Source: a virus (taxonomy: Duplodnaviria > Caudoviricetes). Taken from it: DNA of 64,000 nucleotides. Below, one piece after another: positions 1 to 64,000 of the stretch; the stretch's first letter is position 1, and each line of letters opens with the position of its first letter. Under the pieces are notes generated by a model. That model saw only the letters and a program-made list of their open reading frames with translations. It was not told the DNA's origin and made no database searches. The translations under genes were made by a program, and so were the position numbers. The stretch lies in IMG/VR virus record IMGVR_UViG_3300048502_000089, positions 1 through 64,000 of that record. One strand, 5' to 3'.

Positions 1-25
1 AAGCAGTGGTATCAACGCAGAGTAC
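1..25 (+). other. SMART/template-switch (also PacBio low-input amplification) adapter; library artefact
   Basis: Exact AAGCAGTGGTATCAACGCAGAGTAC at positions 1-25. Confidence 0.97.
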
Positions 26-154
26 TCCCCAAGAGTGCTGACGATGCTGACGAACTTCTCGAGCAAAATCCAAAATCTCAAATCACGCCCAGAGAAATCT
101 CTCCCGTAGGTTCCACCAGCCCCTACCCCTACCCCCTCCATCCATAGGTAGGTG

Positions 155-179
155 TTAGCAGTCATTCCATTAGTGCTAA
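155..179. promoter_or_regulatory. Variant operator site (TTAGCAG-N11-GTGCTAA)
   Basis: Same half-sites as the operator family, with spacer 1 nt longer and 1 mismatch. Confidence 0.45.
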
Positions 180-196
180 TTCATAAGTGCTAATCG

Positions 197-220
197 TTAG
201 CAGCCATGAATCGTTGCTAA
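197..220. promoter_or_regulatory. Operator-like palindrome TTAGCAG-N10-(C/T)TGCTAA
   Basis: TTAGCAG ccatgaatcg TTGCTAA; spacer nearly identical to the copy at 14792. Confidence 0.75.
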
Positions 221-470
221 CAGCTAGTCCTCGAGGCGGCAATTCGCTTGGGCGACGACATGTGCAGCCGAGCTGTATGTGGCGATTGTATGTGCTCGCT
301 CTTGATGTACGAGCTCTGACGGCATGTGCTCGCTACTATCCGGCCCTTCCTGGGCCGCGGCGCCGGCAAAGGGGCAGACCCCTAGGGGTGCTTGCGGATT
401 AGTTATCCGCAGTCGGTCCAACGTCGGCGGTCGGGATTGAACCATTGGGACCATCACGGGAGCGGTCTAG

Positions 471-655
471 GGATTCTCCGAGCGCTCAGCTCGCGGGAGG
501 GATTCTCCGCGGCGATGCAGGCCAGCGAAGATCGCCAAGGGGTCAAGCAGGGTCAAGCAGGGTCAGAGAGGGATAGCGACGGATCGCTCAGCAGAGTGGT
601 CTAGAGGTACTTAGAGCGGTAGGGACTGACGGAAGGATTCTCTCCGGCGATTCTC
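471..655 (+). repeat. Short direct repeats in the non-coding end region
   Basis: GGATTCTCCG at 471 and 500, GGATTCTC at 635, CGATTCTC at 648; tandem GGTCAAGCAG x2 plus a degenerate third copy at 541-570. Confidence 0.6.
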
Positions 656-682
656 AGCGCTTATCTGGCGAAGCTCTGAGCG

Positions 683-706
683 TTAGCAGTGATGGACTTC
701 CGCTAA
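683..706. promoter_or_regulatory. Operator-like palindrome
   Basis: TTAGCAG tgatggactt CCGCTAA (1 mismatch). Confidence 0.7.
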
Positions 707-823
707 TCGTCGCTAGTCGATAAGGGATCTAGGATCGGTCTAGCTAGAGTGTTGCGGAGAGGATTCTTCGGGCCGATGTTCGAATCTCCCACGGAGCTTA
801 GATAAAGATTAGCTGAGAATCGA

Positions 824-847
824 TTAGCAGTCTTGCATTACTGCTAA
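824..847. promoter_or_regulatory. Operator-like palindrome overlapping the -35 of the putative early promoter
   Basis: Perfect ATTAGCAG tcttgcatta CTGCTAAT. Confidence 0.8.
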
Positions 848-860
848 TTGTCTGTAGACT
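833..860 (+). promoter_or_regulatory. Putative sigma70/HrdB-type early promoter
   Basis: TTGCAT (833-838), 16-nt spacer, TAGACT (855-860), upstream of first ORF. Confidence 0.5.
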
Positions 861-916
861 CCCGAGCGCAGCGATCCTCTAGAATCACTCCAGCGAATTG
901 AAAGCGAGCGAAGGCA

Positions 917-1474
917 ATGCAAGAATCAAGCGATTATCGGGTGCGCGCGGAGGATATGGCGTTCGCTGAGCGTATGGCGCGGGAGGATGCGACCGAGATT
1001 GACAATCTAGTCCACTTTGGCGGTTCCCCTGTAGTCGCTGGAGAGGTCGCGTGCATTGTCGATGGTTCGCAATTCTCCCCTAGTTGGCGCAGACTCGACG
1101 GCGGAGCAGCTGTATGGTCGCGCGCTATTGAAGAATTGCGCGAGGTGACACTCTGCGAAGTCTACAGCGAGACACTTGACCGCGCGGTCGACGCCATCGA
1201 CTGCCAAGGAGGCTCGCTCTATTGGGAGGATGGATGTTTGTTTCTCAGCGGCCCCGATGCCGAGGACCCCGCGCTGAGCGAAGATACCGAACCATTCGCG
1301 CAGACGTTCAATCTGTCGATCAGTATGGGTAATGACGCGATGCGCACGCCGATGGGAATTGCGAGCGCGCTGCGCAGCGCAGCGCGGCGCATAGAGGATT
1401 ATGAGCCTCTGAGCGGGACGATTCTCGATGCTAATGGTAACACAGTCGGTGAGTGGTCTTTCGACCGTAGCTAG
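917..1474 (+). CDS. Hypothetical acidic protein (185 aa)
   Basis: ORF preceded by GAAAGCGAG at 900-908; D/E-rich. Confidence 0.8.
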   Translation: MQESSDYRVRAEDMAFAERMAREDATEIDNLVHFGGSPVVAGEVACIVDGSQFSPSWRRLDGGAAVWSRAIEELREVTLCEVYSETLDRAVDAIDCQGGSLYWEDGCLFLSGPDAEDPALSEDTEPFAQTFNLSISMGNDAMRTPMGIASALRSAARRIEDYEPLSGTILDANGNTVGEWSFDRS

Positions 1475-1480
1475 CCTCTC

Positions 1481-1529
1481 AGCGCGTGCTAGGTGTGATT
1501 CTGAGCGGTTCGATTCCGCTCGCGCGCTA
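1481..1529 (+). ncRNA. tRNA-like acceptor/T-arm minihelix element (candidate processing signal)
   Basis: AGCGCGT(1481-87)/GCGCGCT(1522-28) 7-bp stem stacked on GAGCGG-TTCGATT-CCGCTC T-arm; 15-nt linker in place of the D and anticodon arms. Confidence 0.5.
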
Positions 1530-1571
1530 TATCCCGCCGTTAGAGTGCGGGCGAAGTGAAAGCGAGACACA

Positions 1572-2567
1572 ATGCGAGATAGGGCCGACGTTACAATGAC
1601 GCGCCAAACCGCTGAGGGCTTTCTAGTCGCGCACGTTCGGCGCGAGCATGGACACTTTAGCGTGACCGGCGATCTTTACACATCGCGCCGTGCATACGAT
1701 CTAGGGTCGGAGTCTGCAATTATCGCGTGCGGATGTCTGCACGCGGAGATTCTGCGCGCGTTCCCTGAGCTTGCGCAGATTGTCGCACTGCACCTATCCG
1801 ATGTCACTACGGGCGAACCGATGCACGCTGAGAGTAATGCGAGCTATTTCTACTTGGGCGCATATTCGCTCGGATCGTGGCGGGACGATTACGGATACGC
1901 TCAGCGCGCTGGATTAAGCGCGTCTGATTATGCGCGCAAGCTAGCGGCCGCCGCGCTGAGAATCGAGCCCGATGACTTCCCGGCCGAGCTGCACGCGCTA
2001 GCGGTCAAGATTGGCACCTATGCGCCGGATACAATGGCGCGGGAGGATGCAGAGCAAACATTCCGCGATGCATTCTCAGTATTTGTCGATGCTCAGCGCG
2101 AGCGTTGGCAGAATGAAGCGCGCGACGCTAATGCGTGGATCGACGCGCACGCTACGCCAGACGTTAGCGATCCGGCCGACGTTGCAAGCGGCGAGACATA
2201 CGCTCAGACGTTCGACGCCGGCCTAAGCGTGCGCGCGAAGCTGACCGGTGAGACCGCCGATAGCATCGGTGGCCATTATCAGTACCGCGTAACCGTTAGC
2301 ACGGTTGGTCAACATTACCGCGGTACCTTTACAGGCTCGGCCGCGGATTATGACGACGGACGGATAGACGCGCGGCAAGCTGCGCTAGGTGTGCTAAGCG
2401 ATCTTTGCCTCTACCGGGACCGCGACGCCGACGATCTAGCGGCCGATTATGGTCTAACACAATCTCCGCATGATCGCGGAGTCTTGCAGGCTATGCGTCG
2501 GCAGTGTCGCGCGTATGAGCGTATGAGCGATGCCATCGACGCCAACGCGCACCTATTCGGGCAATGA
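1572..2567 (+). CDS. Hypothetical protein (331 aa)
   Basis: Long ORF; GAAAGCGAG 5 nt upstream of ATG. Confidence 0.85.
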   Translation: MRDRADVTMTRQTAEGFLVAHVRREHGHFSVTGDLYTSRRAYDLGSESAIIACGCLHAEILRAFPELAQIVALHLSDVTTGEPMHAESNASYFYLGAYSLGSWRDDYGYAQRAGLSASDYARKLAAAALRIEPDDFPAELHALAVKIGTYAPDTMAREDAEQTFRDAFSVFVDAQRERWQNEARDANAWIDAHATPDVSDPADVASGETYAQTFDAGLSVRAKLTGETADSIGGHYQYRVTVSTVGQHYRGTFTGSAADYDDGRIDARQAALGVLSDLCLYRDRDADDLAADYGLTQSPHDRGVLQAMRRQCRAYERMSDAIDANAHLFGQ

Positions 2568-2725
2568 GTAAGCGAGCAAAGATCCTCCGGGCAATCCGTG
2601 CGACGTTCTATGCGGTCGGATACGCGGAGCATCATAGACGGTAGGGCTCAGTCGCGCGTGCGCTCACGGATCGGCGCGCGGCCCTGTAGTGGCAATCAAT
2701 CGACCCATAAGGAAAGCGAGACATA

Positions 2726-2977
2726 ATGCGCAAGACCCTAGCTTCAATCATCGCCACGGTAGCGTTCGCAGCTTTGCCGGCGTCGGCGTCGGCACTATTC
2801 CCGACAATGTGCGCGCAGCTTCGCAGCGAACTACCGGGTGCGACGATCCTAGCCTGTAACAATCGCACCGGGCAATTTGTCGGCGTGCTAGCGAGCGCTC
2901 AGCTAGTCCACGGGCGCATACGATGGGCGGGTCGCTTTACCGTCCACTATTGGAGCGGCCCTAGCTACAGGCGTTAG
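2726..2977 (+). CDS. Small secreted/exported protein (83 aa)
   Basis: MRKTLASIIATVAFAALPASASA signal-peptide pattern; two Cys; GAAAGCGAG upstream. Confidence 0.75.
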   Translation: MRKTLASIIATVAFAALPASASALFPTMCAQLRSELPGATILACNNRTGQFVGVLASAQLVHGRIRWAGRFTVHYWSGPSYRR

Positions 2978-3071
2978 CGGGGCGAACGCTAGAGCCCGTG
3001 TCAATCGGTGCGGACTTTAGCGCTCGCGCACTAGCGAGACCCATACCCCTAAGAATCGAAAGCGAGACATA

Positions 3072-3197
3072 ATGCGAGACCGTAAGAACGACTACCGCCG
3101 CACCGATAAGACGCGCTCTAGCGCCGCGCGTGCCACGACGTTGGAGCGTAAAGCGATCCGAGCAATCAAATACGCGAATCCGAGCCCGGCGCGATGA
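3072..3197 (+). CDS. Small basic protein (41 aa; not in ORF track)
   Basis: GAAAGCGAG-acata-ATG; MRDRKNDYRRTDKTRSSAARATTLERKAIRAIKYANPSPAR. Confidence 0.65.
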   Translation: MRDRKNDYRRTDKTRSSAARATTLERKAIRAIKYANPSPAR

Positions 3198-3310
3198 CAT
3201 ACAAAGTGCGGACGGTCGCTGGGATCCTGCTAACCACTACTGACCCGCTGCGAGCTGCGATGTGGCGCAAGCGTGGAGCGAAGGTGCTAGCGATCCCTGC
3301 GAACCGATAG
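3194..3310 (+). CDS. Small protein (38 aa; not in ORF track)
   Basis: ATGA overlap with upstream stop; MTYKVRTVAGILLTTTDPLRAAMWRKRGAKVLAIPANR. Confidence 0.55.
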   Translation: MTYKVRTVAGILLTTTDPLRAAMWRKRGAKVLAIPANR

Positions 3311-3408
3311 CGGATCGGATACGGGCGCACGTTAGAGCGATCTAGCGCGCGTCTGTACCCGCTCGACTACCGACCGGGAACAACCCCTAGTGAAAGCGAG
3401 AACAAACG

Positions 3409-4686
3409 ATGCGAACCTATGCCGATGCTACGGAATACCTCGCGGCCGGGCGATCCAAAGATGATCGACCCCTAGCCAATAACACTCGCTTGCAATCCCG
3501 CGGCGATGACATCGCGGTTAGATTGCACGCTACCGATGTAGTTACATACCGTCCCGATGGCACTGTGGCGCTCAGCGCTGGCGCTGGCCATTGGCATACC
3601 AAAACAACGATGGATCGTATTCGCACGTACAGCGGCGCGCGACTCTACAGCGAGAGAAACGTTTGGTATGTCCGCACTGAGCCCGATGCAAACGACTCGG
3701 AGCTGGCGCTTATATGGCGCTCGATTCCCACGCCATATGAAGCTAACGATCCCGGTGGAGAGCCCGTCAAGTCTGCCGACGGTTGCATGGTTGGCACTGT
3801 CACATATGAGATTGAGCATCGGCGCGACCTACTGAGCAAATACGATATTGAGTGCGACGGTATCGAGCCCGATGAACCATACGAACATGAGAGCGGATAT
3901 TTCGTTGGCTATCGTGTCCATGATGTCAACGTCGCTACCCGCTACCGGACAGACTCATATGCAGGCTATGGACATAAAGTCGAGCCCGTAGCGGACGCCG
4001 ACGAAACGCGCGAAGTACAGTGCCAGCATTGCGCCGCATTCGACGCGCTGCATCGCGCTTGGGATCTCGCCTACAATGGCGAATCTTGGGGTCGCAATTC
4101 CGGCCGTGGCTACCGTCGAATGACTGAGCTATTGGCAGAGTACGGATCGCGCGAAGCATGGAAAGCCGCGGCGCTCGCGGACTTTCGAGCTGTGAGATCC
4201 AACCGTCAATCTGTGCGCGAATGGGAAGTTCGCAACCGTGTGCTATTCGTTGACGATATCACGGTCAATGCAGACGGATACGCTCAGCGGCCGGACGCTC
4301 GCAGGATGGCTAAGGATGTGCGCAAGCGGGCGAAACTCGACCGGGAGGTTGCACGTATTGATAAGTTCGTTGATCATTGCATCGCCAAAGTCGCGGCAGG
4401 CAAGGTGCCGATGCCGAGCAATGGCGATTGCTGGTTTTGCTTGGGGATGGACGATGGCGGTTCTCCCGATCACTTGGCCGCTCATATGCGCGAGCGGTAC
4501 GTTGTACCGTCCATGCTTATCAACGCGCTCAGATTCGCCGGATATCCAGACGCAGGGATCGGGATATCCCTTGGGATGGCACCGGACGCAACTCACCTTA
4601 GCTTTGGATTCTCTCCCGATGGCGAGACCGTAAAGCGCGCATTGCGCCGCTACCTTATGCGGCGCTTGCTAAGTGACTCAATCTAA
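3409..4686 (+). CDS. Hypothetical phage protein (425 aa) with Cys/His motifs
   Basis: Long ORF, GAAAGCGAG upstream; CxxC motifs (CQHC, CWFC). Confidence 0.85.
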   Translation: MRTYADATEYLAAGRSKDDRPLANNTRLQSRGDDIAVRLHATDVVTYRPDGTVALSAGAGHWHTKTTMDRIRTYSGARLYSERNVWYVRTEPDANDSELALIWRSIPTPYEANDPGGEPVKSADGCMVGTVTYEIEHRRDLLSKYDIECDGIEPDEPYEHESGYFVGYRVHDVNVATRYRTDSYAGYGHKVEPVADADETREVQCQHCAAFDALHRAWDLAYNGESWGRNSGRGYRRMTELLAEYGSREAWKAAALADFRAVRSNRQSVREWEVRNRVLFVDDITVNADGYAQRPDARRMAKDVRKRAKLDREVARIDKFVDHCIAKVAAGKVPMPSNGDCWFCLGMDDGGSPDHLAAHMRERYVVPSMLINALRFAGYPDAGIGISLGMAPDATHLSFGFSPDGETVKRALRRYLMRRLLSDSI

Positions 4687-4711
4687 ACCAACCCCAAGCG
4701 AAAGCGAGGCA

Positions 4712-5023
4712 ATGATGGATCTAGCAGACTGCTATATCGGCCAGCGCGTAGAGCTTGCGCCGCATATGGATCTATGGATGCGCGGCGCGCGCTATGGGTC
4801 AGTCGTGGAGATACTAACCGGGCGCGAGCTAGGCTTTGTGCGCGTGCGCGTGGACGCTATCGACCGCGTAAAGGCTTTCCGCGCAGACGATCTAACCGAT
4901 GTTTATGACACGGCGCACAATCGGCGCGCAGCGGCGCTACACCGCGGGGACATCACGCCAGAGGAATTGGAAACGTGGACCGATCCTACCCCAAGCGAAA
5001 GCGAGGCAAACGATGGCCGCTAA
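4712..5023 (+). CDS. Hypothetical protein, possible SH3/KOW-like beta fold (103 aa)
   Basis: Start moved to ATG after GAAAGCGAG (4700-08); IGQRVEL...GSVVEI pattern. Confidence 0.7.
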   Translation: MMDLADCYIGQRVELAPHMDLWMRGARYGSVVEILTGRELGFVRVRVDAIDRVKAFRADDLTDVYDTAHNRRAAALHRGDITPEELETWTDPTPSESEANDGR

Positions 5024-5291
5024 CCCTAAGTGTGATGCGCAACGCTGCAAAGACTCGCAAGGTCGCGCCGGCCGGATAGACGCTATCCGCGGAATGACGC
5101 AAGCTGATCTAGACCGCGGCGAAACTGGCGAATACAGCGCCGACGTTGGCACATGCTCCGACGATCTAGTGACAATCTGGCACGGGCTCGATACGCCTGC
5201 CATCGCGTGTGGCAAGCACGCGTGCTATAGCCCAGTAGCAGTATTCCGCGGGCATCGCACCCGGATAAACGAAAGCGAGCCCGCGCGATGA
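5013..5291 (+). CDS. Hypothetical Cys-rich protein (92 aa)
   Basis: ATG 7 nt after GAAAGCGAG (4997-5005). Confidence 0.7.
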   Translation: MAANPKCDAQRCKDSQGRAGRIDAIRGMTQADLDRGETGEYSADVGTCSDDLVTIWHGLDTPAIACGKHACYSPVAVFRGHRTRINESEPAR

Positions 5292-5431
5292 CTACCTCTC
5301 AGCTATGGGCAATTGCAGCGCTCGCGCGAGTAGCTGCGCCAGAACCGCGCTCAGCGCGGCCCGTCAAGTCACCTAAGACTGTGCGAATCGTCCGGCCGAA
5401 CTACATAGCAGAATGGGAGGTTATGCGATGA
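5288..5431 (+). CDS. Small protein (47 aa; not in ORF track)
   Basis: ATG 8 nt after GAAAGCGAG (5271-79); ATGA overlaps at both ends. Confidence 0.6.
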   Translation: MTTSQLWAIAALARVAAPEPRSARPVKSPKTVRIVRPNYIAEWEVMR

Positions 5432-6033
5432 GAGAGTTCTACGTTAGCCGGCAAAGCTACTGGCACGAGGATGGCGCGTACGCGGTGGAGATTGCCCGCG
5501 AACTTGACTACAGCGGTCCCGGTGCGCTAGGCGCGAAGTATCCGGGGGAAGGTTGCGAGTATCTTGACCCGCGCGAAGCTGCGCAAGCTGCAATCAGTGT
5601 GCGCGAAGCTTGGCTAGCGGATCTAGCTGCAAAGCATGATAGCCGCGACGGAGCAATGCGGGAGGTTGCGCTAACCCTCGCAATGAATGATCTAGTCTAC
5701 CCCGTTACCGATGACGGTCTAGAGCCCGCTGAGCTGATCGAATGGGCGGATAAGCGAGCTGAGTCGATGGCGCATTGCGAGCATTGCGGACTACCGTGCG
5801 AATCGGACGGATACAGTGACTATGGCGAACCATTCTCAGCGTGTGATAGCGATTGCGCAGAGCGATACGTGGAGAGTTTGCGCGAGCCCGATTATGACGA
5901 CGCCGACGATGAAAGCTTTGCGTCGATCATCGTAGACGGCCGATGGCGCGCGATTGACGGATATGCCGATGATGGCACGCCGATCCTCTCAGAGAATCAG
6001 TTTCCTACCCCTACGGATGAAAGCGAGGCATAG
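5428..6033 (+). CDS. Acidic protein with Zn-ribbon-like CxxC motifs (201 aa)
   Basis: GGAGG SD; CEHC..C and CDSDC; D/E-rich. Confidence 0.8.
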   Translation: MREFYVSRQSYWHEDGAYAVEIARELDYSGPGALGAKYPGEGCEYLDPREAAQAAISVREAWLADLAAKHDSRDGAMREVALTLAMNDLVYPVTDDGLEPAELIEWADKRAESMAHCEHCGLPCESDGYSDYGEPFSACDSDCAERYVESLREPDYDDADDESFASIIVDGRWRAIDGYADDGTPILSENQFPTPTDESEA

Positions 6034-6546
6034 ATGACCGCAGAGACTCCCGAGGCACTACTCGCCGCGATGCAGACGCCTACCTATGACGATGATGGCA
6101 ATGAGCGCATTGATATCTGTACGTGTGGAACTTGCGGGCGCTCGTGGAATGACGCCGCGGTGTCACAATGGACGCCGACGCCTAGCGCTCGATGCCCGTT
6201 TGAGTATGAGCACGTCTACGATGACGATGCACTGTATGAACAGAGGCTAGAGCGCGGTCGCGCACAATGGGGCGATAAGTTCGATCCAAGCTCGCTTGAA
6301 GTGGCGAGTCAATTTATCCCATACTTCAATAGCGATCAGCGCGTGCGCGTGCGCACCGGCGGGCAGGAATTGACCGGGAGGATTGGCACAACTAGCGGTT
6401 GGCGTCCGTCATTCCTGCTAATGCGGCGCTCTAGCGACCGCGGATCTAGCTATCTGCTAGGCGCGGGCGATGTCATCGTCGCGGTGCAATACGGTCGCCG
6501 CTACGTGCCGGTAGCGAATCTCTACGTGCGACCGGGAGTGAACTAA
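6034..6546 (+). CDS. Hypothetical protein with N-terminal Zn ribbon (170 aa)
   Basis: CTCGTCGRSW...CPFEYEH; GAAAGCGAG upstream. Confidence 0.8.
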   Translation: MTAETPEALLAAMQTPTYDDDGNERIDICTCGTCGRSWNDAAVSQWTPTPSARCPFEYEHVYDDDALYEQRLERGRAQWGDKFDPSSLEVASQFIPYFNSDQRVRVRTGGQELTGRIGTTSGWRPSFLLMRRSSDRGSSYLLGAGDVIVAVQYGRRYVPVANLYVRPGVN

Positions 6547-6782
6547 TGGCACGCTCTGAGCTGATTGAGTTTGAGATTCTTTGGTATGCCGGCGGTCCCG
6601 AATGGGCACCGAATCGCTGCATCGGGCGCGAGCATATTCGCAAGCGCGATCTAACCGCGGCGATCACAACCGCGTGCAACATGCTGAAAGCGGGCAAAGG
6701 ATGCCACGACGGATACGCGCACGGATTCTACGTGCGGAAAGCGCCGGCACAATTGCAAACGACGCGGGAGGTAAACCGATGA
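6546..6782 (+). CDS. Hypothetical protein (78 aa)
   Basis: TAATG stop/start overlap. Confidence 0.7.
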   Translation: MARSELIEFEILWYAGGPEWAPNRCIGREHIRKRDLTAAITTACNMLKAGKGCHDGYAHGFYVRKAPAQLQTTREVNR

Positions 6783-7057
6783 AGATGGCACCGGCAGACT
6801 ACGATGCGCTGAGCGCGCTTATTAGACCATTCGACACGGCCGAGACTCGCGCCCCGTACATCGCGCGAGATATCCCGCGCGCCGATGCAGTGCAAGACTT
6901 TGACAAACGCTACCGCTGGGATCTACTTTGGTATGTACGCGCACGCAACCGGGAATTGGTAGACCCCATAATAATGTCCGGTCTGTATGACGACGCACAT
7001 ATCGACACGGCGCTGCGCAAGATCGTCCCGCCCCTACTCACTGAAAGCGAGGCATAG
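6779..7057 (+). CDS. Hypothetical protein (92 aa)
   Basis: GGGAGG SD then ATG at 6779; ATGA overlap. Confidence 0.75.
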   Translation: MKMAPADYDALSALIRPFDTAETRAPYIARDIPRADAVQDFDKRYRWDLLWYVRARNRELVDPIIMSGLYDDAHIDTALRKIVPPLLTESEA

Positions 7058-7459
7058 ATGCCGCTAGAGACTTTGCCAGACGGTACGCCACTATGGGCAG
7101 ACTTGAACGCCGAGCCCGCAATTAGTATTGAATATCTCGGCTGCATCTATAACGGCGGGGAGACTTTCGACGCCTACCATGCAGGTTTTGAGGTAACGGA
7201 TCGCAGAGCTGACGCTGACGATCCTATCGTCGACCGATTCGGGCTCGACATCGGTGCAACCGGGAATGTGCCGAACGGCGTTTGTATGTCCACGGAGTAT
7301 TTCCACGATCATCTAGTGGAGGATGACCCCGAGCGATGGAGCTGGATCGAATGGGCGGCGCTCCCCGAGCCCGTACAGAATGCGATTCTAGGTGAGGTTG
7401 AGCTACTTGAATGGGCCGGCGTACCGGAGTTCGATGAAAGCGAGGATAACGATGACTGA
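7058..7459 (+). CDS. Highly acidic protein (133 aa)
   Basis: About a quarter of residues D/E, 4 Arg, no Lys; GAAAGCGAG upstream. Confidence 0.8.
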   Translation: MPLETLPDGTPLWADLNAEPAISIEYLGCIYNGGETFDAYHAGFEVTDRRADADDPIVDRFGLDIGATGNVPNGVCMSTEYFHDHLVEDDPERWSWIEWAALPEPVQNAILGEVELLEWAGVPEFDESEDNDD

Positions 7460-7805
7460 CCTAAGTGACTGTATGGAGTTCGATCACGTCATTACCGTAC
7501 ATGAGGATGGTTCGATCACAGACGGACCGCAGAGTCTCTACGCGCCTACCCTGGAAGATGAAGAGCTGGACGATAGGCGATGGTCATTCTTTAGCGCGGG
7601 ATACAGCGGGCAGTACGGATACAGCGGCCCGATCATGCACAATTCCGAATACATCGGCGGTAGGCTAGCCGATGACATTATCGCTACCCCTGGGATCTAT
7701 GCGGCAGTCGTCGCGTATTGGACAAACGACGATCCCGACGACGATGCGGGATCGGATAGCGAAGGTTGGGCAATCGTCACTTACAACGGAGAGGTAAGTG
7801 TATGA
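7452..7805 (+). CDS. Highly acidic protein (117 aa)
   Basis: ATG 7 nt after GAAAGCGAG (7436-44); about 24 D/E, 3 Arg, no Lys. Confidence 0.8.
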   Translation: MTDLSDCMEFDHVITVHEDGSITDGPQSLYAPTLEDEELDDRRWSFFSAGYSGQYGYSGPIMHNSEYIGGRLADDIIATPGIYAAVVAYWTNDDPDDDAGSDSEGWAIVTYNGEVSV

Positions 7806-7993
7806 CTAGCTACAGGGTTAGGTGGGACATCGACGTGGACGCTGACTCTCCACACGCCGCGGCGCGAGCTGCGCGGGAGATAATGCTCGACCCCCATTCG
7901 ACCGCGACTTACTTCCGCATCATCGACAATGAGAATGGATCGAAGTGTGGAGTCAACCTAGAGCGCGAGATATGGGAAGGTGAGTTTGTATGA
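7802..7993 (+). CDS. Hypothetical protein (63 aa)
   Basis: GGAGAGG SD, ATGA overlap; YRVRWDIDVDADSP. Confidence 0.7.
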   Translation: MTSYRVRWDIDVDADSPHAAARAAREIMLDPHSTATYFRIIDNENGSKCGVNLEREIWEGEFV

Positions 7994-8664
7994 CCGATCA
8001 CACGCAGGAATGTACGGATTACCGGGAGGCATTCCATAAGATCACTGGCCGCGACACTGACTGCATATGCGGCGGTGATGCTATCCCCGGCGATGCTGAG
8101 AATGATGCAATCGAAGCGGTGGCCGCAGAGATTCAATCCGCGGAGGATGCTGGGCACCTTTACGATCCATCCGCTGCACCGCCTGGCATGGTCACGCTCT
8201 ACTGCGAGCTAGGAAAGCATGAGTGGCAACGTGCGGCGAAGCGAGGTAGAAAGCCGACTAACTGCCCGGACCACCAACCGGAGCCCGCACACGCCATCAC
8301 AGCGCGTCTAGCGGACCCTCCCCAGCTATGGTGCGCGCTAGGTCAACATCATTGGACGCGCGAGCTGACCCGCGGTAGAGCGCCGGCAAACTGTCCCGAG
8401 CATCGTCCGGTCGCGGCCAAGGTATCGAGCGAGGATGGTCGAAGCTCTGCGCGCATCGCAGGGATCCAAGCGATGATCGACGCGCGACCACCTGACTGCA
8501 CATGCAGGATTGAAGCGATGATGAGCGACGATGAGCTACAGAAAGTCGAATCGTGCAAACTTGGGTACGTGTGCTCTACCCTCGACAAAGTAAGACGCCA
8601 TTACGTGAACTACGGCCGGCATACCGGCGAGTCAACTAAGGAATTGGAGGTAATCGAAGCATGA
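7990..8664 (+). CDS. Tandem zinc-finger-like protein (224 aa)
   Basis: Two copies of C-x4-H-x14-C-x2-H (LYCELGKHEW...NCPDH; LWCALGQHHW...NCPEH). Confidence 0.75.
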   Translation: MTDHTQECTDYREAFHKITGRDTDCICGGDAIPGDAENDAIEAVAAEIQSAEDAGHLYDPSAAPPGMVTLYCELGKHEWQRAAKRGRKPTNCPDHQPEPAHAITARLADPPQLWCALGQHHWTRELTRGRAPANCPEHRPVAAKVSSEDGRSSARIAGIQAMIDARPPDCTCRIEAMMSDDELQKVESCKLGYVCSTLDKVRRHYVNYGRHTGESTKELEVIEA

Positions 8665-8834
8665 CCATTGACGAGCTAATTGCCATAGCAGCCGGCGCGC
8701 GGGAGGTATCGCCGCTAGGTGGGCGCACGGTCGTCTGTCTCTGTGAGTATGAGCGCGAATATGAAGAAATCACTCGCGCTACGCTTGACACTGGCAGCGA
8801 TAGTGCGGTGTTTCTAGTGTGCGTGGACGATTGA
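8661..8834 (+). CDS. Small hypothetical protein (57 aa; not in ORF track)
   Basis: GGAGG SD, ATGA overlap. Confidence 0.6.
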   Translation: MTIDELIAIAAGAREVSPLGGRTVVCLCEYEREYEEITRATLDTGSDSAVFLVCVDD

Positions 8835-8844
8835 GGCAAAGCTA

Positions 8845-8970
8845 GTGGATGCGATGCTCGTCCATGCACACACGTCTACCGAGCTGCATCAGATGGTAGA
8901 AAACGCCGTGGGGTGGATCGAGGCACATCAGAGCGCAGACCACTACTACACAGAGGAGGTAGACCGTTAG
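8845..8970 (+). CDS. Small hypothetical protein (41 aa), or frameshifted tail of the 8661 gene
   Basis: GAGG 8 nt upstream of GTG; reads as protein-like sequence (VDAMLVHAHTSTELHQMVENAVGWIE...). Confidence 0.4.
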   Translation: MDAMLVHAHTSTELHQMVENAVGWIEAHQSADHYYTEEVDR

Positions 8971-8990
8971 CAGCGATAAATGACTGCTTG
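8967..8990. promoter_or_regulatory. Degenerate operator-like palindrome
   Basis: TTAGCAG cgataaatga CTGCTtg, at the boundary between the two early gene blocks. Confidence 0.55.
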
Positions 8991-9051
8991 CAACCCAAGA
9001 GCAAAGAAGCTATCATCCCAAGTTCCGCGAAAGATTGGAGGCGATGCCCCG

Positions 9052-9471
9052 ATGACAAACGAGATACTGAAGATCACCTACGCAGGCAAGCCCGTGAAGG
9101 TCGATGTCGCGAAGATCACCGAGCAGTTGGTAGGTGGTGGTGAACTGCAATTGCCGGCGCTCGATGACGATGCCGAATATCCTGGGCTCAGCGCAGAGAG
9201 GTTATTCAGGGATGCTGAGCAGCTCGGCATCCTGATCGCGCCAGAAGGCATCGACATCGAATGCTACGGCGACAACGACAGTGACGGTGGTGGATTCATC
9301 CTGGCCGCTTATCCCAAAGAGGGATTGCGTCGTGGAGTGACGTGCGGATGGCGCGACGTGGACAACATCACCCGCAGGGATAATGATGACCGTACAGACC
9401 ATGAGCTAGTCATAAATGCGATCTGCTTCTTTGCGCGCGAGTTGAACGCAGCGCTCGGTGAGTGGATATGA
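9052..9471 (+). CDS. Hypothetical protein (139 aa)
   Basis: GGAGG upstream of ATG 9052. Confidence 0.75.
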   Translation: MTNEILKITYAGKPVKVDVAKITEQLVGGGELQLPALDDDAEYPGLSAERLFRDAEQLGILIAPEGIDIECYGDNDSDGGGFILAAYPKEGLRRGVTCGWRDVDNITRRDNDDRTDHELVINAICFFARELNAALGEWI

Positions 9472-9659
9472 CGAATCAGCGTCAGAGGCTCACCGAGAAG
9501 CGTCCACCACTGTCGCGTCACATCGCGCAAGTGGATCTATTCCTGGCCGGCGTAACTACTGAGCTACGACTCACACAGCCGGTCATCCATACGGTCAAGA
9601 CGGTCTACGGCACCGCGGCGCAGGATATGGTGAGCGGGCGATGGCTGGCTGGTGGGTGA
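9468..9659 (+). CDS. Hypothetical protein (63 aa)
   Basis: ATGA overlap. Confidence 0.6.
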   Translation: MTNQRQRLTEKRPPLSRHIAQVDLFLAGVTTELRLTQPVIHTVKTVYGTAAQDMVSGRWLAGG

Positions 9660-9877
9660 TGAGTAAACACACGATTCTCTACCCAAATGAGAAGCCAAGC
9701 AATGACAAGTTTCTTACTTCTCGGCATAGTTTGGAGGAACTTGAATCGCTTGTCGAGAAGATGTACCCAGGGACTTTTGCGATCCCTCCTGTCCATATCA
9801 ACCGACGCACCGGAGTACGCACTTGGTCTCTCTACCGAATACTTCCAGACAAGGAGGTAACAGAAACAGATGACTGA
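9659..9877 (+). CDS. Hypothetical protein (72 aa)
   Basis: TGATG overlap. Confidence 0.65.
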   Translation: MSKHTILYPNEKPSNDKFLTSRHSLEELESLVEKMYPGTFAIPPVHINRRTGVRTWSLYRILPDKEVTETDD

Positions 9878-10538
9878 CACATTGATCGCTTACCACGGCG
9901 ACACGAAGTTGAAGAAGAAGATCATGGCACAGATCCGAGCACACCGCAAAGCCGACGAAATCGTGCAAGGCGCGTACTACAATCCGAACAGGAAGAACGG
10001 TACAGTCCGAGTGTGCGCTGTCGGCTGTGTGCTACACGACCCGAACGGTGGCCATGTCGCCTACGAAACCGAGTTCGGAATCCCTGTGCAACTCGCATAT
10101 CTTGAGGATTCAATCTTTGAGTCTCTGCCGCTCGACGTAGCGAAGGAATGGCCTGCTCGGTTTATGGGTGCGATTCGTCCAGGTGCGAATCTATCGCGTG
10201 TGTGGCCCGAGTTCGCTATCTGGCTAATGATCGACCCCGAATGGGGGTCCGTCAACGTCGCCGAAGCCGAAGACATAAAGGAAGCTTGTCGGAAAGTAGC
10301 CGATGGTTACGCACGCCTAGAGACGATTACGGGCTCCGAAGTACGAGCGATCAATCAGGCTGCGTGGTCTGCGGTGACTGCGCGGGCTGCGTGGTCTGCG
10401 CGGGATTCGTGGTCTGCGTATGGTGCGGTGAATGCGTTGGTTGATGTGCGGCACCATCGGAGAACGTGGACTGAGCAGGGTGCGTTCGTCGCCGCATCCG
10501 CAGACAAACTCATCGAACTACTAGAGGCGTGCAAGTAA
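9870..10538 (+). CDS. Hypothetical phage protein with short AAWSA repeats (222 aa)
   Basis: AAGGAGG SD; CAVGC motif; (GCTG)CGTGGTCTGCG repeated three times near 10358-10418. Confidence 0.8.
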   Translation: MTDTLIAYHGDTKLKKKIMAQIRAHRKADEIVQGAYYNPNRKNGTVRVCAVGCVLHDPNGGHVAYETEFGIPVQLAYLEDSIFESLPLDVAKEWPARFMGAIRPGANLSRVWPEFAIWLMIDPEWGSVNVAEAEDIKEACRKVADGYARLETITGSEVRAINQAAWSAVTARAAWSARDSWSAYGAVNALVDVRHHRRTWTEQGAFVAASADKLIELLEACK

Positions 10539-10891
10539 TGGCCGATGAGAAAATCACAACAGAAAATCGTCACCAACCGCAGACGATCACGCAGCTCTGT
10601 GAGCGGCTGAGAGAGGATGGTTGGGCAGAGATCGCGGATGCGATTGCTGATGGCCGAATCGATGAGCTGTCGCACTTTCAGACGGTGATTATCGATACCG
10701 CGGTCTATGGCTTTGGCGTGCTAGTCGAAGGCGAGCGCGTGGACCCATTGGGAGTCAAGATTCTCGCCTACAGCAAACGCGATGACAGTGACACGCTCCC
10801 GGTCCCTAAACGACGTGACCCAATACCACCTTCCCGCGAGGAAACACTCCGAGAAGGCATCATACGAATCGAAGGCGAGCAACCGTCGTGA
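10538..10891 (+). CDS. Hypothetical protein (117 aa)
   Basis: TAATG overlap. Confidence 0.7.
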   Translation: MADEKITTENRHQPQTITQLCERLREDGWAEIADAIADGRIDELSHFQTVIIDTAVYGFGVLVEGERVDPLGVKILAYSKRDDSDTLPVPKRRDPIPPSREETLREGIIRIEGEQPS

Positions 10892-11112
10892 AACGACCGT
10901 GGAGACTTGAGCGCCGGCCAAAGACCTATGGTGGGATGTGGGCAATTTGTGCGACCTACTCGACTTACGAGCGCGCAGTAGAAGCTGTCAATGCTCCGCT
11001 TGGTTGGCGGTCACTATATGAGATTCAGATACCGATGTACGACTATGAGTTTCGCGTCTACCACCGATCACTCGAGCGGCTCGAACATCACGGCGGCGTG
11101 ACAAGCATATGA
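10888..11112 (+). CDS. Hypothetical protein (74 aa)
   Basis: GTGA overlap. Confidence 0.6.
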   Translation: MKRPWRLERRPKTYGGMWAICATYSTYERAVEAVNAPLGWRSLYEIQIPMYDYEFRVYHRSLERLEHHGGVTSI

Positions 11113-12152
11113 CCACAGCAGAAGTCGGCACCGAAATGCTCGACAAACTAGCCGCACTCGGAATCCCTTGCGATCTCGAGAACGTCGTCGTCGGACCACA
11201 GCTCACCCGATACGAGCTACGCCCGACGAATGGCACTCTAATGAGCAAGATCCGACGCACGGCTGATGACATCGCATTCCAACTCGGTTCTCATCCAGTA
11301 GCGGTCATCGCGCCGCTGCCAGAGCGAGCGGGATTGATCGGTGTCGAAGTCCCATCTGAGCGCCGCATCGTCAGGCTCGGTGATCTGCCGACCGCAGAAG
11401 CACCACTGACCTTCCCGCTAGGGTTCAATGTGGACGGAGATCCGATCTTCATGGATCTGGCCGCTGCACCGCATCTGCTCGTAGCCGGCGAGACCGGATC
11501 GGGAAAGTCGAGCATGATAAATGCCATGCTGTGCTCACTCCTGAGTCGCTTTGGGCTTGATGAATTGGCCCTGGTGATGATCGACCCGAAACAAGTCGAG
11601 CTAACCCCATACGACGGTGTAGCGCATCTCTTGGCGCCGGTCGCTGATACCGTCGAAACCGCGCTCGCGCGACTGACGAGCTGCGTGAAGCTGATGGATC
11701 TCCGCTACAACGTAGCTCAGACACTCGGAGTTCGATCGCTGGCTGAGCTCAATATGAAGATGGAAGAATCTGGAGACGCTCCATACCCATATGTGGTCGT
11801 GGTCGTGGACGAGCTGGCTGATCTGATGATGACGAGCAAGAAGGAATGCGAGAGCTTGATCGTGCGGCTTGCACAGAAGGCTCGAGCGGTAGGGATTCAT
11901 CTAGTGCTCGCCACACAAGCCCCGCAAGTCGCCGTATGCAGTGGAGTAGTAAAGGCAAATCTCCCATCACGTCTCTGTTTCTCGGTGTCATCGATGAGCG
12001 ATAGCCGCGTGGTGCTGGATAGGAATGGAGCCGAGAAGTTACTCGGCCGCGGCGACGGACTGGTGTCAATGAATGGCGCAAGGCCAGTGAGATTCCAGGG
12101 TGCGTACATCGACAGTGATGAGATCAAATCAATCTGCGACAGATGGAGGTGA
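11109..12152 (+). CDS. ftsK: FtsK/SpoIIIE-family DNA translocase motor domain (no TM region, no gamma domain)
   Basis: PHLLVAGETGSGKS (Walker A), IDPKQVEL, VVVVDELADLMM (Walker B), RLAQKARAVGIHLVLATQ. Confidence 0.93.
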   Translation: MTTAEVGTEMLDKLAALGIPCDLENVVVGPQLTRYELRPTNGTLMSKIRRTADDIAFQLGSHPVAVIAPLPERAGLIGVEVPSERRIVRLGDLPTAEAPLTFPLGFNVDGDPIFMDLAAAPHLLVAGETGSGKSSMINAMLCSLLSRFGLDELALVMIDPKQVELTPYDGVAHLLAPVADTVETALARLTSCVKLMDLRYNVAQTLGVRSLAELNMKMEESGDAPYPYVVVVVDELADLMMTSKKECESLIVRLAQKARAVGIHLVLATQAPQVAVCSGVVKANLPSRLCFSVSSMSDSRVVLDRNGAEKLLGRGDGLVSMNGARPVRFQGAYIDSDEIKSICDRWR

Positions 12153-12155
12153 GAG

Positions 12156-12410
12156 ATGGAGCATGACACGGCGTATCCAGAAGTAGGGTCAGTGTGGGAA
12201 CGTACAGTTGCTTATGAGACCGGCGACGGGCAGAAATTCCCGCTACCTGAAAGTCGTTATGAGCGCTTCCGTGTCGAAGTAGTTGTGCCAGGAGATCGCC
12301 TCGGCCGAGAGATTCGTGGCATTCTTGAAATTGAGGGGAAAGTCTCTGCAACGTACTCGACTACACAAGAGAATTTCTGGAGTCAATGGCAGCCGGTGCT
12401 CAAGTCTTGA
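12156..12410 (+). CDS. Hypothetical protein (84 aa)
   Basis: GGAGG SD; in operon. Confidence 0.7.
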   Translation: MEHDTAYPEVGSVWERTVAYETGDGQKFPLPESRYERFRVEVVVPGDRLGREIRGILEIEGKVSATYSTTQENFWSQWQPVLKS

Positions 12411-12502
12411 GGAAACGCATTCAGAACCCAATCTCAGGCCGCATCCATGAAATTGAAACTGGAGATAAGACAATCGAAGTGAGTCAGAATGGAGGTAACA
12501 AA

Positions 12503-12727
12503 GTGGAACCAGAAAGACCTACCCCACTAGCAATGCAGAGTTCATTCACAATCCTCGAGCGCCGGCAGACACTTATTGCGATCGCTGATGAAGTGGGCAT
12601 CACGACCGTCTTTGTCGCTATAGCGATTGGCCTTAGCCAAGCTGCAGGAGCTACCCATGCGCCACTTTGGGCAATTCTCCTAGCTGGTGGCCTCGGCGTT
12701 CTCACAGGGAAGCCGACCAAGAAATGA
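12503..12727 (+). CDS. Small two-TM membrane protein
   Basis: GGAGG then GTG at 12503; two hydrophobic stretches. Confidence 0.65.
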   Translation: MEPERPTPLAMQSSFTILERRQTLIAIADEVGITTVFVAIAIGLSQAAGATHAPLWAILLAGGLGVLTGKPTKK

Positions 12728-12933
12728 GCATCGTAATTGGATGCACATACTCCGATTGCGGTGAGGAAGCCCTGATTGGCATTGAAGGCTATTGGTCGCC
12801 GGCAAAGCCGCTGGATGGCAGCAATGCAGCGATCCTAATCGAGCTGCCAGAAGACTGGACGATCGGATACGTCGGGCACGATTCAGTAATCCGCTGCCCG
12901 TACCATTCTCTACGTGCGCTCGCAGGTTCATAA
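12724..12933 (+). CDS. Small Cys/His protein (69 aa)
   Basis: ATGA overlap; CTYSDC...CPYH. Confidence 0.65.
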   Translation: MSIVIGCTYSDCGEEALIGIEGYWSPAKPLDGSNAAILIELPEDWTIGYVGHDSVIRCPYHSLRALAGS

Positions 12934-13254
12934 ATGGGCGATAGCTACGAGGTCTACATCGATGTCGTCCATCATCACAAGCACGATGATGGCGAGGGAA
13001 GGAAACTCTCCCGATGCTGGAGATACGCCAACACCGGCGACCCTGAGCAGATGGTCGCAAATGCGCTCCGTGAGTTCGCCGCCGAGCTGCGTCCAGAAGA
13101 AGGAGATATGCGCAGTGACTTCAGCATCTTCGAAGCGCTCGACAAGATCCGCGCAGATCACGTCATGGATAAGCTCCATCGCCGCACAGTGATCCTAACT
13201 CTCGACCGTGTAGCCACAGAGTTAGGGCTCGAGTGGTACGGAGTGCGATCATGA
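12934..13254 (+). CDS. Hypothetical protein (106 aa)
   Basis: Abuts upstream stop. Confidence 0.7.
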   Translation: MGDSYEVYIDVVHHHKHDDGEGRKLSRCWRYANTGDPEQMVANALREFAAELRPEEGDMRSDFSIFEALDKIRADHVMDKLHRRTVILTLDRVATELGLEWYGVRS

Positions 13255-13330
13255 GTCGCTTGGATGAAGGAAAGTTCATGACTTCGATGAACAATGCTCC
13301 GGCCAAATTCCCTGTGGGAGATTTTTGGGC

Positions 13331-14392
13331 ATGAGAAAAGCCACAGGCACGATTTTCCTACGTGAAGGCACTCGCGGAAGCGTGTGGTACATGCGTCTGC
13401 ATCTACGGGATGGTTCAAGGACGAAGCGACGTATTGGTGATCTCGAGGATTTCACACGCGAACAGGCCCAAGAGAAGCTGGAAGAAGCACTGAAGAGGTT
13501 GAATGCTCCTGTAAGCCAAGACCCTACTTTCTCCGTGGCTGCCCAGGAGTATCTCGATTACTGTGAGGATCGACTGAGGCAGACGACGATGCGGACCTAC
13601 CGCGGGATCGTCAGGTATTTCGACGCTACCTACGGCGCCTTCACTCTTTCTGATCTCGCAGAAAGAAGCGAGCAATACTATCATTTTGATGATCTTGATA
13701 ATCAGCATCGTGTCGTCCTCGCCGGCATCTACGAGTTCGCGCGTCGAGTCCGCAAATATAGTGGGCCAGACCCCACGAAGAATCTCCAGCGCAAGCGCAA
13801 GATACCTCCTGCGCCGATCGAGGTCTACTCCCCAGACGAGATCATTCGCTTAGCCGAAGCTGCGCACAATTACCAAGACAGTGTGCTCTTTGTCTGTGCC
13901 GGTTTCTCCGGGCTACGTCTGAGTGAACTACGTGGCCTGTGCTGGCGTGATGTCGACTTCCTCAAGAGCTCGATCCATGTGCGCCGTGGCTACACAGATG
14001 AGAATTGCTTTGCGCCACCTAAGAGCGGGCGAGAGAGATCAGTACCGATGATCCCACAGCTTTCTTCTGTGCTCCAGCAGCTTTGGCTCCGCGACCACCA
14101 TACGGGCCTAGAGGATCTCGTCTTCTGTGACGACTTTGGTGGTGTGCTCAGCAGCTCTTTACTTTACCGCCGTTTCCAAGCTGCAGCAAAGCGAGCTGGA
14201 CTACGACGGTTGCGTTTCCATGATCTCCGTCACTCGTGTATCACAATGATGGTACAAATCTTCCCACTGTCCGACGTGCAAGTGTACGCTGGCCATGCGA
14301 ACATCCAAACTACTATGAAGTACGTCCACTTCCTGCCTCACACGGATGCGGCCGAGAAGCTAGGTAGGTTGGTGAGCGGTGAAAATCACTAA
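13331..14392 (+). CDS. int: Tyrosine recombinase / phage integrase
   Basis: SGLRLSEL (R), PPKSG (K), FHDLRHS (HxxR), AGHANIQTTMKY (H, Y); N-terminal arm-binding-like domain. Confidence 0.93.
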   Translation: MRKATGTIFLREGTRGSVWYMRLHLRDGSRTKRRIGDLEDFTREQAQEKLEEALKRLNAPVSQDPTFSVAAQEYLDYCEDRLRQTTMRTYRGIVRYFDATYGAFTLSDLAERSEQYYHFDDLDNQHRVVLAGIYEFARRVRKYSGPDPTKNLQRKRKIPPAPIEVYSPDEIIRLAEAAHNYQDSVLFVCAGFSGLRLSELRGLCWRDVDFLKSSIHVRRGYTDENCFAPPKSGRERSVPMIPQLSSVLQQLWLRDHHTGLEDLVFCDDFGGVLSSSLLYRRFQAAAKRAGLRRLRFHDLRHSCITMMVQIFPLSDVQVYAGHANIQTTMKYVHFLPHTDAAEKLGRLVSGENH

Positions 14393-14795
14393 GGCCGTCC
14401 TCGCAGACATCATCGACCACGCTCAGAGCGACGCGCCTAATGAGTGCTGCGGGATTCTCGCAGTCGATAATTGGATCTTGTCACGCGCCTATCGTGCAAC
14501 TAACGTCGCTGACCGACCAAGGCATGACTACCGGATCTCAGCAGTAGAGCAGTATCAGATTTCATGTGAGATTCACCGAGAAGGATTCAACAGACTCCAA
14601 GTTGTCTACCATTCACATCCTACGACCGGCACTGAGCCATCGCAGTTAGATTCTCTTGCTCTGAACATGACAGACGCCACTCTCCAGGTCATCATCAGCC
14701 TTGCCGGTGGAATGCCAGAGGTACGAGCGTACGGGCAACGGCATGGATTCTTTGGCGATATAAACGAAATCGATCTTGTGGTCATCAATGATTAG
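14379..14795 (+). CDS. JAB/MPN (M67, Mec-like) zinc metallopeptidase
   Basis: PNECCGIL (catalytic E) and YHSHP-x5-PS-x2-D JAMM motif. Confidence 0.88.
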   Translation: MKITKAVLADIIDHAQSDAPNECCGILAVDNWILSRAYRATNVADRPRHDYRISAVEQYQISCEIHREGFNRLQVVYHSHPTTGTEPSQLDSLALNMTDATLQVIISLAGGMPEVRAYGQRHGFFGDINEIDLVVIND

Positions 14796-14815
14796 CAGTC
14801 ATGAATCTCTGCTAA
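14792..14815. promoter_or_regulatory. Perfect operator-like palindrome directly upstream of the HTH gene
   Basis: TTAGCAG tcatgaatct CTGCTAA, 1 nt before ATG 14817. Confidence 0.8.
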
Positions 14816-14816
14816 C

Positions 14817-15158
14817 ATGCGCCTCTATGAGAGACGGCCCATGACAAATCAAAGCCCAGTATCGCTGGGCGAATCGATCATGATGCTCGTTGAGCGCGCA
14901 GCTCGGCGCCGGCAAGCCCTCGATGAAGTCACCAAGATCCAACAAGACGCGCTCGAGCACCATGCTACGGAACGAGCTCGCGCAAAGGCACTCCACCAAG
15001 CTGCCAACCGAGAGTTGATAGATGCTGTTGACACAGCTAAGACGAGTGGGATGACTTTGGTTGACATTGCCAAAACAGTCGGGTTGAGTCCACCCGCATT
15101 AGTGAAACTTACTAGAACAGTCAAAGAGTGGGGAACCACTCAGAATGGAGGTATGTAA
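14817..15158 (+). CDS. Coiled-coil plus C-terminal HTH DNA-binding protein (repressor candidate)
   Basis: GMTLVDIAKTVGLSPPALVKL HTH pattern; alternative start 14841. Confidence 0.7.
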   Translation: MRLYERRPMTNQSPVSLGESIMMLVERAARRRQALDEVTKIQQDALEHHATERARAKALHQAANRELIDAVDTAKTSGMTLVDIAKTVGLSPPALVKLTRTVKEWGTTQNGGM

Positions 15159-15629
15159 ATGGGCCAACCACGTAGGCCACAAGGACGACTTTCAAGTACA
15201 CCAATTGGAGCACCGCCACCAACTGCGGGAGCTGTCGATCTGAATGCAATGAAGGTATTGCCCAAGATACAAGGGGACCAGCTATTTCAAGGGCAGATGG
15301 CTCAAGCGAATCTCATCTGTGAGTGTGGAGAGCGTATGCGGGATGAGGCATACATCATCATCGTGCGCCGCGAGAAGATGACACCGACCCCAGAAGGCAT
15401 GGGACCAGGACTCGGCCAATCAATCGTCCACTCGATCACTGATTGCGAGAAATTTGAGACCATCAGAAACGATCCACAGACCGTCATCATCTGCTGGCGC
15501 AAACAGAAGACAGAGCCAATTGTCTGGGCCGATGAGTATTGGGGACCGCCGATTACCGACGAAGAGCTCGACGCCGATAAGCTACTAGCAGAATCAGACG
15601 CAATTGCCAACGAATTAGAGGAGGTATAA
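15159..15629 (+). CDS. Hypothetical protein (156 aa)
   Basis: GGAGG SD; CECG motif. Confidence 0.75.
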   Translation: MGQPRRPQGRLSSTPIGAPPPTAGAVDLNAMKVLPKIQGDQLFQGQMAQANLICECGERMRDEAYIIIVRREKMTPTPEGMGPGLGQSIVHSITDCEKFETIRNDPQTVIICWRKQKTEPIVWADEYWGPPITDEELDADKLLAESDAIANELEEV

Positions 15630-15842
15630 ATGCCAGACATTACCCACATCGATGCAAGCGAAGAGATCCTCTACACGGGGTTCCTGTGGCAGATTGGCGA
15701 GACCCCGGATGGCCAGCATGTATTGACCTTCAAAGTCAATGGGAACAAAGAGGTGGGCTTTGCTATGTCGAGCGAAACGCGCGAGAAAATCGGTAAGGCA
15801 CTAACAGCTCCTCGAGTAATCACTCCGAATGGAGATCACTGA
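15630..15842 (+). CDS. Hypothetical protein (70 aa)
   Basis: GGAGG SD. Confidence 0.75.
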   Translation: MPDITHIDASEEILYTGFLWQIGETPDGQHVLTFKVNGNKEVGFAMSSETREKIGKALTAPRVITPNGDH

Positions 15843-16015
15843 TGCCACTCATCAACCGCAACCCACGGATCACCAACTCCGACATCAAAGCTGCAGCCGA
15901 GACAATCGCTAACGCTGCTGTCGGTTCTCATCCTGATGATCTATGGGGAGAAGTCAGTGCTGAAGCTGAAGATCAAATCCGTGATCTCCTAAAACGAGCC
16001 GGGTGGTCTGGTTGA
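15842..16015 (+). CDS. Hypothetical protein (57 aa; not in ORF track)
   Basis: TGATG overlap, GGAG SD. Confidence 0.6.
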   Translation: MPLINRNPRITNSDIKAAAETIANAAVGSHPDDLWGEVSAEAEDQIRDLLKRAGWSG

Positions 16016-16017
16016 CA

Positions 16018-16191
16018 ATGCCGAGCCATGAAGATGATCTTCGTACCATCGCCAGGATCGAGCGCCAGTACCTCGAGCCGCCCGACGACGAGCGCGACGA
16101 CGCGATGACTGCCTGCACCAAGCCGGGCCGCTACGGTTGTGGCAACTGCGACGCTTGCGAGTATTGGGCCGACCGGCAAGCCGACCTATGA
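16018..16191 (+). CDS. Small Cys-rich protein (57 aa)
   Basis: C-x6-CGNCDAC motif. Confidence 0.6.
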   Translation: MPSHEDDLRTIARIERQYLEPPDDERDDAMTACTKPGRYGCGNCDACEYWADRQADL

Positions 16192-16473
16192 ATGGCCATG
16201 ACTGTGCGTAAAGATCCACCGTTATCTCTATGGCTATGCCAACGACGTGGGCTACCACTAGCTGGTTGTGTAAGCGCGATGATCATCGGCGCCCCCAGTG
16301 AAGCACATGCGAGAGTATTTGCAGCAGAACGCGATGGTGATATGTCGTGGGGCGATGACGGGTTTACGACGTGTACGCAAATCGTGCTAGATGCAGATGT
16401 GTTGCACACGTTATATTGCCCGAAATCGAAGACAAGAACGAGCCAGAGAAAGACAAACGGCGATGCCTCGTGA
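16192..16473 (+). CDS. Hypothetical protein (93 aa)
   Basis: Abuts upstream stop. Confidence 0.65.
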   Translation: MAMTVRKDPPLSLWLCQRRGLPLAGCVSAMIIGAPSEAHARVFAAERDGDMSWGDDGFTTCTQIVLDADVLHTLYCPKSKTRTSQRKTNGDAS

Positions 16474-16548
16474 GCACCGCCGCTGTCTGATTCCATCCAC
16501 AGGCCAGAAAGGTCTGGCAGCGGCCATCATAGCGCCCAGATGGGCACT

Positions 16549-16577
16549 TGGACAAGTGCCTTGCAATCGGCTAAACT
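16549..16577 (+). promoter_or_regulatory. Putative sigma70-type promoter
   Basis: TGGACA-N17-TAAACT upstream of the 16630 gene pair. Confidence 0.5.
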
Positions 16578-16629
16578 GCGCCTCGATCCCCGCGCACCCG
16601 CGCGAACCACAGACTAGAAGGAGCCAATC

Positions 16630-16860
16630 ATGGCATCAGGAGTCCGCATCACCATCGTCGCATACCCGCCAACTGGCGAGAACCCCGAGTATTACGACAC
16701 GACCACGTTCTCATCTGTGGCGAATGCCATCGCCGGCATCGCCAACGGATTCCTCAGCTTCACGCCTTATGCCGAGGAAGCCGGCGAGATCGGTGAGTCA
16801 ACTGAGACGACCGCTATCGCTGTCAGTGCGATCAAGGCCATCGTCGCAGCGACCTTCTAA
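16630..16860 (+). CDS. Hypothetical protein (76 aa), possibly virion-associated
   Basis: Strong AGAAGGAG SD. Confidence 0.75.
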   Translation: MASGVRITIVAYPPTGENPEYYDTTTFSSVANAIAGIANGFLSFTPYAEEAGEIGESTETTAIAVSAIKAIVAATF

Positions 16861-17156
16861 TGGCAGGAGGGATTCTTCCAGCCCCAGCTCTGAGCGCGAG
16901 CGGCGCAGTTGTCTGCAATGCTCCCTCTCAGGATGGGTCGAATATCGCCATCACACCGTACGCCCTGGCAGGATGGAGCGCGACTGGTTCTGGCAGCGCC
17001 ATCATCTACGACGGCACGAGCAGCGCTGGTGTGCCTCTCGCAAATGATGTTGCTGCAGGAGAGTTCGAGTATCCAGAAGAGCTCGAGATCAACTCAGGGC
17101 ACCTATACGTCGCCATCACTGGGACGTTATCGGTGATCATTTACTTCATGCACTAG
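16860..17156 (+). CDS. Small beta-rich protein (98 aa), possible virion decoration protein
   Basis: G/S/A/T-rich; IYDGTSSAG motif; TAATG overlap. Confidence 0.65.
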   Translation: MAGGILPAPALSASGAVVCNAPSQDGSNIAITPYALAGWSATGSGSAIIYDGTSSAGVPLANDVAAGEFEYPEELEINSGHLYVAITGTLSVIIYFMH

Positions 17157-17165
17157 AAGTAATTG

Positions 17166-17194
17166 GGGCGCCCCTTGAGTGTGCGGGGGCGCCC
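17166..17194 (+). terminator. GC-rich hairpin, putative terminator
   Basis: GGGCGCCCC/GGGGCGCCC 9-bp stem, followed by ATTT. Confidence 0.55.
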
Positions 17195-17862
17195 ATTTGG
17201 GGGTCAGTGGTCACTGGCCCGAAACGGAAAAGGAGACATATGTCATCCGCCGAATCACATTCCAAATCGCCATCCTGCTGTGCCTAGCAGTACCCAGCAC
17301 AGCTCTTGGCGCTCATAGTCTCTTTGCGCAGGAACTCCAGCCAGTCAAGTTCCATCTGACACACCCAACCAGAGAATGGTGGCCGAAAGCTCATTGCGGG
17401 CATGATCGTGTCTGCATAGCTAACGTCGCGCATCGTCTTTGTCGGTATGACCCCAGTGACGCTTGGCACTGCACAATCTGGCGACGCTGGAAACTCGAGC
17501 GAGAAGCTCACATAGCATCGATCCATCAGCCGATAACAGCTTGCGAGACGATCGCCTGCGATCAAGCATTCCTCGTGCAGCAAGTCGGCTCAGCAGAAGC
17601 CGCGTGCGCTGAGGGAGTCATCAAAGATGAGGACAACACCTACGCTCCGGTGCGGTACTTTGGCGACAACCCCGCCAATTCTCCCTATGACACGCCATAC
17701 GGGATCCCGCAGGCAAATCCCGGCTCGAAGATGGCTTCAGCCGGCGCTGATTGGCTGACGAGCGCCACTACCCAGCTCCGATGGATGATCGAATACGTCA
17801 AGCAGCGCTACGGAGACTTCTGCGGAGCGCTGGCAAACGAGAACGCCTACCATTCCTACTGA
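17179..17862 (+). CDS. Secreted lytic-transglycosylase (SLT/Rpf-like lysozyme-fold) protein; true start uncertain (about 17240-17245)
   Basis: Signal peptide RRITFQIAILLCLAVPSTALGA; C-terminal YGIPQANPGSKMASAGADW...TQLRWMIEYVKQRYG..CGA actinobacterial transglycosylase signature. Confidence 0.8.
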   Translation: MCGGAHLGVSGHWPETEKETYVIRRITFQIAILLCLAVPSTALGAHSLFAQELQPVKFHLTHPTREWWPKAHCGHDRVCIANVAHRLCRYDPSDAWHCTIWRRWKLEREAHIASIHQPITACETIACDQAFLVQQVGSAEAACAEGVIKDEDNTYAPVRYFGDNPANSPYDTPYGIPQANPGSKMASAGADWLTSATTQLRWMIEYVKQRYGDFCGALANENAYHSY

Positions 17863-17863
17863 C

Positions 17864-18094
17864 ATGCGATTCTGGCCTTGGTCTCGTTTCCACGCGCTCG
17901 AACTCGAGAACCAACGCCTGCACGATTGCATCAGACGACTCAAGAAGCGGACGCGCGTACTCGAGGACTTCAAGCACGACCATGACTCTCGCTCGAAGCG
18001 TCGTGAGTGGTGGTTGACTAAGGGAGGCCCATCAATCGCCGGCTTCATCATCCTCGGTCTAACCCTCAACACCGCATTCCACTGGCTTGGGTAA
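17864..18094 (+). CDS. Coiled-coil plus C-terminal TM protein (76 aa)
   Basis: LELENQRLHDCIRRLKKRTRVLE, then hydrophobic tail. Confidence 0.7.
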   Translation: MRFWPWSRFHALELENQRLHDCIRRLKKRTRVLEDFKHDHDSRSKRREWWLTKGGPSIAGFIILGLTLNTAFHWLG

Positions 18095-18473
18095 TCCTTT
18101 CGGCTACACCTACGAAGACTATGTGCGCGAGAAAAGGGTAGTGATTCTTGACCCGAATCACTGTTTCAGTTGGACTTATGCTAAGCGCCAATGGCACGAA
18201 GATGCTGGATGGCAAGATCCAAACGACCCGAGTTTAGTCCTAGCTGGGATCATGCTCGTCCATCGCACACCAGATGGACGCGCGTGTGGTGGGCACTGTG
18301 CATTCGGTATAGCCTTGAATCCCAGTGAGTATGGAAAGAAGAGAGGGCGATGGACGATCCAATCGATCTCCCCCTTGACCATCTCTCCCTCTGTACTCTG
18401 CAAAGACGATCACGGAGAGAACTGCGGTGGAACACATGGATTCATCCGCAGCGGTGTTTGGATTCCATGCTAA
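18087..18473 (+). CDS. Cys/His protein resembling DUF6527-type proteins
   Basis: H...CGG and TISPSVLC...CGGTHGFIRSGVWIPC motifs; family call from memory. Confidence 0.5.
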   Translation: MGNPFGYTYEDYVREKRVVILDPNHCFSWTYAKRQWHEDAGWQDPNDPSLVLAGIMLVHRTPDGRACGGHCAFGIALNPSEYGKKRGRWTIQSISPLTISPSVLCKDDHGENCGGTHGFIRSGVWIPC

Positions 18474-18490
18474 ACAGCTAGAAAGGCACC

Positions 18491-18685
18491 ATGTCACTAA
18501 GAACGCTACTCCTCATCCTTATCGTCCTATGCTTCGTTGCCGCGTTGCTCACCGCAACTGGGTCGACAATCCTCAACGCTGGCTGGCGCACATGGATCGC
18601 TGCAGGAGGACTCGGCTTCGCGCTCGACGCACTCTGCGGCGGCTACGAGCCATACACGGTTGATCACCGGCGACGAGTAGGCTAA
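18491..18685 (+). CDS. Small two-TM membrane protein (holin-like size)
   Basis: GAAAGG SD; two hydrophobic helices. Confidence 0.7.
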   Translation: MSLRTLLLILIVLCFVAALLTATGSTILNAGWRTWIAAGGLGFALDALCGGYEPYTVDHRRRVG

Positions 18686-18688
18686 GCT

Positions 18689-18767
18689 GCCGTTGTCCCT
18701 CGGTTCGACTCCAAGGTCGCTGGAAGATCCCAGCGGGAGCAGAGTGCGGCAACTCTGGACGAACGGC
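18689..18767 (+). ncRNA. Candidate permuted tRNA-like (YrlA/Y-RNA-like) four-way-junction RNA
   Basis: Closing stem GCCGTTGTCC/GGAC-G-AACGGC; T-arm CTCGG-TTCGACT-CCAAG; hairpin CGCTGG/CCAGCG; hairpin AGAGT/ACTCT. Confidence 0.45.
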
Positions 18768-18796
18768 CTACCTATGCCAGAACTGGGTAGGCCGTT
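18762..18796. terminator. 11-bp hairpin at the convergence of the + and - operons
   Basis: AACGGCCTACC/GGTAGGCCGTT. Confidence 0.7.
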
Positions 18797-18803
18797 TGTG
18801 GTT

Positions 18804-19202
18804 CTAGGGCTGCCGGCGCATCAAGGGCACCGACGCCTTCGCTCGCACGATCTCTGAGCGCTTCCTGGGCTTGACCGTGCTTTCGCCGCGGCCAATGAGC
18901 TCAGCGAGATCCTCGAGCCGAATCAAGACGAGGCGAGCGCCGTCCTGATCTTCAATTGCCAATAGGGGGGTAGCTCCGGTGCCCTGGGCAATCTCAATTG
19001 ATTCGGCCAATTCCTGCCGTGTCTGGGACCAAGAACGGCGGGTGGTTGGGTTGCTCTTGCAGCTTACCCGCATCCCTCGCCCGCGGTTGTCCCCCTGATC
19101 GTGCCACTGGTTCCCCGAGGCGGCGGTAAGCGCAAGCCCTAGAGCCTCGCTCACCGCGACCTCGAAGACGCGACCTTGTTCGATCGCGCTGCGATCTGGC
19201 AT
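18804..19202 (-). CDS. PD-(D/E)xK nuclease, Hjc-like Holliday junction resolvase candidate
   Basis: GRVFEVAV...ASGNQWHDQGD...VSCKS. Confidence 0.65.
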   Translation of the reverse strand: MPDRSAIEQGRVFEVAVSEALGLALTAASGNQWHDQGDNRGRGMRVSCKSNPTTRRSWSQTRQELAESIEIAQGTGATPLLAIEDQDGARLVLIRLEDLAELIGRGESTVKPRKRSEIVRAKASVPLMRRQP

Positions 19203-19204
19203 CC

Positions 19205-19978
19205 CTAGATCGAAGGGGTTTCTTGCGTGGGATCAGACGGCACTGGATCGGCCGGCGCAACCTCTGCCACAGGAGCAGGCGGTGGGGTCTCGGCCACTTC
19301 TGGCTCTGGCTCGAGCGCACCAAGAGGAACTCCCTCAGCGCCACCAGCAGCAGAGATCACTGGTTCAGCGATCTGCGCGACATCTGGGACCGCAGCGACT
19401 TCTTCTGGCGCCGGATGCTCAGCCACTACTGGCTCTTCAACCGGAGCTGACTCAACTGGAGTCTCAATCGCACTTGCATCGGAGAGCGCACTGGAAATGA
19501 ACTCATCAGTCGTCTGCACTGGTTCGCTTGTATCGGGCACCGACGAAAGCTCTCCATCCGAGAGGATTGGGACAACATCTGGGACAGAAGCATCCGACGT
19601 GGGCTCGCCAACCGTAGGGTCTGCCTCTACAGGCGCGGGCGTAACTGCAGTGACAGTCGCTCGAGCTGCAGCATCCTCGAGGCCGACTACCGTCGTACCA
19701 GCCGGCGCAAGAGCCGGTGGAGCATCAATCACAGTCGGGTCTCCTGGCTTGGGAAGAGAGTTGACGGTCACGGTGACGTAATCGCCAGACTGTCCAGGGG
19801 ATGCGTTGATATGACCCGCACCGGAGATGGCAAGATAACCACCAATCTCCTTAGCAAGATCCTCGAGGAACGCTGTAACCTTCTGCGCGATCCGATCCTG
19901 CCGCCCTTCAAGTTCCTGAACGACTTTTGCTTCAATTTCCTCGGCGTCGGCCGTGACCGACCTAATGCTGAAACTCAT
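19205..19978 (-). CDS. Acidic Pro/Ala/Val-rich low-complexity protein (257 aa)
   Basis: ORF in operon; small folded N-terminus, disordered C-terminus. Confidence 0.75.
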   Translation of the reverse strand: MSFSIRSVTADAEEIEAKVVQELEGRQDRIAQKVTAFLEDLAKEIGGYLAISGAGHINASPGQSGDYVTVTVNSLPKPGDPTVIDAPPALAPAGTTVVGLEDAAARATVTAVTPAPVEADPTVGEPTSDASVPDVVPILSDGELSSVPDTSEPVQTTDEFISSALSDASAIETPVESAPVEEPVVAEHPAPEEVAAVPDVAQIAEPVISAAGGAEGVPLGALEPEPEVAETPPPAPVAEVAPADPVPSDPTQETPSI

Positions 19979-19990
19979 TGCGATGCCTTT

Positions 19991-20203
19991 CTAGTCGTTG
20001 GTCAGCAGACGCAGACGCCCATTGGGTCGCAGCTCTGAAGTTGTCCCATCAGAGTACCGGATGATAGGAACGATGTCAGTCTGAGACTCGTCCCAGTAAC
20101 GCCAGCCCACCACCTTGCAGGATGGCTCTTTCTTAGCAAGCGTTTCGAGACGATGGAATTGGTCTGCGTTCAGATAATGACTACTGGGCACAACCAACTC
20201 CAT
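19991..20203 (-). CDS. Hypothetical protein (70 aa)
   Basis: ORF in operon. Confidence 0.65.
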   Translation of the reverse strand: MELVVPSSHYLNADQFHRLETLAKKEPSCKVVGWRYWDESQTDIVPIIRYSDGTTSELRPNGRLRLLTND

Positions 20204-20224
20204 CTCTCGAACTAGACGATGCTG

Positions 20225-20644
20225 CTAAGCAGCGTGGTAGCCGTCCTCGCGCTTGACGACCTTGCCGTCCTTCTCCAGACCGGGCAGAACCCGGTACAGG
20301 TAGTTCGGCTTCATCTTGAGCTTGGCTGCGATGTCCTTGATCGACAGCCCCGGCGTGACGGTGATCAGAGCGATCACCTCGTTGGCACGGTTTCCCGAAC
20401 CAGCGGGACGACCACGCTTACCCGTGCCGCCAGCCGGCTTCGCCTTCGCTGCCGTGGCAGGCTTGGCGACAGTCGACTTGGCAACGCTCGCGCGTGGCTT
20501 CGCTACCGGCTTACCGTTGCCATTGGCGAACGCGGCGCCAAGCGCCTCGTCTGCCGCAAGCAGTTCTGCGTGCTCTGCCACGAGTGGCTCGAGCTCGGTG
20601 ATTCGCTTGGTGATGTCGCTACGGAAGTCTTCCAAGAGGGGCAT
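20225..20644 (-). CDS. Histone-like nucleoid-associated protein (coiled coil, Lys/Ala linker, AT-hook-like KRGRP, winged HTH)
   Basis: GKRGRPAGSG...PGLSIKDIAAKLKMKPNYLYRVLPGLEKDGKVVK; GAAAGGAG SD. Confidence 0.8.
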   Translation of the reverse strand: MPLLEDFRSDITKRITELEPLVAEHAELLAADEALGAAFANGNGKPVAKPRASVAKSTVAKPATAAKAKPAGGTGKRGRPAGSGNRANEVIALITVTPGLSIKDIAAKLKMKPNYLYRVLPGLEKDGKVVKREDGYHAA

Positions 20645-20696
20645 TTAGGTCTCCTTTCGGTCTGCTTTGCATGACTCGAATACAACTTACCACAGC

Positions 20697-20726
20697 AGCG
20701 TACCAGAATTCAAACTTTCTTGTCAA
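20697..20726 (-). promoter_or_regulatory. Strong housekeeping-sigma promoter for the nucleoid-protein operon
   Basis: TTGACA-N18-TACGCT with TG extension on the - strand; the -35 overlaps the portal stop codon. Confidence 0.7.
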
Positions 20727-23700
20727 CGATATGCGAGCTGGCTGCCAAGCATCTTCAAGAACTGCCGCTCGTTCTCTTCGTCGACATCTTCAGCAAGGTA
20801 GAGGATCTCGGCCTTGGAGTCGTAAACCACTGGCCGTCCTTGGGCATTCAGGTGCGCTGGGAACTCAGCGACGCGCTCGAGCTGAAGGTTATCCGTAGTG
20901 AGCGCCGTGAAGTAAAGCGTGCAGTTGGGATGAAGAAGCCCAATCCCCTTCGCATCCTTGACGCTCACCACGCGGCCATCCCTTGAGAGGCATGGGGCAT
21001 CAGTCTTCTGATCCTTGCCGTCGCTCGCGTCATGGATCTGGACTTGCTGAACGCCAGCAAGATCAAGCGCCGAGAGCGTGCCGTGGTTGTATGCCTCGGC
21101 CGCTTCTGTACGCGCGACTCGATCAGCATGGGTAGCCGGGAAGTCAGCGAAGTGCTCTCGGACTGCAGTAGCCGCAGCAGCAGGATCGAGACTTTCCTGC
21201 AGATGGTTCTCGAGCCAGTCCTGCACTTCCGAGCTCACCGTGCCATCGATCGATCCCAGAGCCGTGCCAACACGATCCGTCACCCACGGAGAGACAGCCG
21301 CCCCGTTGAAATCACTTGCGTCGAGCCGCGCACCCTTGAGCGTAACCACGCCACCTACAACCGCCAGCTTCGTCATCAGATCAGCCATCTTCGCCGCCGT
21401 CGAGCCTGCTTCTCCTACCGCCTGAGTTGGATGCCCTGGGACACCCGGAGCGTGCTGCGATGCCCAGAGAGCAACAATCGTGGCTGCCTGTGTCTTAGCA
21501 TCCTGCTTTGGCACGCCTTTGCCCTCAGCAAGATGGAGCGTTGGAAGCGCCTCGAGGAAATCAGCAAAGGAGCTGTACTGCTCGGTATAGCGCTCGAGGA
21601 ACAGACGGCGCAGGCGAACAATCGATGAGCGCGATGCCGGCGCCTTGTAGTGAGGAGTGTCTGGGAGATCACCCATGAAGCCATCCGACTCAGACAAGAT
21701 GATCAATTGCGGCGGCTGCACATACCGGCTCTCACCCATTGGTGTCTTTTCAACCCCAGCGTTGTAACCCTGGGTACCATTCGGTGATGGAGCCATCTGC
21801 GGAGGCCCACTGATCGCAGCGAGCGCAGCGATGTTCTTGATCTCGGTCTTCATCTGCTCCTCATTGAGCAACGGGATCCCTGCCTGCGCGAGCAACGTAC
21901 GCACATCGACGGGGAGTACATCGCCACGGACTTGCCCAATCAGCGTCAACACAACTTGCCTGAGCTGAGCGTCAAGTACACCGAGGCCACGGCTCACTCT
22001 GCGGCATGGAGTACCAATCTTCTCAGGGAAGTTCGCCGCAATGAATTGCGTGTACATATGATCAGAAACGTAATTGTCAAATTGGTCGATGAGAAGTTGC
22101 TGTGATTCTTGGTAGACCTCACCAAGCTGTTGAGCGACGTTGCGTGAAGAAGACGAACCACGACCCTCGATGAACGCCTGCTCGGGAACGAACCACGCCC
22201 TCAGCTTCAAAGTGTCGAGGTGTGCAAAAGTAGTATCCATATCAGCAAAGTGTGACTCACCACCTTGCAAATATGCAATTTCCCAAGCCCGTGTGTTGGT
22301 GGGTTTCCCGTCAGCACCTTCCATCATGTTCGCTGGCATCGCCACCGTAGCGCCAGATCGAGCTCCCTCACCAACAGCAAGAGCTTTCCTCCGCGCTGAC
22401 GTAACTCGATTTTCCATATCTTCGCTGTCAATGAACTCATCGAAGTCGGTCGGGTAGTAGACCATCTTGGGAGGATCTACCTTGTTCTCAAACATCCGAT
22501 CAGCAAGAGCCCAGCGATACCAATAACTCCACCAGTAGCGAAACGCACGCTTGGTACGAGGGCTTCCAAAAACAGAGTTCTGGGTGATGATGCCATTTGT
22601 TACATAATGATGATGGCGCTCGACATCCAGGGATACCACAACACCCTCATAATGCTCACGAGTAATTTTGAAGTGACGCCACTCAGGATGAATATGATCT
22701 ACATCAGCCGGAAGTTCCATCAACCCAGGTATGAGATTGGCCGCACAGATTGTCCATCTAGCCTGCCAACCTGCTTGAGTCTCACGCTGTTTACCAGGAG
22801 TCCTATGGTAAAGCGGATACTCCTCGTAAAGATTGCGATCAACTAGAAGTTTGCGGGCACCTGTCTCACTGTCCACTGAATTCCACACATGGTGGAGTTC
22901 ATCTAGACTCATTCGGTTCGCTGTGCCCTCACGAGCAGCAGTAGCTAGCTCAAACGTAAGATCAGGCACATGGTAAGTATGAGACCACAAAGTCTCATGG
23001 AAAAGTGCGGCTCGTTTTGAATCAAACACACCAAGCACCCATGCGTCAGTAGCCTTTTCTCCTTGGAGACGCATACCAACACCTGAACACGTAGCTTTGC
23101 CGTCTTGATGGACCCTCGTAACACCAATGCGCCACCAATGATCTCGACGCATCAAGTAAACAGCCCAATAATCTTCTGATTCAAAAGCCCAACGAACAGT
23201 GAGCTTGTGATTTGGCGTAACCCGAGTTTTCCTATCACCGAGGCTAATGGTCAGAAGCTCACCATCATAATCTCGCTCACCCTTGGTGAAACTACAACCA
23301 TCGTATTGTGGACGGCGTCCACGGCCAGAATATCCACGCAAAATCTCGTCCACATTCTTCTTGTAGGACACTAGCCGATGCTTGTCTGGGTCAAGTTCAC
23401 CAATTGGGACATACCCACCCAACGTCAAGACCGGCTCATCAGGGGGTTGACACCCAAAATTCAACTCTTGCTCATTCGTGATCCACATCGCATAATCATC
23501 ATCGATGACGTGCCCAGGGATTACCTCGTAGCCGTAAGCACTCGCAGCGCTGATGAGATCGTAATTCGGAATCGGCAGATTGGAGAACTTGAATCCCATC
23601 ATGTCGCCGTCCTCATCCCACATCGGCAGACAATGAGACGGGTTCAAAGCCATAGGTGATTTCCACAGGAGCATGTCTGCGCTCGAAGTCCACACAGGGA

Positions 23701-24223
23701 TGTCCTTATCAGGATCAGTTGCCTGTGGGTCGCGGTAGAAGCCACCAAGCCGACCAAGTTTGAATCGCTTGACGAGAGGCTGATGCCCATACCAGAGCAT
23801 GTTCGAGAAGTTCAGATAAGTCGCAGAGGAAATCGGACGAAACGCCTCGTCTACTGCAGCAGCAAGCTGTGCATCAGGTGACTCAATTGACCAATCCGCG
23901 CGAATCAGAGGAGCCATCGTGAAATACCATCCGAAACCAAGCATCAGATCAGTGGTCATTTCACGGAGCTGATCGAACGGGATGTAACGGACACTGAAAG
24001 GGTCGTGCGAGCGCCATCTCACGAGCTCGAGATCAAGGATCTCCGACTGAGTTCGCTGCCGAGTTGTAGGGCCGGCTGCTACCGCGGCTGAAAGACGATC
24101 TTTGACGCCTTTAGCCCTTGTTGCTTCAATGACTTTCTCTTCAACAGGTGAAGGCGCATTCGTCGCCTGCGTAAGAACTGGATCGAGCGATGCGAGCTGA
24201 TCTGGGCTTATCGATTTTGCCAC
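20723..24223 (-). CDS. Portal protein fused to C-terminal MuF-like minor head domain, intein-containing (alternative start 24277)
   Basis: Follows TerL; portal-like length after intein removal; MuF motif RVARTEAAEAYNHG...C..DG...HPNC. Confidence 0.8.
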   Translation of the reverse strand: MAKSISPDQLASLDPVLTQATNAPSPVEEKVIEATRAKGVKDRLSAAVAAGPTTRQRTQSEILDLELVRWRSHDPFSVRYIPFDQLREMTTDLMLGFGWYFTMAPLIRADWSIESPDAQLAAAVDEAFRPISSATYLNFSNMLWYGHQPLVKRFKLGRLGGFYRDPQATDPDKDIPVWTSSADMLLWKSPMALNPSHCLPMWDEDGDMMGFKFSNLPIPNYDLISAASAYGYEVIPGHVIDDDYAMWITNEQELNFGCQPPDEPVLTLGGYVPIGELDPDKHRLVSYKKNVDEILRGYSGRGRRPQYDGCSFTKGERDYDGELLTISLGDRKTRVTPNHKLTVRWAFESEDYWAVYLMRRDHWWRIGVTRVHQDGKATCSGVGMRLQGEKATDAWVLGVFDSKRAALFHETLWSHTYHVPDLTFELATAAREGTANRMSLDELHHVWNSVDSETGARKLLVDRNLYEEYPLYHRTPGKQRETQAGWQARWTICAANLIPGLMELPADVDHIHPEWRHFKITREHYEGVVVSLDVERHHHYVTNGIITQNSVFGSPRTKRAFRYWWSYWYRWALADRMFENKVDPPKMVYYPTDFDEFIDSEDMENRVTSARRKALAVGEGARSGATVAMPANMMEGADGKPTNTRAWEIAYLQGGESHFADMDTTFAHLDTLKLRAWFVPEQAFIEGRGSSSSRNVAQQLGEVYQESQQLLIDQFDNYVSDHMYTQFIAANFPEKIGTPCRRVSRGLGVLDAQLRQVVLTLIGQVRGDVLPVDVRTLLAQAGIPLLNEEQMKTEIKNIAALAAISGPPQMAPSPNGTQGYNAGVEKTPMGESRYVQPPQLIILSESDGFMGDLPDTPHYKAPASRSSIVRLRRLFLERYTEQYSSFADFLEALPTLHLAEGKGVPKQDAKTQAATIVALWASQHAPGVPGHPTQAVGEAGSTAAKMADLMTKLAVVGGVVTLKGARLDASDFNGAAVSPWVTDRVGTALGSIDGTVSSEVQDWLENHLQESLDPAAAATAVREHFADFPATHADRVARTEAAEAYNHGTLSALDLAGVQQVQIHDASDGKDQKTDAPCLSRDGRVVSVKDAKGIGLLHPNCTLYFTALTTDNLQLERVAEFPAHLNAQGRPVVYDSKAEILYLAEDVDEENERQFLKMLGSQLAYR
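22577..23452 (-). mobile_element. Intein (292 aa) in the portal, with GIY-YIG-like endonuclease
   Basis: N-terminus CQPPDEPVLT, block B RVTPNH, block F VVSLDV, C-terminus ITQN followed by Ser+1; internal AVYLMRR...RIGVT. Confidence 0.88.
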
Positions 24224-26091
24224 GGTCCCGGCCCTCTCGACGACGATGGGAATGTTTGGCCAAGATGCTCGCGCCAACGGCGCTCGCCATCAAGACCATC
24301 TGAATGTGTAGATGCTACAGGGCTAACCAAACTCCCGCGTTGAGAAACCACAGGCTCAGCAATGTCAGCGCTTCCTCTGCGCTTCTTCTGAGCACGCTTG
24401 AATCTGGTGGTCACGTTGGTATTCATATAGCGAGCTGCAGCCATGCTGTGTGAGCAGTCGTCGTGGACCTCATGGCCATTCTTCTGCCGCCAACCTTCAA
24501 TGTCATCCGCGTGCCTCGAACACCGCTGGATGTCGACCCAGTAGTGACCGTCCTCGACAAGATCCTGTAGGCACGTCACTTGCGGGTCGAAGTCTCGGCC
24601 TTGAATCCACCAAACGGTCTTGAGCGGGGGCGTGTGCTCGCGCCAATCATCTCGTTGCTGGCGACCAGCCATATCCGCAAAGCGGCCTGCAACGCGGAAG
24701 CCAGGAGCGATCCTGCGCCAATAGAGTTCTCGAGCGAGAACTTCATCAGCGAGTTTCGTAGCGCCAATCCCAGCCTTCAGGAATTCATCGAAGGTGACAT
24801 GTGATCCCTCGGGAATGATCGTGCTGCCGAATTGCACCGGCACGACGAGCGGGCCTTGCATCCACAGCACAGCACTCTCAGCACCACCACCCCAGTCTGT
24901 GCCGGTCCAACACTTGCCGTACTCAGGGCGAGGTATCCATCCTTTGACGCTGAAGCGCTCGCGGAACCACGCCTCCAAATAGACACCGTCTGCCATCGGA
25001 CGCCGGCACTCCATCTGTGCTTCCCAGACGAGCCGGTTGTTCTGCATGAACTTACCTTCGACATCCTCATGCGGCATCCACCCACGCGAGCGAAAGAACT
25101 TACCCTTGCAGACAGAGGAAAGCGTGCGTGGATTGTCTTCACCCCATTCGCCTTTGACGATCCGATCACACTCGCACAAACTATCTGGGTGTTTGCCCAA
25201 TGCAGTAAGCCGTGCTCGACGATCTGGTTCAGGGACACACTGACAATTCGGTACTTCTTCCGCAGCCTCGAAAACACAACTGCGGTAAATCTTCCACGCT
25301 GGTTTGAAGCCTGCTTCCTCCGCGTCCTCACATTCCTTGATGATCTTGGAGACAGGCCCATTGTTGGTCTTCAAAGTAGATGTACCAAAGTCTTGTGCTG
25401 CAATCCGCTCGCCAGCAATCACACTTGAGCTCGCCATGTTGCGACTCTCACTCCACACATCATCATCCATCAAATCAACCTCATCTGCATGAACTTTATT
25501 CGGATGCGGTGAGTTGACGCCTGACTTGGAACCGACAAGAATCTCAATCTGAGAACCAGTCTTCCATTCAGTTTTCTTTCGCAGAGTGTCACCAATCTGC
25601 GGCTTCAATACTTTGCGCTGAGTACCATCGGCATCAACTGTAATCGTGTAGATAAAAGTCTTGACGTGTGTGTACGCGCGGTTCGCCTGATCCTCAATCG
25701 CGCCGAACGTACAACTCGTGCATCCGGGGCGAGTCTCAGCATTCACATAATGAACGATGCTTACCCCGAGTGTCTTTCCCATTTCACGCGAACCTACTTG
25801 AAATAGGGCACGTTCACGCTCGAAATAAGCATCAGCAATGAAGTCAAATGGAGCTTGATGGTCTGGGCAGACAGCTATACGCGGAATGTTATACCCGGTC
25901 TCAGCGAGGATCCAGGCATGTAGCTCATCATCCGTAGTAGGGCGTGGCCGAGATTTAGCTTTCGGCGCCGTACTTTGATTACCTTGCAGCTTGTCAATTG
26001 CGGCAAGTACCTTGCGCCGGCCGGCATCATCGAGAGCTGGAAGCAATTGGCGAAGAGCATCAACATCAATCCCTAGCTCATTCGTCTTCAT
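24208..26091 (-). CDS. terL: Terminase large subunit
   Basis: GSREMGKT Walker A, VHADEVD Walker B, GTDWGG...DDCSHSMAAARY RNase H-like nuclease. Confidence 0.9.
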   Translation of the reverse strand: MKTNELGIDVDALRQLLPALDDAGRRKVLAAIDKLQGNQSTAPKAKSRPRPTTDDELHAWILAETGYNIPRIAVCPDHQAPFDFIADAYFERERALFQVGSREMGKTLGVSIVHYVNAETRPGCTSCTFGAIEDQANRAYTHVKTFIYTITVDADGTQRKVLKPQIGDTLRKKTEWKTGSQIEILVGSKSGVNSPHPNKVHADEVDLMDDDVWSESRNMASSSVIAGERIAAQDFGTSTLKTNNGPVSKIIKECEDAEEAGFKPAWKIYRSCVFEAAEEVPNCQCVPEPDRRARLTALGKHPDSLCECDRIVKGEWGEDNPRTLSSVCKGKFFRSRGWMPHEDVEGKFMQNNRLVWEAQMECRRPMADGVYLEAWFRERFSVKGWIPRPEYGKCWTGTDWGGGAESAVLWMQGPLVVPVQFGSTIIPEGSHVTFDEFLKAGIGATKLADEVLARELYWRRIAPGFRVAGRFADMAGRQQRDDWREHTPPLKTVWWIQGRDFDPQVTCLQDLVEDGHYWVDIQRCSRHADDIEGWRQKNGHEVHDDCSHSMAAARYMNTNVTTRFKRAQKKRRGSADIAEPVVSQRGSLVSPVASTHSDGLDGERRWREHLGQTFPSSSRGPGPWQNR

Positions 26092-26620
26092 CTACGACCT
26101 CACCATCGACTTCTTCGCTATCAGGAGGTTCAACCACATCTGCGTCTGGAGGGTTCTCTTCAAGTTCAGAGACATCCACACCAAGAACTTCAGCTAGTCG
26201 TGCCTTGAGCGCCTCGTCCAATTCCTTGCCACTCAATTTGGCTAGATCACGTTCACTCTCTCGATTGACTGAATCGACGTAAGCGGTTGCGTCCATGAGA
26301 AGACGCATGGCATCGAGTTTGCTCTTGTCGTTGCTGGTCGAGCTCCTAATGATCTTCATCGCCTCGGCAGCAATTATTGGGGCATTTTCGCGCCCAGTCT
26401 CGGCCAAGACCTCTTGCACGCTCGCCTTTTGCCTGCGAATGCTCGCAGCCTTCGCCAACGCCCCTTGACGCCGTTGCTCTGTAGTAGAGAAGCGCCCCTC
26501 CTCCATGAGACGTAAGGCTAACTGGCGCTTTTCCTCTTTACGCTCAGGAGACCAGCCGGCTTTGCCGAACCCAGTCTCAGCTCCGTCTGGAAGGTCTGAT
26601 CGGTCTATCTCTGTCGACAC
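26078..26620 (-). CDS. Probable terminase small subunit
   Basis: Immediately upstream of and overlapping terL; helical, with basic N-terminal half. Confidence 0.6.
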   Translation of the reverse strand: MSTEIDRSDLPDGAETGFGKAGWSPERKEEKRQLALRLMEEGRFSTTEQRRQGALAKAASIRRQKASVQEVLAETGRENAPIIAAEAMKIIRSSTSNDKSKLDAMRLLMDATAYVDSVNRESERDLAKLSGKELDEALKARLAEVLGVDVSELEENPPDADVVEPPDSEEVDGEVVDEDE

Positions 26621-26649
26621 TTAGCAGAGGATACCGGAATGGATAGCTA

Positions 26650-28047
26650 CTAGCCACCAGAGATGTCGGTGACGGCAAGTGCTCGCTCGAGCGCGAAATA
26701 GGCACAGAGCCACACACACGAGTTGCCAATCGCCTTCAATCTATCGGCACGCTTAGGGATCTCACGCGCTACTCGCGGCGCGACATGAAGCGGTTCGTCA
26801 CCCCATCCAACCGGAGTACAGAAAGAAGTAGGCACTCGAGGGTCGGTCCACCAGAGAGGCATCCCCATCAACCACTCTACCCATGTGGGATTGAGGCTGC
26901 CATCTGCCTGCGTTCGCAAATTGTCGCCACCAGTACGTTTATCCGAGCGCCCTGGGCCACCTGTTCCATCGGCTGTGGTCGACGCCGACCACAGCCTTTG
27001 CTCGACCTGTACGGAACCAGCGAGACCGCTGCGTGCGTGAATCCGATCGTAATTCACATTCGGCCCATCATCTTTCCAATCTCGAGACATCGGTGACGGC
27101 CACAAGTGGCCGTCACCCGCCTGCTTGAAGTCATTGCGCGCAAGCACAGCCAATGAAGTAATCGTCTTCCGTGGCCCACCAGCAAGACGAGACTTCATCG
27201 CCATATGTGCATCTGGAGATTTCCCATCGTCGTTAGCACAAGGGGTTGGCAGGAGCGCACCTCGCGCAGCTACAGCATCATCAAGATCATTACTTCTTTG
27301 CTTGTCCAAAAACCTCTTCGCCTGTGGGCCTCCATGAATCCCATCTCTAGCTTGAGCGGTCGGCCAGGGCACTGGCCGACCTTCGCCAAACAACAAAACT
27401 CCAGCCCAATAGCTCCACCCGTCTTTGCGTGTGGACTTGCACTTAGCTATCGGGACGAGTTCACTGAGTTCTTCTTCAGATGCTCTACCAGCTCGAGGGA
27501 ATTTTACAGTCCATTCAAGGCCACCAGAAATCTCTCCGTACACTGGGTTCTGAGCGATACCAGCAGGACGAGCGATGATCCAAATACGCTCACGAAGATG
27601 CGGAGCACCAACTGCAGCGGCTGGGATCACATCCCACTCGGCGTTGTAACCCATATTCAAGAGGTCACTGAGAACCACATCAAGACCGCGGCTACGAAGA
27701 ATGGAGACATTCTCAATAAGTACGACACTAGGACTTAGCTCATCAATCACCCGTGCGAATTCACTCCACAAACCAGAACGTGAACCTTCAATACCTGCAC
27801 CCCGACCAGCTCCCGAAATGTCTTGGCAAGGGAATCCTCCTACAAGCACATCGATCTCACTGGGCACAGATTCCTCGGTCACGTCATGAACATCACTAAA
27901 GATCATCTCACCAGGAAAGCGTCTCGCAAGAACGCGCTGGCAAAATGGATCCATCTCAGCCATGAATACACCACGGCCCCCGAGCTGCTGACAGGCATAC
28001 TCAAGCATCCCAACCCCTGAGAAGAGGCCACCATAGGTGAAGCTCAT
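26650..28047 (-). CDS. C5-cytosine DNA methyltransferase with repeated variable region
   Basis: Motifs I FSGVG, IV GFPCQDIS, VI ENV, VIII PHLRERIW, X IGNS. Confidence 0.93.
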   Translation of the reverse strand: MSFTYGGLFSGVGMLEYACQQLGGRGVFMAEMDPFCQRVLARRFPGEMIFSDVHDVTEESVPSEIDVLVGGFPCQDISGAGRGAGIEGSRSGLWSEFARVIDELSPSVVLIENVSILRSRGLDVVLSDLLNMGYNAEWDVIPAAAVGAPHLRERIWIIARPAGIAQNPVYGEISGGLEWTVKFPRAGRASEEELSELVPIAKCKSTRKDGWSYWAGVLLFGEGRPVPWPTAQARDGIHGGPQAKRFLDKQRSNDLDDAVAARGALLPTPCANDDGKSPDAHMAMKSRLAGGPRKTITSLAVLARNDFKQAGDGHLWPSPMSRDWKDDGPNVNYDRIHARSGLAGSVQVEQRLWSASTTADGTGGPGRSDKRTGGDNLRTQADGSLNPTWVEWLMGMPLWWTDPRVPTSFCTPVGWGDEPLHVAPRVAREIPKRADRLKAIGNSCVWLCAYFALERALAVTDISGG

Positions 28048-28056
28048 GCGGAGATT

Positions 28057-28530
28057 CTACTGCTCAGCAATCGAAGGGCCGGCAAGAGCTAATACCAAGG
28101 CGTCAGTTCGATCGCCACCACCTTTATCGATGCGACCAAACTGAATCTGTGGGTAACGCTTCTTCATCTCATCAAAAGCTTCTTGCTTGGAAAGAGCTCC
28201 ATTGTCAAGTACAGCTTTGCGGGCAGATGTCACTCGAGCCTCCACCACGACGAGCCCTTTCAGCTTGCAAGCGATCACACTGGCGGCTTGGTAGTGGCTC
28301 ACCACTCGTGTCGATTGAGCATTACGTTCGACACTGAGGAATTCGATACATGCCATATCGGGCTTGTTGATCGCTACCCACGATCGAAGCCATACGAAAT
28401 ACTCAGTCAATCGAGCGGGAGCTGATCCGTTCTTGGGACGATCCCAAGCATCAACTAGGAGTGGCTCCCCGTCAACAGCAAGAGCCACTCCACAGCACGA
28501 CGAACTAGGGTCAATCCCAACTACTTTCAT
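28057..28530 (-). CDS. ruvC: RuvC-like Holliday junction resolvase
   Basis: VVGIDPSSSCCGVA, ACIEF, DRTDAL. Confidence 0.85.
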   Translation of the reverse strand: MKVVGIDPSSSCCGVALAVDGEPLLVDAWDRPKNGSAPARLTEYFVWLRSWVAINKPDMACIEFLSVERNAQSTRVVSHYQAASVIACKLKGLVVVEARVTSARKAVLDNGALSKQEAFDEMKKRYPQIQFGRIDKGGGDRTDALVLALAGPSIAEQ

Positions 28531-28552
28531 GCGTCAGATTCACCCGGTTGCG

Positions 28553-28834
28553 CTAGTCGCATACCTGCTCCCTGACCGCTCCGCAACGCTGGCAGCGCCT
28601 GAGCTTGCGCCCGACCGACATCACGCCACGGAGCACGTCGATCATCGGTGCCGTGTCGAAGTCGGGAACCCAAGCCTCACCGGCCTTCCGCCACCAATGC
28701 AGGTGCAGGCGACACAGCAGCGGGCGAGGCTCACGGCGCGTCTTGAGCGTCTTGAGCGTCATCCCTTCGACCAGCTCGAAGCGCTGCCCGTACTCGCCGC
28801 CGACAACGACGATCTCACGTTCGCTTTGCCCCAT
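28553..28834 (-). CDS. Hypothetical protein with C-terminal Zn ribbon (93 aa)
   Basis: ATG overlapping upstream stop; C..HLHWW...CQRCG. Confidence 0.6.
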   Translation of the reverse strand: MGQSEREIVVVGGEYGQRFELVEGMTLKTLKTRREPRPLLCRLHLHWWRKAGEAWVPDFDTAPMIDVLRGVMSVGRKLRRCQRCGAVREQVCD

Positions 28835-29091
28835 CAGGACGCTGCCTTCTGCGCGTAGATGGCGGGCATTGCCGCTTCGAGCGCGAGGTACATGCCGCCC
28901 CGCAACTCCTCGTCGTCGGGCAAGTGCTGCCACAGGAGATCCTTCAGCGCTTGGCACGCGGCGTCTACTGCTGCGGCGCAGGGCGCGGTCCCTGTGTCCT
29001 CAAGCGTCTTGTGCCACGCCGCCATTTCGGCGTGATCCGTAGCCGTGAAGCCGTACTCGTCTCGTCTGTCGTTTTGCCCCAAAGGTGTCAT
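28834..29091 (-). CDS. Hypothetical protein (85 aa)
   Basis: Overlapping stop/start. Confidence 0.65.
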   Translation of the reverse strand: MTPLGQNDRRDEYGFTATDHAEMAAWHKTLEDTGTAPCAAAVDAACQALKDLLWQHLPDDEELRGGMYLALEAAMPAIYAQKAAS

Positions 29092-29489
29092 TTGATCTGT
29101 CCAGTCATCTTGCGATGGCGAGCATGAATCTCTTCCCGCGTATCAAGGTGCGGGTGGTCTGGGTGATGAGGCCCGCAGTAACGATGTAGACCATCTGCCG
29201 TCTTGTACTTGCCGATCTTTGGGCACTTTGGCTCGACACAATTCACATGCCGCCACACATGGTAAGAGATTGTTACCAAACCAGCAACCAGCGTTATCTC
29301 GCCAAAATCGCTGATGATCCCTGACCACGAGTTGTAACCCTGGCAATCTCTAACTGCAACCTTTGAGCCAGCGCAATACCCCAATGGATGGGCGAGATAG
29401 CTCGGCAGAAAACTTATCAGTAGGTAGACAAATATCCACCATAAAACCCAAACAGCAGAGAGCAACAGTAACTTAGTCCTCAGCCTCAT
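29088..29489 (-). CDS. Membrane protein with C-terminal Cys/His cluster (133 aa)
   Basis: Two TM helices; NCVEPKC...YCGPHHP. Confidence 0.7.
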   Translation of the reverse strand: MRLRTKLLLLSAVWVLWWIFVYLLISFLPSYLAHPLGYCAGSKVAVRDCQGYNSWSGIISDFGEITLVAGLVTISYHVWRHVNCVEPKCPKIGKYKTADGLHRYCGPHHPDHPHLDTREEIHARHRKMTGQIK

Positions 29490-29671
29490 CAGAACATCAC
29501 CTTCCTCCACCGACGCAAATCATCGTCACTGTACCTCTGAAACATAAGCGCATGGGCATCGAACGTTGGCACACGCCAAGAGATCCCCCACCGCTTCCCT
29601 GGCTGGAGATAGATACTCAGCAGCGCTCTAGGCTTCTTGGATGAATCTTTATGTATATGAATGGCGATCAT
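29489..29671 (-). CDS. Hypothetical protein (60 aa)
   Basis: Overlapping stop/start. Confidence 0.55.
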   Translation of the reverse strand: MIAIHIHKDSSKKPRALLSIYLQPGKRWGISWRVPTFDAHALMFQRYSDDDLRRWRKVMF

Positions 29672-31350
29672 CCCTCGCCATCCTTCGTCATCCAGCGCGT
29701 CATCTGCCGAGACGCGCGCTCGACATCGCGGTGGTAGTTGCCCTGCAATACCTTCATCTTCCTGATTGTCTTCTTGACATTCTTCACAGCTTCCTCGTAC
29801 TGCTGTACCTGCGGGTCACGAGCAACTCGTGCGGATCGCTGAGACTCTGTGAGTTTCTTGCCATCCTCATTGACTGGGACAGCTTCTTCAGCCGTGAGCT
29901 CGGCGCCCTTGAGCAACTTCTCGAGATCATCGAGCATGTCTTCCTCATGGGTAATCACAAGGCCGATACGACTTTCGACAGCATGAAAACGCGCATGAAG
30001 TGAGTAAATCTCTTCGCGCGTACACTTGCTCATATCAGCCGGCATCCGCGGAGGATCCTCGATGTCATCGGGAAGCGGGAACTTCTCCTTCTCAACAAGA
30101 GCATCGAAATGAGCCTTCGCATCACGGCTGGCTTCATCAGGCACATGAAGCGGAGCTGCTGGGGCAGGAGGTTGAGCAACCACCGCTGCGACTTCCTCCG
30201 CGACCGCAACCTGCGCCTCTGGTGCAGCCGCTACAGGCGCAGGAGTAGATACGGCTGCGGCTGGTACATCAGCCGGTGGAGAGAACGCAGCATCCGCAGG
30301 CGCAGCTTCGACCGCCTGTGCAGCACTCGCTGCAGCTTCCTCAGCAATTGTCTGAGGCTGTGCTGGCGCGGGCGCTGGCACATTAGCCTCGTCTAGCGCT
30401 CGAGCAGCTAGCAGCTCTTCGCGCGTCACGCCCTGCCCGGTGGGATTGTCCACCATGAAGCGAAGTTCGTTGTCACCGATCTTCATGACATCCTGCCGGC
30501 CACGACCATAGATTTTCAGCAGTGGCCCAGTGACTTTCCCTTCAAGCTCTTCACGTTCCGCTGAAAGTCCAACACTCGTCGGCGCAGCATTTGGCACCGG
30601 AGTAGGCGGTGGCACAATAGGAGCACTAGAAGCTGGAGGGACCACCATGCGCGTCGTCTCAATCGATTCCTGCACTGGAGTTGGCTCCTCTGTAGCTGAT
30701 GCCTCTTGACGTGGTGCTGGTGTTGGATGCTCGATCACCCATCGTAGAGCCTCGGTCGACATTGATGCAATCTCAGACGGATCGATCTGATGAGCACGCA
30801 TAATCGGGAAGGTCAATTGATCCTCGAGCGCCTGACGCTCAGCAGGGTCTTCCTCGGCAGCTTCCACGGGAGCGGTCTCTGCAACAGCTTCCGCAACTGG
30901 TGCTGTAACGCCACCTAGAGAAGTCGCATCTTCTGCCATTAGTCCCCGGCTCTTGAGTTCGGCATACACGTTAGCAAGTTCTGTAGAGACATCTGAGCCA
31001 GATGCCGCAGTTGCTTCGAGTGAACCTGTGATCTTGAGTAGAACATCATCAGCAATGGCCGACATCGTCGACGCATTCTCTTCTGTTGTAGCCACAATAC
31101 CTCCTTCATTGATCTGATTCATATCCACTTCAGCAATAGACAGGACTGCGATTACATCGACATCCCGATTGCCTGCTTTGAAAGCTTGGTCCGCCATACC
31201 CACAAGCATCTGTGCTGCCTCCAGACGAGCCTTTGGATCTGGCGGTAATTGGCCATCTACATCCAGCTCGAATAGACCACGATTGACTGCCTCAGTGAGA
31301 ATCGTGTCAGCCTGATACTCAGTGAGCGTTGGTACGAGGCGCTCAGGCAT
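29668..31350 (-). CDS. Large Pro/Ala-rich protein with duplicated helical module and C-terminal coiled coil (560 aa)
   Basis: ORF in replication operon. Confidence 0.8.
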   Translation of the reverse strand: MPERLVPTLTEYQADTILTEAVNRGLFELDVDGQLPPDPKARLEAAQMLVGMADQAFKAGNRDVDVIAVLSIAEVDMNQINEGGIVATTEENASTMSAIADDVLLKITGSLEATAASGSDVSTELANVYAELKSRGLMAEDATSLGGVTAPVAEAVAETAPVEAAEEDPAERQALEDQLTFPIMRAHQIDPSEIASMSTEALRWVIEHPTPAPRQEASATEEPTPVQESIETTRMVVPPASSAPIVPPPTPVPNAAPTSVGLSAEREELEGKVTGPLLKIYGRGRQDVMKIGDNELRFMVDNPTGQGVTREELLAARALDEANVPAPAPAQPQTIAEEAAASAAQAVEAAPADAAFSPPADVPAAAVSTPAPVAAAPEAQVAVAEEVAAVVAQPPAPAAPLHVPDEASRDAKAHFDALVEKEKFPLPDDIEDPPRMPADMSKCTREEIYSLHARFHAVESRIGLVITHEEDMLDDLEKLLKGAELTAEEAVPVNEDGKKLTESQRSARVARDPQVQQYEEAVKNVKKTIRKMKVLQGNYHRDVERASRQMTRWMTKDGEG

Positions 31351-31586
31351 CAGAAGTCAGACGCATCCCTTCTACTTGCCATGTCTTCAGCGTAAAACTT
31401 CTCTCGGTCCACACGCCTTACTAGGATTTCGACCTCTTCACCTTCCTCGAACGGATGGCCATCATCCTCGATGTACTCTGGATCAACTGCGATCTCAATG
31501 TAACCCCCATCAGGGGTGTCCCGATGAATGGTCTGATTGAAATACGTCGAGTCTCCGCGAGTCTTCCATACTCCTTTCCAACTCAT
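31350..31586 (-). CDS. Small acidic protein (78 aa)
   Basis: ATGA overlap with exonuclease stop. Confidence 0.65.
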   Translation of the reverse strand: MSWKGVWKTRGDSTYFNQTIHRDTPDGGYIEIAVDPEYIEDDGHPFEEGEEVEILVRRVDREKFYAEDMASRRDASDF

Positions 31587-32647
31587 TTCACACCCCATCT
31601 CCTCAAGACCGCAGCGCGTGTCTTGGCGTAGTCGTAATCTGGACGGATCTTCTTCGCCCCGGCGATCACGTTGGACTCCTCAAGCTTCTTGACCTTGCCG
31701 GTGTAATCAGCTTTACATCCAAGCGCTTTGAATTCACAGTATTGGCATGGAGTGACTGACCACTTTGCCTTCTCCTTCTCCCGCGGATGCTCAGGGATCT
31801 CGCCAGCAAGGAATGCCTCCCGATACTGAGTTAGCTTCTCACGGCCAGCAGCCATCATCTCTTCATCGAGACTGACGTAGTAGCTGACGGTCGTCAGAGG
31901 CTCCTCACGAGAGCTATAGATCAGAGTGCCATCGTCAGGAGCATCAAGTGTGATCTTGATTTGGTCACAAGCGAAGTTCTCATGAATTGGACACCACAGC
32001 ATCGGACTATCAGGGAGAATCGGTCGCAAGATCGCCCAAGAACTTTCACACAGCGTCACTGTCGGACAGAACTGAGACTCATTAGACAATGAGATGTAAG
32101 TCTTGATCTGTCGCAAATACTTCTCGTGGAGCTTGGGCGTCTCGTTGTGATCATTCTTCATCGCCATGACCTTCTCGTGGCTCGTCGTCTTCACCTCAAC
32201 ACAATGGCTCTTACGCCAAAACATCGGAAGAATGATCGCATCACTGGCACCAGTAAGCCAATGCTCACGGTCAACGAACCCTGTCTGGAAATCATCGCCG
32301 GCTGTCTGGTCTGCACTCAACAGCACGCCTTCTGCTGCAAAGCGACGAATCCAGTCGAGCTCAAGATTCTTCCCGAGATCGAACCATGCGCGCAGCCGCG
32401 GCTCAATCGGAGAAGTCTCTGGGAGGCCCATCAATCCATAAACGGCAGCTCGAGCACAGGCGTAAGGATCATCACCCGGAAATTTCGACGCATGAAAAGA
32501 AGTAAACCACGGAGATCCATGCGGAGAATCCCCTAGACCTTCCCGCCACGCACGTTCCTCTTCGCGCTGATAGGCCGTAATGAGAATCGGTTCTACAATC
32601 GAAACACCCGAAATCTCATTCCACAATGCAATTCTGCTAAGTCCCAT
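31583..32647 (-). CDS. Cas4-like / RecB-family PD-(D/E)xK exonuclease
   Basis: TGASDAII...VEVKT...YLRQIKTY; Cys set C...CQYC...C. Confidence 0.8.
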   Translation of the reverse strand: MGLSRIALWNEISGVSIVEPILITAYQREEERAWREGLGDSPHGSPWFTSFHASKFPGDDPYACARAAVYGLMGLPETSPIEPRLRAWFDLGKNLELDWIRRFAAEGVLLSADQTAGDDFQTGFVDREHWLTGASDAIILPMFWRKSHCVEVKTTSHEKVMAMKNDHNETPKLHEKYLRQIKTYISLSNESQFCPTVTLCESSWAILRPILPDSPMLWCPIHENFACDQIKITLDAPDDGTLIYSSREEPLTTVSYYVSLDEEMMAAGREKLTQYREAFLAGEIPEHPREKEKAKWSVTPCQYCEFKALGCKADYTGKVKKLEESNVIAGAKKIRPDYDYAKTRAAVLRRWGVK

Positions 32648-32694
32648 CGTGCCTCTGCTCCGATAGTCGCGTTTCTATGATCATAGCTCTGAAA

Positions 32695-33798
32695 TCAATT
32701 TCCCGCAAGCATCGCATTGAGAATCACTGCAGCGAGCGCCGGCTCTGCATCAATGCGCTCGCGCAAACCACTCATCCCTTGCACCTTGTCCTTGTCATCA
32801 CCGAGGATGCGATACCAGGAACTCTTCGCGCCGGTCTTCTCAGCGATCGGTGGTCGCCCAGTCCTAATCGCTACACCACCATCCTCATCGAAGAACGTTG
32901 CGGCATCAAGCAGCTCGAATAGAGTGTCAAACTTGAAGGTATTCAAGTCAAGACGCATCCGAGCTACACGGAATGGGCGGCAAACACGGCTCTTATTCAC
33001 ACGCACCACCACTTCAATCCCATCTGCTTCCTTCTGTCCTGCTGGCCCGGTGCCAACTTCAACAGCGATCTTCTCATCGGTCTCGAGATAGCCGCCCTTG
33101 GGGTGGTAGTAGAGCCAAGATCCCTTGCGGAAGTGAAGGCTCATCGATGACCGGAACTCAAGCGACTTGCCACCGAGCGCGAATTCCTGCTTGGTTGTCT
33201 GGTCACGAGAAGAGTGATCGATAATGACCAGTGCATTCTCGTCCTTATCGAGAGAGTTGTGAATGCGTTTGATCGCTCGCTTCCACGCTCGGGCGTCCAT
33301 CGCGCGAGTCCAGTCCTCAGCTTCGTTCGCCAACTCATCTACACAGACGGCTGCCGATGCACTATCGATCACATGGACATGGCATGATTTCAGGAGTGTC
33401 TCCATCTCGCGGGCGATGTCCTCGATGATCGTAACTTGCTCGAGCAGCATTCTCTTGGTATCCACGCCGAGATTCGCAGCGTGCTTCGCGTCCCAAATCT
33501 TCTCGACATTCCAGTAAGCCGCCTCAAGCCCATTCGGAAATGACTCTGACCGTAAAGCCTGTGCCGCTGCAATGATGATATATGCAACATGCGTCTTCCC
33601 GGTGCTTGGGTCTCCCCAAAGACGAGTTATCCTGCCAAGTGGAATACCACCGGAAGTGATTCGCATGAGCGACGGTGATGGCAAAGGGATTCGATCAACT
33701 GGTGCCTCCTCATCGCCGCGACCAATTGCGTCTATGCCACGGCGTTCACGGATTGCAGCTAGGTCATCATCCAAAGTGGAAACGTCTACGGGACTCAT
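32695..33798 (-). CDS. recA: RecA/UvsX-like recombinase
   Basis: GGIPLGRITRLWGDPSTGKT, VIDS, GGKSLEF..S motifs. Confidence 0.88.
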   Translation of the reverse strand: MSPVDVSTLDDDLAAIRERRGIDAIGRGDEEAPVDRIPLPSPSLMRITSGGIPLGRITRLWGDPSTGKTHVAYIIIAAAQALRSESFPNGLEAAYWNVEKIWDAKHAANLGVDTKRMLLEQVTIIEDIAREMETLLKSCHVHVIDSASAAVCVDELANEAEDWTRAMDARAWKRAIKRIHNSLDKDENALVIIDHSSRDQTTKQEFALGGKSLEFRSSMSLHFRKGSWLYYHPKGGYLETDEKIAVEVGTGPAGQKEADGIEVVVRVNKSRVCRPFRVARMRLDLNTFKFDTLFELLDAATFFDEDGGVAIRTGRPPIAEKTGAKSSWYRILGDDKDKVQGMSGLRERIDAEPALAAVILNAMLAGN

Positions 33799-36700
33799 AC
33801 GGCCTCCTGCAGTTGGTTCGAGCGTTGCTGCTCTATGAATTCATCCATTGCCATCGCGTTGGTCGCTATGACACCACCTCGATCATCTTTGCGCCCACGC
33901 AGCAGGATCATCTTTTCGTCTATGTGTGACGATGTAATAAGTCCCTGCATCGAAGACCACGCATCTGGAAAGAGAGTGATACGCCACGAATCAAGTTCGA
34001 GCGAGACAGTAAGGAAAGCCATCTCTTGCCCAGACTGTCGACCACGCTTCACTGTCGTCTTCTTGATCTCGGTGATGCTTCCTCCAATGATCACATCTGC
34101 GCCATCCTCGAGTTCTTCCACTTCCTGCTCGGTGTAGACGTTCTCCCAGATCAACGGTGCGTCAGCACCTAGCAATCCTCCCGGCTCGAGTGCCACACCT
34201 AGCAGCTCGAGCTCAGCCTTCGCACGCTCAATCGGCTCCCACATACCGCGCATCCCAAAGCAGTCTAGGACGCCGGCATTGACTAGCTTCTCTCGAGCAC
34301 CCTTGTTGACCTTGCTGTACTTGCGGGATGACCTAGTCTCGAAGTCCTCGTAAGAGAGGAATGGTCGGTCAGCGATGATCTGCGCTCCTGCGGCTGGACC
34401 AACTCCCTTGACACTGGCAAGACCATATCGCAGAGCATTGATCTCATGTTCAACTGTGAACCCTGTCTTCGAGATATTGATGTCGGGCGGCAGCACTTTT
34501 ACATCGAAGTGTCGTGACTCGCGCGTGGCTGCCAAAGCCAATTCGCTATCAGTCGTCAAGAGAGCTGAATAGAAATGTGTCGCGTAGTAGCACTTGAGCC
34601 ACGCATCTTGGTACGCCTGAATAGCATACCCAGTCGCGTGCGCCCTATTGAAAGAATTATGTGACACGATGCCGTTCGCAATGAAGTTATGTTCATCACT
34701 GGCCATCGACACGTCGAATACCTCTTCTTCACCAACATACTCGATACTAACAATCGCATCAAGATCCGTTGGCAATCCGCGCGACCAACGGACATGCCTC
34801 TCACCCTTTGCGTAATCAAACGCCTTGTGGTGAGAGTTACAAAGGTGCAACAAATTGCTAGCCGTGTGATATCGAGCATATTCACCACCCATCTGCTCAA
34901 GTGAAGCTACGTGTGCGAACTCAAGTGAATGCTTGCTCCCATCACTACATTGGCCACAATATTCACAGTAGCCACCCGATCGTTCTGCAACCTCTTCCTT
35001 GGCCACACGCAGCAGTTCAGTACGCCCATCGAGCCATGCTGGATTCTCCCATCCACTTGGCACACCTAAACCGCCGTCTTGACCTGTATACCTTTTCCCG
35101 ATCGCGCGCTCCGTAGTGACTCCAACCATCTCCTTGGGCGCCTCTTGACCAACCACAACAAGGCAATCCCCTACTCGGAGATCGCAAACAGTGTGGTATC
35201 CATCGTCAGTAAGGAGACGATGATTAGATGTAGCTCGGAGCAAACGGCCAGCAGTAGTCTTGATCTCATAAACAGCGCGTACCCCATTGCTCCATACACG
35301 AATAGCACGAGATGGACGGACGCGGCCATCAGCATCCATCGCAAGCAATGTGACCCCGCGCGAGCGCAGCTTCTTGCCGACCGAAGTCTTCGAGACCCAC
35401 GCCGCTGCCAAATCACGCAAAGTAGTCTCTTGTTCGCAGTGTGGGCCGGATGCACCACGAATAACCACCGTATCCCCTGACAAACAGTACCCAGTAAATG
35501 GGACGATGTCTGCCCATAGACGCTCAGCTACTTCCGCACCAAACTTCTCCGTGGCCGCTGCAACGAATTCACCCTCACGTAGAGCAAGCCGGCGTCGGCC
35601 TTCCTGACTATGCGCACGATTGAGTTTGTCGATCTCTTTGCGCACATCGTCTGCTTGCCCTGCGCTGTATCCCAAAATGACTTGGAAAATCCCCATCACA
35701 CTCTCTTGAAACGGCATCACTCCATAGGTTTCGCCAAGAAGATCCTCAAGTTCCTTTGGCACAGACCATTCCTCTTCCCCATTCTTACGCTTGGCGTATG
35801 ACCACGGAGCGCCACCACCGATCGGTCCTGGGCGGTAGAGAGCATTAGCTGCAGCGAGGTCGATGAGATTCTCAGGGCGAAGCTGGCGCAGGAATGAAGT
35901 GATGTTCGAGCTGCCGAACTGATTGACTCCAAGAGTGTGTCCATCTTGGAATACACGCATCACTTTCGGATCCACGTCGTATGGATCGGACAGAGCTGAA
36001 AGTGAATCAAGATCAATCTCTTCTCCAGTAACTTCACGGATAGAGTCAATCGCCATCGCTTGCCGAGCAATCCCTGCCAACCCAAGCACATCGATCTTGA
36101 GGAATCCATAGTCGTCACAGATGGAGATCAATGGAGTCTCTGACCATGCTGTGCGATACCCAGGCTCGTCCTCACTCGGTCGCACCACCGGAAGATAGTC
36201 AGTTAGCTTACCAGGGACAATGACGACACCGCCAGCGTGCTTTGACATCCTCGAAACGAAAGAGTCACCTTTGTTTTCAAGTCGTACTGCGTGCTTCCAT
36301 ACTTCTGGGTAATCATTCGCCCATGCGTCGAGAGTCGGCATCCGCAGACGCATTTCCTCAAGATCACGATCTTGTACGGGATCGATGAGAGCAACCACAT
36401 CCTTGGTCCGCTTATAGTCAACACCACCAATAATTCGAGAGACATCATTGATAGCTGCTCGAGGCTGGTAGGTGGAGTAAGACACCACATCTGTCACTGA
36501 CTCGCGGCCATGCTTACGGACCAGATATTCCTTGCACTCAAGTCGCCGGTTGTAGCCTTCGATCTTCACTGACTCGAAATCGAGATCGATGTCTGGGATA
36601 CCCTTGCGCCCTGGATTCATGAACCGCTCGAACTTGAGCTTGTGCGCGATCGGGTCGACACCTGTAATACCCGAGAGATAACAGACAAGCGATCCTGCTG

Positions 36701-37880
36701 CAGACCCTCGCCCCGCGCCTAGACGGATAGGCTTCTTCCGTGGAAGGTCATGTTCATCTTTAGATGGCGGCAACGGAGCATCTGACTTCGCCCACCGAAC
36801 CAGATCACCTACGATCCACATATAGGAGAAGTTGTTCCGAGAGCGGATGATGGATAGCTCATACTCGAGCTGCTTCTCGTAGCGCTCATCACCTTCCTTG
36901 CCAATCCGCTTCATCCCTTCTCGGCACCAAGCGATCAACTCCTGCTCTGGATCAATGCCGGCTGGGAGTTGAGGCATCTTCAGCGCGCGGTCAGTGATAT
37001 ACGGTTTGACCATCCTTGCCACATCTAGCGTCGTCGCAATCGCTCGATCAACCACTTGCTCGCCAAGGTTCGGGTGATATTGCAGGAAGCGCTCTCGCAC
37101 TTCATCACCGGCCATCAGATGAAGTCCTTCGTGGCCGAGCTCGTAAATCTCTTCACCATTGGCTAGGCGCTCTTTGTTCTTTGCCGCGGCCTCTGCAATC
37201 GTGGTGTTGGTCCCGATCAATGCAACGATCTTTTGCGTACTCGCCCAATCGGGAAGAACGTAATGCGAGTCGACTGTCGCGTAGTAACCAAATCCTCTGC
37301 GATTAGCCAACGAGACGAGCTCGAGATTTAGATCACGCTGACGATCCCAATCATGCGGCATGATCTCTACGAAGAATCGCTCACCGAATATCTTCAGTGC
37401 TTGATCAATGAAATCGTCCACGGCTGCATCTGTACCGTTCTCGAGCAAGAAGGCCACCGGCCCGAGCGCACAGGAGGCTGTACAGATCAAACCCTCATGG
37501 TTTTGCTCGAGCAGTTCCCAGTCCACACATGGAGATTGGTACATACCGGAATGGAACGCCTCACTGGTGATCTTGATGAGGTTGTGCCATCCCTTGAGGT
37601 TGATCGCCAAGAGAATCAGATGCCAGCGCCGGAAGCGCCAGTCTGCTTCACGCACCAATCGATTAGGGCGCCAGTATGACTCAACTCCTTGGATCGGAAT
37701 GATGCCATATTGTTCACACGCCTTCAGATGCTTCAGGGCTCCATTGATATTACCGTGATCAGTTTGAGCTAAATAGGGTTGACCTAAATCTGCTGCCCTT
37801 GCAGCAAACTGAAATGCTGTTCCAGCCCCATCCAAAGCACTGTGGTCAGAATGGCGATGTAGGTGAACGAAATCAATCAT
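33795..37880 (-). CDS. dnaE: DNA polymerase III alpha subunit, intein-containing
   Basis: PHP HLHRHSDHSALDG, GRGSAAGSLV, PDIDLDF, LKIDVLGL, FNRAHATGY, OB fold. Confidence 0.96.
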   Translation of the reverse strand: MIDFVHLHRHSDHSALDGAGTAFQFAARAADLGQPYLAQTDHGNINGALKHLKACEQYGIIPIQGVESYWRPNRLVREADWRFRRWHLILLAINLKGWHNLIKITSEAFHSGMYQSPCVDWELLEQNHEGLICTASCALGPVAFLLENGTDAAVDDFIDQALKIFGERFFVEIMPHDWDRQRDLNLELVSLANRRGFGYYATVDSHYVLPDWASTQKIVALIGTNTTIAEAAAKNKERLANGEEIYELGHEGLHLMAGDEVRERFLQYHPNLGEQVVDRAIATTLDVARMVKPYITDRALKMPQLPAGIDPEQELIAWCREGMKRIGKEGDERYEKQLEYELSIIRSRNNFSYMWIVGDLVRWAKSDAPLPPSKDEHDLPRKKPIRLGAGRGSAAGSLVCYLSGITGVDPIAHKLKFERFMNPGRKGIPDIDLDFESVKIEGYNRRLECKEYLVRKHGRESVTDVVSYSTYQPRAAINDVSRIIGGVDYKRTKDVVALIDPVQDRDLEEMRLRMPTLDAWANDYPEVWKHAVRLENKGDSFVSRMSKHAGGVVIVPGKLTDYLPVVRPSEDEPGYRTAWSETPLISICDDYGFLKIDVLGLAGIARQAMAIDSIREVTGEEIDLDSLSALSDPYDVDPKVMRVFQDGHTLGVNQFGSSNITSFLRQLRPENLIDLAAANALYRPGPIGGGAPWSYAKRKNGEEEWSVPKELEDLLGETYGVMPFQESVMGIFQVILGYSAGQADDVRKEIDKLNRAHSQEGRRRLALREGEFVAAATEKFGAEVAERLWADIVPFTGYCLSGDTVVIRGASGPHCEQETTLRDLAAAWVSKTSVGKKLRSRGVTLLAMDADGRVRPSRAIRVWSNGVRAVYEIKTTAGRLLRATSNHRLLTDDGYHTVCDLRVGDCLVVVGQEAPKEMVGVTTERAIGKRYTGQDGGLGVPSGWENPAWLDGRTELLRVAKEEVAERSGGYCEYCGQCSDGSKHSLEFAHVASLEQMGGEYARYHTASNLLHLCNSHHKAFDYAKGERHVRWSRGLPTDLDAIVSIEYVGEEEVFDVSMASDEHNFIANGIVSHNSFNRAHATGYAIQAYQDAWLKCYYATHFYSALLTTDSELALAATRESRHFDVKVLPPDINISKTGFTVEHEINALRYGLASVKGVGPAAGAQIIADRPFLSYEDFETRSSRKYSKVNKGAREKLVNAGVLDCFGMRGMWEPIERAKAELELLGVALEPGGLLGADAPLIWENVYTEQEVEELEDGADVIIGGSITEIKKTTVKRGRQSGQEMAFLTVSLELDSWRITLFPDAWSSMQGLITSSHIDEKMILLRGRKDDRGGVIATNAMAMDEFIEQQRSNQLQEAV
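34656..35486 (-). mobile_element. Intein (277 aa) in DnaE with HNH endonuclease
   Basis: CLSGDT start, RATSNH block B, VFDV...IVSHN followed by Ser+1; internal CEYCG...AH...SNLLHLCNSHH. Confidence 0.93.
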
Positions 37881-37896
37881 GTGACACGTTCACCCA

Positions 37897-38730
37897 TCAG
37901 CGGTGATCCTCGAGCATCTTGCCGTAATCCTCTTGGTGAGGGATCTCATATCGATGTTGGAACCACCCGCGGAAATTCCCTATCATCATCATAAACCCCT
38001 CATTACCAAATACCGGCCGGGCAGCATGTTCAAATGGACTGAAATGCCCGCTCTCGAGCAATCTGTCATAACGCTCAAGTGACTTCTCAAGCGGCTCCTC
38101 GTCATGTTGCTTGTCATATGAAACACGAGCGCACCTCGAGACACAAAGTTTCTTAGCTACCTCCCAATCTGTCGTACGGCCACCAATCTTTACCAACGGC
38201 AAATGCCATTGACCATGCCGGAGTTCCCGCGGAGTGTGAACATCCATTGCCTCACGCATCGCTCGAGCGAGCTGCTGGAACTCTCCCTGTGCGGCTGGGT
38301 GATCACGCAGCGCAAAGAAGTTACTCCACTCCGTTGCTGTAATGATCACAGTGATCCAACTGAACGGCTCGAGCAATCGGTTGATCCGTGACTTATCTGT
38401 GCCAAGTTTGTTCAACACCTTCGCATAATCCACAGCACTGTCTCGAGCTAACAACCATGTTCTCCGTGCAGCATCTTGACTCAAATCATCAAGTTCACCT
38501 TCACCCATCCCTGCCACTCGAGACCCAAAAACAGGAACAAAAGGATCATCGATTATTCGCTGTATCTGTTTCTCTGGTGGAATAGCTCGACTCGATGCTG
38601 CGTTCCTGCTGAATACCCGATGAGTCATCAGCTCTGAGTGAATAAAACGAGGATACTCACAAAGCAACGTCGTCAGCCGAACTCCAGCCGGCGAGATCGA
38701 GTCTGCAAGTATCTCTGCCTTGATCGCCAT
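37897..38730 (-). CDS. thyX: FAD-dependent thymidylate synthase
   Basis: HSELMTHRVFSRNAASSRAIP signature; HFSPFEH. Confidence 0.92.
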   Translation of the reverse strand: MAIKAEILADSISPAGVRLTTLLCEYPRFIHSELMTHRVFSRNAASSRAIPPEKQIQRIIDDPFVPVFGSRVAGMGEGELDDLSQDAARRTWLLARDSAVDYAKVLNKLGTDKSRINRLLEPFSWITVIITATEWSNFFALRDHPAAQGEFQQLARAMREAMDVHTPRELRHGQWHLPLVKIGGRTTDWEVAKKLCVSRCARVSYDKQHDEEPLEKSLERYDRLLESGHFSPFEHAARPVFGNEGFMMMIGNFRGWFQHRYEIPHQEDYGKMLEDHR

Positions 38731-39104
38731 TAGAGGCCGCGCCTTTTGAATTCAGCTTCATCCATTGACAATGAGTTAGGCCCCAACGTAGGAACTTCAC
38801 ATTCCTGCTTCTCACGGATCAATCCAAGCAGAAGGAAGCAGTAGAGGATCACATCATGGATGCGGCCCTCAATCGGTTCTGACTTGACATCACCCTCCTT
38901 GATGAATGTCATCACGGCTGCCCAGTGCTTCCCTGCGAAGACGCCCCAAACTTGCTCGGGCGTCAGACCAAGCGCTGCTGCCTGCACCTTGAAGTTCGCT
39001 AGCGCATCGTCATCGCCGGCATAGTCTCTCCCCTTGGTCCGATTGATTTCAGTAATGACAGCATATTCCCGATCCATCATTTCTACATAATCGGATCTCT
39101 TCAT
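38730..39104 (-). CDS. All-alpha NTP pyrophosphatase-like protein (DUF1599/Nmad1-like)
   Basis: KGRDYA...LANFK...EGRIHDVILY. Confidence 0.6.
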   Translation of the reverse strand: MKRSDYVEMMDREYAVITEINRTKGRDYAGDDDALANFKVQAAALGLTPEQVWGVFAGKHWAAVMTFIKEGDVKSEPIEGRIHDVILYCFLLLGLIREKQECEVPTLGPNSLSMDEAEFKRRGL

Positions 39105-39544
39105 CGCAATGCTCGCTCCTCGTTAGTGTGAGTCATCATTCTCAAGCGAAACTTGCTCGCCACCCGAGCAGCTTCCTCCTCGTCGATAAACCTACCTAGA
39201 TGATGCTGTTTCTTGTTCACCATCACTTGGGCGACCCATCTTTGTGCTCGCTTATCCCATGTCACTCCACGATGGCAAGAAAGTGAACCCTTATAGCTAG
39301 ATACGTTTTGAACATTCTGTGCGTGCGTAACTATTCTCAAATTGGATCGACGACAATCTAGCTTATTACCGTCAATATGATCACCCTCTCGAGGATCTCC
39401 GTGTTCTAAACCTAACACAGCACGGTGTAGCCTCTGTTCGCGTTGAGACCTTTCCCCCGACAATCGTGGCAAGCTACGCTTGACATATCCTCTCCGTAAA
39501 TACCACAGAAACTCCGCCAAATAAGCATCCATATCATCAATCAA
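39101..39544 (-). CDS. Free-standing HNH homing endonuclease with AP2 domain
   Basis: LHRAV...DHIDGNKLDCRRSNLR...N; RGVTWDK...WVAQ...LGRF..EEEAA; lower GC. Confidence 0.9.
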   Translation of the reverse strand: MIDDMDAYLAEFLWYLRRGYVKRSLPRLSGERSQREQRLHRAVLGLEHGDPREGDHIDGNKLDCRRSNLRIVTHAQNVQNVSSYKGSLSCHRGVTWDKRAQRWVAQVMVNKKQHHLGRFIDEEEAARVASKFRLRMMTHTNEERALR

Positions 39545-39601
39545 TGCTTTGCGACTATCAATCCATCGCGTCTACGGAGAGGAATCTCGACCACCATTGA
39601 T

Positions 39602-40393
39602 CTATGCGCGAGTGAATGCAGATGAGCGCAGCGGCTCGCCGCCCTGGAATACAGTGTCAGCACTCGTCAAAGCACTGCGATCCATCGTCGGCTGTGGACC
39701 TTCATTCGGCTGCTGGCCTTGACCCTGCATAGCCAAAAGGAAATTCTCATAGCTCAATGGAGTAGTGATCTCGACAAGATTCAATTTGCCGGTCTCTGCT
39801 AGTGCCATATCTGCAATCGACATCGGCTGTGGGCCACCATCAACATCTGCAGGATCAATCGCATACTTAGTGTCCTGCATCCCTGACCCTGTGCGCCGGA
39901 TCTCGAAATCACGAGAACTAAGCCCCTTGTACTTGTCGTCCTTCGCTACGAGCTCAGCAAAAACTTCACTCGAACACTTCCAAAGGAATACACCATCAGC
40001 GCGGCCAGTGATAACCACCTTGCCATCCACCTTCTTGGGCGAGCCATACTCGTTACGCTCGTACACTGGTCCGTCGCGCCAAATCAGATTGACAAAACCC
40101 TTTGTCACACGCCTGCGAACCTTATCGTTTGCGCTCTGGCAACCAGGACAATGCGTGCCATCATCGCTGTTGTCGAGACAAATGAAATCTGATGGATACT
40201 GGCGTCCCTCTATTGGGATGCGATGGACATCAGCAAAGGTGAGTTGTGGCCCTTGCTCGAGGAATCGCACCACAGCGAATGTCCCACCAGCAATTGCGAA
40301 ATAATCCGCTTTGATCGATGCTGCGCCCTGTGCTACACGCTGCTGTTCTTTCGTCTCCTGCCTACGCTTGAACTGATCTGCACCTGAAGGCAC
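39602..40393 (-). CDS. ssDNA-binding protein (gp32-like, Zn-binding)
   Basis: VRFL...H...C...CPGC...DFEIRRTGSG..TKY. Confidence 0.7.
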   Translation of the reverse strand: MPSGADQFKRRQETKEQQRVAQGAASIKADYFAIAGGTFAVVRFLEQGPQLTFADVHRIPIEGRQYPSDFICLDNSDDGTHCPGCQSANDKVRRRVTKGFVNLIWRDGPVYERNEYGSPKKVDGKVVITGRADGVFLWKCSSEVFAELVAKDDKYKGLSSRDFEIRRTGSGMQDTKYAIDPADVDGGPQPMSIADMALAETGKLNLVEITTPLSYENFLLAMQGQGQQPNEGPQPTMDRSALTSADTVFQGGEPLRSSAFTRA

Positions 40394-40454
40394 TTGTCTA
40401 TCTCCTTATTTAGCGTCGCCCTCCACGGGCATCAATTGAACTTGGGATCATACA

Positions 40455-41489
40455 TTACTGCCGCAGCATCTTCAAGGTCGAAACAGCTCCAGCAATCACA
40501 TCAAGAGCTGCCGCGCCAAGAGCTGCCGCGTCGTCTGGTGGATCGAGAACCACTGAGACCGGCATATACGAGGCTAGAGCTTCAACTACTTTCTTCGTCC
40601 CGGCACGCCCTGCATCACCTTCGTCAAAGTAGACGACAGCGGAAGAGAAGCTGCCAATAATCTGTGCAGCCTGAATCCCTGAAAACTCTGCGCCGGCTAC
40701 AGCGACAGCCCCATACTCACAATTCTCATGCAGAGCTATCGCGTTTAGTTCACCTTCACAGATAACTGCCCGTGAACTCTGCACTCGATCAAGGGCAAAG
40801 ACGATCTCTGACTTGGCATAGGTACTAAACCCATACCGAGTCTGGCGTCCTGGCGCATCACCGATGATCAAGTATTTCGGGTGGTGATCTGGTTTCCATG
40901 CGCGACCTTTGAACCCAACCAATTGCCCAAATTTATTACGCACAGGGATTGTGATGCGATCAGAGATTTCATCCCATCCAATATCCCAATCACTCAAAGT
41001 CGACCGTTCAAATCCTCGATTGAGCATATATGCGAATGGAGAATCGTCCCATGCCTGCGCCAGATGAGGGTCTAGCCATTCAATTCGGAAACGATCAAGC
41101 CATTCTTCTGCTGGTGGGATACGCTCAACTTCGTCAACCATCATGCCAGCTTGCCGGCGTTCAATCTCTCTGCGCAGACCACCAGCTTCGACAGACAGCT
41201 CAGGGCCACCATAGCGTTCATCAATCACTCGCTGCGCTTCAATCTCAGAGAGGTCTCGGAGCCGCATGAGGAAATCAACCGCATCTCCACGAAGGCCGCA
41301 CGAACCACCATGACATATCCAGAGAGTCGTCTTAGTATTCATACGAGCACTCGGACTCTGATCACCATTCAGATGATTCGGGAATGGGCAACTAAAATCA
41401 ACCTCTTGCCCGGACTTACTGACGTTCTTTACCTCAAGCGCTCGGAGAAAATCCTCCACATCCACATACGAGAGATCACGCTTGCGCAT
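40455..41489 (-). CDS. dnaG: DNA primase (Zn finger plus TOPRIM)
   Basis: CPFPNH..D.SPS..C.G..CG; ICEGELNA; YFDEGDAG. Confidence 0.88.
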   Translation of the reverse strand: MRKRDLSYVDVEDFLRALEVKNVSKSGQEVDFSCPFPNHLNGDQSPSARMNTKTTLWICHGGSCGLRGDAVDFLMRLRDLSEIEAQRVIDERYGGPELSVEAGGLRREIERRQAGMMVDEVERIPPAEEWLDRFRIEWLDPHLAQAWDDSPFAYMLNRGFERSTLSDWDIGWDEISDRITIPVRNKFGQLVGFKGRAWKPDHHPKYLIIGDAPGRQTRYGFSTYAKSEIVFALDRVQSSRAVICEGELNAIALHENCEYGAVAVAGAEFSGIQAAQIIGSFSSAVVYFDEGDAGRAGTKKVVEALASYMPVSVVLDPPDDAAALGAAALDVIAGAVSTLKMLRQ

Positions 41490-42762
41490 GATTCTCCACT
41501 GGATCAGTCCGAGGTGTCTCACGCACGAATGTCTCCGCTGTAGCTGGAGCGGCACCAAAGCGCATATGAGATGGATCCCACAAGAGATCAACCGTCTTGT
41601 CTCGAGGCCCATTGCGCACTTTCAAAAGCTTTACCGACATCCGATTCTGCGCACGCATATCCTCAGTCTGGTGCATCCCTAGATAGATGTCAGCAACTTG
41701 TCCCACAGAAATTGAACCGCCCATTGTATCAAGTGTCGAACCACCCTTCGCAGCTTCACGGTTGTCTTGGCTGACAAGCATGATGACACTCTCAGTGGCC
41801 AAAGCAATCGCCTTACATTCATTGGTGATCTCGACGAGCCCTTCCCAAGATTGCATTGAGGCTCGAGACCGGCGCATGAGCTGAACATAATCAACGACTG
41901 TGAAATGGGGCTTGTGACGGCTGATCTCTGCATACAGCCGATCAACAGTAAAATTGCCCAACCCATCAAGGACTACAAGGTCGTGCTCGAGCGCACTGAA
42001 TTGCTTAGCCAACCTTTGCCATAGCTGCTCATCCTCGTCCGAAAGTTCACGAAGACGCAAGAGTTTATGTGAGAAATGCACCACCATCGTATCAATACGT
42101 TCGAGAACCTCTCGCCGGCTCATCTCAAGTGGGATGAAAAGGGCTGAATGATCTTGCTCCACCACATTCATCGTTACCCAAGATGCGAGGGTACTTTTCC
42201 CCAACCCCATATACCCGGAAAGGACAATCACATTCCCTGGGCGCACACCGCCAATCATGTCATCGAACTCAGGGATACCGATCTGGAACCCTGGCGGCGT
42301 CCCCTTAGCCTTCTCGATCTGATATTCCGTGACGCGATGCTCCATCTCTGAAAGCCTCGAAACACGAGAGGAAGAGATCAGAGCAGCGAAGTCACGGCTC
42401 GCGTCGATCAGGATCTCATCTAGCCGACCCCATTGTGAAGGATCATCACCAGCGTCAGCAAGCACGAGTAGCTTCGATGCGAAATACCGACGCTTGACAT
42501 TGTTGACAAAAGCATCTATGAGCGCCTCAAGCGCATCAGAGGATGGCTCTCCATGCCAGCTCGGCCACCGCTCTTTGACAAGCGCAGGCGACGGCGACAT
42601 ATTGTGCCGGCGCGTGTGGAGAACAGCCCATTCAAAAACCTCCGCACACTCCTGACCATCCGCAGTCTGCGCAAAGTGATGGCTCTCTACACCTCGAGCG
42701 AGCAGAGTGGAGACTCCTCCGGTCTGCAACGCACGGGCCAACATCGCCCTTTCGATATTCAC
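41476..42762 (-). CDS. dnaB: DnaB-like replicative helicase
   Basis: GYMGLGKST, LEMS, VVDYVQLM, LSQ-like VSQ, KVRNG. Confidence 0.9.
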   Translation of the reverse strand: MNIERAMLARALQTGGVSTLLARGVESHHFAQTADGQECAEVFEWAVLHTRRHNMSPSPALVKERWPSWHGEPSSDALEALIDAFVNNVKRRYFASKLLVLADAGDDPSQWGRLDEILIDASRDFAALISSSRVSRLSEMEHRVTEYQIEKAKGTPPGFQIGIPEFDDMIGGVRPGNVIVLSGYMGLGKSTLASWVTMNVVEQDHSALFIPLEMSRREVLERIDTMVVHFSHKLLRLRELSDEDEQLWQRLAKQFSALEHDLVVLDGLGNFTVDRLYAEISRHKPHFTVVDYVQLMRRSRASMQSWEGLVEITNECKAIALATESVIMLVSQDNREAAKGGSTLDTMGGSISVGQVADIYLGMHQTEDMRAQNRMSVKLLKVRNGPRDKTVDLLWDPSHMRFGAAPATAETFVRETPRTDPVENHAQA

Positions 42763-42765
42763 AGG

Positions 42766-43107
42766 CTATGCTGAAGCGCGGCCAGCGAGAGATGCGCGCA
42801 TGAGAGCTTGAACACTCTGGCGCTCACCAGCAACCGCCTGTTCACAAACAGACTGGACTCGGTTGATCTTCTCAAGCAGATCAGCATCATCATCAAGGTC
42901 AACGACAAATCGAGTCACATTTACTGGCCCGACTGTGACATTCCCATATTGGACAGTCGGAATAAGTTCAGATGCAGCGCATGTGATCTTGATGCAAGGG
43001 ACGCCGCGGATGTCCCGCGGCCAATCGAAGTCGTCACCCTTCATAGAAACGCCACCACGTTCCCCGTCCTTCAAAGCTGCTCGTTGCTGTGGGCCTTCTT
43101 CCGCCAT
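42766..43107 (-). CDS. Hypothetical protein (113 aa)
   Basis: ORF in operon. Confidence 0.7.
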   Translation of the reverse strand: MAEEGPQQRAALKDGERGGVSMKGDDFDWPRDIRGVPCIKITCAASELIPTVQYGNVTVGPVNVTRFVVDLDDDADLLEKINRVQSVCEQAVAGERQSVQALMRASLAGRASA

Positions 43108-43109
43108 TT

Positions 43110-43415
43110 CTATCTCTCTCTCGGTAGATCATCAAGTGTAGCCAAAGGCTTGCCCGTGCAAGTATCGTATCTCACACAAGCCTCATCTTCATAAAGATCA
43201 AGTGCGCGTTCAGCTAAAGCCAGCAACGCAAACCCGATGTCGAGGTCTTCAGCCGTATCAAAGAGTTCAACTTCAGCTTCCTCGCCGGCCGAAACAATCT
43301 CTCCATTCATGCGATGAAGATGGGCTTTGATGCGGCGCTCAATTCCGATTGGCAGCTCGAGCGTGATAGGCCGCGCTGTGAAAAGAGCTTCCAAGCGCTC
43401 GTGAGGAGTGGGCAT
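43110..43415 (-). CDS. Hypothetical protein (101 aa)
   Basis: ORF in operon. Confidence 0.7.
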   Translation of the reverse strand: MPTPHERLEALFTARPITLELPIGIERRIKAHLHRMNGEIVSAGEEAEVELFDTAEDLDIGFALLALAERALDLYEDEACVRYDTCTGKPLATLDDLPRER

Positions 43416-43555
43416 TACAGATTCCCTCGTCGACGCTTCACCAGATCATCAACCATCCGCGATGCGTCTCGATTGATCTTGTAACCTCGGTGCAGATCCC
43501 ATACAGTCGCCCCAAGTAGAAATACCCCAACCACTATGCCCAATGCGAGGATCAT
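43415..43555 (-). CDS. Small single-TM protein (46 aa)
   Basis: TGATG overlap; hydrophobic N-terminus. Confidence 0.6.
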   Translation of the reverse strand: MILALGIVVGVFLLGATVWDLHRGYKINRDASRMVDDLVKRRRGNL

Positions 43556-43806
43556 CAAACGCCTGCTGTGAATCGCTGAAGACCAGACGGCGGGATCTGA
43601 GCTACCCACTCCTTGATCTCTTCGACCTGCTCAGGAGTCCAGTAGCGCCATGCAGCACCTTCGTCGCTGCGATGCGAACACAGCTTCTTAGGAAGCCGGC
43701 GAGTTCTCTCCCAGCCCCGGATGGTGTTCGGCTTGCGGTTGATGATCTCCGCGAGCTCACCGATGTAGATGCGTCCTTCGTCTCTCTCTGGCATAGCTGG
43801 GATCAT
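43555..43806 (-). CDS. MerR-like HTH DNA-binding protein
   Basis: YIGELAEIINRKPNTIRGWER...RYWT. Confidence 0.8.
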   Translation of the reverse strand: MIPAMPERDEGRIYIGELAEIINRKPNTIRGWERTRRLPKKLCSHRSDEGAAWRYWTPEQVEEIKEWVAQIPPSGLQRFTAGV

Positions 43807-43985
43807 AGCTTCTCATCGGTGCCCACGTCAAGAGCCTTGATCTGCTGGCGCCGGAAACACAGAGACCCCGGAAGCTGGGCAAAACCTCCGAGGTCTCGTG
43901 GAGCCCAATGTGGTAGGCTCTCGCGTTATGGAGACGCTACGGGCAGTATACACATGAGCCAGCGCGTGTGGGGCGAGACCACCAC

Positions 43986-44291
43986 ATGACTGCACTGGGG
44001 CAAAACGAACGTGCAGGCGCAGGCGGCTATGTTGGCCCTGGCCGCTACCGGCACTACAAGGGCGGTGAGTACGAAGTTCTGGGGTTTGCTCTCCATGAGA
44101 GTGAGCTATACCGGCTCGTCATTTACCGCCCACTGACGCCACGAGCCACGCTTCAAGCGTATGCGGTCATGGCGCTTATTGGTCTCCTGGGCGTTCGGTC
44201 CCGCAGCGCCATGACGCGCGGAATCCACATCTTCATTCTAGGCAGCTCGAGCGTGGAGCTCGAATCAGCCCCATCCCCAAAATACCTCTAA
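43986..44291 (+). pseudogene. DUF1653-like gene, probably internally deleted or frameshifted
   Basis: GRYRHYKGGEYEVLGFA.H.SE..LVIYRPL N-terminus; family-like PRFK tail lies in another frame. Confidence 0.55.
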
Positions 44292-44610
44292 GCATCTACC
44301 GCGAATTCAGCTAAATACATCGCCGCTTGTGAGGCTCATCGGATCGCCGCGAGACACATTGCGATCCCAACGAGAGCCGCGGCCCAATTGATCATATCTG
44401 GCTAGTCGTCCTCGTCAGCACCCAGGATCGTCTCCTCTCGTTACCAACCGAGGCTGAGCGCTACAGGCACACCCTGTAGGCAGGCGGGCACCTATAGATG
44501 GTGATACGACAGAAGCAAGCGGAGTTTCCGGCTAGTTCAGAGAATTACTTTTTCTGATTCCATCGCACGCGCGTAATGGGAACCTTTTGTCCAAAACGCA
44601 AGTGATTGGG

Positions 44611-44634
44611 TTAGCAGAAATGATTCGATGCTAA
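44611..44634. promoter_or_regulatory. Operator-like palindrome
   Basis: TTAGCAG aaatgattcg ATGCTAA, in the AT-rich intergenic region. Confidence 0.7.
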
Positions 44635-44886
44635 ACACAGTCTCTACCTAGAAGAAATTTCCTCTAGAGAGATTCTGAGTCGAGTCTCAAAGAACGGATG
44701 TCCCTGAGATCGGAGCAGAGAGAGTAGTGGCCCCGCAGCGCCGCAGGCGTGATCTCTAGCCCCAGAAACACGAAAGCCCCCGGTGATCTGGCTAATGCAC
44801 CGAGGGCTTCGTGGAGGCCAGCAACGCGAGAGAGAACGTGCTGAGCTGCGAGACTGCTTGATCTTAGCAGAGATTGATCTCTGTTA

Positions 44887-45741
44887 TCAAGTCCCTTCTG
44901 TGAGGTGCAGAAGGATCTCATAGCGCTGGACTCGATCAGCGACATTCCATCCTGCAGGGTCGAACTCTGTAGACCCTGATTGGGCAGCCGTCCAGATTTC
45001 CTTGCGCATCGTCACGAGCTCTTCCTTGAGCTTTACTGCGGTGTGCTTTGCGAGCTCGTGGCTGTGCGGATGCTCCTTGATCACCTTCAGCTCGGCCACA
45101 TACTGTTCAGCAGCTTTGCGCTCATCAGGCGTCAAGACCGCGTAGGTGTCGGGCGCGGGAGGTGCCTTGTAGACGCCGGCCCGCCATTGGCCAAAGTCCT
45201 CAGCCACCGCTCGATCGAGATCGTAGACCTCGCCATCCTGGTACTGCTGGAGCTGTGCTCGAGCGTCCCAGCGGCCATTCGACCACGCATACGTCTGCCA
45301 ACCCCAAGTGATCTTCTTGGCATTGAACAGATTGCTAATCGTCGAGTAGCCACCATAGGCTCCTGTGCGCGCGAGCCCAATCACCGAGGCGACGCCCTCG
45401 AAGTAGGGGAAGGTCGCGGTGGGTTCAGGAGTCGTATCTTCGTCGACGGCGAAGTAGATCGGCCTTGACCCCTTCATCCCGCACGCGATGGCCTGTTCAA
45501 GCGCGAATTGCGCATTCTGCTCGCCAGCATTGAATCCGCCAGAGATCGCCGTCGCAGAATCCTCGAAGACCACAACGAGATCAATGCCACCCTTGGACAA
45601 CAGAAGCGCCTCCGCGGGCACGAGCGCTTTCCCTTCTTGATGTGAGAGGTAACGCGCCGTGAATGACCAGTCGTGTTGTTTCAGCGTCTCTGGCGAATAC
45701 TGCACATCTGAGTAGTAATCTACGCCAAACCGCATGGTCAT
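44887..45741 (-). CDS. Endolysin, DUF1906/GH25-like glycoside hydrolase
   Basis: GVDY...RYLS...VVVFE...PIYFAVD...GAYG...WQTYAWS...QLQQY. Confidence 0.85.
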   Translation of the reverse strand: MTMRFGVDYYSDVQYSPETLKQHDWSFTARYLSHQEGKALVPAEALLLSKGGIDLVVVFEDSATAISGGFNAGEQNAQFALEQAIACGMKGSRPIYFAVDEDTTPEPTATFPYFEGVASVIGLARTGAYGGYSTISNLFNAKKITWGWQTYAWSNGRWDARAQLQQYQDGEVYDLDRAVAEDFGQWRAGVYKAPPAPDTYAVLTPDERKAAEQYVAELKVIKEHPHSHELAKHTAVKLKEELVTMRKEIWTAAQSGSTEFDPAGWNVADRVQRYEILLHLTEGT

Positions 45742-46229
45742 GATGCTGTTGAAGACGGCGTAGTCTCGGTCACACCAACAGCAGATGCAGCAGGCGTCGT
45801 CGTGTCAGTGCCAGCAGGTTGAGGCGGCGGTGGTTGCGTAGCGAACTCTGTCGTATCGCCAACAAGCTCAGCCGCCTGCTCTTCAACGGCAATGACAGAT
45901 GGCTTCTCCGCGAGATCCTTTTCAACGTCGTAGATCACTTTGGGAGCGGCAGCCGTGCCAGCCGTAATTACCTTCTGAACCGCTGCTGGCGGTGTGAAGG
46001 GGATCTCTGGGGCGCCAAGTCCCTTCGAGACGGCTGTGACCTTCAGCATCGTGCGTGAGGCCACATGAATTCCGGTCGTGATAGTAGCGAGAATGCCTGC
46101 TTCTTTGACAGACAAGTGCGTCTGCGGGATCGATGATGCAATCCCAAGAGCGATGTTCAACACCCACACAGCGATTCCCTCACTCGTGCGAATGGCCTTC
46201 GTTAGTGGTGCAGACAATTTGGGGACCAC
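45738..46229 (-). CDS. Holin-like membrane protein
   Basis: AAAGGA SD then GTG; two TM segments; adjacent to endolysin. Confidence 0.6.
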   Translation of the reverse strand: MVPKLSAPLTKAIRTSEGIAVWVLNIALGIASSIPQTHLSVKEAGILATITTGIHVASRTMLKVTAVSKGLGAPEIPFTPPAAVQKVITAGTAAAPKVIYDVEKDLAEKPSVIAVEEQAAELVGDTTEFATQPPPPQPAGTDTTTPAASAVGVTETTPSSTAS

Positions 46230-46270
46230 GTCAATTCCTTTCGGATGTTCTATGGATGGGAAACTGCATT

Positions 46271-47323
46271 CTACCGCTTGACAAGCCGGCGTTGGGCTTT
46301 CGCCGCAGCCAGCTCCCAAGCGTCGATAAAGCTTGTGATGGTGATGTCTGTTGTGTGCTGAGCAGCCATCACACGAAGGAACTCACTGTACTCCTTACTG
46401 TAATACTGGAAATCGTAGATACGTTTAGCCCAGTCATCAGGTGTCGCAGCTAATTCACATACACCAAACCCAGCTATGCGCTCATACTCAGGAAGCGGAG
46501 AAGCTGCAGAAGGAATACCGAGCGCTGCATACTCGAGCACCTTGATCGCTGAGCGCGCTCGAGAGAATGGAGTGTTTGAGAGCGGGGCAATCCCAATATC
46601 GAACTGAGCGATATTAGAGAAATGCTCTCCGGGTGGCGTCACCCAACCAAGCGTCTCTGGGACTTCTCGAAGTCCAAATTGTCGAGCAACTTCCTTGACT
46701 CCATCTACAGGGGTAGCCGGCGTAAACGCGAGCCCAGTCTTATCCATTGCGCGTTGAAGACCATCACCGACAACCTCGAGGTCGCCAAGATGAGTCTGCC
46801 ACGCCCCAGACCATCCAATTCCTTTCCCGCCGACATGCTCCATCTTGAGTACGTGCGGAGGAACCCCGTTGCGTACCACAGCTCCGTGCCCAAACCCCCA
46901 CGCTCGTTCAATAGCTGGTGTTGAACAAGTAACAATATCCGCCATCTTACATGCACGCCGCGTATGTTCACGATTCTCGAGAGGGCTTACACTAGGATCG
47001 CTGAAATGTTTGAACACAGCTCCATCAGGGAAGACATCGAGATTATCATCAAGATCAATCACTACAGCGATCCCTGCTTGACGCAAGAATTTGATCGAAT
47101 CAACTAGGCGGTAATCGACAGGGCGATGGAAGACCACCACATCAGCGTCTAGCTCACCGAGACCAATTACTTTCTCTAACCCATTTGCTTGTCGCTTCAA
47201 TTTGTTCGGGAAGTAAAACGAATGACTAGCTTCAATGCCGGCGCGCTTCGCCGCTTCAATCGGCTCGAGAATCCGGTAGTAACTGCACCCACTAAGATCA
47301 GACGGGTAGGCGACAACCTTCAT
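46271..47323 (-). CDS. GT-B (GT4-like) glycosyltransferase
   Basis: GCSYYR..P, DLDD, IGWSG, FDIGIAPL...KVLEYAALGIP. Confidence 0.85.
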   Translation of the reverse strand: MKVVAYPSDLSGCSYYRILEPIEAAKRAGIEASHSFYFPNKLKRQANGLEKVIGLGELDADVVVFHRPVDYRLVDSIKFLRQAGIAVVIDLDDNLDVFPDGAVFKHFSDPSVSPLENREHTRRACKMADIVTCSTPAIERAWGFGHGAVVRNGVPPHVLKMEHVGGKGIGWSGAWQTHLGDLEVVGDGLQRAMDKTGLAFTPATPVDGVKEVARQFGLREVPETLGWVTPPGEHFSNIAQFDIGIAPLSNTPFSRARSAIKVLEYAALGIPSAASPLPEYERIAGFGVCELAATPDDWAKRIYDFQYYSKEYSEFLRVMAAQHTTDITITSFIDAWELAAAKAQRRLVKR

Positions 47324-47709
47324 TGCCCACGGACCTTACTGACGACTTGGACCCCTCGCTGAACAGCCTTGGTTATGCAATCCTGCGTCCCCGTTGAGCC
47401 GGCTCGAGACATGAATGAGAAAACCGCATCAACATCAGGATTTTCATCTAGCATCTGCGTGTTTCGGATTGGCCCTGCGTTCCCTCCATACTGCTTCCAA
47501 TCGGCTGGATAAGGGGCCACCTTGAACCCCATATCATTCGCATATTTGCCAGCGATCATATCTGCCCCAGGAGCGTCGCCGTGGATGATCGTCACTTCTG
47601 ACTTCTCTTTCGCACCACCGAGCTGAGCTAGAGTCCAGACAGTATTGAGAGCCTCGATGATTTCCATATCTCCAGTCCAGTCTCGGGATCCACAGAAAAT
47701 GACTTTCAT
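47320..47709 (-). CDS. SLOG-family (YspA/DUF2493-like) protein
   Basis: IFCGSRDW, IIHGDAPGAD, ADW..YG..AGPIRN..ML, GT. Confidence 0.85.
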   Translation of the reverse strand: MKVIFCGSRDWTGDMEIIEALNTVWTLAQLGGAKEKSEVTIIHGDAPGADMIAGKYANDMGFKVAPYPADWKQYGGNAGPIRNTQMLDENPDVDAVFSFMSRAGSTGTQDCITKAVQRGVQVVSKVRGQ

Positions 47710-47960
47710 GACTGCGGCTCGACGAATTTGTGCCCACAGATTGAGCAGACAGGGAGTGGTTCTTCACTATCTTTTGGGATGACATACCCAGCTTCCAACA
47801 TCGCGTGCTGATAAAGAGAAATACTCTCAAGCGATGGGCGCTTCCTACCTGTATCCGCAATGGCCGCGTAATAAAGTTCTGAAGGATCATGAAGATCAGT
47901 CTGAGCTCGCACAGCTCGTGCCATCTCAAGACACGTCTTAGTCATCACCGTTTGCCCCAA
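47706..47960 (-). CDS. Hypothetical protein with C-terminal CxxC
   Basis: ATGA overlap. Confidence 0.6.
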   Translation of the reverse strand: MGQTVMTKTCLEMARAVRAQTDLHDPSELYYAAIADTGRKRPSLESISLYQHAMLEAGYVIPKDSEEPLPVCSICGHKFVEPQS

Positions 47961-48072
47961 TGTCGTTTGCGATTACGCTTGCCCTCGCAAATCGGGCATG
48001 AGCATGGAAAGAGTCCAAACACATACCAATCAATACAATCCAAAAGCCGCCGGATCATCACTCTCTCAACTT

Positions 48073-48300
48073 TTACGGATGTGGATAAGGGAAAGGTTCA
48101 TCAAACTCGATCCTGAAGATAGCTACACCGTTCCCGTCTGGTGCGCGCTCGGAGATCACTGCTCGGCATCCTCTGATGACGAACCATCCTCGGGCCTGAT
48201 GCCTCTTCGCTTCCTCTATCGGGGTAGCTAAGCCGGCCACTCGACCGCCATTGGGATGAAGAGTCCACACAAGCTCTCCTGACAACAACCCGTATCGCAC
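48073..48300 (-). CDS. Hypothetical protein (75 aa)
   Basis: Abuts acetyltransferase stop. Confidence 0.5.
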   Translation of the reverse strand: MRYGLLSGELVWTLHPNGGRVAGLATPIEEAKRHQARGWFVIRGCRAVISERAPDGNGVAIFRIEFDEPFPYPHP

Positions 48301-48852
48301 TCAAAGCCTGTGCCTCTCTTCAGGCGACATGCCGTGGACAGCGCACAGGGAATACACGCCTTGTGAATCACATCCACACTTCATTGGCCTATCTCCATCC
48401 TGCGTATTCGTCGCAATTAGATCGATATGCCGAGCAGGGTTGCCTACCCAAGTCTGCCCAGATGGTACATGCTTTGTCACAACTGCGCCAGCTCCTATCC
48501 GCGCATCATGGCCGACAGTGATATACGGCAACACACAGGCGTTGATCCCGATCTTCACACGCTGGCCAATCGTGGCGTAGCCTCCGATGGTCACTCCTGG
48601 CGCGAGTTGAGCTCCTTGGTTGATCGAAGCATCGTGGCCGATGTGGACATGCTTCATCAACCAGACCAAGGGGCCGACATACGTCTCCTGTTCACAACCA
48701 GCATCAACCGTGACGAATGCCTCTACCCGCGCAAGAAAGCTGATATATGGATCGAAGTAACCTTTCGGCAAATGCCCTGCCATCTCAGGAGGCTCACCAA
48801 TTACAGCTCGAGGGTCAATACCCACTCTGCCCGATGGATGCAAGTTGCTCAA
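48301..48852 (-). CDS. Hexapeptide-repeat (left-handed beta-helix) sugar O/N-acetyltransferase
   Basis: HVHIGHDASI, IGGYATIGQRVKIG, ARIGAGAVVTKHVP...VGNPAR. Confidence 0.88.
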   Translation of the reverse strand: MSNLHPSGRVGIDPRAVIGEPPEMAGHLPKGYFDPYISFLARVEAFVTVDAGCEQETYVGPLVWLMKHVHIGHDASINQGAQLAPGVTIGGYATIGQRVKIGINACVLPYITVGHDARIGAGAVVTKHVPSGQTWVGNPARHIDLIATNTQDGDRPMKCGCDSQGVYSLCAVHGMSPEERHRL

Positions 48853-49532
48853 GTCTCAGTCCCCTTATGGACAACGTCTCTCTGATGGTAGTAGTCGACT
48901 TGCCTCTGGCGCCTACCGCGCTGCCGCTCTTCTTGCTTATGCAAGATCCTCACCGGAGACATAGGAGCTTTGATGACATTGGATTGAGTCTGTACAACGA
49001 TGTCACCACCGCCATCATCAAAGTGGTATGTGTAGTGATTCGTCGTGAAGTGAATACCACATCGAGCACGGATGAATTGGCGGATGCCATACCAAGTGCC
49101 ATCTTGTCCTATTTCTGAAATCTCCAGATCAGCAAAGTCTGGGTGTCCCGCTTCCTCGAGCCATCGCTTCATATCTAGCGACGGCAAAGAGAAGAGCCGG
49201 AAGTCAGAATCCCAAGGGAAGACATAATCATCTGGTGATTCACAGAGCGCGAGAGCTAGCTGCATCATCAAGTCGCGCTTCTCGGCCTCATTCCCTTCCC
49301 ACGGTCGCGCGGGTGCATAGAGCGTAAGGTCGATTTCCTTCCACGCACAAGTAGCCGCAATGATGTCGCGCTGCCACTTTGGAGATTGTGCCTGCCCATG
49401 ATGAGGGAACAGCGCATAAGGACCGTCTACTGCAACCAGATGTGTAACACCAAGGTCGGCAAGGTCAAATACGCACCGCTGCAGATTCTCAGCACTTTCG
49501 TCATACCACGCCAGCATCGCTACGAGCCTCAT
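48849..49532 (-). CDS. GT-A (GT2-like) glycosyltransferase
   Basis: WYDE...L..C...VAVDG...R...DSD DxD motif. Confidence 0.7.
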   Translation of the reverse strand: MRLVAMLAWYDESAENLQRCVFDLADLGVTHLVAVDGPYALFPHHGQAQSPKWQRDIIAATCAWKEIDLTLYAPARPWEGNEAEKRDLMMQLALALCESPDDYVFPWDSDFRLFSLPSLDMKRWLEEAGHPDFADLEISEIGQDGTWYGIRQFIRARCGIHFTTNHYTYHFDDGGGDIVVQTQSNVIKAPMSPVRILHKQEERQRGRRQRQVDYYHQRDVVHKGTET

Positions 49533-49846
49533 GGCACGCAGAACCCTACCATGATCTCCGCTGGCAGCAGCATCATGCACGACCTCTCCGGTGCCTTCTG
49601 GTCAAGCGGCTCGTCTACCGCCGCCATCCAGTTCCCGTCGACGCTGACAAGCCCTCCCCACCAGCCAAGTTCGCTCGGTTCGACCGGCTTGCCCTGGCGC
49701 TCCGGTGGACGCGAAGACTCCTGAATTGCGACACGCTCAAGATCGTATTCCTGAATCAGTGCGCCACACCACTGACAGCGCTGGCGCGAGATCGTTCCAA
49801 ACGTACAGATCGGCCCAGCGAAGTGGATGATCTCTGTGTCACTCAC
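49529..49846 (-). CDS. Hypothetical Cys-containing protein (105 aa)
   Basis: RQRCQWCG. Confidence 0.65.
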   Translation of the reverse strand: MSDTEIIHFAGPICTFGTISRQRCQWCGALIQEYDLERVAIQESSRPPERQGKPVEPSELGWWGGLVSVDGNWMAAVDEPLDQKAPERSCMMLLPAEIMVGFCVP

Positions 49847-50085
49847 CAGAGCACCACACGTATACCATCCTGGTCTTTACCGCCAGCTTGGTGCATGAAG
49901 GGACGATGAGGTTCGTAGCTCGGACGAATCCCTCGAAGATGCCGATGGAACTTAGGTTGGTCGCACCGAGATCCCAAGAACATCTCGTATCCCTCTGGTG
50001 GCTGTAAGCAGCGCTTCCGACAACGCGAGCGCCGGAACGCGCTCTTCAACCACACCCATTCGCTCACTCGAGCGACTAGGCGCAC
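49843..50085 (-). CDS. Small basic Cys/His protein (80 aa)
   Basis: Overlapping stop/start. Confidence 0.5.
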   Translation of the reverse strand: MRLVARVSEWVWLKSAFRRSRCRKRCLQPPEGYEMFLGSRCDQPKFHRHLRGIRPSYEPHRPFMHQAGGKDQDGIRVVLW

Positions 50086-50642
50086 ACGAGAGTCCTACGG
50101 ACGTGCCCACCGCGGGCATGGCCAGTCTGCTCATCGAGAAGTTCGGTCACAAGCGCATCCGCAACGACATTCTCCTCGCGCGGGATGTGCTTGATCTCAA
50201 CCAGCTCGAAGCGGCCGGCGAGTTCTCGAGCTCGGTCGACATACGGCTGGAGGTGTGGCTGCTTGATCTGCCACGCACCGAGAGACTGCTCGACGACGAG
50301 CTTGGAATCCATGTGGATACGGATCCGCTTGACGCCACGCTCGAGCGCCATCTTGAGCGCAAGGATCAGACCCTCGTACTCGGCCTCGTTCACGGTGCCG
50401 TGGTCGCCCAGATAGACGGCCTCCTGATAACCAGTGCCGTCAACGTAGAGCACAGCAGCACACCCGTAATCACCGGGGTTGCCGCGGCTGCCGCCATCGG
50501 TATGAGCGATGGCTACGATGCTTGAATAGTCATTCATTGCTGCTAACGGTAGCAGATTTCTCTCGCGCCGAGAGAGACTCTCACCAAGCAGCTTTCGAGC
50601 ATTGTCGCCACGGTAGTAGTCAGGTGGATAGTCAATGATCAC
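50076..50642 (-). CDS. rnhA: Ribonuclease HI
   Basis: TDGGSRGNPG, NEAEYEGL, DSKLVVEQ, HIPREEN..ADAL. Confidence 0.92.
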   Translation of the reverse strand: MIIDYPPDYYRGDNARKLLGESLSRRERNLLPLAAMNDYSSIVAIAHTDGGSRGNPGDYGCAAVLYVDGTGYQEAVYLGDHGTVNEAEYEGLILALKMALERGVKRIRIHMDSKLVVEQSLGAWQIKQPHLQPYVDRARELAGRFELVEIKHIPREENVVADALVTELLDEQTGHARGGHVRRTLVCA

Positions 50643-52102
50643 GTTGGCACCCTTTCTAGTCTCTCGACCTTCCAACGTCGCTTCAAGTAGAGCTGCTGCA
50701 TACGTTCGCGGTACTGGCTCTTGATGACGCCGATCTTCTCGTCGAAGATGTCGTAGACGATGGCATCTGTCTTCCCCGGCGCCGGCCGCATGATGCGCCC
50801 AATCTGCTGCTCAACGAGAGGGACACGCCGCGCGGGGAAAGCCATGATGAGTCGATCCAACCGCGGGATGTCGAGCGCTTCATCAGCCACCGTCGAGATG
50901 AGGATCGTGCCTCCTGTGGCATTGGCGATAGCTTCACGAACGCGCTCAGAATGCTTGCTCTCTTTGCCCGTCAACACCAATACATTGACCTGATCCTCTT
51001 CGCTCTTCCAAGGGTTTGAGACTCCACAGATGCTTCTCAGTTCCTCCTCGAGCTTCTTGACATGTTCGATACGGCGTGTGGTGACAAGCACATGATGACG
51101 CTTGACCGCTTCATCCATTGCTGTATTTGCTATGAGCAGATTGCGGTCGGCATCGTCGCAAAGCGCTGTAATCAGCTCGGTGTAGTTGTTCTGGACGCGG
51201 TAGCGTGCTCGCATCTGCGTCCGCACAAACTCGAACTCGAACTCGGTAGGCATCACACGTATCATCGGTTTGATCAGAACCTCACCGATGCTGGCGGCAT
51301 CTGTGCTGTGGACGACCGGCCCGATGACCGCCTCGATGAATGGGAAGAGCATCTTGTCCCAGACTGGTGTGGCTGAATAGCCCAGCCGGTAGAACGCTGA
51401 GAAGCGCTGGAGAAGATCCATCAGCGTTTCAGCGCTCGCGTGGTGGACTTCATCGACCACCACCATGCCCCAATGCCGGTAGAAGGAATCAGGCGTCGTC
51501 TCACGCCGGCTCCAGAGCGACTGGCGCAAAGCAATCGTGATCGGCTGCTCATCCCAGGTGCCATCCCCGATCAGACCAGCTCGAGCGCCATAGGACTCTT
51601 CGATCACGGTGGCCCACTGCTTCGCTAGCGCGGTCTTGTCCACGATGATGAGCGTCGGCTGCCCAGCCCAGCGCGCGACCTCGAGCGCGACCCTTGTCTT
51701 CCCGGCGCCAGTAGGCGCCTTCATGATTCCGTTCGTCCAGTCAAGCATCTGATCGCGGGCCTCGGCTTGGTATCCGCGGAGATCGACTGTGGGCCATTCT
51801 GCGAATTGGCGCTCCGATGGCGCGTAGAGCGTCATCCTGCGATCCCAATTGATTTGGACGCCCTGAGCGTTAGCGAGACGGTCTAGAGCGTGGGCATAGC
51901 CGCGAGGTAGAACGAGATGAGTCGCGGTCTCGGCCCAGAGTTCGAGTTTCTCAGGCAGATCCTTTGCACCGGGGATCTTCTCGGAGATCGCTCGATCTCT
52001 ATCAGGGTTCTTGACGCTGAGTGCTGAGCAGACGGCGAGCCGCAATCCCTCGGGGATCTCCGTGCGATCGATGGCGATATGGGTGTCGATGATTGCCCGC
52101 AA
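50639..52102 (-). CDS. SF2 DEAD/DEAH helicase (UvsW/XPB-like)
   Basis: APTGAGKT, DEVHH, SATP, QQIGRIMR. Confidence 0.92.
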   Translation of the reverse strand: MRAIIDTHIAIDRTEIPEGLRLAVCSALSVKNPDRDRAISEKIPGAKDLPEKLELWAETATHLVLPRGYAHALDRLANAQGVQINWDRRMTLYAPSERQFAEWPTVDLRGYQAEARDQMLDWTNGIMKAPTGAGKTRVALEVARWAGQPTLIIVDKTALAKQWATVIEESYGARAGLIGDGTWDEQPITIALRQSLWSRRETTPDSFYRHWGMVVVDEVHHASAETLMDLLQRFSAFYRLGYSATPVWDKMLFPFIEAVIGPVVHSTDAASIGEVLIKPMIRVMPTEFEFEFVRTQMRARYRVQNNYTELITALCDDADRNLLIANTAMDEAVKRHHVLVTTRRIEHVKKLEEELRSICGVSNPWKSEEDQVNVLVLTGKESKHSERVREAIANATGGTILISTVADEALDIPRLDRLIMAFPARRVPLVEQQIGRIMRPAPGKTDAIVYDIFDEKIGVIKSQYRERMQQLYLKRRWKVERLERVPT

Positions 52103-52139
52103 GAGTTGGGATCATAGGTTCTGTTCGATGGCTTGTCAA

Positions 52140-52703
52140 TCATGGGCACGCAATCACCTTCCCAGCGCTCACACACTCCACCAGCGGAGCACTCGCGCTC
52201 GAGTTAGTCGACACAACGAGAACAACTGCCGTACCGATCCCGATTATCAACGTCACGATCACGGCAGCAATACCAATCCATAGCCCAATACTGCCTGTCT
52301 GTCGAGTCGACGTTTCGGTTTGCTGTGTCTTCTGGCCCTGCTGCTCATACTGCGACCGCCGCAGATCGGCTATATCCTTCTGCACCGGCTCAAGCGCCGC
52401 CGTGAGCGCTGCCGTCGCAGACACCGCCGAGATCGCAACTTGCGCCGCAAGTGTCGTGGCCTGCGCCACCGCAACCTCACCCGCACGATTCACCGCAGCC
52501 ACATCAACGGCTCGGATAGCATCAATACGATCTGATTCCGCGGCTCGAAGCTGCTGCGCATAACGCTCCCGTAGCGTTGCGACCTCGCGCACATGCCGTG
52601 ACTCAGCGGCCCGTAGATCGTCTTGCCGAGTGATGGCTGCCTGAACATACTCGAGAACATTCTTCGTTGGATCGATAACTGGCGTATGACGAAACCAACT
52701 CAT
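52140..52703 (-). CDS. Coiled-coil plus C-terminal TM protein
   Basis: Heptad-rich; IGLWIGIAAVIVTLIIGIG. Confidence 0.75.
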   Translation of the reverse strand: MSWFRHTPVIDPTKNVLEYVQAAITRQDDLRAAESRHVREVATLRERYAQQLRAAESDRIDAIRAVDVAAVNRAGEVAVAQATTLAAQVAISAVSATAALTAALEPVQKDIADLRRSQYEQQGQKTQQTETSTRQTGSIGLWIGIAAVIVTLIIGIGTAVVLVVSTNSSASAPLVECVSAGKVIACP

Positions 52704-52719
52704 CTCAACTCCTTCTAAG

Positions 52720-53100
52720 TCAGTGCCCCAAAGTCTTCTCGAGCTGGGGGATCAACACCGTCTGATCGTATGACTCGATCTGGCTCGTGACTGTCTTCGA
52801 CACCATTGAGATCATCCGATCAAGCTGACTTAGTGAAACAGCGGTCTCGGCGTGATGTTGATCCTGTAGCGATAATTGCTTGGCAGTCTGAGCATGATCA
52901 AATGCTTGAAGCGCGAGCAGTGTGCGAACTTCTTTAGCTGTCTTCTTCGATGAGATCGCGGATGCTGTCTTACCACTGAGCAACAATTGCTCGATCCCAT
53001 TGACCGCATTTGCTGATTGTTGGTAGCCCAAAGCAGCAATCGTCAATGTAGCTCCAAGAAAAATACACATGCCAGCGAGAACGGTTGCTATGGCTTTCAC
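52720..53100 (-). CDS. N-terminal TM plus coiled-coil protein
   Basis: Hydrophobic N-terminus. Confidence 0.7.
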   Translation of the reverse strand: MKAIATVLAGMCIFLGATLTIAALGYQQSANAVNGIEQLLLSGKTASAISSKKTAKEVRTLLALQAFDHAQTAKQLSLQDQHHAETAVSLSQLDRMISMVSKTVTSQIESYDQTVLIPQLEKTLGH

Positions 53101-53489
53101 GATGATACTCCCTTATCTTGCTTCTTTCTGACTGTTGACCAAAGTTCATTTGTCTCTCTACGGAAAGTGGAATGAGCTTCATCACATTGCCCAATATGTT
53201 GATCGAGTTTTTGCCCAAGTTCTTTGATCTGTATTTCAATACGAGCCAACGTAGCCGTGTCAACTGTACTCGCTTTCACGGCTACAACATTACTTGTTGA
53301 TTGTGACTTACTCAGATCATCAATTTTCTTTACAGCCGAATCAATTTTCTCGTCTCGCAGCACTTGTCGCTTCCACCATTTGTAAAGAGCGACAAGACCA
53401 CCACCGCCAACGGCAGCCATAATTGCTACCAACGCATCAATCAATGTTGTAATACTGCTTGAGTCGTTGACTGATTGTGTCAGTAGCAT
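53097..53489 (-). CDS. N-terminal TM plus coiled-coil protein (holin/spanin-like architecture)
   Basis: LVAIMAAVGGGGLVALYKWWKR. Confidence 0.7.
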   Translation of the reverse strand: MLLTQSVNDSSSITTLIDALVAIMAAVGGGGLVALYKWWKRQVLRDEKIDSAVKKIDDLSKSQSTSNVVAVKASTVDTATLARIEIQIKELGQKLDQHIGQCDEAHSTFRRETNELWSTVRKKQDKGVSS

Positions 53490-53492
53490 CAG

Positions 53493-54452
53493 CTAGCTCG
53501 TTCCATTATTGGCATTTTGCCTGATATGTTCAGATACACTGAACATCACTGTTGAGCTAGAATCCCAATAGAATTCTAAGCCTGGAGTTAGGGGACACCA
53601 AAAAGGTGTTAGTAAACGTGAACCGCCAGATATATAAGGGCCAATATCCCAATCGAAAAGAACTGGCCCCACATTAGCGTCCCAGCCACCTTGAATAGGA
53701 TTTACGGGGACTACCATAATCTCTGAATCATCAACCCACATCCCCACGAGCCCGAAAGTCCCTTCTCCCTCGTTGGCTTTTAGTTGCCCTTGGAAGACTA
53801 CTCGAAGTTCACCATACCCACCATATTCAACTCGTTGCTGATAATGTGCTGTATTGACAGGTTGCTGTGACCCATTATAAGTAAAAGTTGCTGTCTCCCC
53901 AAACGTCTGTTGGGTATAACGATAACCATTTGCCCACGGCCGGCGATCACGCGACCCATCAAACAAAATTGATCCACCAGAATTGACGTTCACAATATCC
54001 CACAGCCTAACTCTACCTGCAGTAGTCGGAGTGGTTGGCCCGTTGATGTTTGTGAAACCAGCTCCAGTGTTCGCTTGGTCAGTCCCAGTGACCAAATAGA
54101 GATTTCCTGCCGCGTCCATTTCTATCCCATACCCACGGTAATTCCCCACAGCGGGCAAGGATGGTGGTGTAAGAATAGCGTTAGTAACACCGCCAAAAGA
54201 AACAGGCACGAGCACTCCCTGCGTATTCACAACATATACTGCGGTCGCTGCAGGCGTCAACGAAAACTCGACCGCTCCAGTAGTTGCGTTTACACTTCCT
54301 ACAGAAAGTTGACAATCAGTTCCCAACAGCACACCATTCTGTTGTGAAGTTCCAGCCCCCATACTGTTCAAAATTGTCTGGAGGTTATTTATCTGCTGTT
54401 GCAGACCTGAAAGAATTGGTTGCAAATCAGACAGAGAAGCAATGATCGTCAT
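53493..54452 (-). CDS. Tail-tip / receptor-binding protein candidate (319 aa)
   Basis: Short N-terminal coiled coil then beta-rich G/T/N domains; lower GC. Confidence 0.65.
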   Translation of the reverse strand: MTIIASLSDLQPILSGLQQQINNLQTILNSMGAGTSQQNGVLLGTDCQLSVGSVNATTGAVEFSLTPAATAVYVVNTQGVLVPVSFGGVTNAILTPPSLPAVGNYRGYGIEMDAAGNLYLVTGTDQANTGAGFTNINGPTTPTTAGRVRLWDIVNVNSGGSILFDGSRDRRPWANGYRYTQQTFGETATFTYNGSQQPVNTAHYQQRVEYGGYGELRVVFQGQLKANEGEGTFGLVGMWVDDSEIMVVPVNPIQGGWDANVGPVLFDWDIGPYISGGSRLLTPFWCPLTPGLEFYWDSSSTVMFSVSEHIRQNANNGTS

Positions 54453-57400
54453 TAGCTCGAAGTGCTGTAAGTAGTTTGCATATCTGTTACGCGCTCATTA
54501 CCCTCGTCGTCAATGTTGACCTGCATCGAATAAAGACGCACTGGGTAATACTGATTTGGGTTCCCTGCAGCCCATGCTGGTGGTGGGACAACCATACGAC
54601 CGTAATTAGACCCAATGTAGATGAAGTCACCAATATCGTAATCTTGGAACGGCTGCGGGACAGACATTCCATTCTCGGCAGCTTCGTGATACTGAACTGG
54701 AGCCATCGAGTAGATGACCTGTGGAGCATCAAGGAAGAGAACCTCCTCAGTTGCATACGCAGCGGTGATCACAGAACTCACCACGCTCGAGAGAGATGCG
54801 AGCGCTTCCCATAGCCCATACGTAGTAATAGCTGCCGAGCCAACACCCGGAGCTGGATATTGCGCTTGCCCGTATTGTCCGATCACCGTCATCTGAGTAG
54901 TGAGCTTCGATGGGTCGATCGTTCGTGTCAGCGTCGAAAGATTTTGACCATACTTGAAAATAGCATTTGGTTTATCAGTCCCACGACCATAAATCGTGAA
55001 TTCACTCTTCACAAGGCCATAGTAGAAGTTCATGATCAGAGTCGCAGGATCTACACGGAAATCGAAACCACTCTCGATGTTAGACAATTGCTGGATCATC
55101 TGCCCAATGTTCTGGAGCTGATTCACAGTCATCGTCCATTGAATACCATTTGGATTTAGAGGTTGCCCACCACCCGCAGCATTTGGGTCAATAGGAGGCC
55201 CACCAATATACCCAGGGTCGTATGTGCCGAATGGAGGAACCCAGATCCCTGTTGGGTACTCAAAGTTTGTCCGCAACATCAAGTCGACAGCAATCTGGAC
55301 AGGGTCGACAAGATAGTAATACTGAGCAATTGCTGTACTCGTCGACCCAGCCGGCGATCCACCATATGGTGATGTTGCTGGGCCAACCATTGGATTGACA
55401 CCGTAAGTACCACATTTGAGAAGTCTGGACATGAGCTGCTGGAACCAACCGACAGCATTCACTTGAACATCTTCTTGACCATCCCCAACTGTTTCACTGA
55501 TTGTCCAGATCGGTCCACTCCACACAATCTCTCCATTGCGGTAGCAAACGAGACAATTCGTGATCGGATTTATGTACTGCGCGGCTGGATCAAGTGTGTT
55601 GATGCTAAACGACGCGCTCTCAATCCCATTCAGCGCTACGTTGATCTGCCGTTGTTTCGCAGCAAACAGTGGGGCTAGAAGATTGAACCCAGTAAAGATG
55701 CTTCCTGTATACGCATAAGTTGGTTCAGCGATATACCACTGCCAATTGACGCTCGGAGGCCCAGGTGCCACGGGTCGCGGAGAAAGTATGATCGAAGGTG
55801 GTGCCGGGATTACCGTAGTACCGAGCGCTCCAAATCCGATCGTCCCTGTATACCCTGTGCCCACAAGAGAAACATTGACAACAGGATTTACTACTATCTG
55901 GTAGCGCCTACCACGACGCCCAAGAACAAATATCCGAGACCTCTCGGAATTCGTCTGCATCCTGCCAACTAGAGTGGGGACAGGAATCTGTGCCGGCACA
56001 GGCGGTGTGCGCTTGCCATGAGGATCGAGCGCAAAGAAACGTCTCTCATTCGCTGGCGATCGATTCGGCCACACCATCAAGGGAATCGGGACTTGAGCTG
56101 GCGTCGGCATCCATCTCTTGCCTCGAGGGTCAAGAGCAAATAGCCGGCGCTCAAGCGAAGAAACTCGAGTAGGCCAAACCATGATCGGGGTAGGTATCTG
56201 AGGCTGTACTGGGAAGGAACGCTTCCCGCGTGGCTCAATCATGAAGAAGCGATTACGTGTCGTTGGGTCTCGCTGAGTCCATGTATTGACAGGATTATTG
56301 TGCGTTTCATGCGGCGTTGGCATCCACCGCTCTCCACGCGGTTGCAACGAGAAGAAGCGACCTCGCGTAGAAGAGATTCTAGTGGGCCATACTGGCGTTG
56401 GCACTGGAATTTGAGGTTGTACTGGAAATTCTTGATGCCCTCGAGGTTGCACCATATAGAGACGCACGCGCGTAGCTGGGTATCGAGTTGGCCAAACAGG
56501 AGAAGGAACAGCTATCTGGGGCGGTACGATCATCCATATATGCCCGCGTCGTACTGCAGGTAGCAACCGTACCCTCGTAGAAGGTGAACGAATAGGCAAC
56601 ACGATAGCTGGGTTAGTGAAATAAATCTGCCCAGGAGTAGTAGTTACTTGTCTACCCTTCCTAAGTGCTGCTACCTTACTGCGCCCACTACTAAACCTAT
56701 TAGGCCACACCATCGTAGGCACTGGGATCTGTGGCGGCACAACAAAAGTTCTATGCCCATGCGGCTGCAACATGAAGAATTTATTACGTGTCGCTGGATC
56801 ACGACATAACCAAGTGTTTACTGGATTCGTATGTGCCTCATGCGGAGTTGGGAACCAATCCTTACCGCGTGGTTGCAATGCAAAAAGACGAACCCGTGTA
56901 GAAGGAAACCTAGCCGGCCAAACCATTACTGGTGGAAGAAGTTGTGTCGGAACTGGCAACCAACGCTTCCCTCGAGTCGAAGATTCAAAGCGCTGTATCT
57001 TCCAGTCTTGGGGTGTCGGCAAAATTGCTTGGTGGACAGGCGGTACGATGTCATATCGTTTACCTTTCCTCAACGCTGCTATTTTGCTTCTACCTGAGCT
57101 GATACGCAACGGCCAGACAGGAGATGGCCCAGAGACGGTATATGTGAGAACAACTTGGCCAGCCCACCCCGCGGCGCCTGCGTTGTCCGCATTGCTGGAA
57201 GATATGCTGCCACCGCCGCCGCCACCACCTGGGCCGCTAACAGGTGCCACACCAGCAGTATTGAACCCACCGTTTCCTCCTGGGCCTCCACCCGTTACCG
57301 CTGTGCCACCGGCGCCGCCCACGCTACCCGTTCCGGCAGCACCCGCGTTGCCTGTGCTGCCAGTACCCGCCGAACTACCGCCGCCGCCGCCGCCACCGGG

Positions 57401-57805
57401 GGCGGCGATCGACCCTGCCGCACCTGCAGCGCCCGCGAAGTGTGTCGTATTCGTACTGCCTGTACCGCCCGCGCCGCCGCTTCCACCAAGAACACCTGGG
57501 CTGCCGCCGTTAGCTGTGACCGTAACGGAAGTGCCCGCAACGGTCGATTGTCCACCTGCCGTACCGTTTGCCTGGGCAGCGCCGCCCGTGCCTGCCGCGC
57601 CTACCACGACCGTCACTGTTCCCGCCGAAACAGCGAGCGTCAGCTCTTGCGCGAACTCACCGCCGCCAGCTCCGTTGCCAGCTTGGAAACTGGTGTGTTT
57701 AGAACCGTTGCCGCCACCTCCCGCGCCCCACGCCTGCGCTTCAATCGTCGCGGGCAACCCTGAAGGATTGAAGGTTCCAGCGGTTGTGAAAGTGAGGACG
57801 GTCAT
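54452..57805 (-). CDS. Minor tail protein: Gly-rich N-domain, 12 x about 35-aa repeats, and a C-terminal siphovirus tail-hub-like domain
   Basis: WGAGGGG...GAGGGEF Gly-rich domain; repeat P..VWP.R..S.R.R.F.L.PRG; C-terminal VWSGPIW...GWFQ.L..R...FDF..D. Confidence 0.8.
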   Translation of the reverse strand: MTVLTFTTAGTFNPSGLPATIEAQAWGAGGGGNGSKHTSFQAGNGAGGGEFAQELTLAVSAGTVTVVVGAAGTGGAAQANGTAGGQSTVAGTSVTVTANGGSPGVLGGSGGAGGTGSTNTTHFAGAAGAAGSIAAPGGGGGGGSSAGTGSTGNAGAAGTGSVGGAGGTAVTGGGPGGNGGFNTAGVAPVSGPGGGGGGGSISSSNADNAGAAGWAGQVVLTYTVSGPSPVWPLRISSGRSKIAALRKGKRYDIVPPVHQAILPTPQDWKIQRFESSTRGKRWLPVPTQLLPPVMVWPARFPSTRVRLFALQPRGKDWFPTPHEAHTNPVNTWLCRDPATRNKFFMLQPHGHRTFVVPPQIPVPTMVWPNRFSSGRSKVAALRKGRQVTTTPGQIYFTNPAIVLPIRSPSTRVRLLPAVRRGHIWMIVPPQIAVPSPVWPTRYPATRVRLYMVQPRGHQEFPVQPQIPVPTPVWPTRISSTRGRFFSLQPRGERWMPTPHETHNNPVNTWTQRDPTTRNRFFMIEPRGKRSFPVQPQIPTPIMVWPTRVSSLERRLFALDPRGKRWMPTPAQVPIPLMVWPNRSPANERRFFALDPHGKRTPPVPAQIPVPTLVGRMQTNSERSRIFVLGRRGRRYQIVVNPVVNVSLVGTGYTGTIGFGALGTTVIPAPPSIILSPRPVAPGPPSVNWQWYIAEPTYAYTGSIFTGFNLLAPLFAAKQRQINVALNGIESASFSINTLDPAAQYINPITNCLVCYRNGEIVWSGPIWTISETVGDGQEDVQVNAVGWFQQLMSRLLKCGTYGVNPMVGPATSPYGGSPAGSTSTAIAQYYYLVDPVQIAVDLMLRTNFEYPTGIWVPPFGTYDPGYIGGPPIDPNAAGGGQPLNPNGIQWTMTVNQLQNIGQMIQQLSNIESGFDFRVDPATLIMNFYYGLVKSEFTIYGRGTDKPNAIFKYGQNLSTLTRTIDPSKLTTQMTVIGQYGQAQYPAPGVGSAAITTYGLWEALASLSSVVSSVITAAYATEEVLFLDAPQVIYSMAPVQYHEAAENGMSVPQPFQDYDIGDFIYIGSNYGRMVVPPPAWAAGNPNQYYPVRLYSMQVNIDDEGNERVTDMQTTYSTSS

Positions 57806-57809
57806 GCTC

Positions 57810-57992
57810 TTACAGCTTCGTCACTTCTGTCCCTACGTGGTTTTCTAGGTAAGTTTCTCCTGGTCCATAGCCCGCGAATAGCTGCGCGAGTCCTATCGAT
57901 ACATCGCGCTCAGTAGGGTGCTGTGACCCCGCGCGTATATGCAGCACTACTTCGTACCTTACGCGCTCAGTTGGTGTGACTTTTTCGCTCAT
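57810..57992 (-). CDS. Hypothetical protein (60 aa)
   Basis: AAAGGAG SD. Confidence 0.6.
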   Translation of the reverse strand: MSEKVTPTERVRYEVVLHIRAGSQHPTERDVSIGLAQLFAGYGPGETYLENHVGTEVTKL

Positions 57993-58064
57993 TTAGTATC
58001 TCCTTTACGATCAAAGAGACGGAACCGCTCGTCGGCTGGTTCCGTCTCTCTATGATCATCTTCC

Positions 58065-58577
58065 TTACTCTTCCCACTCCGCAGACACCGTGAAGAGGTG
58101 CGAAGTAGGGAGAGCGTTCCCCAGGTTTACAAGCGCGAGTCCGTTCGCTGTCCCCAGGAGCACCTGCCATTGCTCGAGAAGCTCGGCAGGGACATCAAGA
58201 CCGCTCTGAGTGTTGAATGACCACTCATGAAGCGGGTTAGAGCCAATCGTCGGGCCGGTAGTTCCCGCCGTGGTCGCTGTGGTGTAGTCAATCCCCGAGA
58301 TCCCCGTAGCAGTCGTGTAGAGCTCGGTGTTGATACCAGTGCGCGTGGAGAAGCCAGTTCCCACAACTCGCACCGTCTGCCGATACAGGCCGATCGTCAT
58401 CTGCTGCGATGTCGGCACAGAAGCGCCGGCACGCACACCAATGAAAAGACGACGAAGCACGAAGCCGTTCGCAGATCCCGCGACAACTGCCGCGAAATAA
58501 CCGTTGAACGTCGTGCCTGATGGGACAGCAGCAGCCTGAGCTGTCTGCGATTCGATTGCGACTGCGAAACGTGCCAT
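58065..58577 (-). CDS. Virion structural protein candidate (170 aa)
   Basis: AAGGAG SD; T/G/A-rich beta protein. Confidence 0.7.
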   Translation of the reverse strand: MARFAVAIESQTAQAAAVPSGTTFNGYFAAVVAGSANGFVLRRLFIGVRAGASVPTSQQMTIGLYRQTVRVVGTGFSTRTGINTELYTTATGISGIDYTTATTAGTTGPTIGSNPLHEWSFNTQSGLDVPAELLEQWQVLLGTANGLALVNLGNALPTSHLFTVSAEWEE

Positions 58578-58587
58578 TATCTACTCC

Positions 58588-58950
58588 TTACGCCGCAGCG
58601 CCAAGAGCAGCGCGAGCTGCATTCTTGGCCGCCTCGACGAGATTCTTGGGAGCCATGTCAGAAGACTGGCTCACGATGTCTCGGACAGTCCCGAGCTTTG
58701 CCTCAAACCGCTCGACCTCGTTGACGACACTTCCATCACCGAAAATCTTGTGGTAAAGAGCATCTGCCGCGTCAAGCAGCTTATGCACTTCGCCAACATC
58801 GTAGTTTGGTGCGAGTTCAGTGTGCATCTTCTCGAACTGATTCTCCGTTGCTGCAACCGGGGAAGCCGGCGCAACTGCAGGAGCCTGAGCCTCAATAGGC
58901 TCTTGAGCCTGCGATCCGTCTGCCATCTTGTTCTCCTTGTTGTTGTTCAT
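58588..58950 (-). CDS. Hypothetical helical protein (alternative start 58926)
   Basis: ORF in tail operon. Confidence 0.7.
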   Translation of the reverse strand: MNNNKENKMADGSQAQEPIEAQAPAVAPASPVAATENQFEKMHTELAPNYDVGEVHKLLDAADALYHKIFGDGSVVNEVERFEAKLGTVRDIVSQSSDMAPKNLVEAAKNAARAALGAAA

Positions 58951-59561
58951 GGCGTCATCTGCAGTTGCAGATTGGTGACGTTATATGCGGGAGCTGACCC
59001 TGATGAACAATCCAGAGCCGTATCGTTCACTCCCCAAGACCAGTAATTGCCCGCTGTAGAAGCATCTGATATAAGGAATCCTACTCCGAGTCCCCAGTCA
59101 ACTCCTGGGGTCGGGAAGGAAATTGTCACGGCATTGCTCGTCACGGCTGGCTGGGCATTCGTGGCATTGTTGAAATCCCCTGAGCTAGCTGCAATTGCTA
59201 CTCGTGCGTACCCAGACCCCGTGACCTCAGCATTCGTGAATGTTCCCTGCTGAAACAAGTCTGAGACCTCAGTCCAAATGACACCGTTGTCGTTCACCGT
59301 TCCGCCAACGGTCGTCGGCCAAGTTGGTTCTGCTCCCCCAGAAGTCCCGCCAGTCGTGCATTTGAATATGCAGCCTGTCTGACCAACGAGTGAGTTGAAC
59401 CCAACTGGGATCACATACGAAGATCCCGCGGTGTAGACCGTTCCTGATGCCCAAGTCTTCGCCGTCAGGATGCCGACGTAGAACGTAGCCGGTGCTCCAA
59501 GAGCTGCTGCTTGGAAGACGGCGTTCAGAATCTTCTGCTGTGCTTGTGTAGTGAATCCCAT
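58947..59561 (-). CDS. Tail protein with inserted carbohydrate-binding-like module
   Basis: EVTGSGYARV.I...N...ISFP...WG core; insert WASGTVY...FKCTTGGTSGGAEPTW...VIWT. Confidence 0.7.
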   Translation of the reverse strand: MGFTTQAQQKILNAVFQAAALGAPATFYVGILTAKTWASGTVYTAGSSYVIPVGFNSLVGQTGCIFKCTTGGTSGGAEPTWPTTVGGTVNDNGVIWTEVSDLFQQGTFTNAEVTGSGYARVAIAASSGDFNNATNAQPAVTSNAVTISFPTPGVDWGLGVGFLISDASTAGNYWSWGVNDTALDCSSGSAPAYNVTNLQLQMTP

Positions 59562-60487
59562 TAGCTTTGCACCAATATCTGTGGGTATACCCTAACATGG
59601 CCAGGGTCAAGGAGGATTTGCCGGAAAGCTTGAAAGTGTTGCAAAACTCGGTTAGCAGATAGAGGCGCATAATACAGTGCCACATCTTGAGCCACCGATT
59701 GCGTTGTGTTAGTGCTATATGGTGCCGCAATCTGTACAGGCATCTGCACCGTCAAAGCGCTACTCCCATTTGAAGCAGGATAGTTGCTAATCGAGAAAGA
59801 GGTAGAGCTGTTGATGGCAGTAATCGTTGGGCTGCCTGTAATCCGAGCTCCAGTCACAGTAGCCCCCGTAACCATCCCACTCGTTGAAGCAACACCAGTA
59901 ATCGTATGAGAAGCTGTTGAGCACGTACCTGCCGTAAGAAGTTCACTAGCACTTACCGCAACACTATATCCAGCAGCCGCAGTAGCTACGAGCGCTCCAT
60001 CCACATAGATATTGATAGTGCCGGCTGACTCATCCATTGTCCCAACGATATGTTGCCCAGGCCCATAGAGCACATTCGATGCTGTCAATACAGTTGGCGC
60101 CGCCGCGCTGCCAGCTCCCCAGAAACTAAACGTAACGCTGCTCCCAGAGACCACAAGGCTTGCCCATCCAGGCGCACCAAAGATTGCAAAGCTGTTCCCA
60201 TTCGGCTCTTGAGCACTCAGAGCCTCGACCGTCACTCCAAGTCTTGTGCTCGAGAATGGCAACCCAGGGTTCAAGAGCGAAAAGTAATTGCCAACACTCC
60301 CATAAACACATGCAGTGGTTATATCGTTCTTACCCAAAGGCGGCCCTTGAAAAGTAGGAGTTCCAACTTTAGGGATCGTAATCCCACCAATGTCATCAAC
60401 AACGTGTGTTGCTGCGTCATTGCACTTCCATCTACAAAGAAGGAAGGGGAACTGCTCAGTCTGAAGATCGGAAAGAAGGTAGGTCAT
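59561..60487 (-). CDS. LamG / concanavalin A-like tail protein
   Basis: HIVGT.D...INIYVDG...QDVALY..PLS..RV..HF. Confidence 0.75.
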   Translation of the reverse strand: MTYLLSDLQTEQFPFLLCRWKCNDAATHVVDDIGGITIPKVGTPTFQGPPLGKNDITTACVYGSVGNYFSLLNPGLPFSSTRLGVTVEALSAQEPNGNSFAIFGAPGWASLVVSGSSVTFSFWGAGSAAAPTVLTASNVLYGPGQHIVGTMDESAGTINIYVDGALVATAAAGYSVAVSASELLTAGTCSTASHTITGVASTSGMVTGATVTGARITGSPTITAINSSTSFSISNYPASNGSSALTVQMPVQIAAPYSTNTTQSVAQDVALYYAPLSANRVLQHFQAFRQILLDPGHVRVYPQILVQS

Positions 60488-60488
60488 T

Positions 60489-61955
60489 TTACTTCCAAGT
60501 GTTCGCCCATGTCACAACGATATAACAATACACTGCACCAGAGGTCGCAATGATCTGAAACTGGTTCAATCCTGGCTGTAACTGAATGAACTGCGATGTC
60601 GGATCGTAGTAGTCGAAAACATTGCTGCCGTTTTGGAAGAGTGTCTGTTGGGCTGAGGCGATAGTAACACCATTTACAACCCCCGGAGTAATCGTTGTAT
60701 CAAGAAGCGTGAAATCACCATTCGTCAAATTGGTGATCGTCGGGTCTTGACAGTTACCCCCAAATGTCGCAACTAGAATAACTGGTTGTGCCAGCCAATT
60801 TCCTCGATTCACAACCTCGAGTGTCTGCGTAGGATTGTTGGCGTTACCAAGAAGACTCGAGGCAGATTGTGTCCAAGGAGAAGTCCATCGCGGGTTAGAT
60901 GCTCGGACAGTGGTCTGGAACTCAGACTTAGCTCTGTTAGTGCTTGTCTGTAATACAGACTTGATCGCCGGAGCTGAGATCGGTCGCACATTCTGCACAA
61001 AGTCAGATGGCCAGAGAGCATCCACTCGGAAATCCTCGACAATGATGTTCGCCATCTGTGAAGTGCCAACCGCTGCTACACCCGCGTAGCCTTCTTGAAG
61101 ATAACCATACTGCTGAGCTATAGAACCAGAAGCCGTCTGTACCAAAGAATTGGCTACTGGGCTCGCAGTGGTAAGGAACGGATCCTGGTCATACACAAGC
61201 CCTTGAAAAGTATCTCCAATACAGATGAGCTGGATCCAATAGCTCACCCCCGGAGTCGGAGTAAAACTAATGTAAGTCGGAGTGTTTGGCCCTATCAGTA
61301 GCCCCGTCTGCCCTGTAGTCCCAATGTTGAAAGTAACATACTGGTTACTAGCTGTACATTTCGCTATAACACCAATCGACTGGTTGGCCGTAATGATTGG
61401 GACAAAAACCTTAGCTGTCACCATATGATCGATGTATTGCCTCAGCGCGTAATAGGCAATTGCCCCGCTCGAGCCAAAACGCATCGTCCCATCACCAGGG
61501 AAGACCACACTGCCAGAGAGTTCCTGCCAATACGCTGCGCTATTCGACGCCTCGCTGAACTCGTCGTGGACATCCCACCAATTGAGCTTTAGCGGAGATT
61601 CCACGAGAGTCCCGAAAGCAGCCTCGAGATCGCGCTCCATTCGAGTCGCCTGCATCACATTGCCGGCTTGAATCTCGCCTTCAATCGTCAGAGTGTTGCC
61701 GCCCCAATAAGCGTCATATGGGATCTCGCCGTGTTGAGCTGCCCGCGGCTCGCGACTATCTCTGATGTCTGGCCCACCAAGACCATCGATTTCCGTGACG
61801 TAGTAACGATCAGGACGCCTCCGATCATTCATGACGAGACCGTTGTATTGGACGATCGAATGACGACTCTTAGCGATCGTGTCAAAGACTGGTGGCGTTA
61901 CATACTGATATGTCGGAAGTTGCCCAAGAGTTATCTGTGATGGGAAAGTCGCCAT
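60489..61955 (-). CDS. Distal tail (Dit-like) protein with central insertion
   Basis: Follows TMP; EIDGLGGP.IR...GEIP...W N-domain; ASNPRW...N.GN..P...L.PG.N C-domain. Confidence 0.7.
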   Translation of the reverse strand: MATFPSQITLGQLPTYQYVTPPVFDTIAKSRHSIVQYNGLVMNDRRRPDRYYVTEIDGLGGPDIRDSREPRAAQHGEIPYDAYWGGNTLTIEGEIQAGNVMQATRMERDLEAAFGTLVESPLKLNWWDVHDEFSEASNSAAYWQELSGSVVFPGDGTMRFGSSGAIAYYALRQYIDHMVTAKVFVPIITANQSIGVIAKCTASNQYVTFNIGTTGQTGLLIGPNTPTYISFTPTPGVSYWIQLICIGDTFQGLVYDQDPFLTTASPVANSLVQTASGSIAQQYGYLQEGYAGVAAVGTSQMANIIVEDFRVDALWPSDFVQNVRPISAPAIKSVLQTSTNRAKSEFQTTVRASNPRWTSPWTQSASSLLGNANNPTQTLEVVNRGNWLAQPVILVATFGGNCQDPTITNLTNGDFTLLDTTITPGVVNGVTIASAQQTLFQNGSNVFDYYDPTSQFIQLQPGLNQFQIIATSGAVYCYIVVTWANTWK

Positions 61956-61957
61956 GT

Positions 61958-64000
61958 CTACCTCGAGGGCTGCTTGAGCTGGAAAGCGATTTGTCGGCCT
62001 TGTGTGCCACCATCGACAGCCGGCAGAATTGGATTGGATTCAACATGAATATGTTGATCTCCTTGGACGACTGTACCACCAGAATCGAATGAAGGAGTAT
62101 TCGGGCCACCAGCAAGAATCGCCGGCCCTGTGCTTGCTATTTGGCCCGGCGCTCCAGTACCAGCAAGCCCTGGGTTAGATGGATTGGCCACACCCAGCGA
62201 AGAAGCGATGGCTGGGACAAGACCGCCCATCCCCGTGAAGATTGCATCACGGAAGTCAGAGAAAGCTGTAGATGTAAACGACTGTGGTTGAGTGAGCTGC
62301 CCATTCAATGTATTGATAGCAATCGTGTTGTTCTCTATGGCCTCATTATTCGATGTCAGCGAACCAATAAGGTTCTCGAACTCTGCGACCTGAGCTGGGT
62401 CCATCCCAGATTCCATCTGTGGGAGATTCACCCCGGATATGAAGTTAGCAAACTCTGTCGGGCTCATCCCTTGCACATTCAGACCAAAGTCTGAATTCAG
62501 TGTAGAAGACAAACCAGCATTAGTCTGTTGAAGAGATTGGTTTTGCCCTTGGTAAGTCTGCAACATAGCTGGAATGTCGAGGTTGCCGGTCGCCGTACCA
62601 GCCGCTTGGATGATCTGCCCTAGGCCGCCGTAAATACCACTAGAGAATTGGCCTCGAGCCTGGAGGTAGCTCGCTGCGGCATTGTCTGTAGCAGCAGTAT
62701 TGTCAGTAAGAGCTTGTGTGTTTGTTGCAAGATCAGTGTCGAGTCCATCAAGTGACTGAATGATCGTGGCGACAGCTCCCTGGTTGCCTGACTGGATCGC
62801 TTGCCCGAGGATCGAGCTCGCTGTGATCCCGTAATTGCCCATCGTGGCGGAAGTAAGAGTGCTACCACCAGGAGCCGTCTGAGCGGCTGTCAAACCTTGG
62901 ATGTCTGCTCCTGCGTTCCCGGTGTACCCAATGATCTGAGATGTGTCACTGTTGATGGCATTGGTGTAGGACGAAGCGCTAAGTGCGCCGGCGAGTGAGA
63001 AATTCCCCTGGCTTGTAGCAACACTAGCGAGCCCAGAGAGCATCGTCGTCCTCGAGCTGTCCGTCTGCGCAGCTTGCTGAATCGCGGAGATAGCATCTTG
63101 GATCGCCTGCGCGGTGTATTGGGTGATCGATGAATTGAGCTGATCGATCTGCTGTTGGATTTGAGCCGCAGTCGTCGTGTCTCCCATCGCAGTAGCCCGC
63201 TGCAGTGCATCCTCCAAAGCAGACACTTGATTACGCGCTGAGTCTGCGAGAGCATTATCGACAGCCGGCAGCAAGTTGAATTGCCCAAGTGTCTGTTCAC
63301 TGCTCTGCGTCGACTGTAGCCCGGCCTGCTGTGTCTGGTAGACATTCGAGATAGCAGTGATCTCATCCTGCACTGACTGCTGTTCAGCTTGATACGTCGA
63401 CTGAAGATTTGTAGCCATCTGGTCGCCAAGATTGGACAGATCAGTCTGAGCTCGCGTATATTCTGAATTGAGCTGTGTAAGAGCAGCCTTCCTCTTCGCA
63501 GCATTTTTGATCAGCTTTGATTGACCAATCTTCCCAGTAATAGAAGAGATCGTCTTCTTGAGAAAGCTTTGCTGTTCTTGCATGTTGACCATCTGATCTT
63601 CGTATGACTTGACGATGGTCGCGTCACCAGCTCCAGATTGGTTGACGACAATGTTTGGACTCCCAGCGGGACCACCAATACCTGAGCTGACCATCGTAAA
63701 TCCAGCGGCCCCGGCTGTAGTGGCTGTGACAGTACCAGAGCTACTAACCTTGTAACCAGCACGCTCACCAGCATCCGTCAAATTCTGCTGAATCGTTTGG
63801 AAAGTGCTCGAGACGTATTGCTCATATGTCGACAGAGCATTTGAGATCCACGTCGTATATCCAGTGATTACGCCAGCCCTCTGCGCAGCAATACTCGCTT
63901 TAGTATTGAACTGCTGCAAACCGTTCTTGAGTGCACTGAAAATCTTCGCCATCACAGTGAGTCCAGTAGTCAGGTCAATTCCTGAAAGACTTGCCACTGT
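61958..64000 (-). CDS. Tape measure protein, C-terminal part (5' end outside window)
   Basis: Open at window edge; Q/A/S/T-rich helical; upstream of Dit. Confidence 0.75.
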   Translation of the reverse strand, partial: TVASLSGIDLTTGLTVMAKIFSALKNGLQQFNTKASIAAQRAGVITGYTTWISNALSTYEQYVSSTFQTIQQNLTDAGERAGYKVSSSGTVTATTAGAAGFTMVSSGIGGPAGSPNIVVNQSGAGDATIVKSYEDQMVNMQEQQSFLKKTISSITGKIGQSKLIKNAAKRKAALTQLNSEYTRAQTDLSNLGDQMATNLQSTYQAEQQSVQDEITAISNVYQTQQAGLQSTQSSEQTLGQFNLLPAVDNALADSARNQVSALEDALQRATAMGDTTTAAQIQQQIDQLNSSITQYTAQAIQDAISAIQQAAQTDSSRTTMLSGLASVATSQGNFSLAGALSASSYTNAINSDTSQIIGYTGNAGADIQGLTAAQTAPGGSTLTSATMGNYGITASSILGQAIQSGNQGAVATIIQSLDGLDTDLATNTQALTDNTAATDNAAASYLQARGQFSSGIYGGLGQIIQAAGTATGNLDIPAMLQTYQGQNQSLQQTNAGLSSTLNSDFGLNVQGMSPTEFANFISGVNLPQMESGMDPAQVAEFENLIGSLTSNNEAIENNTIAINTLNGQLTQPQSFTSTAFSDFRDAIFTGMGGLVPAIASSLGVANPSNPGLAGTGAPGQIASTGPAILAGGPNTPSFDSGGTVVQGDQHIHVESNPILPAVDGGTQGRQIAFQLKQPSR

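Follow-up and report, generated by a model that had tools for sequence, protein, structure and literature searches.

Why should a set of genes at one end of a phage genome begin behind one and the same noncanonical sequence at the ribosome-site position? The question arises from a window of 64,000 nucleotides that makes up the left part of the complete 88-kb (88,278-bp) genome of an uncultured siphophage from soil. The genome ends in terminal repeats of about 400 bp, and an integrase at 13325-14392 marks the phage as temperate; its host probably belongs to the Solirubrobacterales (Thermoleophilia). Similarity to cultured phages was detected for the capsid protein and the polymerase, each at about 30% identity, and for nothing else. 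An earlier note on this DNA had proposed a dedicated translation class of first-expressed genes, working through bulged Shine-Dalgarno pairing, a phage RNA-binding factor, or evasion of a GGAG-cutting RNase.

Number and placement of the motif

The 9-mer GAAAGCGAG occurs in 11 exact copies on the + strand between positions 900 and 7444, against a mean of 0.76 expected from dinucleotide-preserving shuffles of the window (largest count, 3; 0/100 shuffles reached 12). All 11 copies that the earlier note had listed upstream of an ATG were recovered where it had placed them. Its remark that none was noticed elsewhere holds for the + strand but not for the - strand of the window, where a single copy lies at 53269-53277 within coding sequence, not start-associated and probably due to chance. 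The full-genome count, a check that the note had proposed, found 11 copies on the forward and 2 on the reverse strand; the latter include one at 85453-85461 that adjoins the ATG of a right-end gene.

Each + strand copy lies 3 to 8 nt upstream of an ATG that opens an ORF; spacers of 5 to 8 nt (median, 6 nt) fit the range of canonical GGAG-to-start spacers. The start codon is ATG in 11/11 cases, the ORFs range from 41 to 425 aa, and comparison of the 11 proteins revealed no paralogues among them. Copy 1 (900-908) stands 8 nt from ATG 917 (gene 917-1474, 185 aa), copy 2 (1558-1566) 5 nt from ATG 1572 (1572-2567, 331 aa), copy 3 (2712-2720) 5 nt from ATG 2726 (2726-2977, 83 aa), copy 4 (3058-3066) 5 nt from ATG 3072 (3072-3197, a basic 41-aa protein), and copy 5 (3392-3400) 8 nt from ATG 3409 (3409-4686, 425 aa). 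The start of this last gene is backed by full-length homologues, in which Pfam family PF23790 is found. Copy 6 (4700-4708) precedes two ATGs, 4712 and 4715, by 3 or 6 nt, in a gene that ends at 5023. The other five copies are embedded in the preceding gene and read there as ESE: copy 7 (4997-5005, in that gene's 3' end) is 7 nt from ATG 5013 (gene 5013-5291), copy 8 (5271-5279) 8 nt from ATG 5288 (small gene 5288-5431), copy 9 (6019-6027) 6 nt from ATG 6034 (6034-6546), copy 10 (7043-7051) 6 nt from ATG 7058 (7058-7459), and copy 11 (7436-7444) 7 nt from ATG 7452 (7452-7805). The five ESE C termini noticed earlier are real and belong to genes ending at 5023, 5291, 6033, 7057, and 7459; in the gene upstream of copy 9, ESE is followed by a stop codon that abuts ATG 6034.

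The motif cluster coincides with a CpG-rich block (750-7500, + strand) in which observed/expected CpG is 1.41-1.54, versus 1.0 ± 0.1 elsewhere in the genome (maximum, 1.2); the early blocks of two other phages, G001 and L244, carry the same signature. Confinement of the motif to a compositionally distinct left-end block agrees with the distinct gene class of the earlier note, and, judging from position, these genes may be the first expressed. Other genes of the genome have GAAAGGAG, GGAGGT, or AGAAAGG before the start, about 90 of them with canonical sites; GAAAGG is 22-fold enriched before starts, a figure inflated by the use of Shine-Dalgarno matches in choosing the start codons of these other genes. 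The claim that ordinary sites are used outside the arm is correct for the outside genes, but four genes within 900-7805 (starts at 5428, 6546, 6779, and about 7802) also have canonical sites, of the GGGAGG type. No intergenic gaps separate these four from the motif genes, so the motif class is not defined by transcription unit.

Could the motif simply be what host genes normally use as a ribosome site, or an escape from a GGAG-specific RNase? A few unrelated IMG/VR contigs do contain small clusters of the 9-mer before ATGs (G003, for instance, has 4 copies in 4 kb), so ribosomes of several hosts can probably use it. In 15.5 Mb of Solirubrobacterales genomes, however, the motif followed by 4 to 8 nt and ATG yielded 6 matches (control, 3), versus 37 for a canonical 8-mer (control, 10), and the canonical sites of about 90 other genes of this phage likewise speak against a host norm. 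Being this rare in the candidate host clade, the motif is not the normal host site that the earlier note had named as a possible refutation. Nor does RNase evasion fit: within the block, the sense strand shows no depletion of GGAG (33 observed versus 31.8 expected; ratio, 1.04), no RegB homologue is encoded, and four block genes use GGGAGG-type sites. We regard a host-norm or RNase-escape origin as extremely improbable.

Predicted pairing with 16S rRNA and conservation across phages

In three Solirubrobacterales genomes, the 3' end of 16S rRNA reads ...GGAUCACCUCCUUUCUA; comparison with the host tail, as the earlier note had suggested, established CCUCCUUUCU as the real 16S 3' end of the probable host clade. 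According to nearest-neighbour predictions, GAAAGCGAG can pair with this tail given a bulged C, with a duplex energy of -7.7 kcal/mol, or -11.2 kcal/mol with the trailing G, compared with -11.5 kcal/mol for GAAAGGAG and -5.2 kcal/mol for GGAG. Over whole upstream regions, median predicted energies were -10.3 kcal/mol for motif genes, -8.05 kcal/mol for the others (inflated, again, by how their start codons were chosen), and -3.5 kcal/mol for random sequence. By predicted energy, then, the motif starts would pair adequately, as well as canonical sites do, and the bulged pairing put forward in the earlier note appears energetically sound for a motif in Shine-Dalgarno position. Pairing alone does not explain the invariance, since A or U at the bulge has the same predicted energy, yet versions with A or T in place of the C occur only 1 to 3 times in the genome versus 11.

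Conservation of the motif could be followed in one independent motif-bearing relative, phage L244, of which 20 kb of sequence was available. L244 carries 7 copies of GAAAGCGAG (0.34 expected), all in its first 7.3 kb and 5/7 upstream of an ATG, and its early proteins are about 50 to 57% identical to those of the present phage. At three orthologous starts, those of the 41-aa gene (copy 4), the 425-aa gene (copy 5), and the small gene behind copy 8 (with a C-terminal half conserved in both L244 and G001), the 9-mer matches at 27/27 positions while the 45-nt upstream flanks are 46 to 53% identical. Across all 18 copies in the two phages there are zero substitutions. The motif has therefore been held under purifying selection between phages and is not a recent copy artefact. 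In more distant relatives, the corresponding starts carry canonical sites: AGGAG- or GGAG-type sequences take the motif's place ahead of the 41-aa gene in G001 and L245 and ahead of the 425-aa gene in L141-L143, which indicates that the motif occupies the Shine-Dalgarno slot.

These comparisons bear on whether the 9-mer has any special function, or is an odd ribosome site spread by duplication or gene conversion, its C hitchhiking and perhaps favored as part of a CpG. The C does create a CpG in a block with observed/expected CpG of about 1.5, and related phages each have their own favored start motif (GACTGGAGGTCA in L136, AAGGAGACAACA in L138, GAGACGA in G001). Identity at the three L244 starts amid near-random flanks, together with the absence of substitutions, makes such drift without function distinctly unlikely.

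A shared start sequence might instead serve, or be kept by, recombination, as early genes are swapped or inserted, each with a working ribosome site, as proposed for T4-type phages and their promoter-early stem-loop cassettes. The block is hypervariable: no homologues of the first 10 kb were found in G001 or G002, and for the one block gene tested, the only relatives came from assemblies of this same phage. In L244 the 41-aa gene and its motif occupy another position in the gene order. The five coding-embedded copies share one upstream frame (GAA-AGC-GAG), and the neighboring site pairs 4700/4997, 6019/7043, and 2712/3058 share about 19 to 22 nt of identity. For most site pairs, however, identity stops sharply at the 9-mer, and information content over the 11 aligned sites falls steeply at either edge. 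Homologous recombination would be inefficient over a stretch of only nine bases, and it leaves the precise Shine-Dalgarno slot and spacing unexplained. We consider this account unlikely.

Given these data, the 9-mer is probably a start-associated sequence (SAS) that serves as a ribosome-binding site and is subject to a second, sequence-specific constraint. Its letter-for-letter retention in a distant relative suggests a variant of the start-associated sequences of actinobacterial phages. The motif would act in the mRNA as the ribosome-binding element of the left-end gene class: GAAAG would most likely pair with the 3'-terminal CUUUC of 16S rRNA and GAG(G) with the (C)CUC core, leaving the C as an unpaired single-base bulge, and the ribosome would read the bulged site as a good Shine-Dalgarno site. 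Invariance beyond pairing points to a second reader or constraint acting on the exact sequence, the unpaired C included.

An upstream element and candidate second readers

A C-rich hexamer, CCCC(T/A)A, lies close upstream of six motif copies on the + strand: at 3046-3051 (6 nt from copy 4), 3384-3389 (2 nt from copy 5), 4692-4697 (2 nt from copy 6), 4989-4994 (2 nt from copy 7), 6008-6013 (5 nt from copy 9), and 7031-7036 (6 nt from copy 10). Thus, 6/8 of the hexamers in the block are found 2 to 8 nt ahead of the motif, a significant bipartite arrangement.

This arrangement is consistent with an RNA operator, in which the 9-mer, perhaps with CCCC(T/A)A, would be the mRNA target of a sequence-specific binding protein or nuclease, from phage or host, that turns all left-end genes on or off in concert, in the way of T4 RegA or RegB. 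Such a protein is compatible with the ribosome-binding role favored above, as its second reader, and the same idea has been considered in the SAS literature. Absolute invariance even at a base expected not to pair, conservation between phages on partly different genes, and restriction to one block all argue in its favor. Homologues of RegA, RegB, and bS21 were sought as second readers and none is encoded; no left-arm protein has a recognizable RNA-binding domain, and the motif lies neither within conserved RNA structure nor in unusually accessible sequence. No genes exclusive to the two motif-bearing phages were found. An antisense partner to the motif was also sought and not found. No candidate for the phage RNA-binding factor of the earlier note was found, and we hold an RNA operator to be conceivable though doubtful.

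The hexamer also bears on a role in DNA, as it is present in the terminal repeat too. Here the motif would be an asymmetric double-stranded site for a phage repressor or another DNA-binding protein, or part of a promoter; its single orientation at gene junctions and the integrase of a temperate phage would suit this. Against it stand the tight distance to the ATG (5 to 8 nt), the resemblance to the anti-Shine-Dalgarno complement, the canonical sites in the same slot at orthologous starts, the five copies inside coding sequence, and confinement to 6.5 kb instead of a genome-wide spread. The search for promoter-like sites gave no enrichment (10 versus 10.9 expected). A DNA-level site is, in our judgment, very unlikely.

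Comparison with known systems

In T4-type phages, promoter-early stem-loop cassettes, units of tens of bases, were reportedly described by Arbiol et al. in 2010. In both cases, small hypervariable early genes are bordered by repeats of a regulatory sequence and show signs of cassette shuffling; unlike those cassettes of promoter plus stem-loop, the present sites have neither promoter nor hairpin. Ribosome sites of T4 early genes are cut at GGAG by the RegB nuclease or bound by the repressor RegA. A ribosome-site sequence shared by an early class, as with these targets (reviewed in PMC3014915), could permit joint post-transcriptional control. The present phage differs in that it encodes no RegA or RegB homologue, and the GGAG target of RegB is exactly what is interrupted. 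Cluster A mycobacteriophages carry stoperators, 13-bp asymmetric sites for the repressor (PMC3203893), which likewise lie at gene junctions, are asymmetric, keep a single orientation with respect to transcription, and occur in temperate actinophages. However, stoperators are spread genome-wide and are not locked to a start codon, whereas the motif keeps Shine-Dalgarno spacing to ATG and orthologous starts bear Shine-Dalgarno sites.

SAS elements are described as hyper-conserved and positioned at the ribosome-binding site. In cluster EF Microbacterium phages the SAS is GGGAAAGGACCCC (Jacobs-Sera et al. 2020, PMC7302621), with an uninterrupted Shine-Dalgarno core, unlike the motif described here. 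Both systems have about ten hyper-conserved copies at the ribosome-site position, use the GAAAGG part of the anti-Shine-Dalgarno complement, and have a weakly conserved upstream element, and the phages have similar replication gene sets (DnaE-type polymerase, primase, RecA-like protein, and ThyX).

The comparison with cluster K mycobacteriophages drawn in the earlier note proved the right one. Their SAS, GGGATAGGAGCCC (Pope et al. 2011, PMC3203893), has a role still unknown in later reports (PMC11373665, PMC12699233). It shows no sequence similarity to the present motif and is 13 nt long rather than 9; here the canonical AGGAG core is absent, interrupted by the invariant C. The upstream partner in cluster K is a promoter-containing inverted repeat of 17 bp, unlike the 6-nt C-rich element at variable distance, also within coding sequence, found here, and the present copies are restricted to a single 6.5-kb block adjoining the genome end in a phage whose host is probably a member of the Thermoleophilia rather than Mycobacterium. 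The two are alike as short asymmetric motifs in 11 to 19 near-identical copies of one orientation, at the ribosome-site position 3 to 9 nt ahead of the start with ATG strongly preferred. Both are attached to unrelated gene families among non-structural genes only, both are rare in the host genome, and in both, conservation among related phages goes further than 16S pairing requires.

Motif copies and the genes behind them

The earlier note had placed 11 exact copies of the motif, an invariant Shine-Dalgarno-like 9-mer split by a single C, at 900, 1558, 2712, 3058, 3392, 4700, 4997, 5271, 6019, 7043 and 7436. All 11 were present, compared to 0.76 expected by chance and a highest count of 3 in shuffled sequence. 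Across the whole 88,278-bp record, we counted 11 forward and 2 reverse copies. The forward copies all lie on the + strand within 900-7444, in one orientation and upstream of non-structural genes only. Each is followed after 3 to 8 nt by an ATG (11 of 11 start codons) that opens an ORF of 41 to 425 aa. Neither paralogy nor Pfam families were detected among the 11 encoded proteins. The start of the 425-aa protein (3409-4686) is supported by full-length homologues that align from the first residues, and other phages encode orthologues of the 41-aa and 47-aa ORFs. JGI gene calls agreed with seven of the 11 motif starts; the remaining four were missed or shortened, since ribosome-site scoring does not recognize the motif. 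Five copies are embedded in the 3'-terminal part of the gene before them, where they are invariably read as GAA-AGC-GAG, and this reading frame generates the ESE-containing C termini that the earlier note had described.

Several of these genes were followed further. The 41-aa ORF (3072-3197) encodes a very basic protein (pI 11.5) and recurs at 57 to 61% identity in the early blocks of L244, a distant motif-bearing relative, and of G001 and L245, more distant relatives lacking the motif. This ORF is a genuine small gene, one that automated callers may overlook, and it is not specific to motif-bearing phages; the ESM Atlas contained no usable match to its product. The C-terminal half of the 47-aa ORF (5288-5431) is kept in L244, where the ORF has 25 aa, and in G001 (82% identity over 17 aa), and its stop overlaps the next start as ATGA in all three phages. 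For the 133-aa protein of the block, no relatives were detected beyond the same phage's own assemblies, and no relatives of the 425-aa protein were found in IMG/VR. Beyond the window, at 85453-85472 on the - strand, a 12th start-adjacent copy directly adjoins the ATG of a right-end gene encoding 184 aa and is preceded by a one-mismatch copy (A for the C) and by GGAG. Another one-mismatch copy lies near 82992 on the - strand, just before a canonical AGAAAGGAG site.

Conservation among the 11 copies is limited to exactly nine positions; beyond these, information content is at background level, apart from a weak CA immediately 3' of the motif. Longer identity (∼19 to 22 nt) was observed between the neighboring sites 4700/4997, 6019/7043, and 2712/3058, with unrelated flanks between these groups. 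The hexamer CCCC(T/A)A occurs eight times in the 6.9-kb block, and six of these copies, some of them inside coding sequence, lie 2 to 6 nt upstream of a motif copy. Only ∼165 nt of such upstream space is available, placing this arrangement far above chance; the element is therefore bipartite at about half of its sites. The motif copies cluster in the same stretch as a compositional island (750-7500), where the CpG observed/expected ratio is 1.41 to 1.54, compared to 1.0 ± 0.1 (maximum, 1.2) elsewhere. A similar CpG-rich signature was seen in the non-homologous early blocks of G001 (50-54 kb) and L244 (1-6000), at ∼1.4 to 1.5 versus ∼1.0 to 1.2. Four genes of the block (starts at 5428, 6546, 6779, and ∼7802), tightly interspersed with the motif genes and leaving no gaps, carry GGGAGG-type sites, indicating that the motif class is not a separate transcription unit.

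Other sequence features were noted in and ahead of the block. The non-coding leader (424-900) that precedes the first gene contains four or five GGATTCTC-like repeats, a palindrome (TTAGCAG-N9/10-CTGCTAA, ∼820-850) overlapping a TTGCAT ... TAGACT promoter-like pair, and a TAGAAT hexamer ∼25 nt before the first motif copy. GAGAC, which forms part of start motifs in L244 and G001, is strongly strand-biased in early blocks, with 13 occurrences versus 1 of its complement at 900-7805 in this phage and 33 versus 2 at 1-8000 in L244.

Phage genome, probable host, and rarity of the motif

The window makes up the opening 64 kb of the 88,278-bp IMG/VR record. The same cDNA/PCR adapter is found at both ends of the record, and just inside the adapters lies a direct terminal repeat of ∼400 bp (26-423 matching 87850-88253 at 99% identity). 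The same phage was recovered at 99.96 to 99.98% identity in two further JGI samples, and L139, an independent contig, runs from the right end into the left end through a single copy of the terminal repeat. Together, the terminal repeats, the independent contigs, and the end-joining contig indicate that the genome is complete and linear and not an assembly artefact, despite the IMG/VR label of "linear, 94%." Genes are oriented rightward from 900 to ∼18.5 kb and leftward over the remainder. [quoted passage not shown] The DnaE-type polymerase ORF (33795-37880, 1361 aa) contains an insert at approximately residues 942 to 1045 that matches HNH endonucleases, suggesting an intein or a nested homing endonuclease.

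The nearest cultured phages, mostly actinophages, share only ∼30% identity, either in the capsid protein (Gordonia phages) or in the DnaE-type polymerase. In the cultured-phage database, neither the DNA of the block nor one tail protein had a match, and no prophages were found when GTDB genomes were queried with the capsid protein. Since the closest cellular homologues of the FtsK-like protein (∼50% identity over its full length) are encoded by Patulibacter, Solirubrobacterales, and Gaiellaceae, a host in Thermoleophilia is probable, albeit unproven. The ATPase, which together with the adjoining tyrosine integrase occupies 11109-14392, is 60 to 69% identical to proteins of ArdC-FtsK-integrase integrative elements on metagenome contigs (L246 to L248), compared to ∼50% for chromosomal FtsK of Solirubrobacterales. 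These identities suggest that the FtsK module is common to the phage and integrative elements and offers a clue to the host. Four more FtsK homologues considered as phage relatives were rejected, as they sit in ArdC-FtsK-integrase integrative elements.

In five genomes of Solirubrobacterales, the candidate clade assigned by FtsK homology only, the motif followed by N4-8 and ATG occurred 6 times in 15.5 Mb (reversed control, 3), versus 37 times for the canonical 8-mer (control, 10). The motif is thus not the normal ribosome site of the host, if the FtsK homology identifies it correctly. Approximately 300 kb of other phage and integrative-element loci contained 0 to 1 copies. A search for the bipartite pattern across all of IMG/VR yielded 99 single hits, approximately the chance expectation, and no multi-copy record; IMG/VR searches with the FtsK-like protein returned only relatives of 33 to 44% identity with 0 to 1 motif copies. 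A 19-nt pattern (18 fixed bases) common to this phage and L244 gave 11 single hits in a scan of JGI metagenomes, none of them related. Small clusters of the 9-mer, usually extended by G, were detected before ATGs in a few unrelated IMG/VR contigs. For example, an unrelated 65-kb viral contig (IMG/VR 3300031998_000077) carries four copies of the 9-mer plus G at 14.6 to 18.7 kb, each 6 to 7 nt before an ATG, on genes that sit among others with ordinary sites. Given these clusters, ribosomes of other hosts can probably use the 9-mer.

Predicted ribosome pairing and probable constraint on the interrupting C

As the earlier note had claimed, genes in the rest of the genome use ordinary sites (GAAAGGAG, AGAAAGG, AAGGAGGT, and GGAGGT). 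GAAAGG was 22-fold enriched before starts in this genome, a generous figure because the choice of starts was itself guided by Shine-Dalgarno matches. To compare the motif with the 16S tail of the candidate host clade, we used three Solirubrobacterales genomes, in which the 16S ends ...GGAUCACCUCCUUUCUA. With its core split by the C, the motif could pair with this tail only through a one-base bulge, forming 5 + 3 bp around the C. The predicted energy of this duplex is −7.7 kcal/mol, or −11.2 kcal/mol with the G that follows at five sites; an uninterrupted 8-mer reaches −11.5 kcal/mol and GGAG −5.2 kcal/mol. Over 18-nt upstream regions, the median predicted energy was −10.3 kcal/mol for motif genes, −8.05 for other genes, and −3.5 for random sequence. 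Spacers between motif and ATG (median, 6 nt) are inside the canonical range. In distant relatives, the same slot before orthologous starts is occupied by AGGAG (G001), GAAGGGG (L245), and GGAG or GGAGG (L141 to L143, contigs sharing the 425-aa gene). Pairing energy, spacing, the canonical sites at orthologous starts, and the other sites of this genome make a ribosome-binding role the best reading, with a bulged Shine-Dalgarno site as the most likely mode of action.

Pairing by itself, however, would leave the identity of the bulged base free. With A or T in place of the C, the predicted energy is unchanged, but such variants occur only 1 to 3 times in the genome versus 11 for the C. If pairing alone mattered, C-to-A/U mutants would be expected to behave as the wild type, and deletion of the C to be at least as good, in an actinobacterium with the 16S end CCUCCUUUCU.

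The decisive evidence comes from comparison with L244. This contig, from another sample, shares left-arm synteny with the phage (PF23790 protein, FtsK-like protein, integrase, and JAB-domain protein), with 72% identity in FtsK and about 50 to 57% in early orthologues. In the 20 kb of it that was analyzed, it carries seven exact motif copies compared to 0.34 expected, all within its first 7.3 kb, five of them before an ATG. The C is thus invariant in 18 copies, 11 here and 7 in L244. At three orthologous starts (the 425-aa, 41-aa, and 47/25-aa genes), the 9-mer was identical at 27 of 27 positions, whereas the 45 nt upstream of the same starts were only 46 to 53% identical. This identity against diverged flanks indicates purifying selection on the motif in two diverged phages. 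The remaining L244 copies precede non-orthologous genes. In L244 the 41-aa gene, along with its motif, stands elsewhere in the gene order. From these comparisons, an additional sequence-specific constraint most likely acts on the motif beyond ribosome pairing. The motif is a real, selected start-associated sequence.

None of the more distant relatives (G001, G002, and L245) carries the motif. In the first two, whose capsid proteins are 83% and 69% identical, respectively, there is also nothing homologous to the first 10 kb. A different start motif, containing GAGACGA, is repeated in G001, in a block with a CpG excess of 1.44 to 1.55, and L244 carries both motif types, once in tandem. Other soil phage contigs sharing the 425-aa gene use different hyper-repeated start motifs with canonical cores: GACTGGAGGTCA in L136/L137 (7 to 9 copies) and AAGGAGACAACA in L138.

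Possible readers of the motif and comparison with start-associated sequences

The earlier note had also proposed that the interrupted core evades a GGAG-cutting RNase. This proposal was not supported: GGAG is not avoided on the sense strand of the block (33 observed versus 31.8 expected), and the four canonical sites within the block likewise argue against escape from such a nuclease. AGGAG was less frequent than expected (1 versus 6), a difference that was not significant after correction for multiple testing. The whole genome gave no match to RegB (PF10715) or RegA (PF01818), the T4 nuclease and repressor acting at early ribosome sites, at an E value of ≤1, and no homologue of ribosomal protein bS21 was found in it.

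Control by antisense RNA was rejected, given that the complement of the motif is absent from the non-coding DNA of the genome, exactly or with one mismatch, and that pairing of the motif with the tRNA-like, leader, and terminal-repeat regions does not exceed that of random windows. Dispersed DNA operators bound by the phage repressor, such as the stoperators of cluster A, do not fit copies that all fall within 6.5 kb and are tied to start codons. Promoter-like and terminator-like sites were no more frequent than in shuffled sequence. At the motif we detected neither conserved RNA structure nor Rfam families, and accessibility was neither above nor below that of shuffled flanks. A sub-threshold match to the tRNA/tmRNA clan of Rfam (17 bits, E = 0.47) was observed at 1504-1558, directly upstream of the second motif copy.

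It is conceivable, though we think it rather unlikely, that the 9-mer, including its unpaired C, serves as an RNA operator read by a phage protein or a host factor, controlling translation or mRNA decay of the left-end block as a unit. Were this so, start-associated sequences in general would be translational regulons, and this phage would provide a natural case in which factor recognition and 16S pairing are separable at one base. Both a reader acting in trans and the "first-expressed" temporal class are ideas that we infer.

The comparison with the start-associated sequences (SAS) of cluster K mycobacteriophages, drawn in the earlier note, proved apt. SAS have been described since 2011 (PMC3203893), and their role is still unexplained according to papers from 2024 and 2025 (PMC11373665, PMC12699233). 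Both systems comprise about 10 or more near-identical copies at the ribosome-binding position (3 to 9 nt), in one orientation, with a preference for ATG and before non-structural, unrelated genes. In both, conservation reaches positions unable to pair with 16S (here, the invariant C) and extends to relatives, often on different genes; in L244, three starts are orthologous and the other copies lie on other genes. In contrast, SAS contain an uninterrupted Shine-Dalgarno core (AGGAG or AAGGA), whereas the core here is split by the C, and the element is restricted to a single block at the end of the genome. A subset, the extended SAS, additionally carries 17-bp imperfect inverted repeats with a SigA-like promoter (PMC12699233); no such repeats are present here, where the upstream partner is the short C-rich CCCC(T/A)A at 6 of 11 sites.

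This kind of element is not new, and what is added here is the interrupted core together with the evidence from orthologous starts. Because the described SAS have a perfect Shine-Dalgarno core inside the motif, conservation driven by pairing is inseparable from other conservation in those cases. The interrupted core provides a simple experimental handle: one base not expected to pair, invariant in 18 copies of two diverged phages. With this case, SAS-like elements also reach phages whose probable host belongs to Thermoleophilia. The motif class is linked to a compositionally distinct terminal block of the genome, rich in CpG, and relatives with other start motifs show this signature too.
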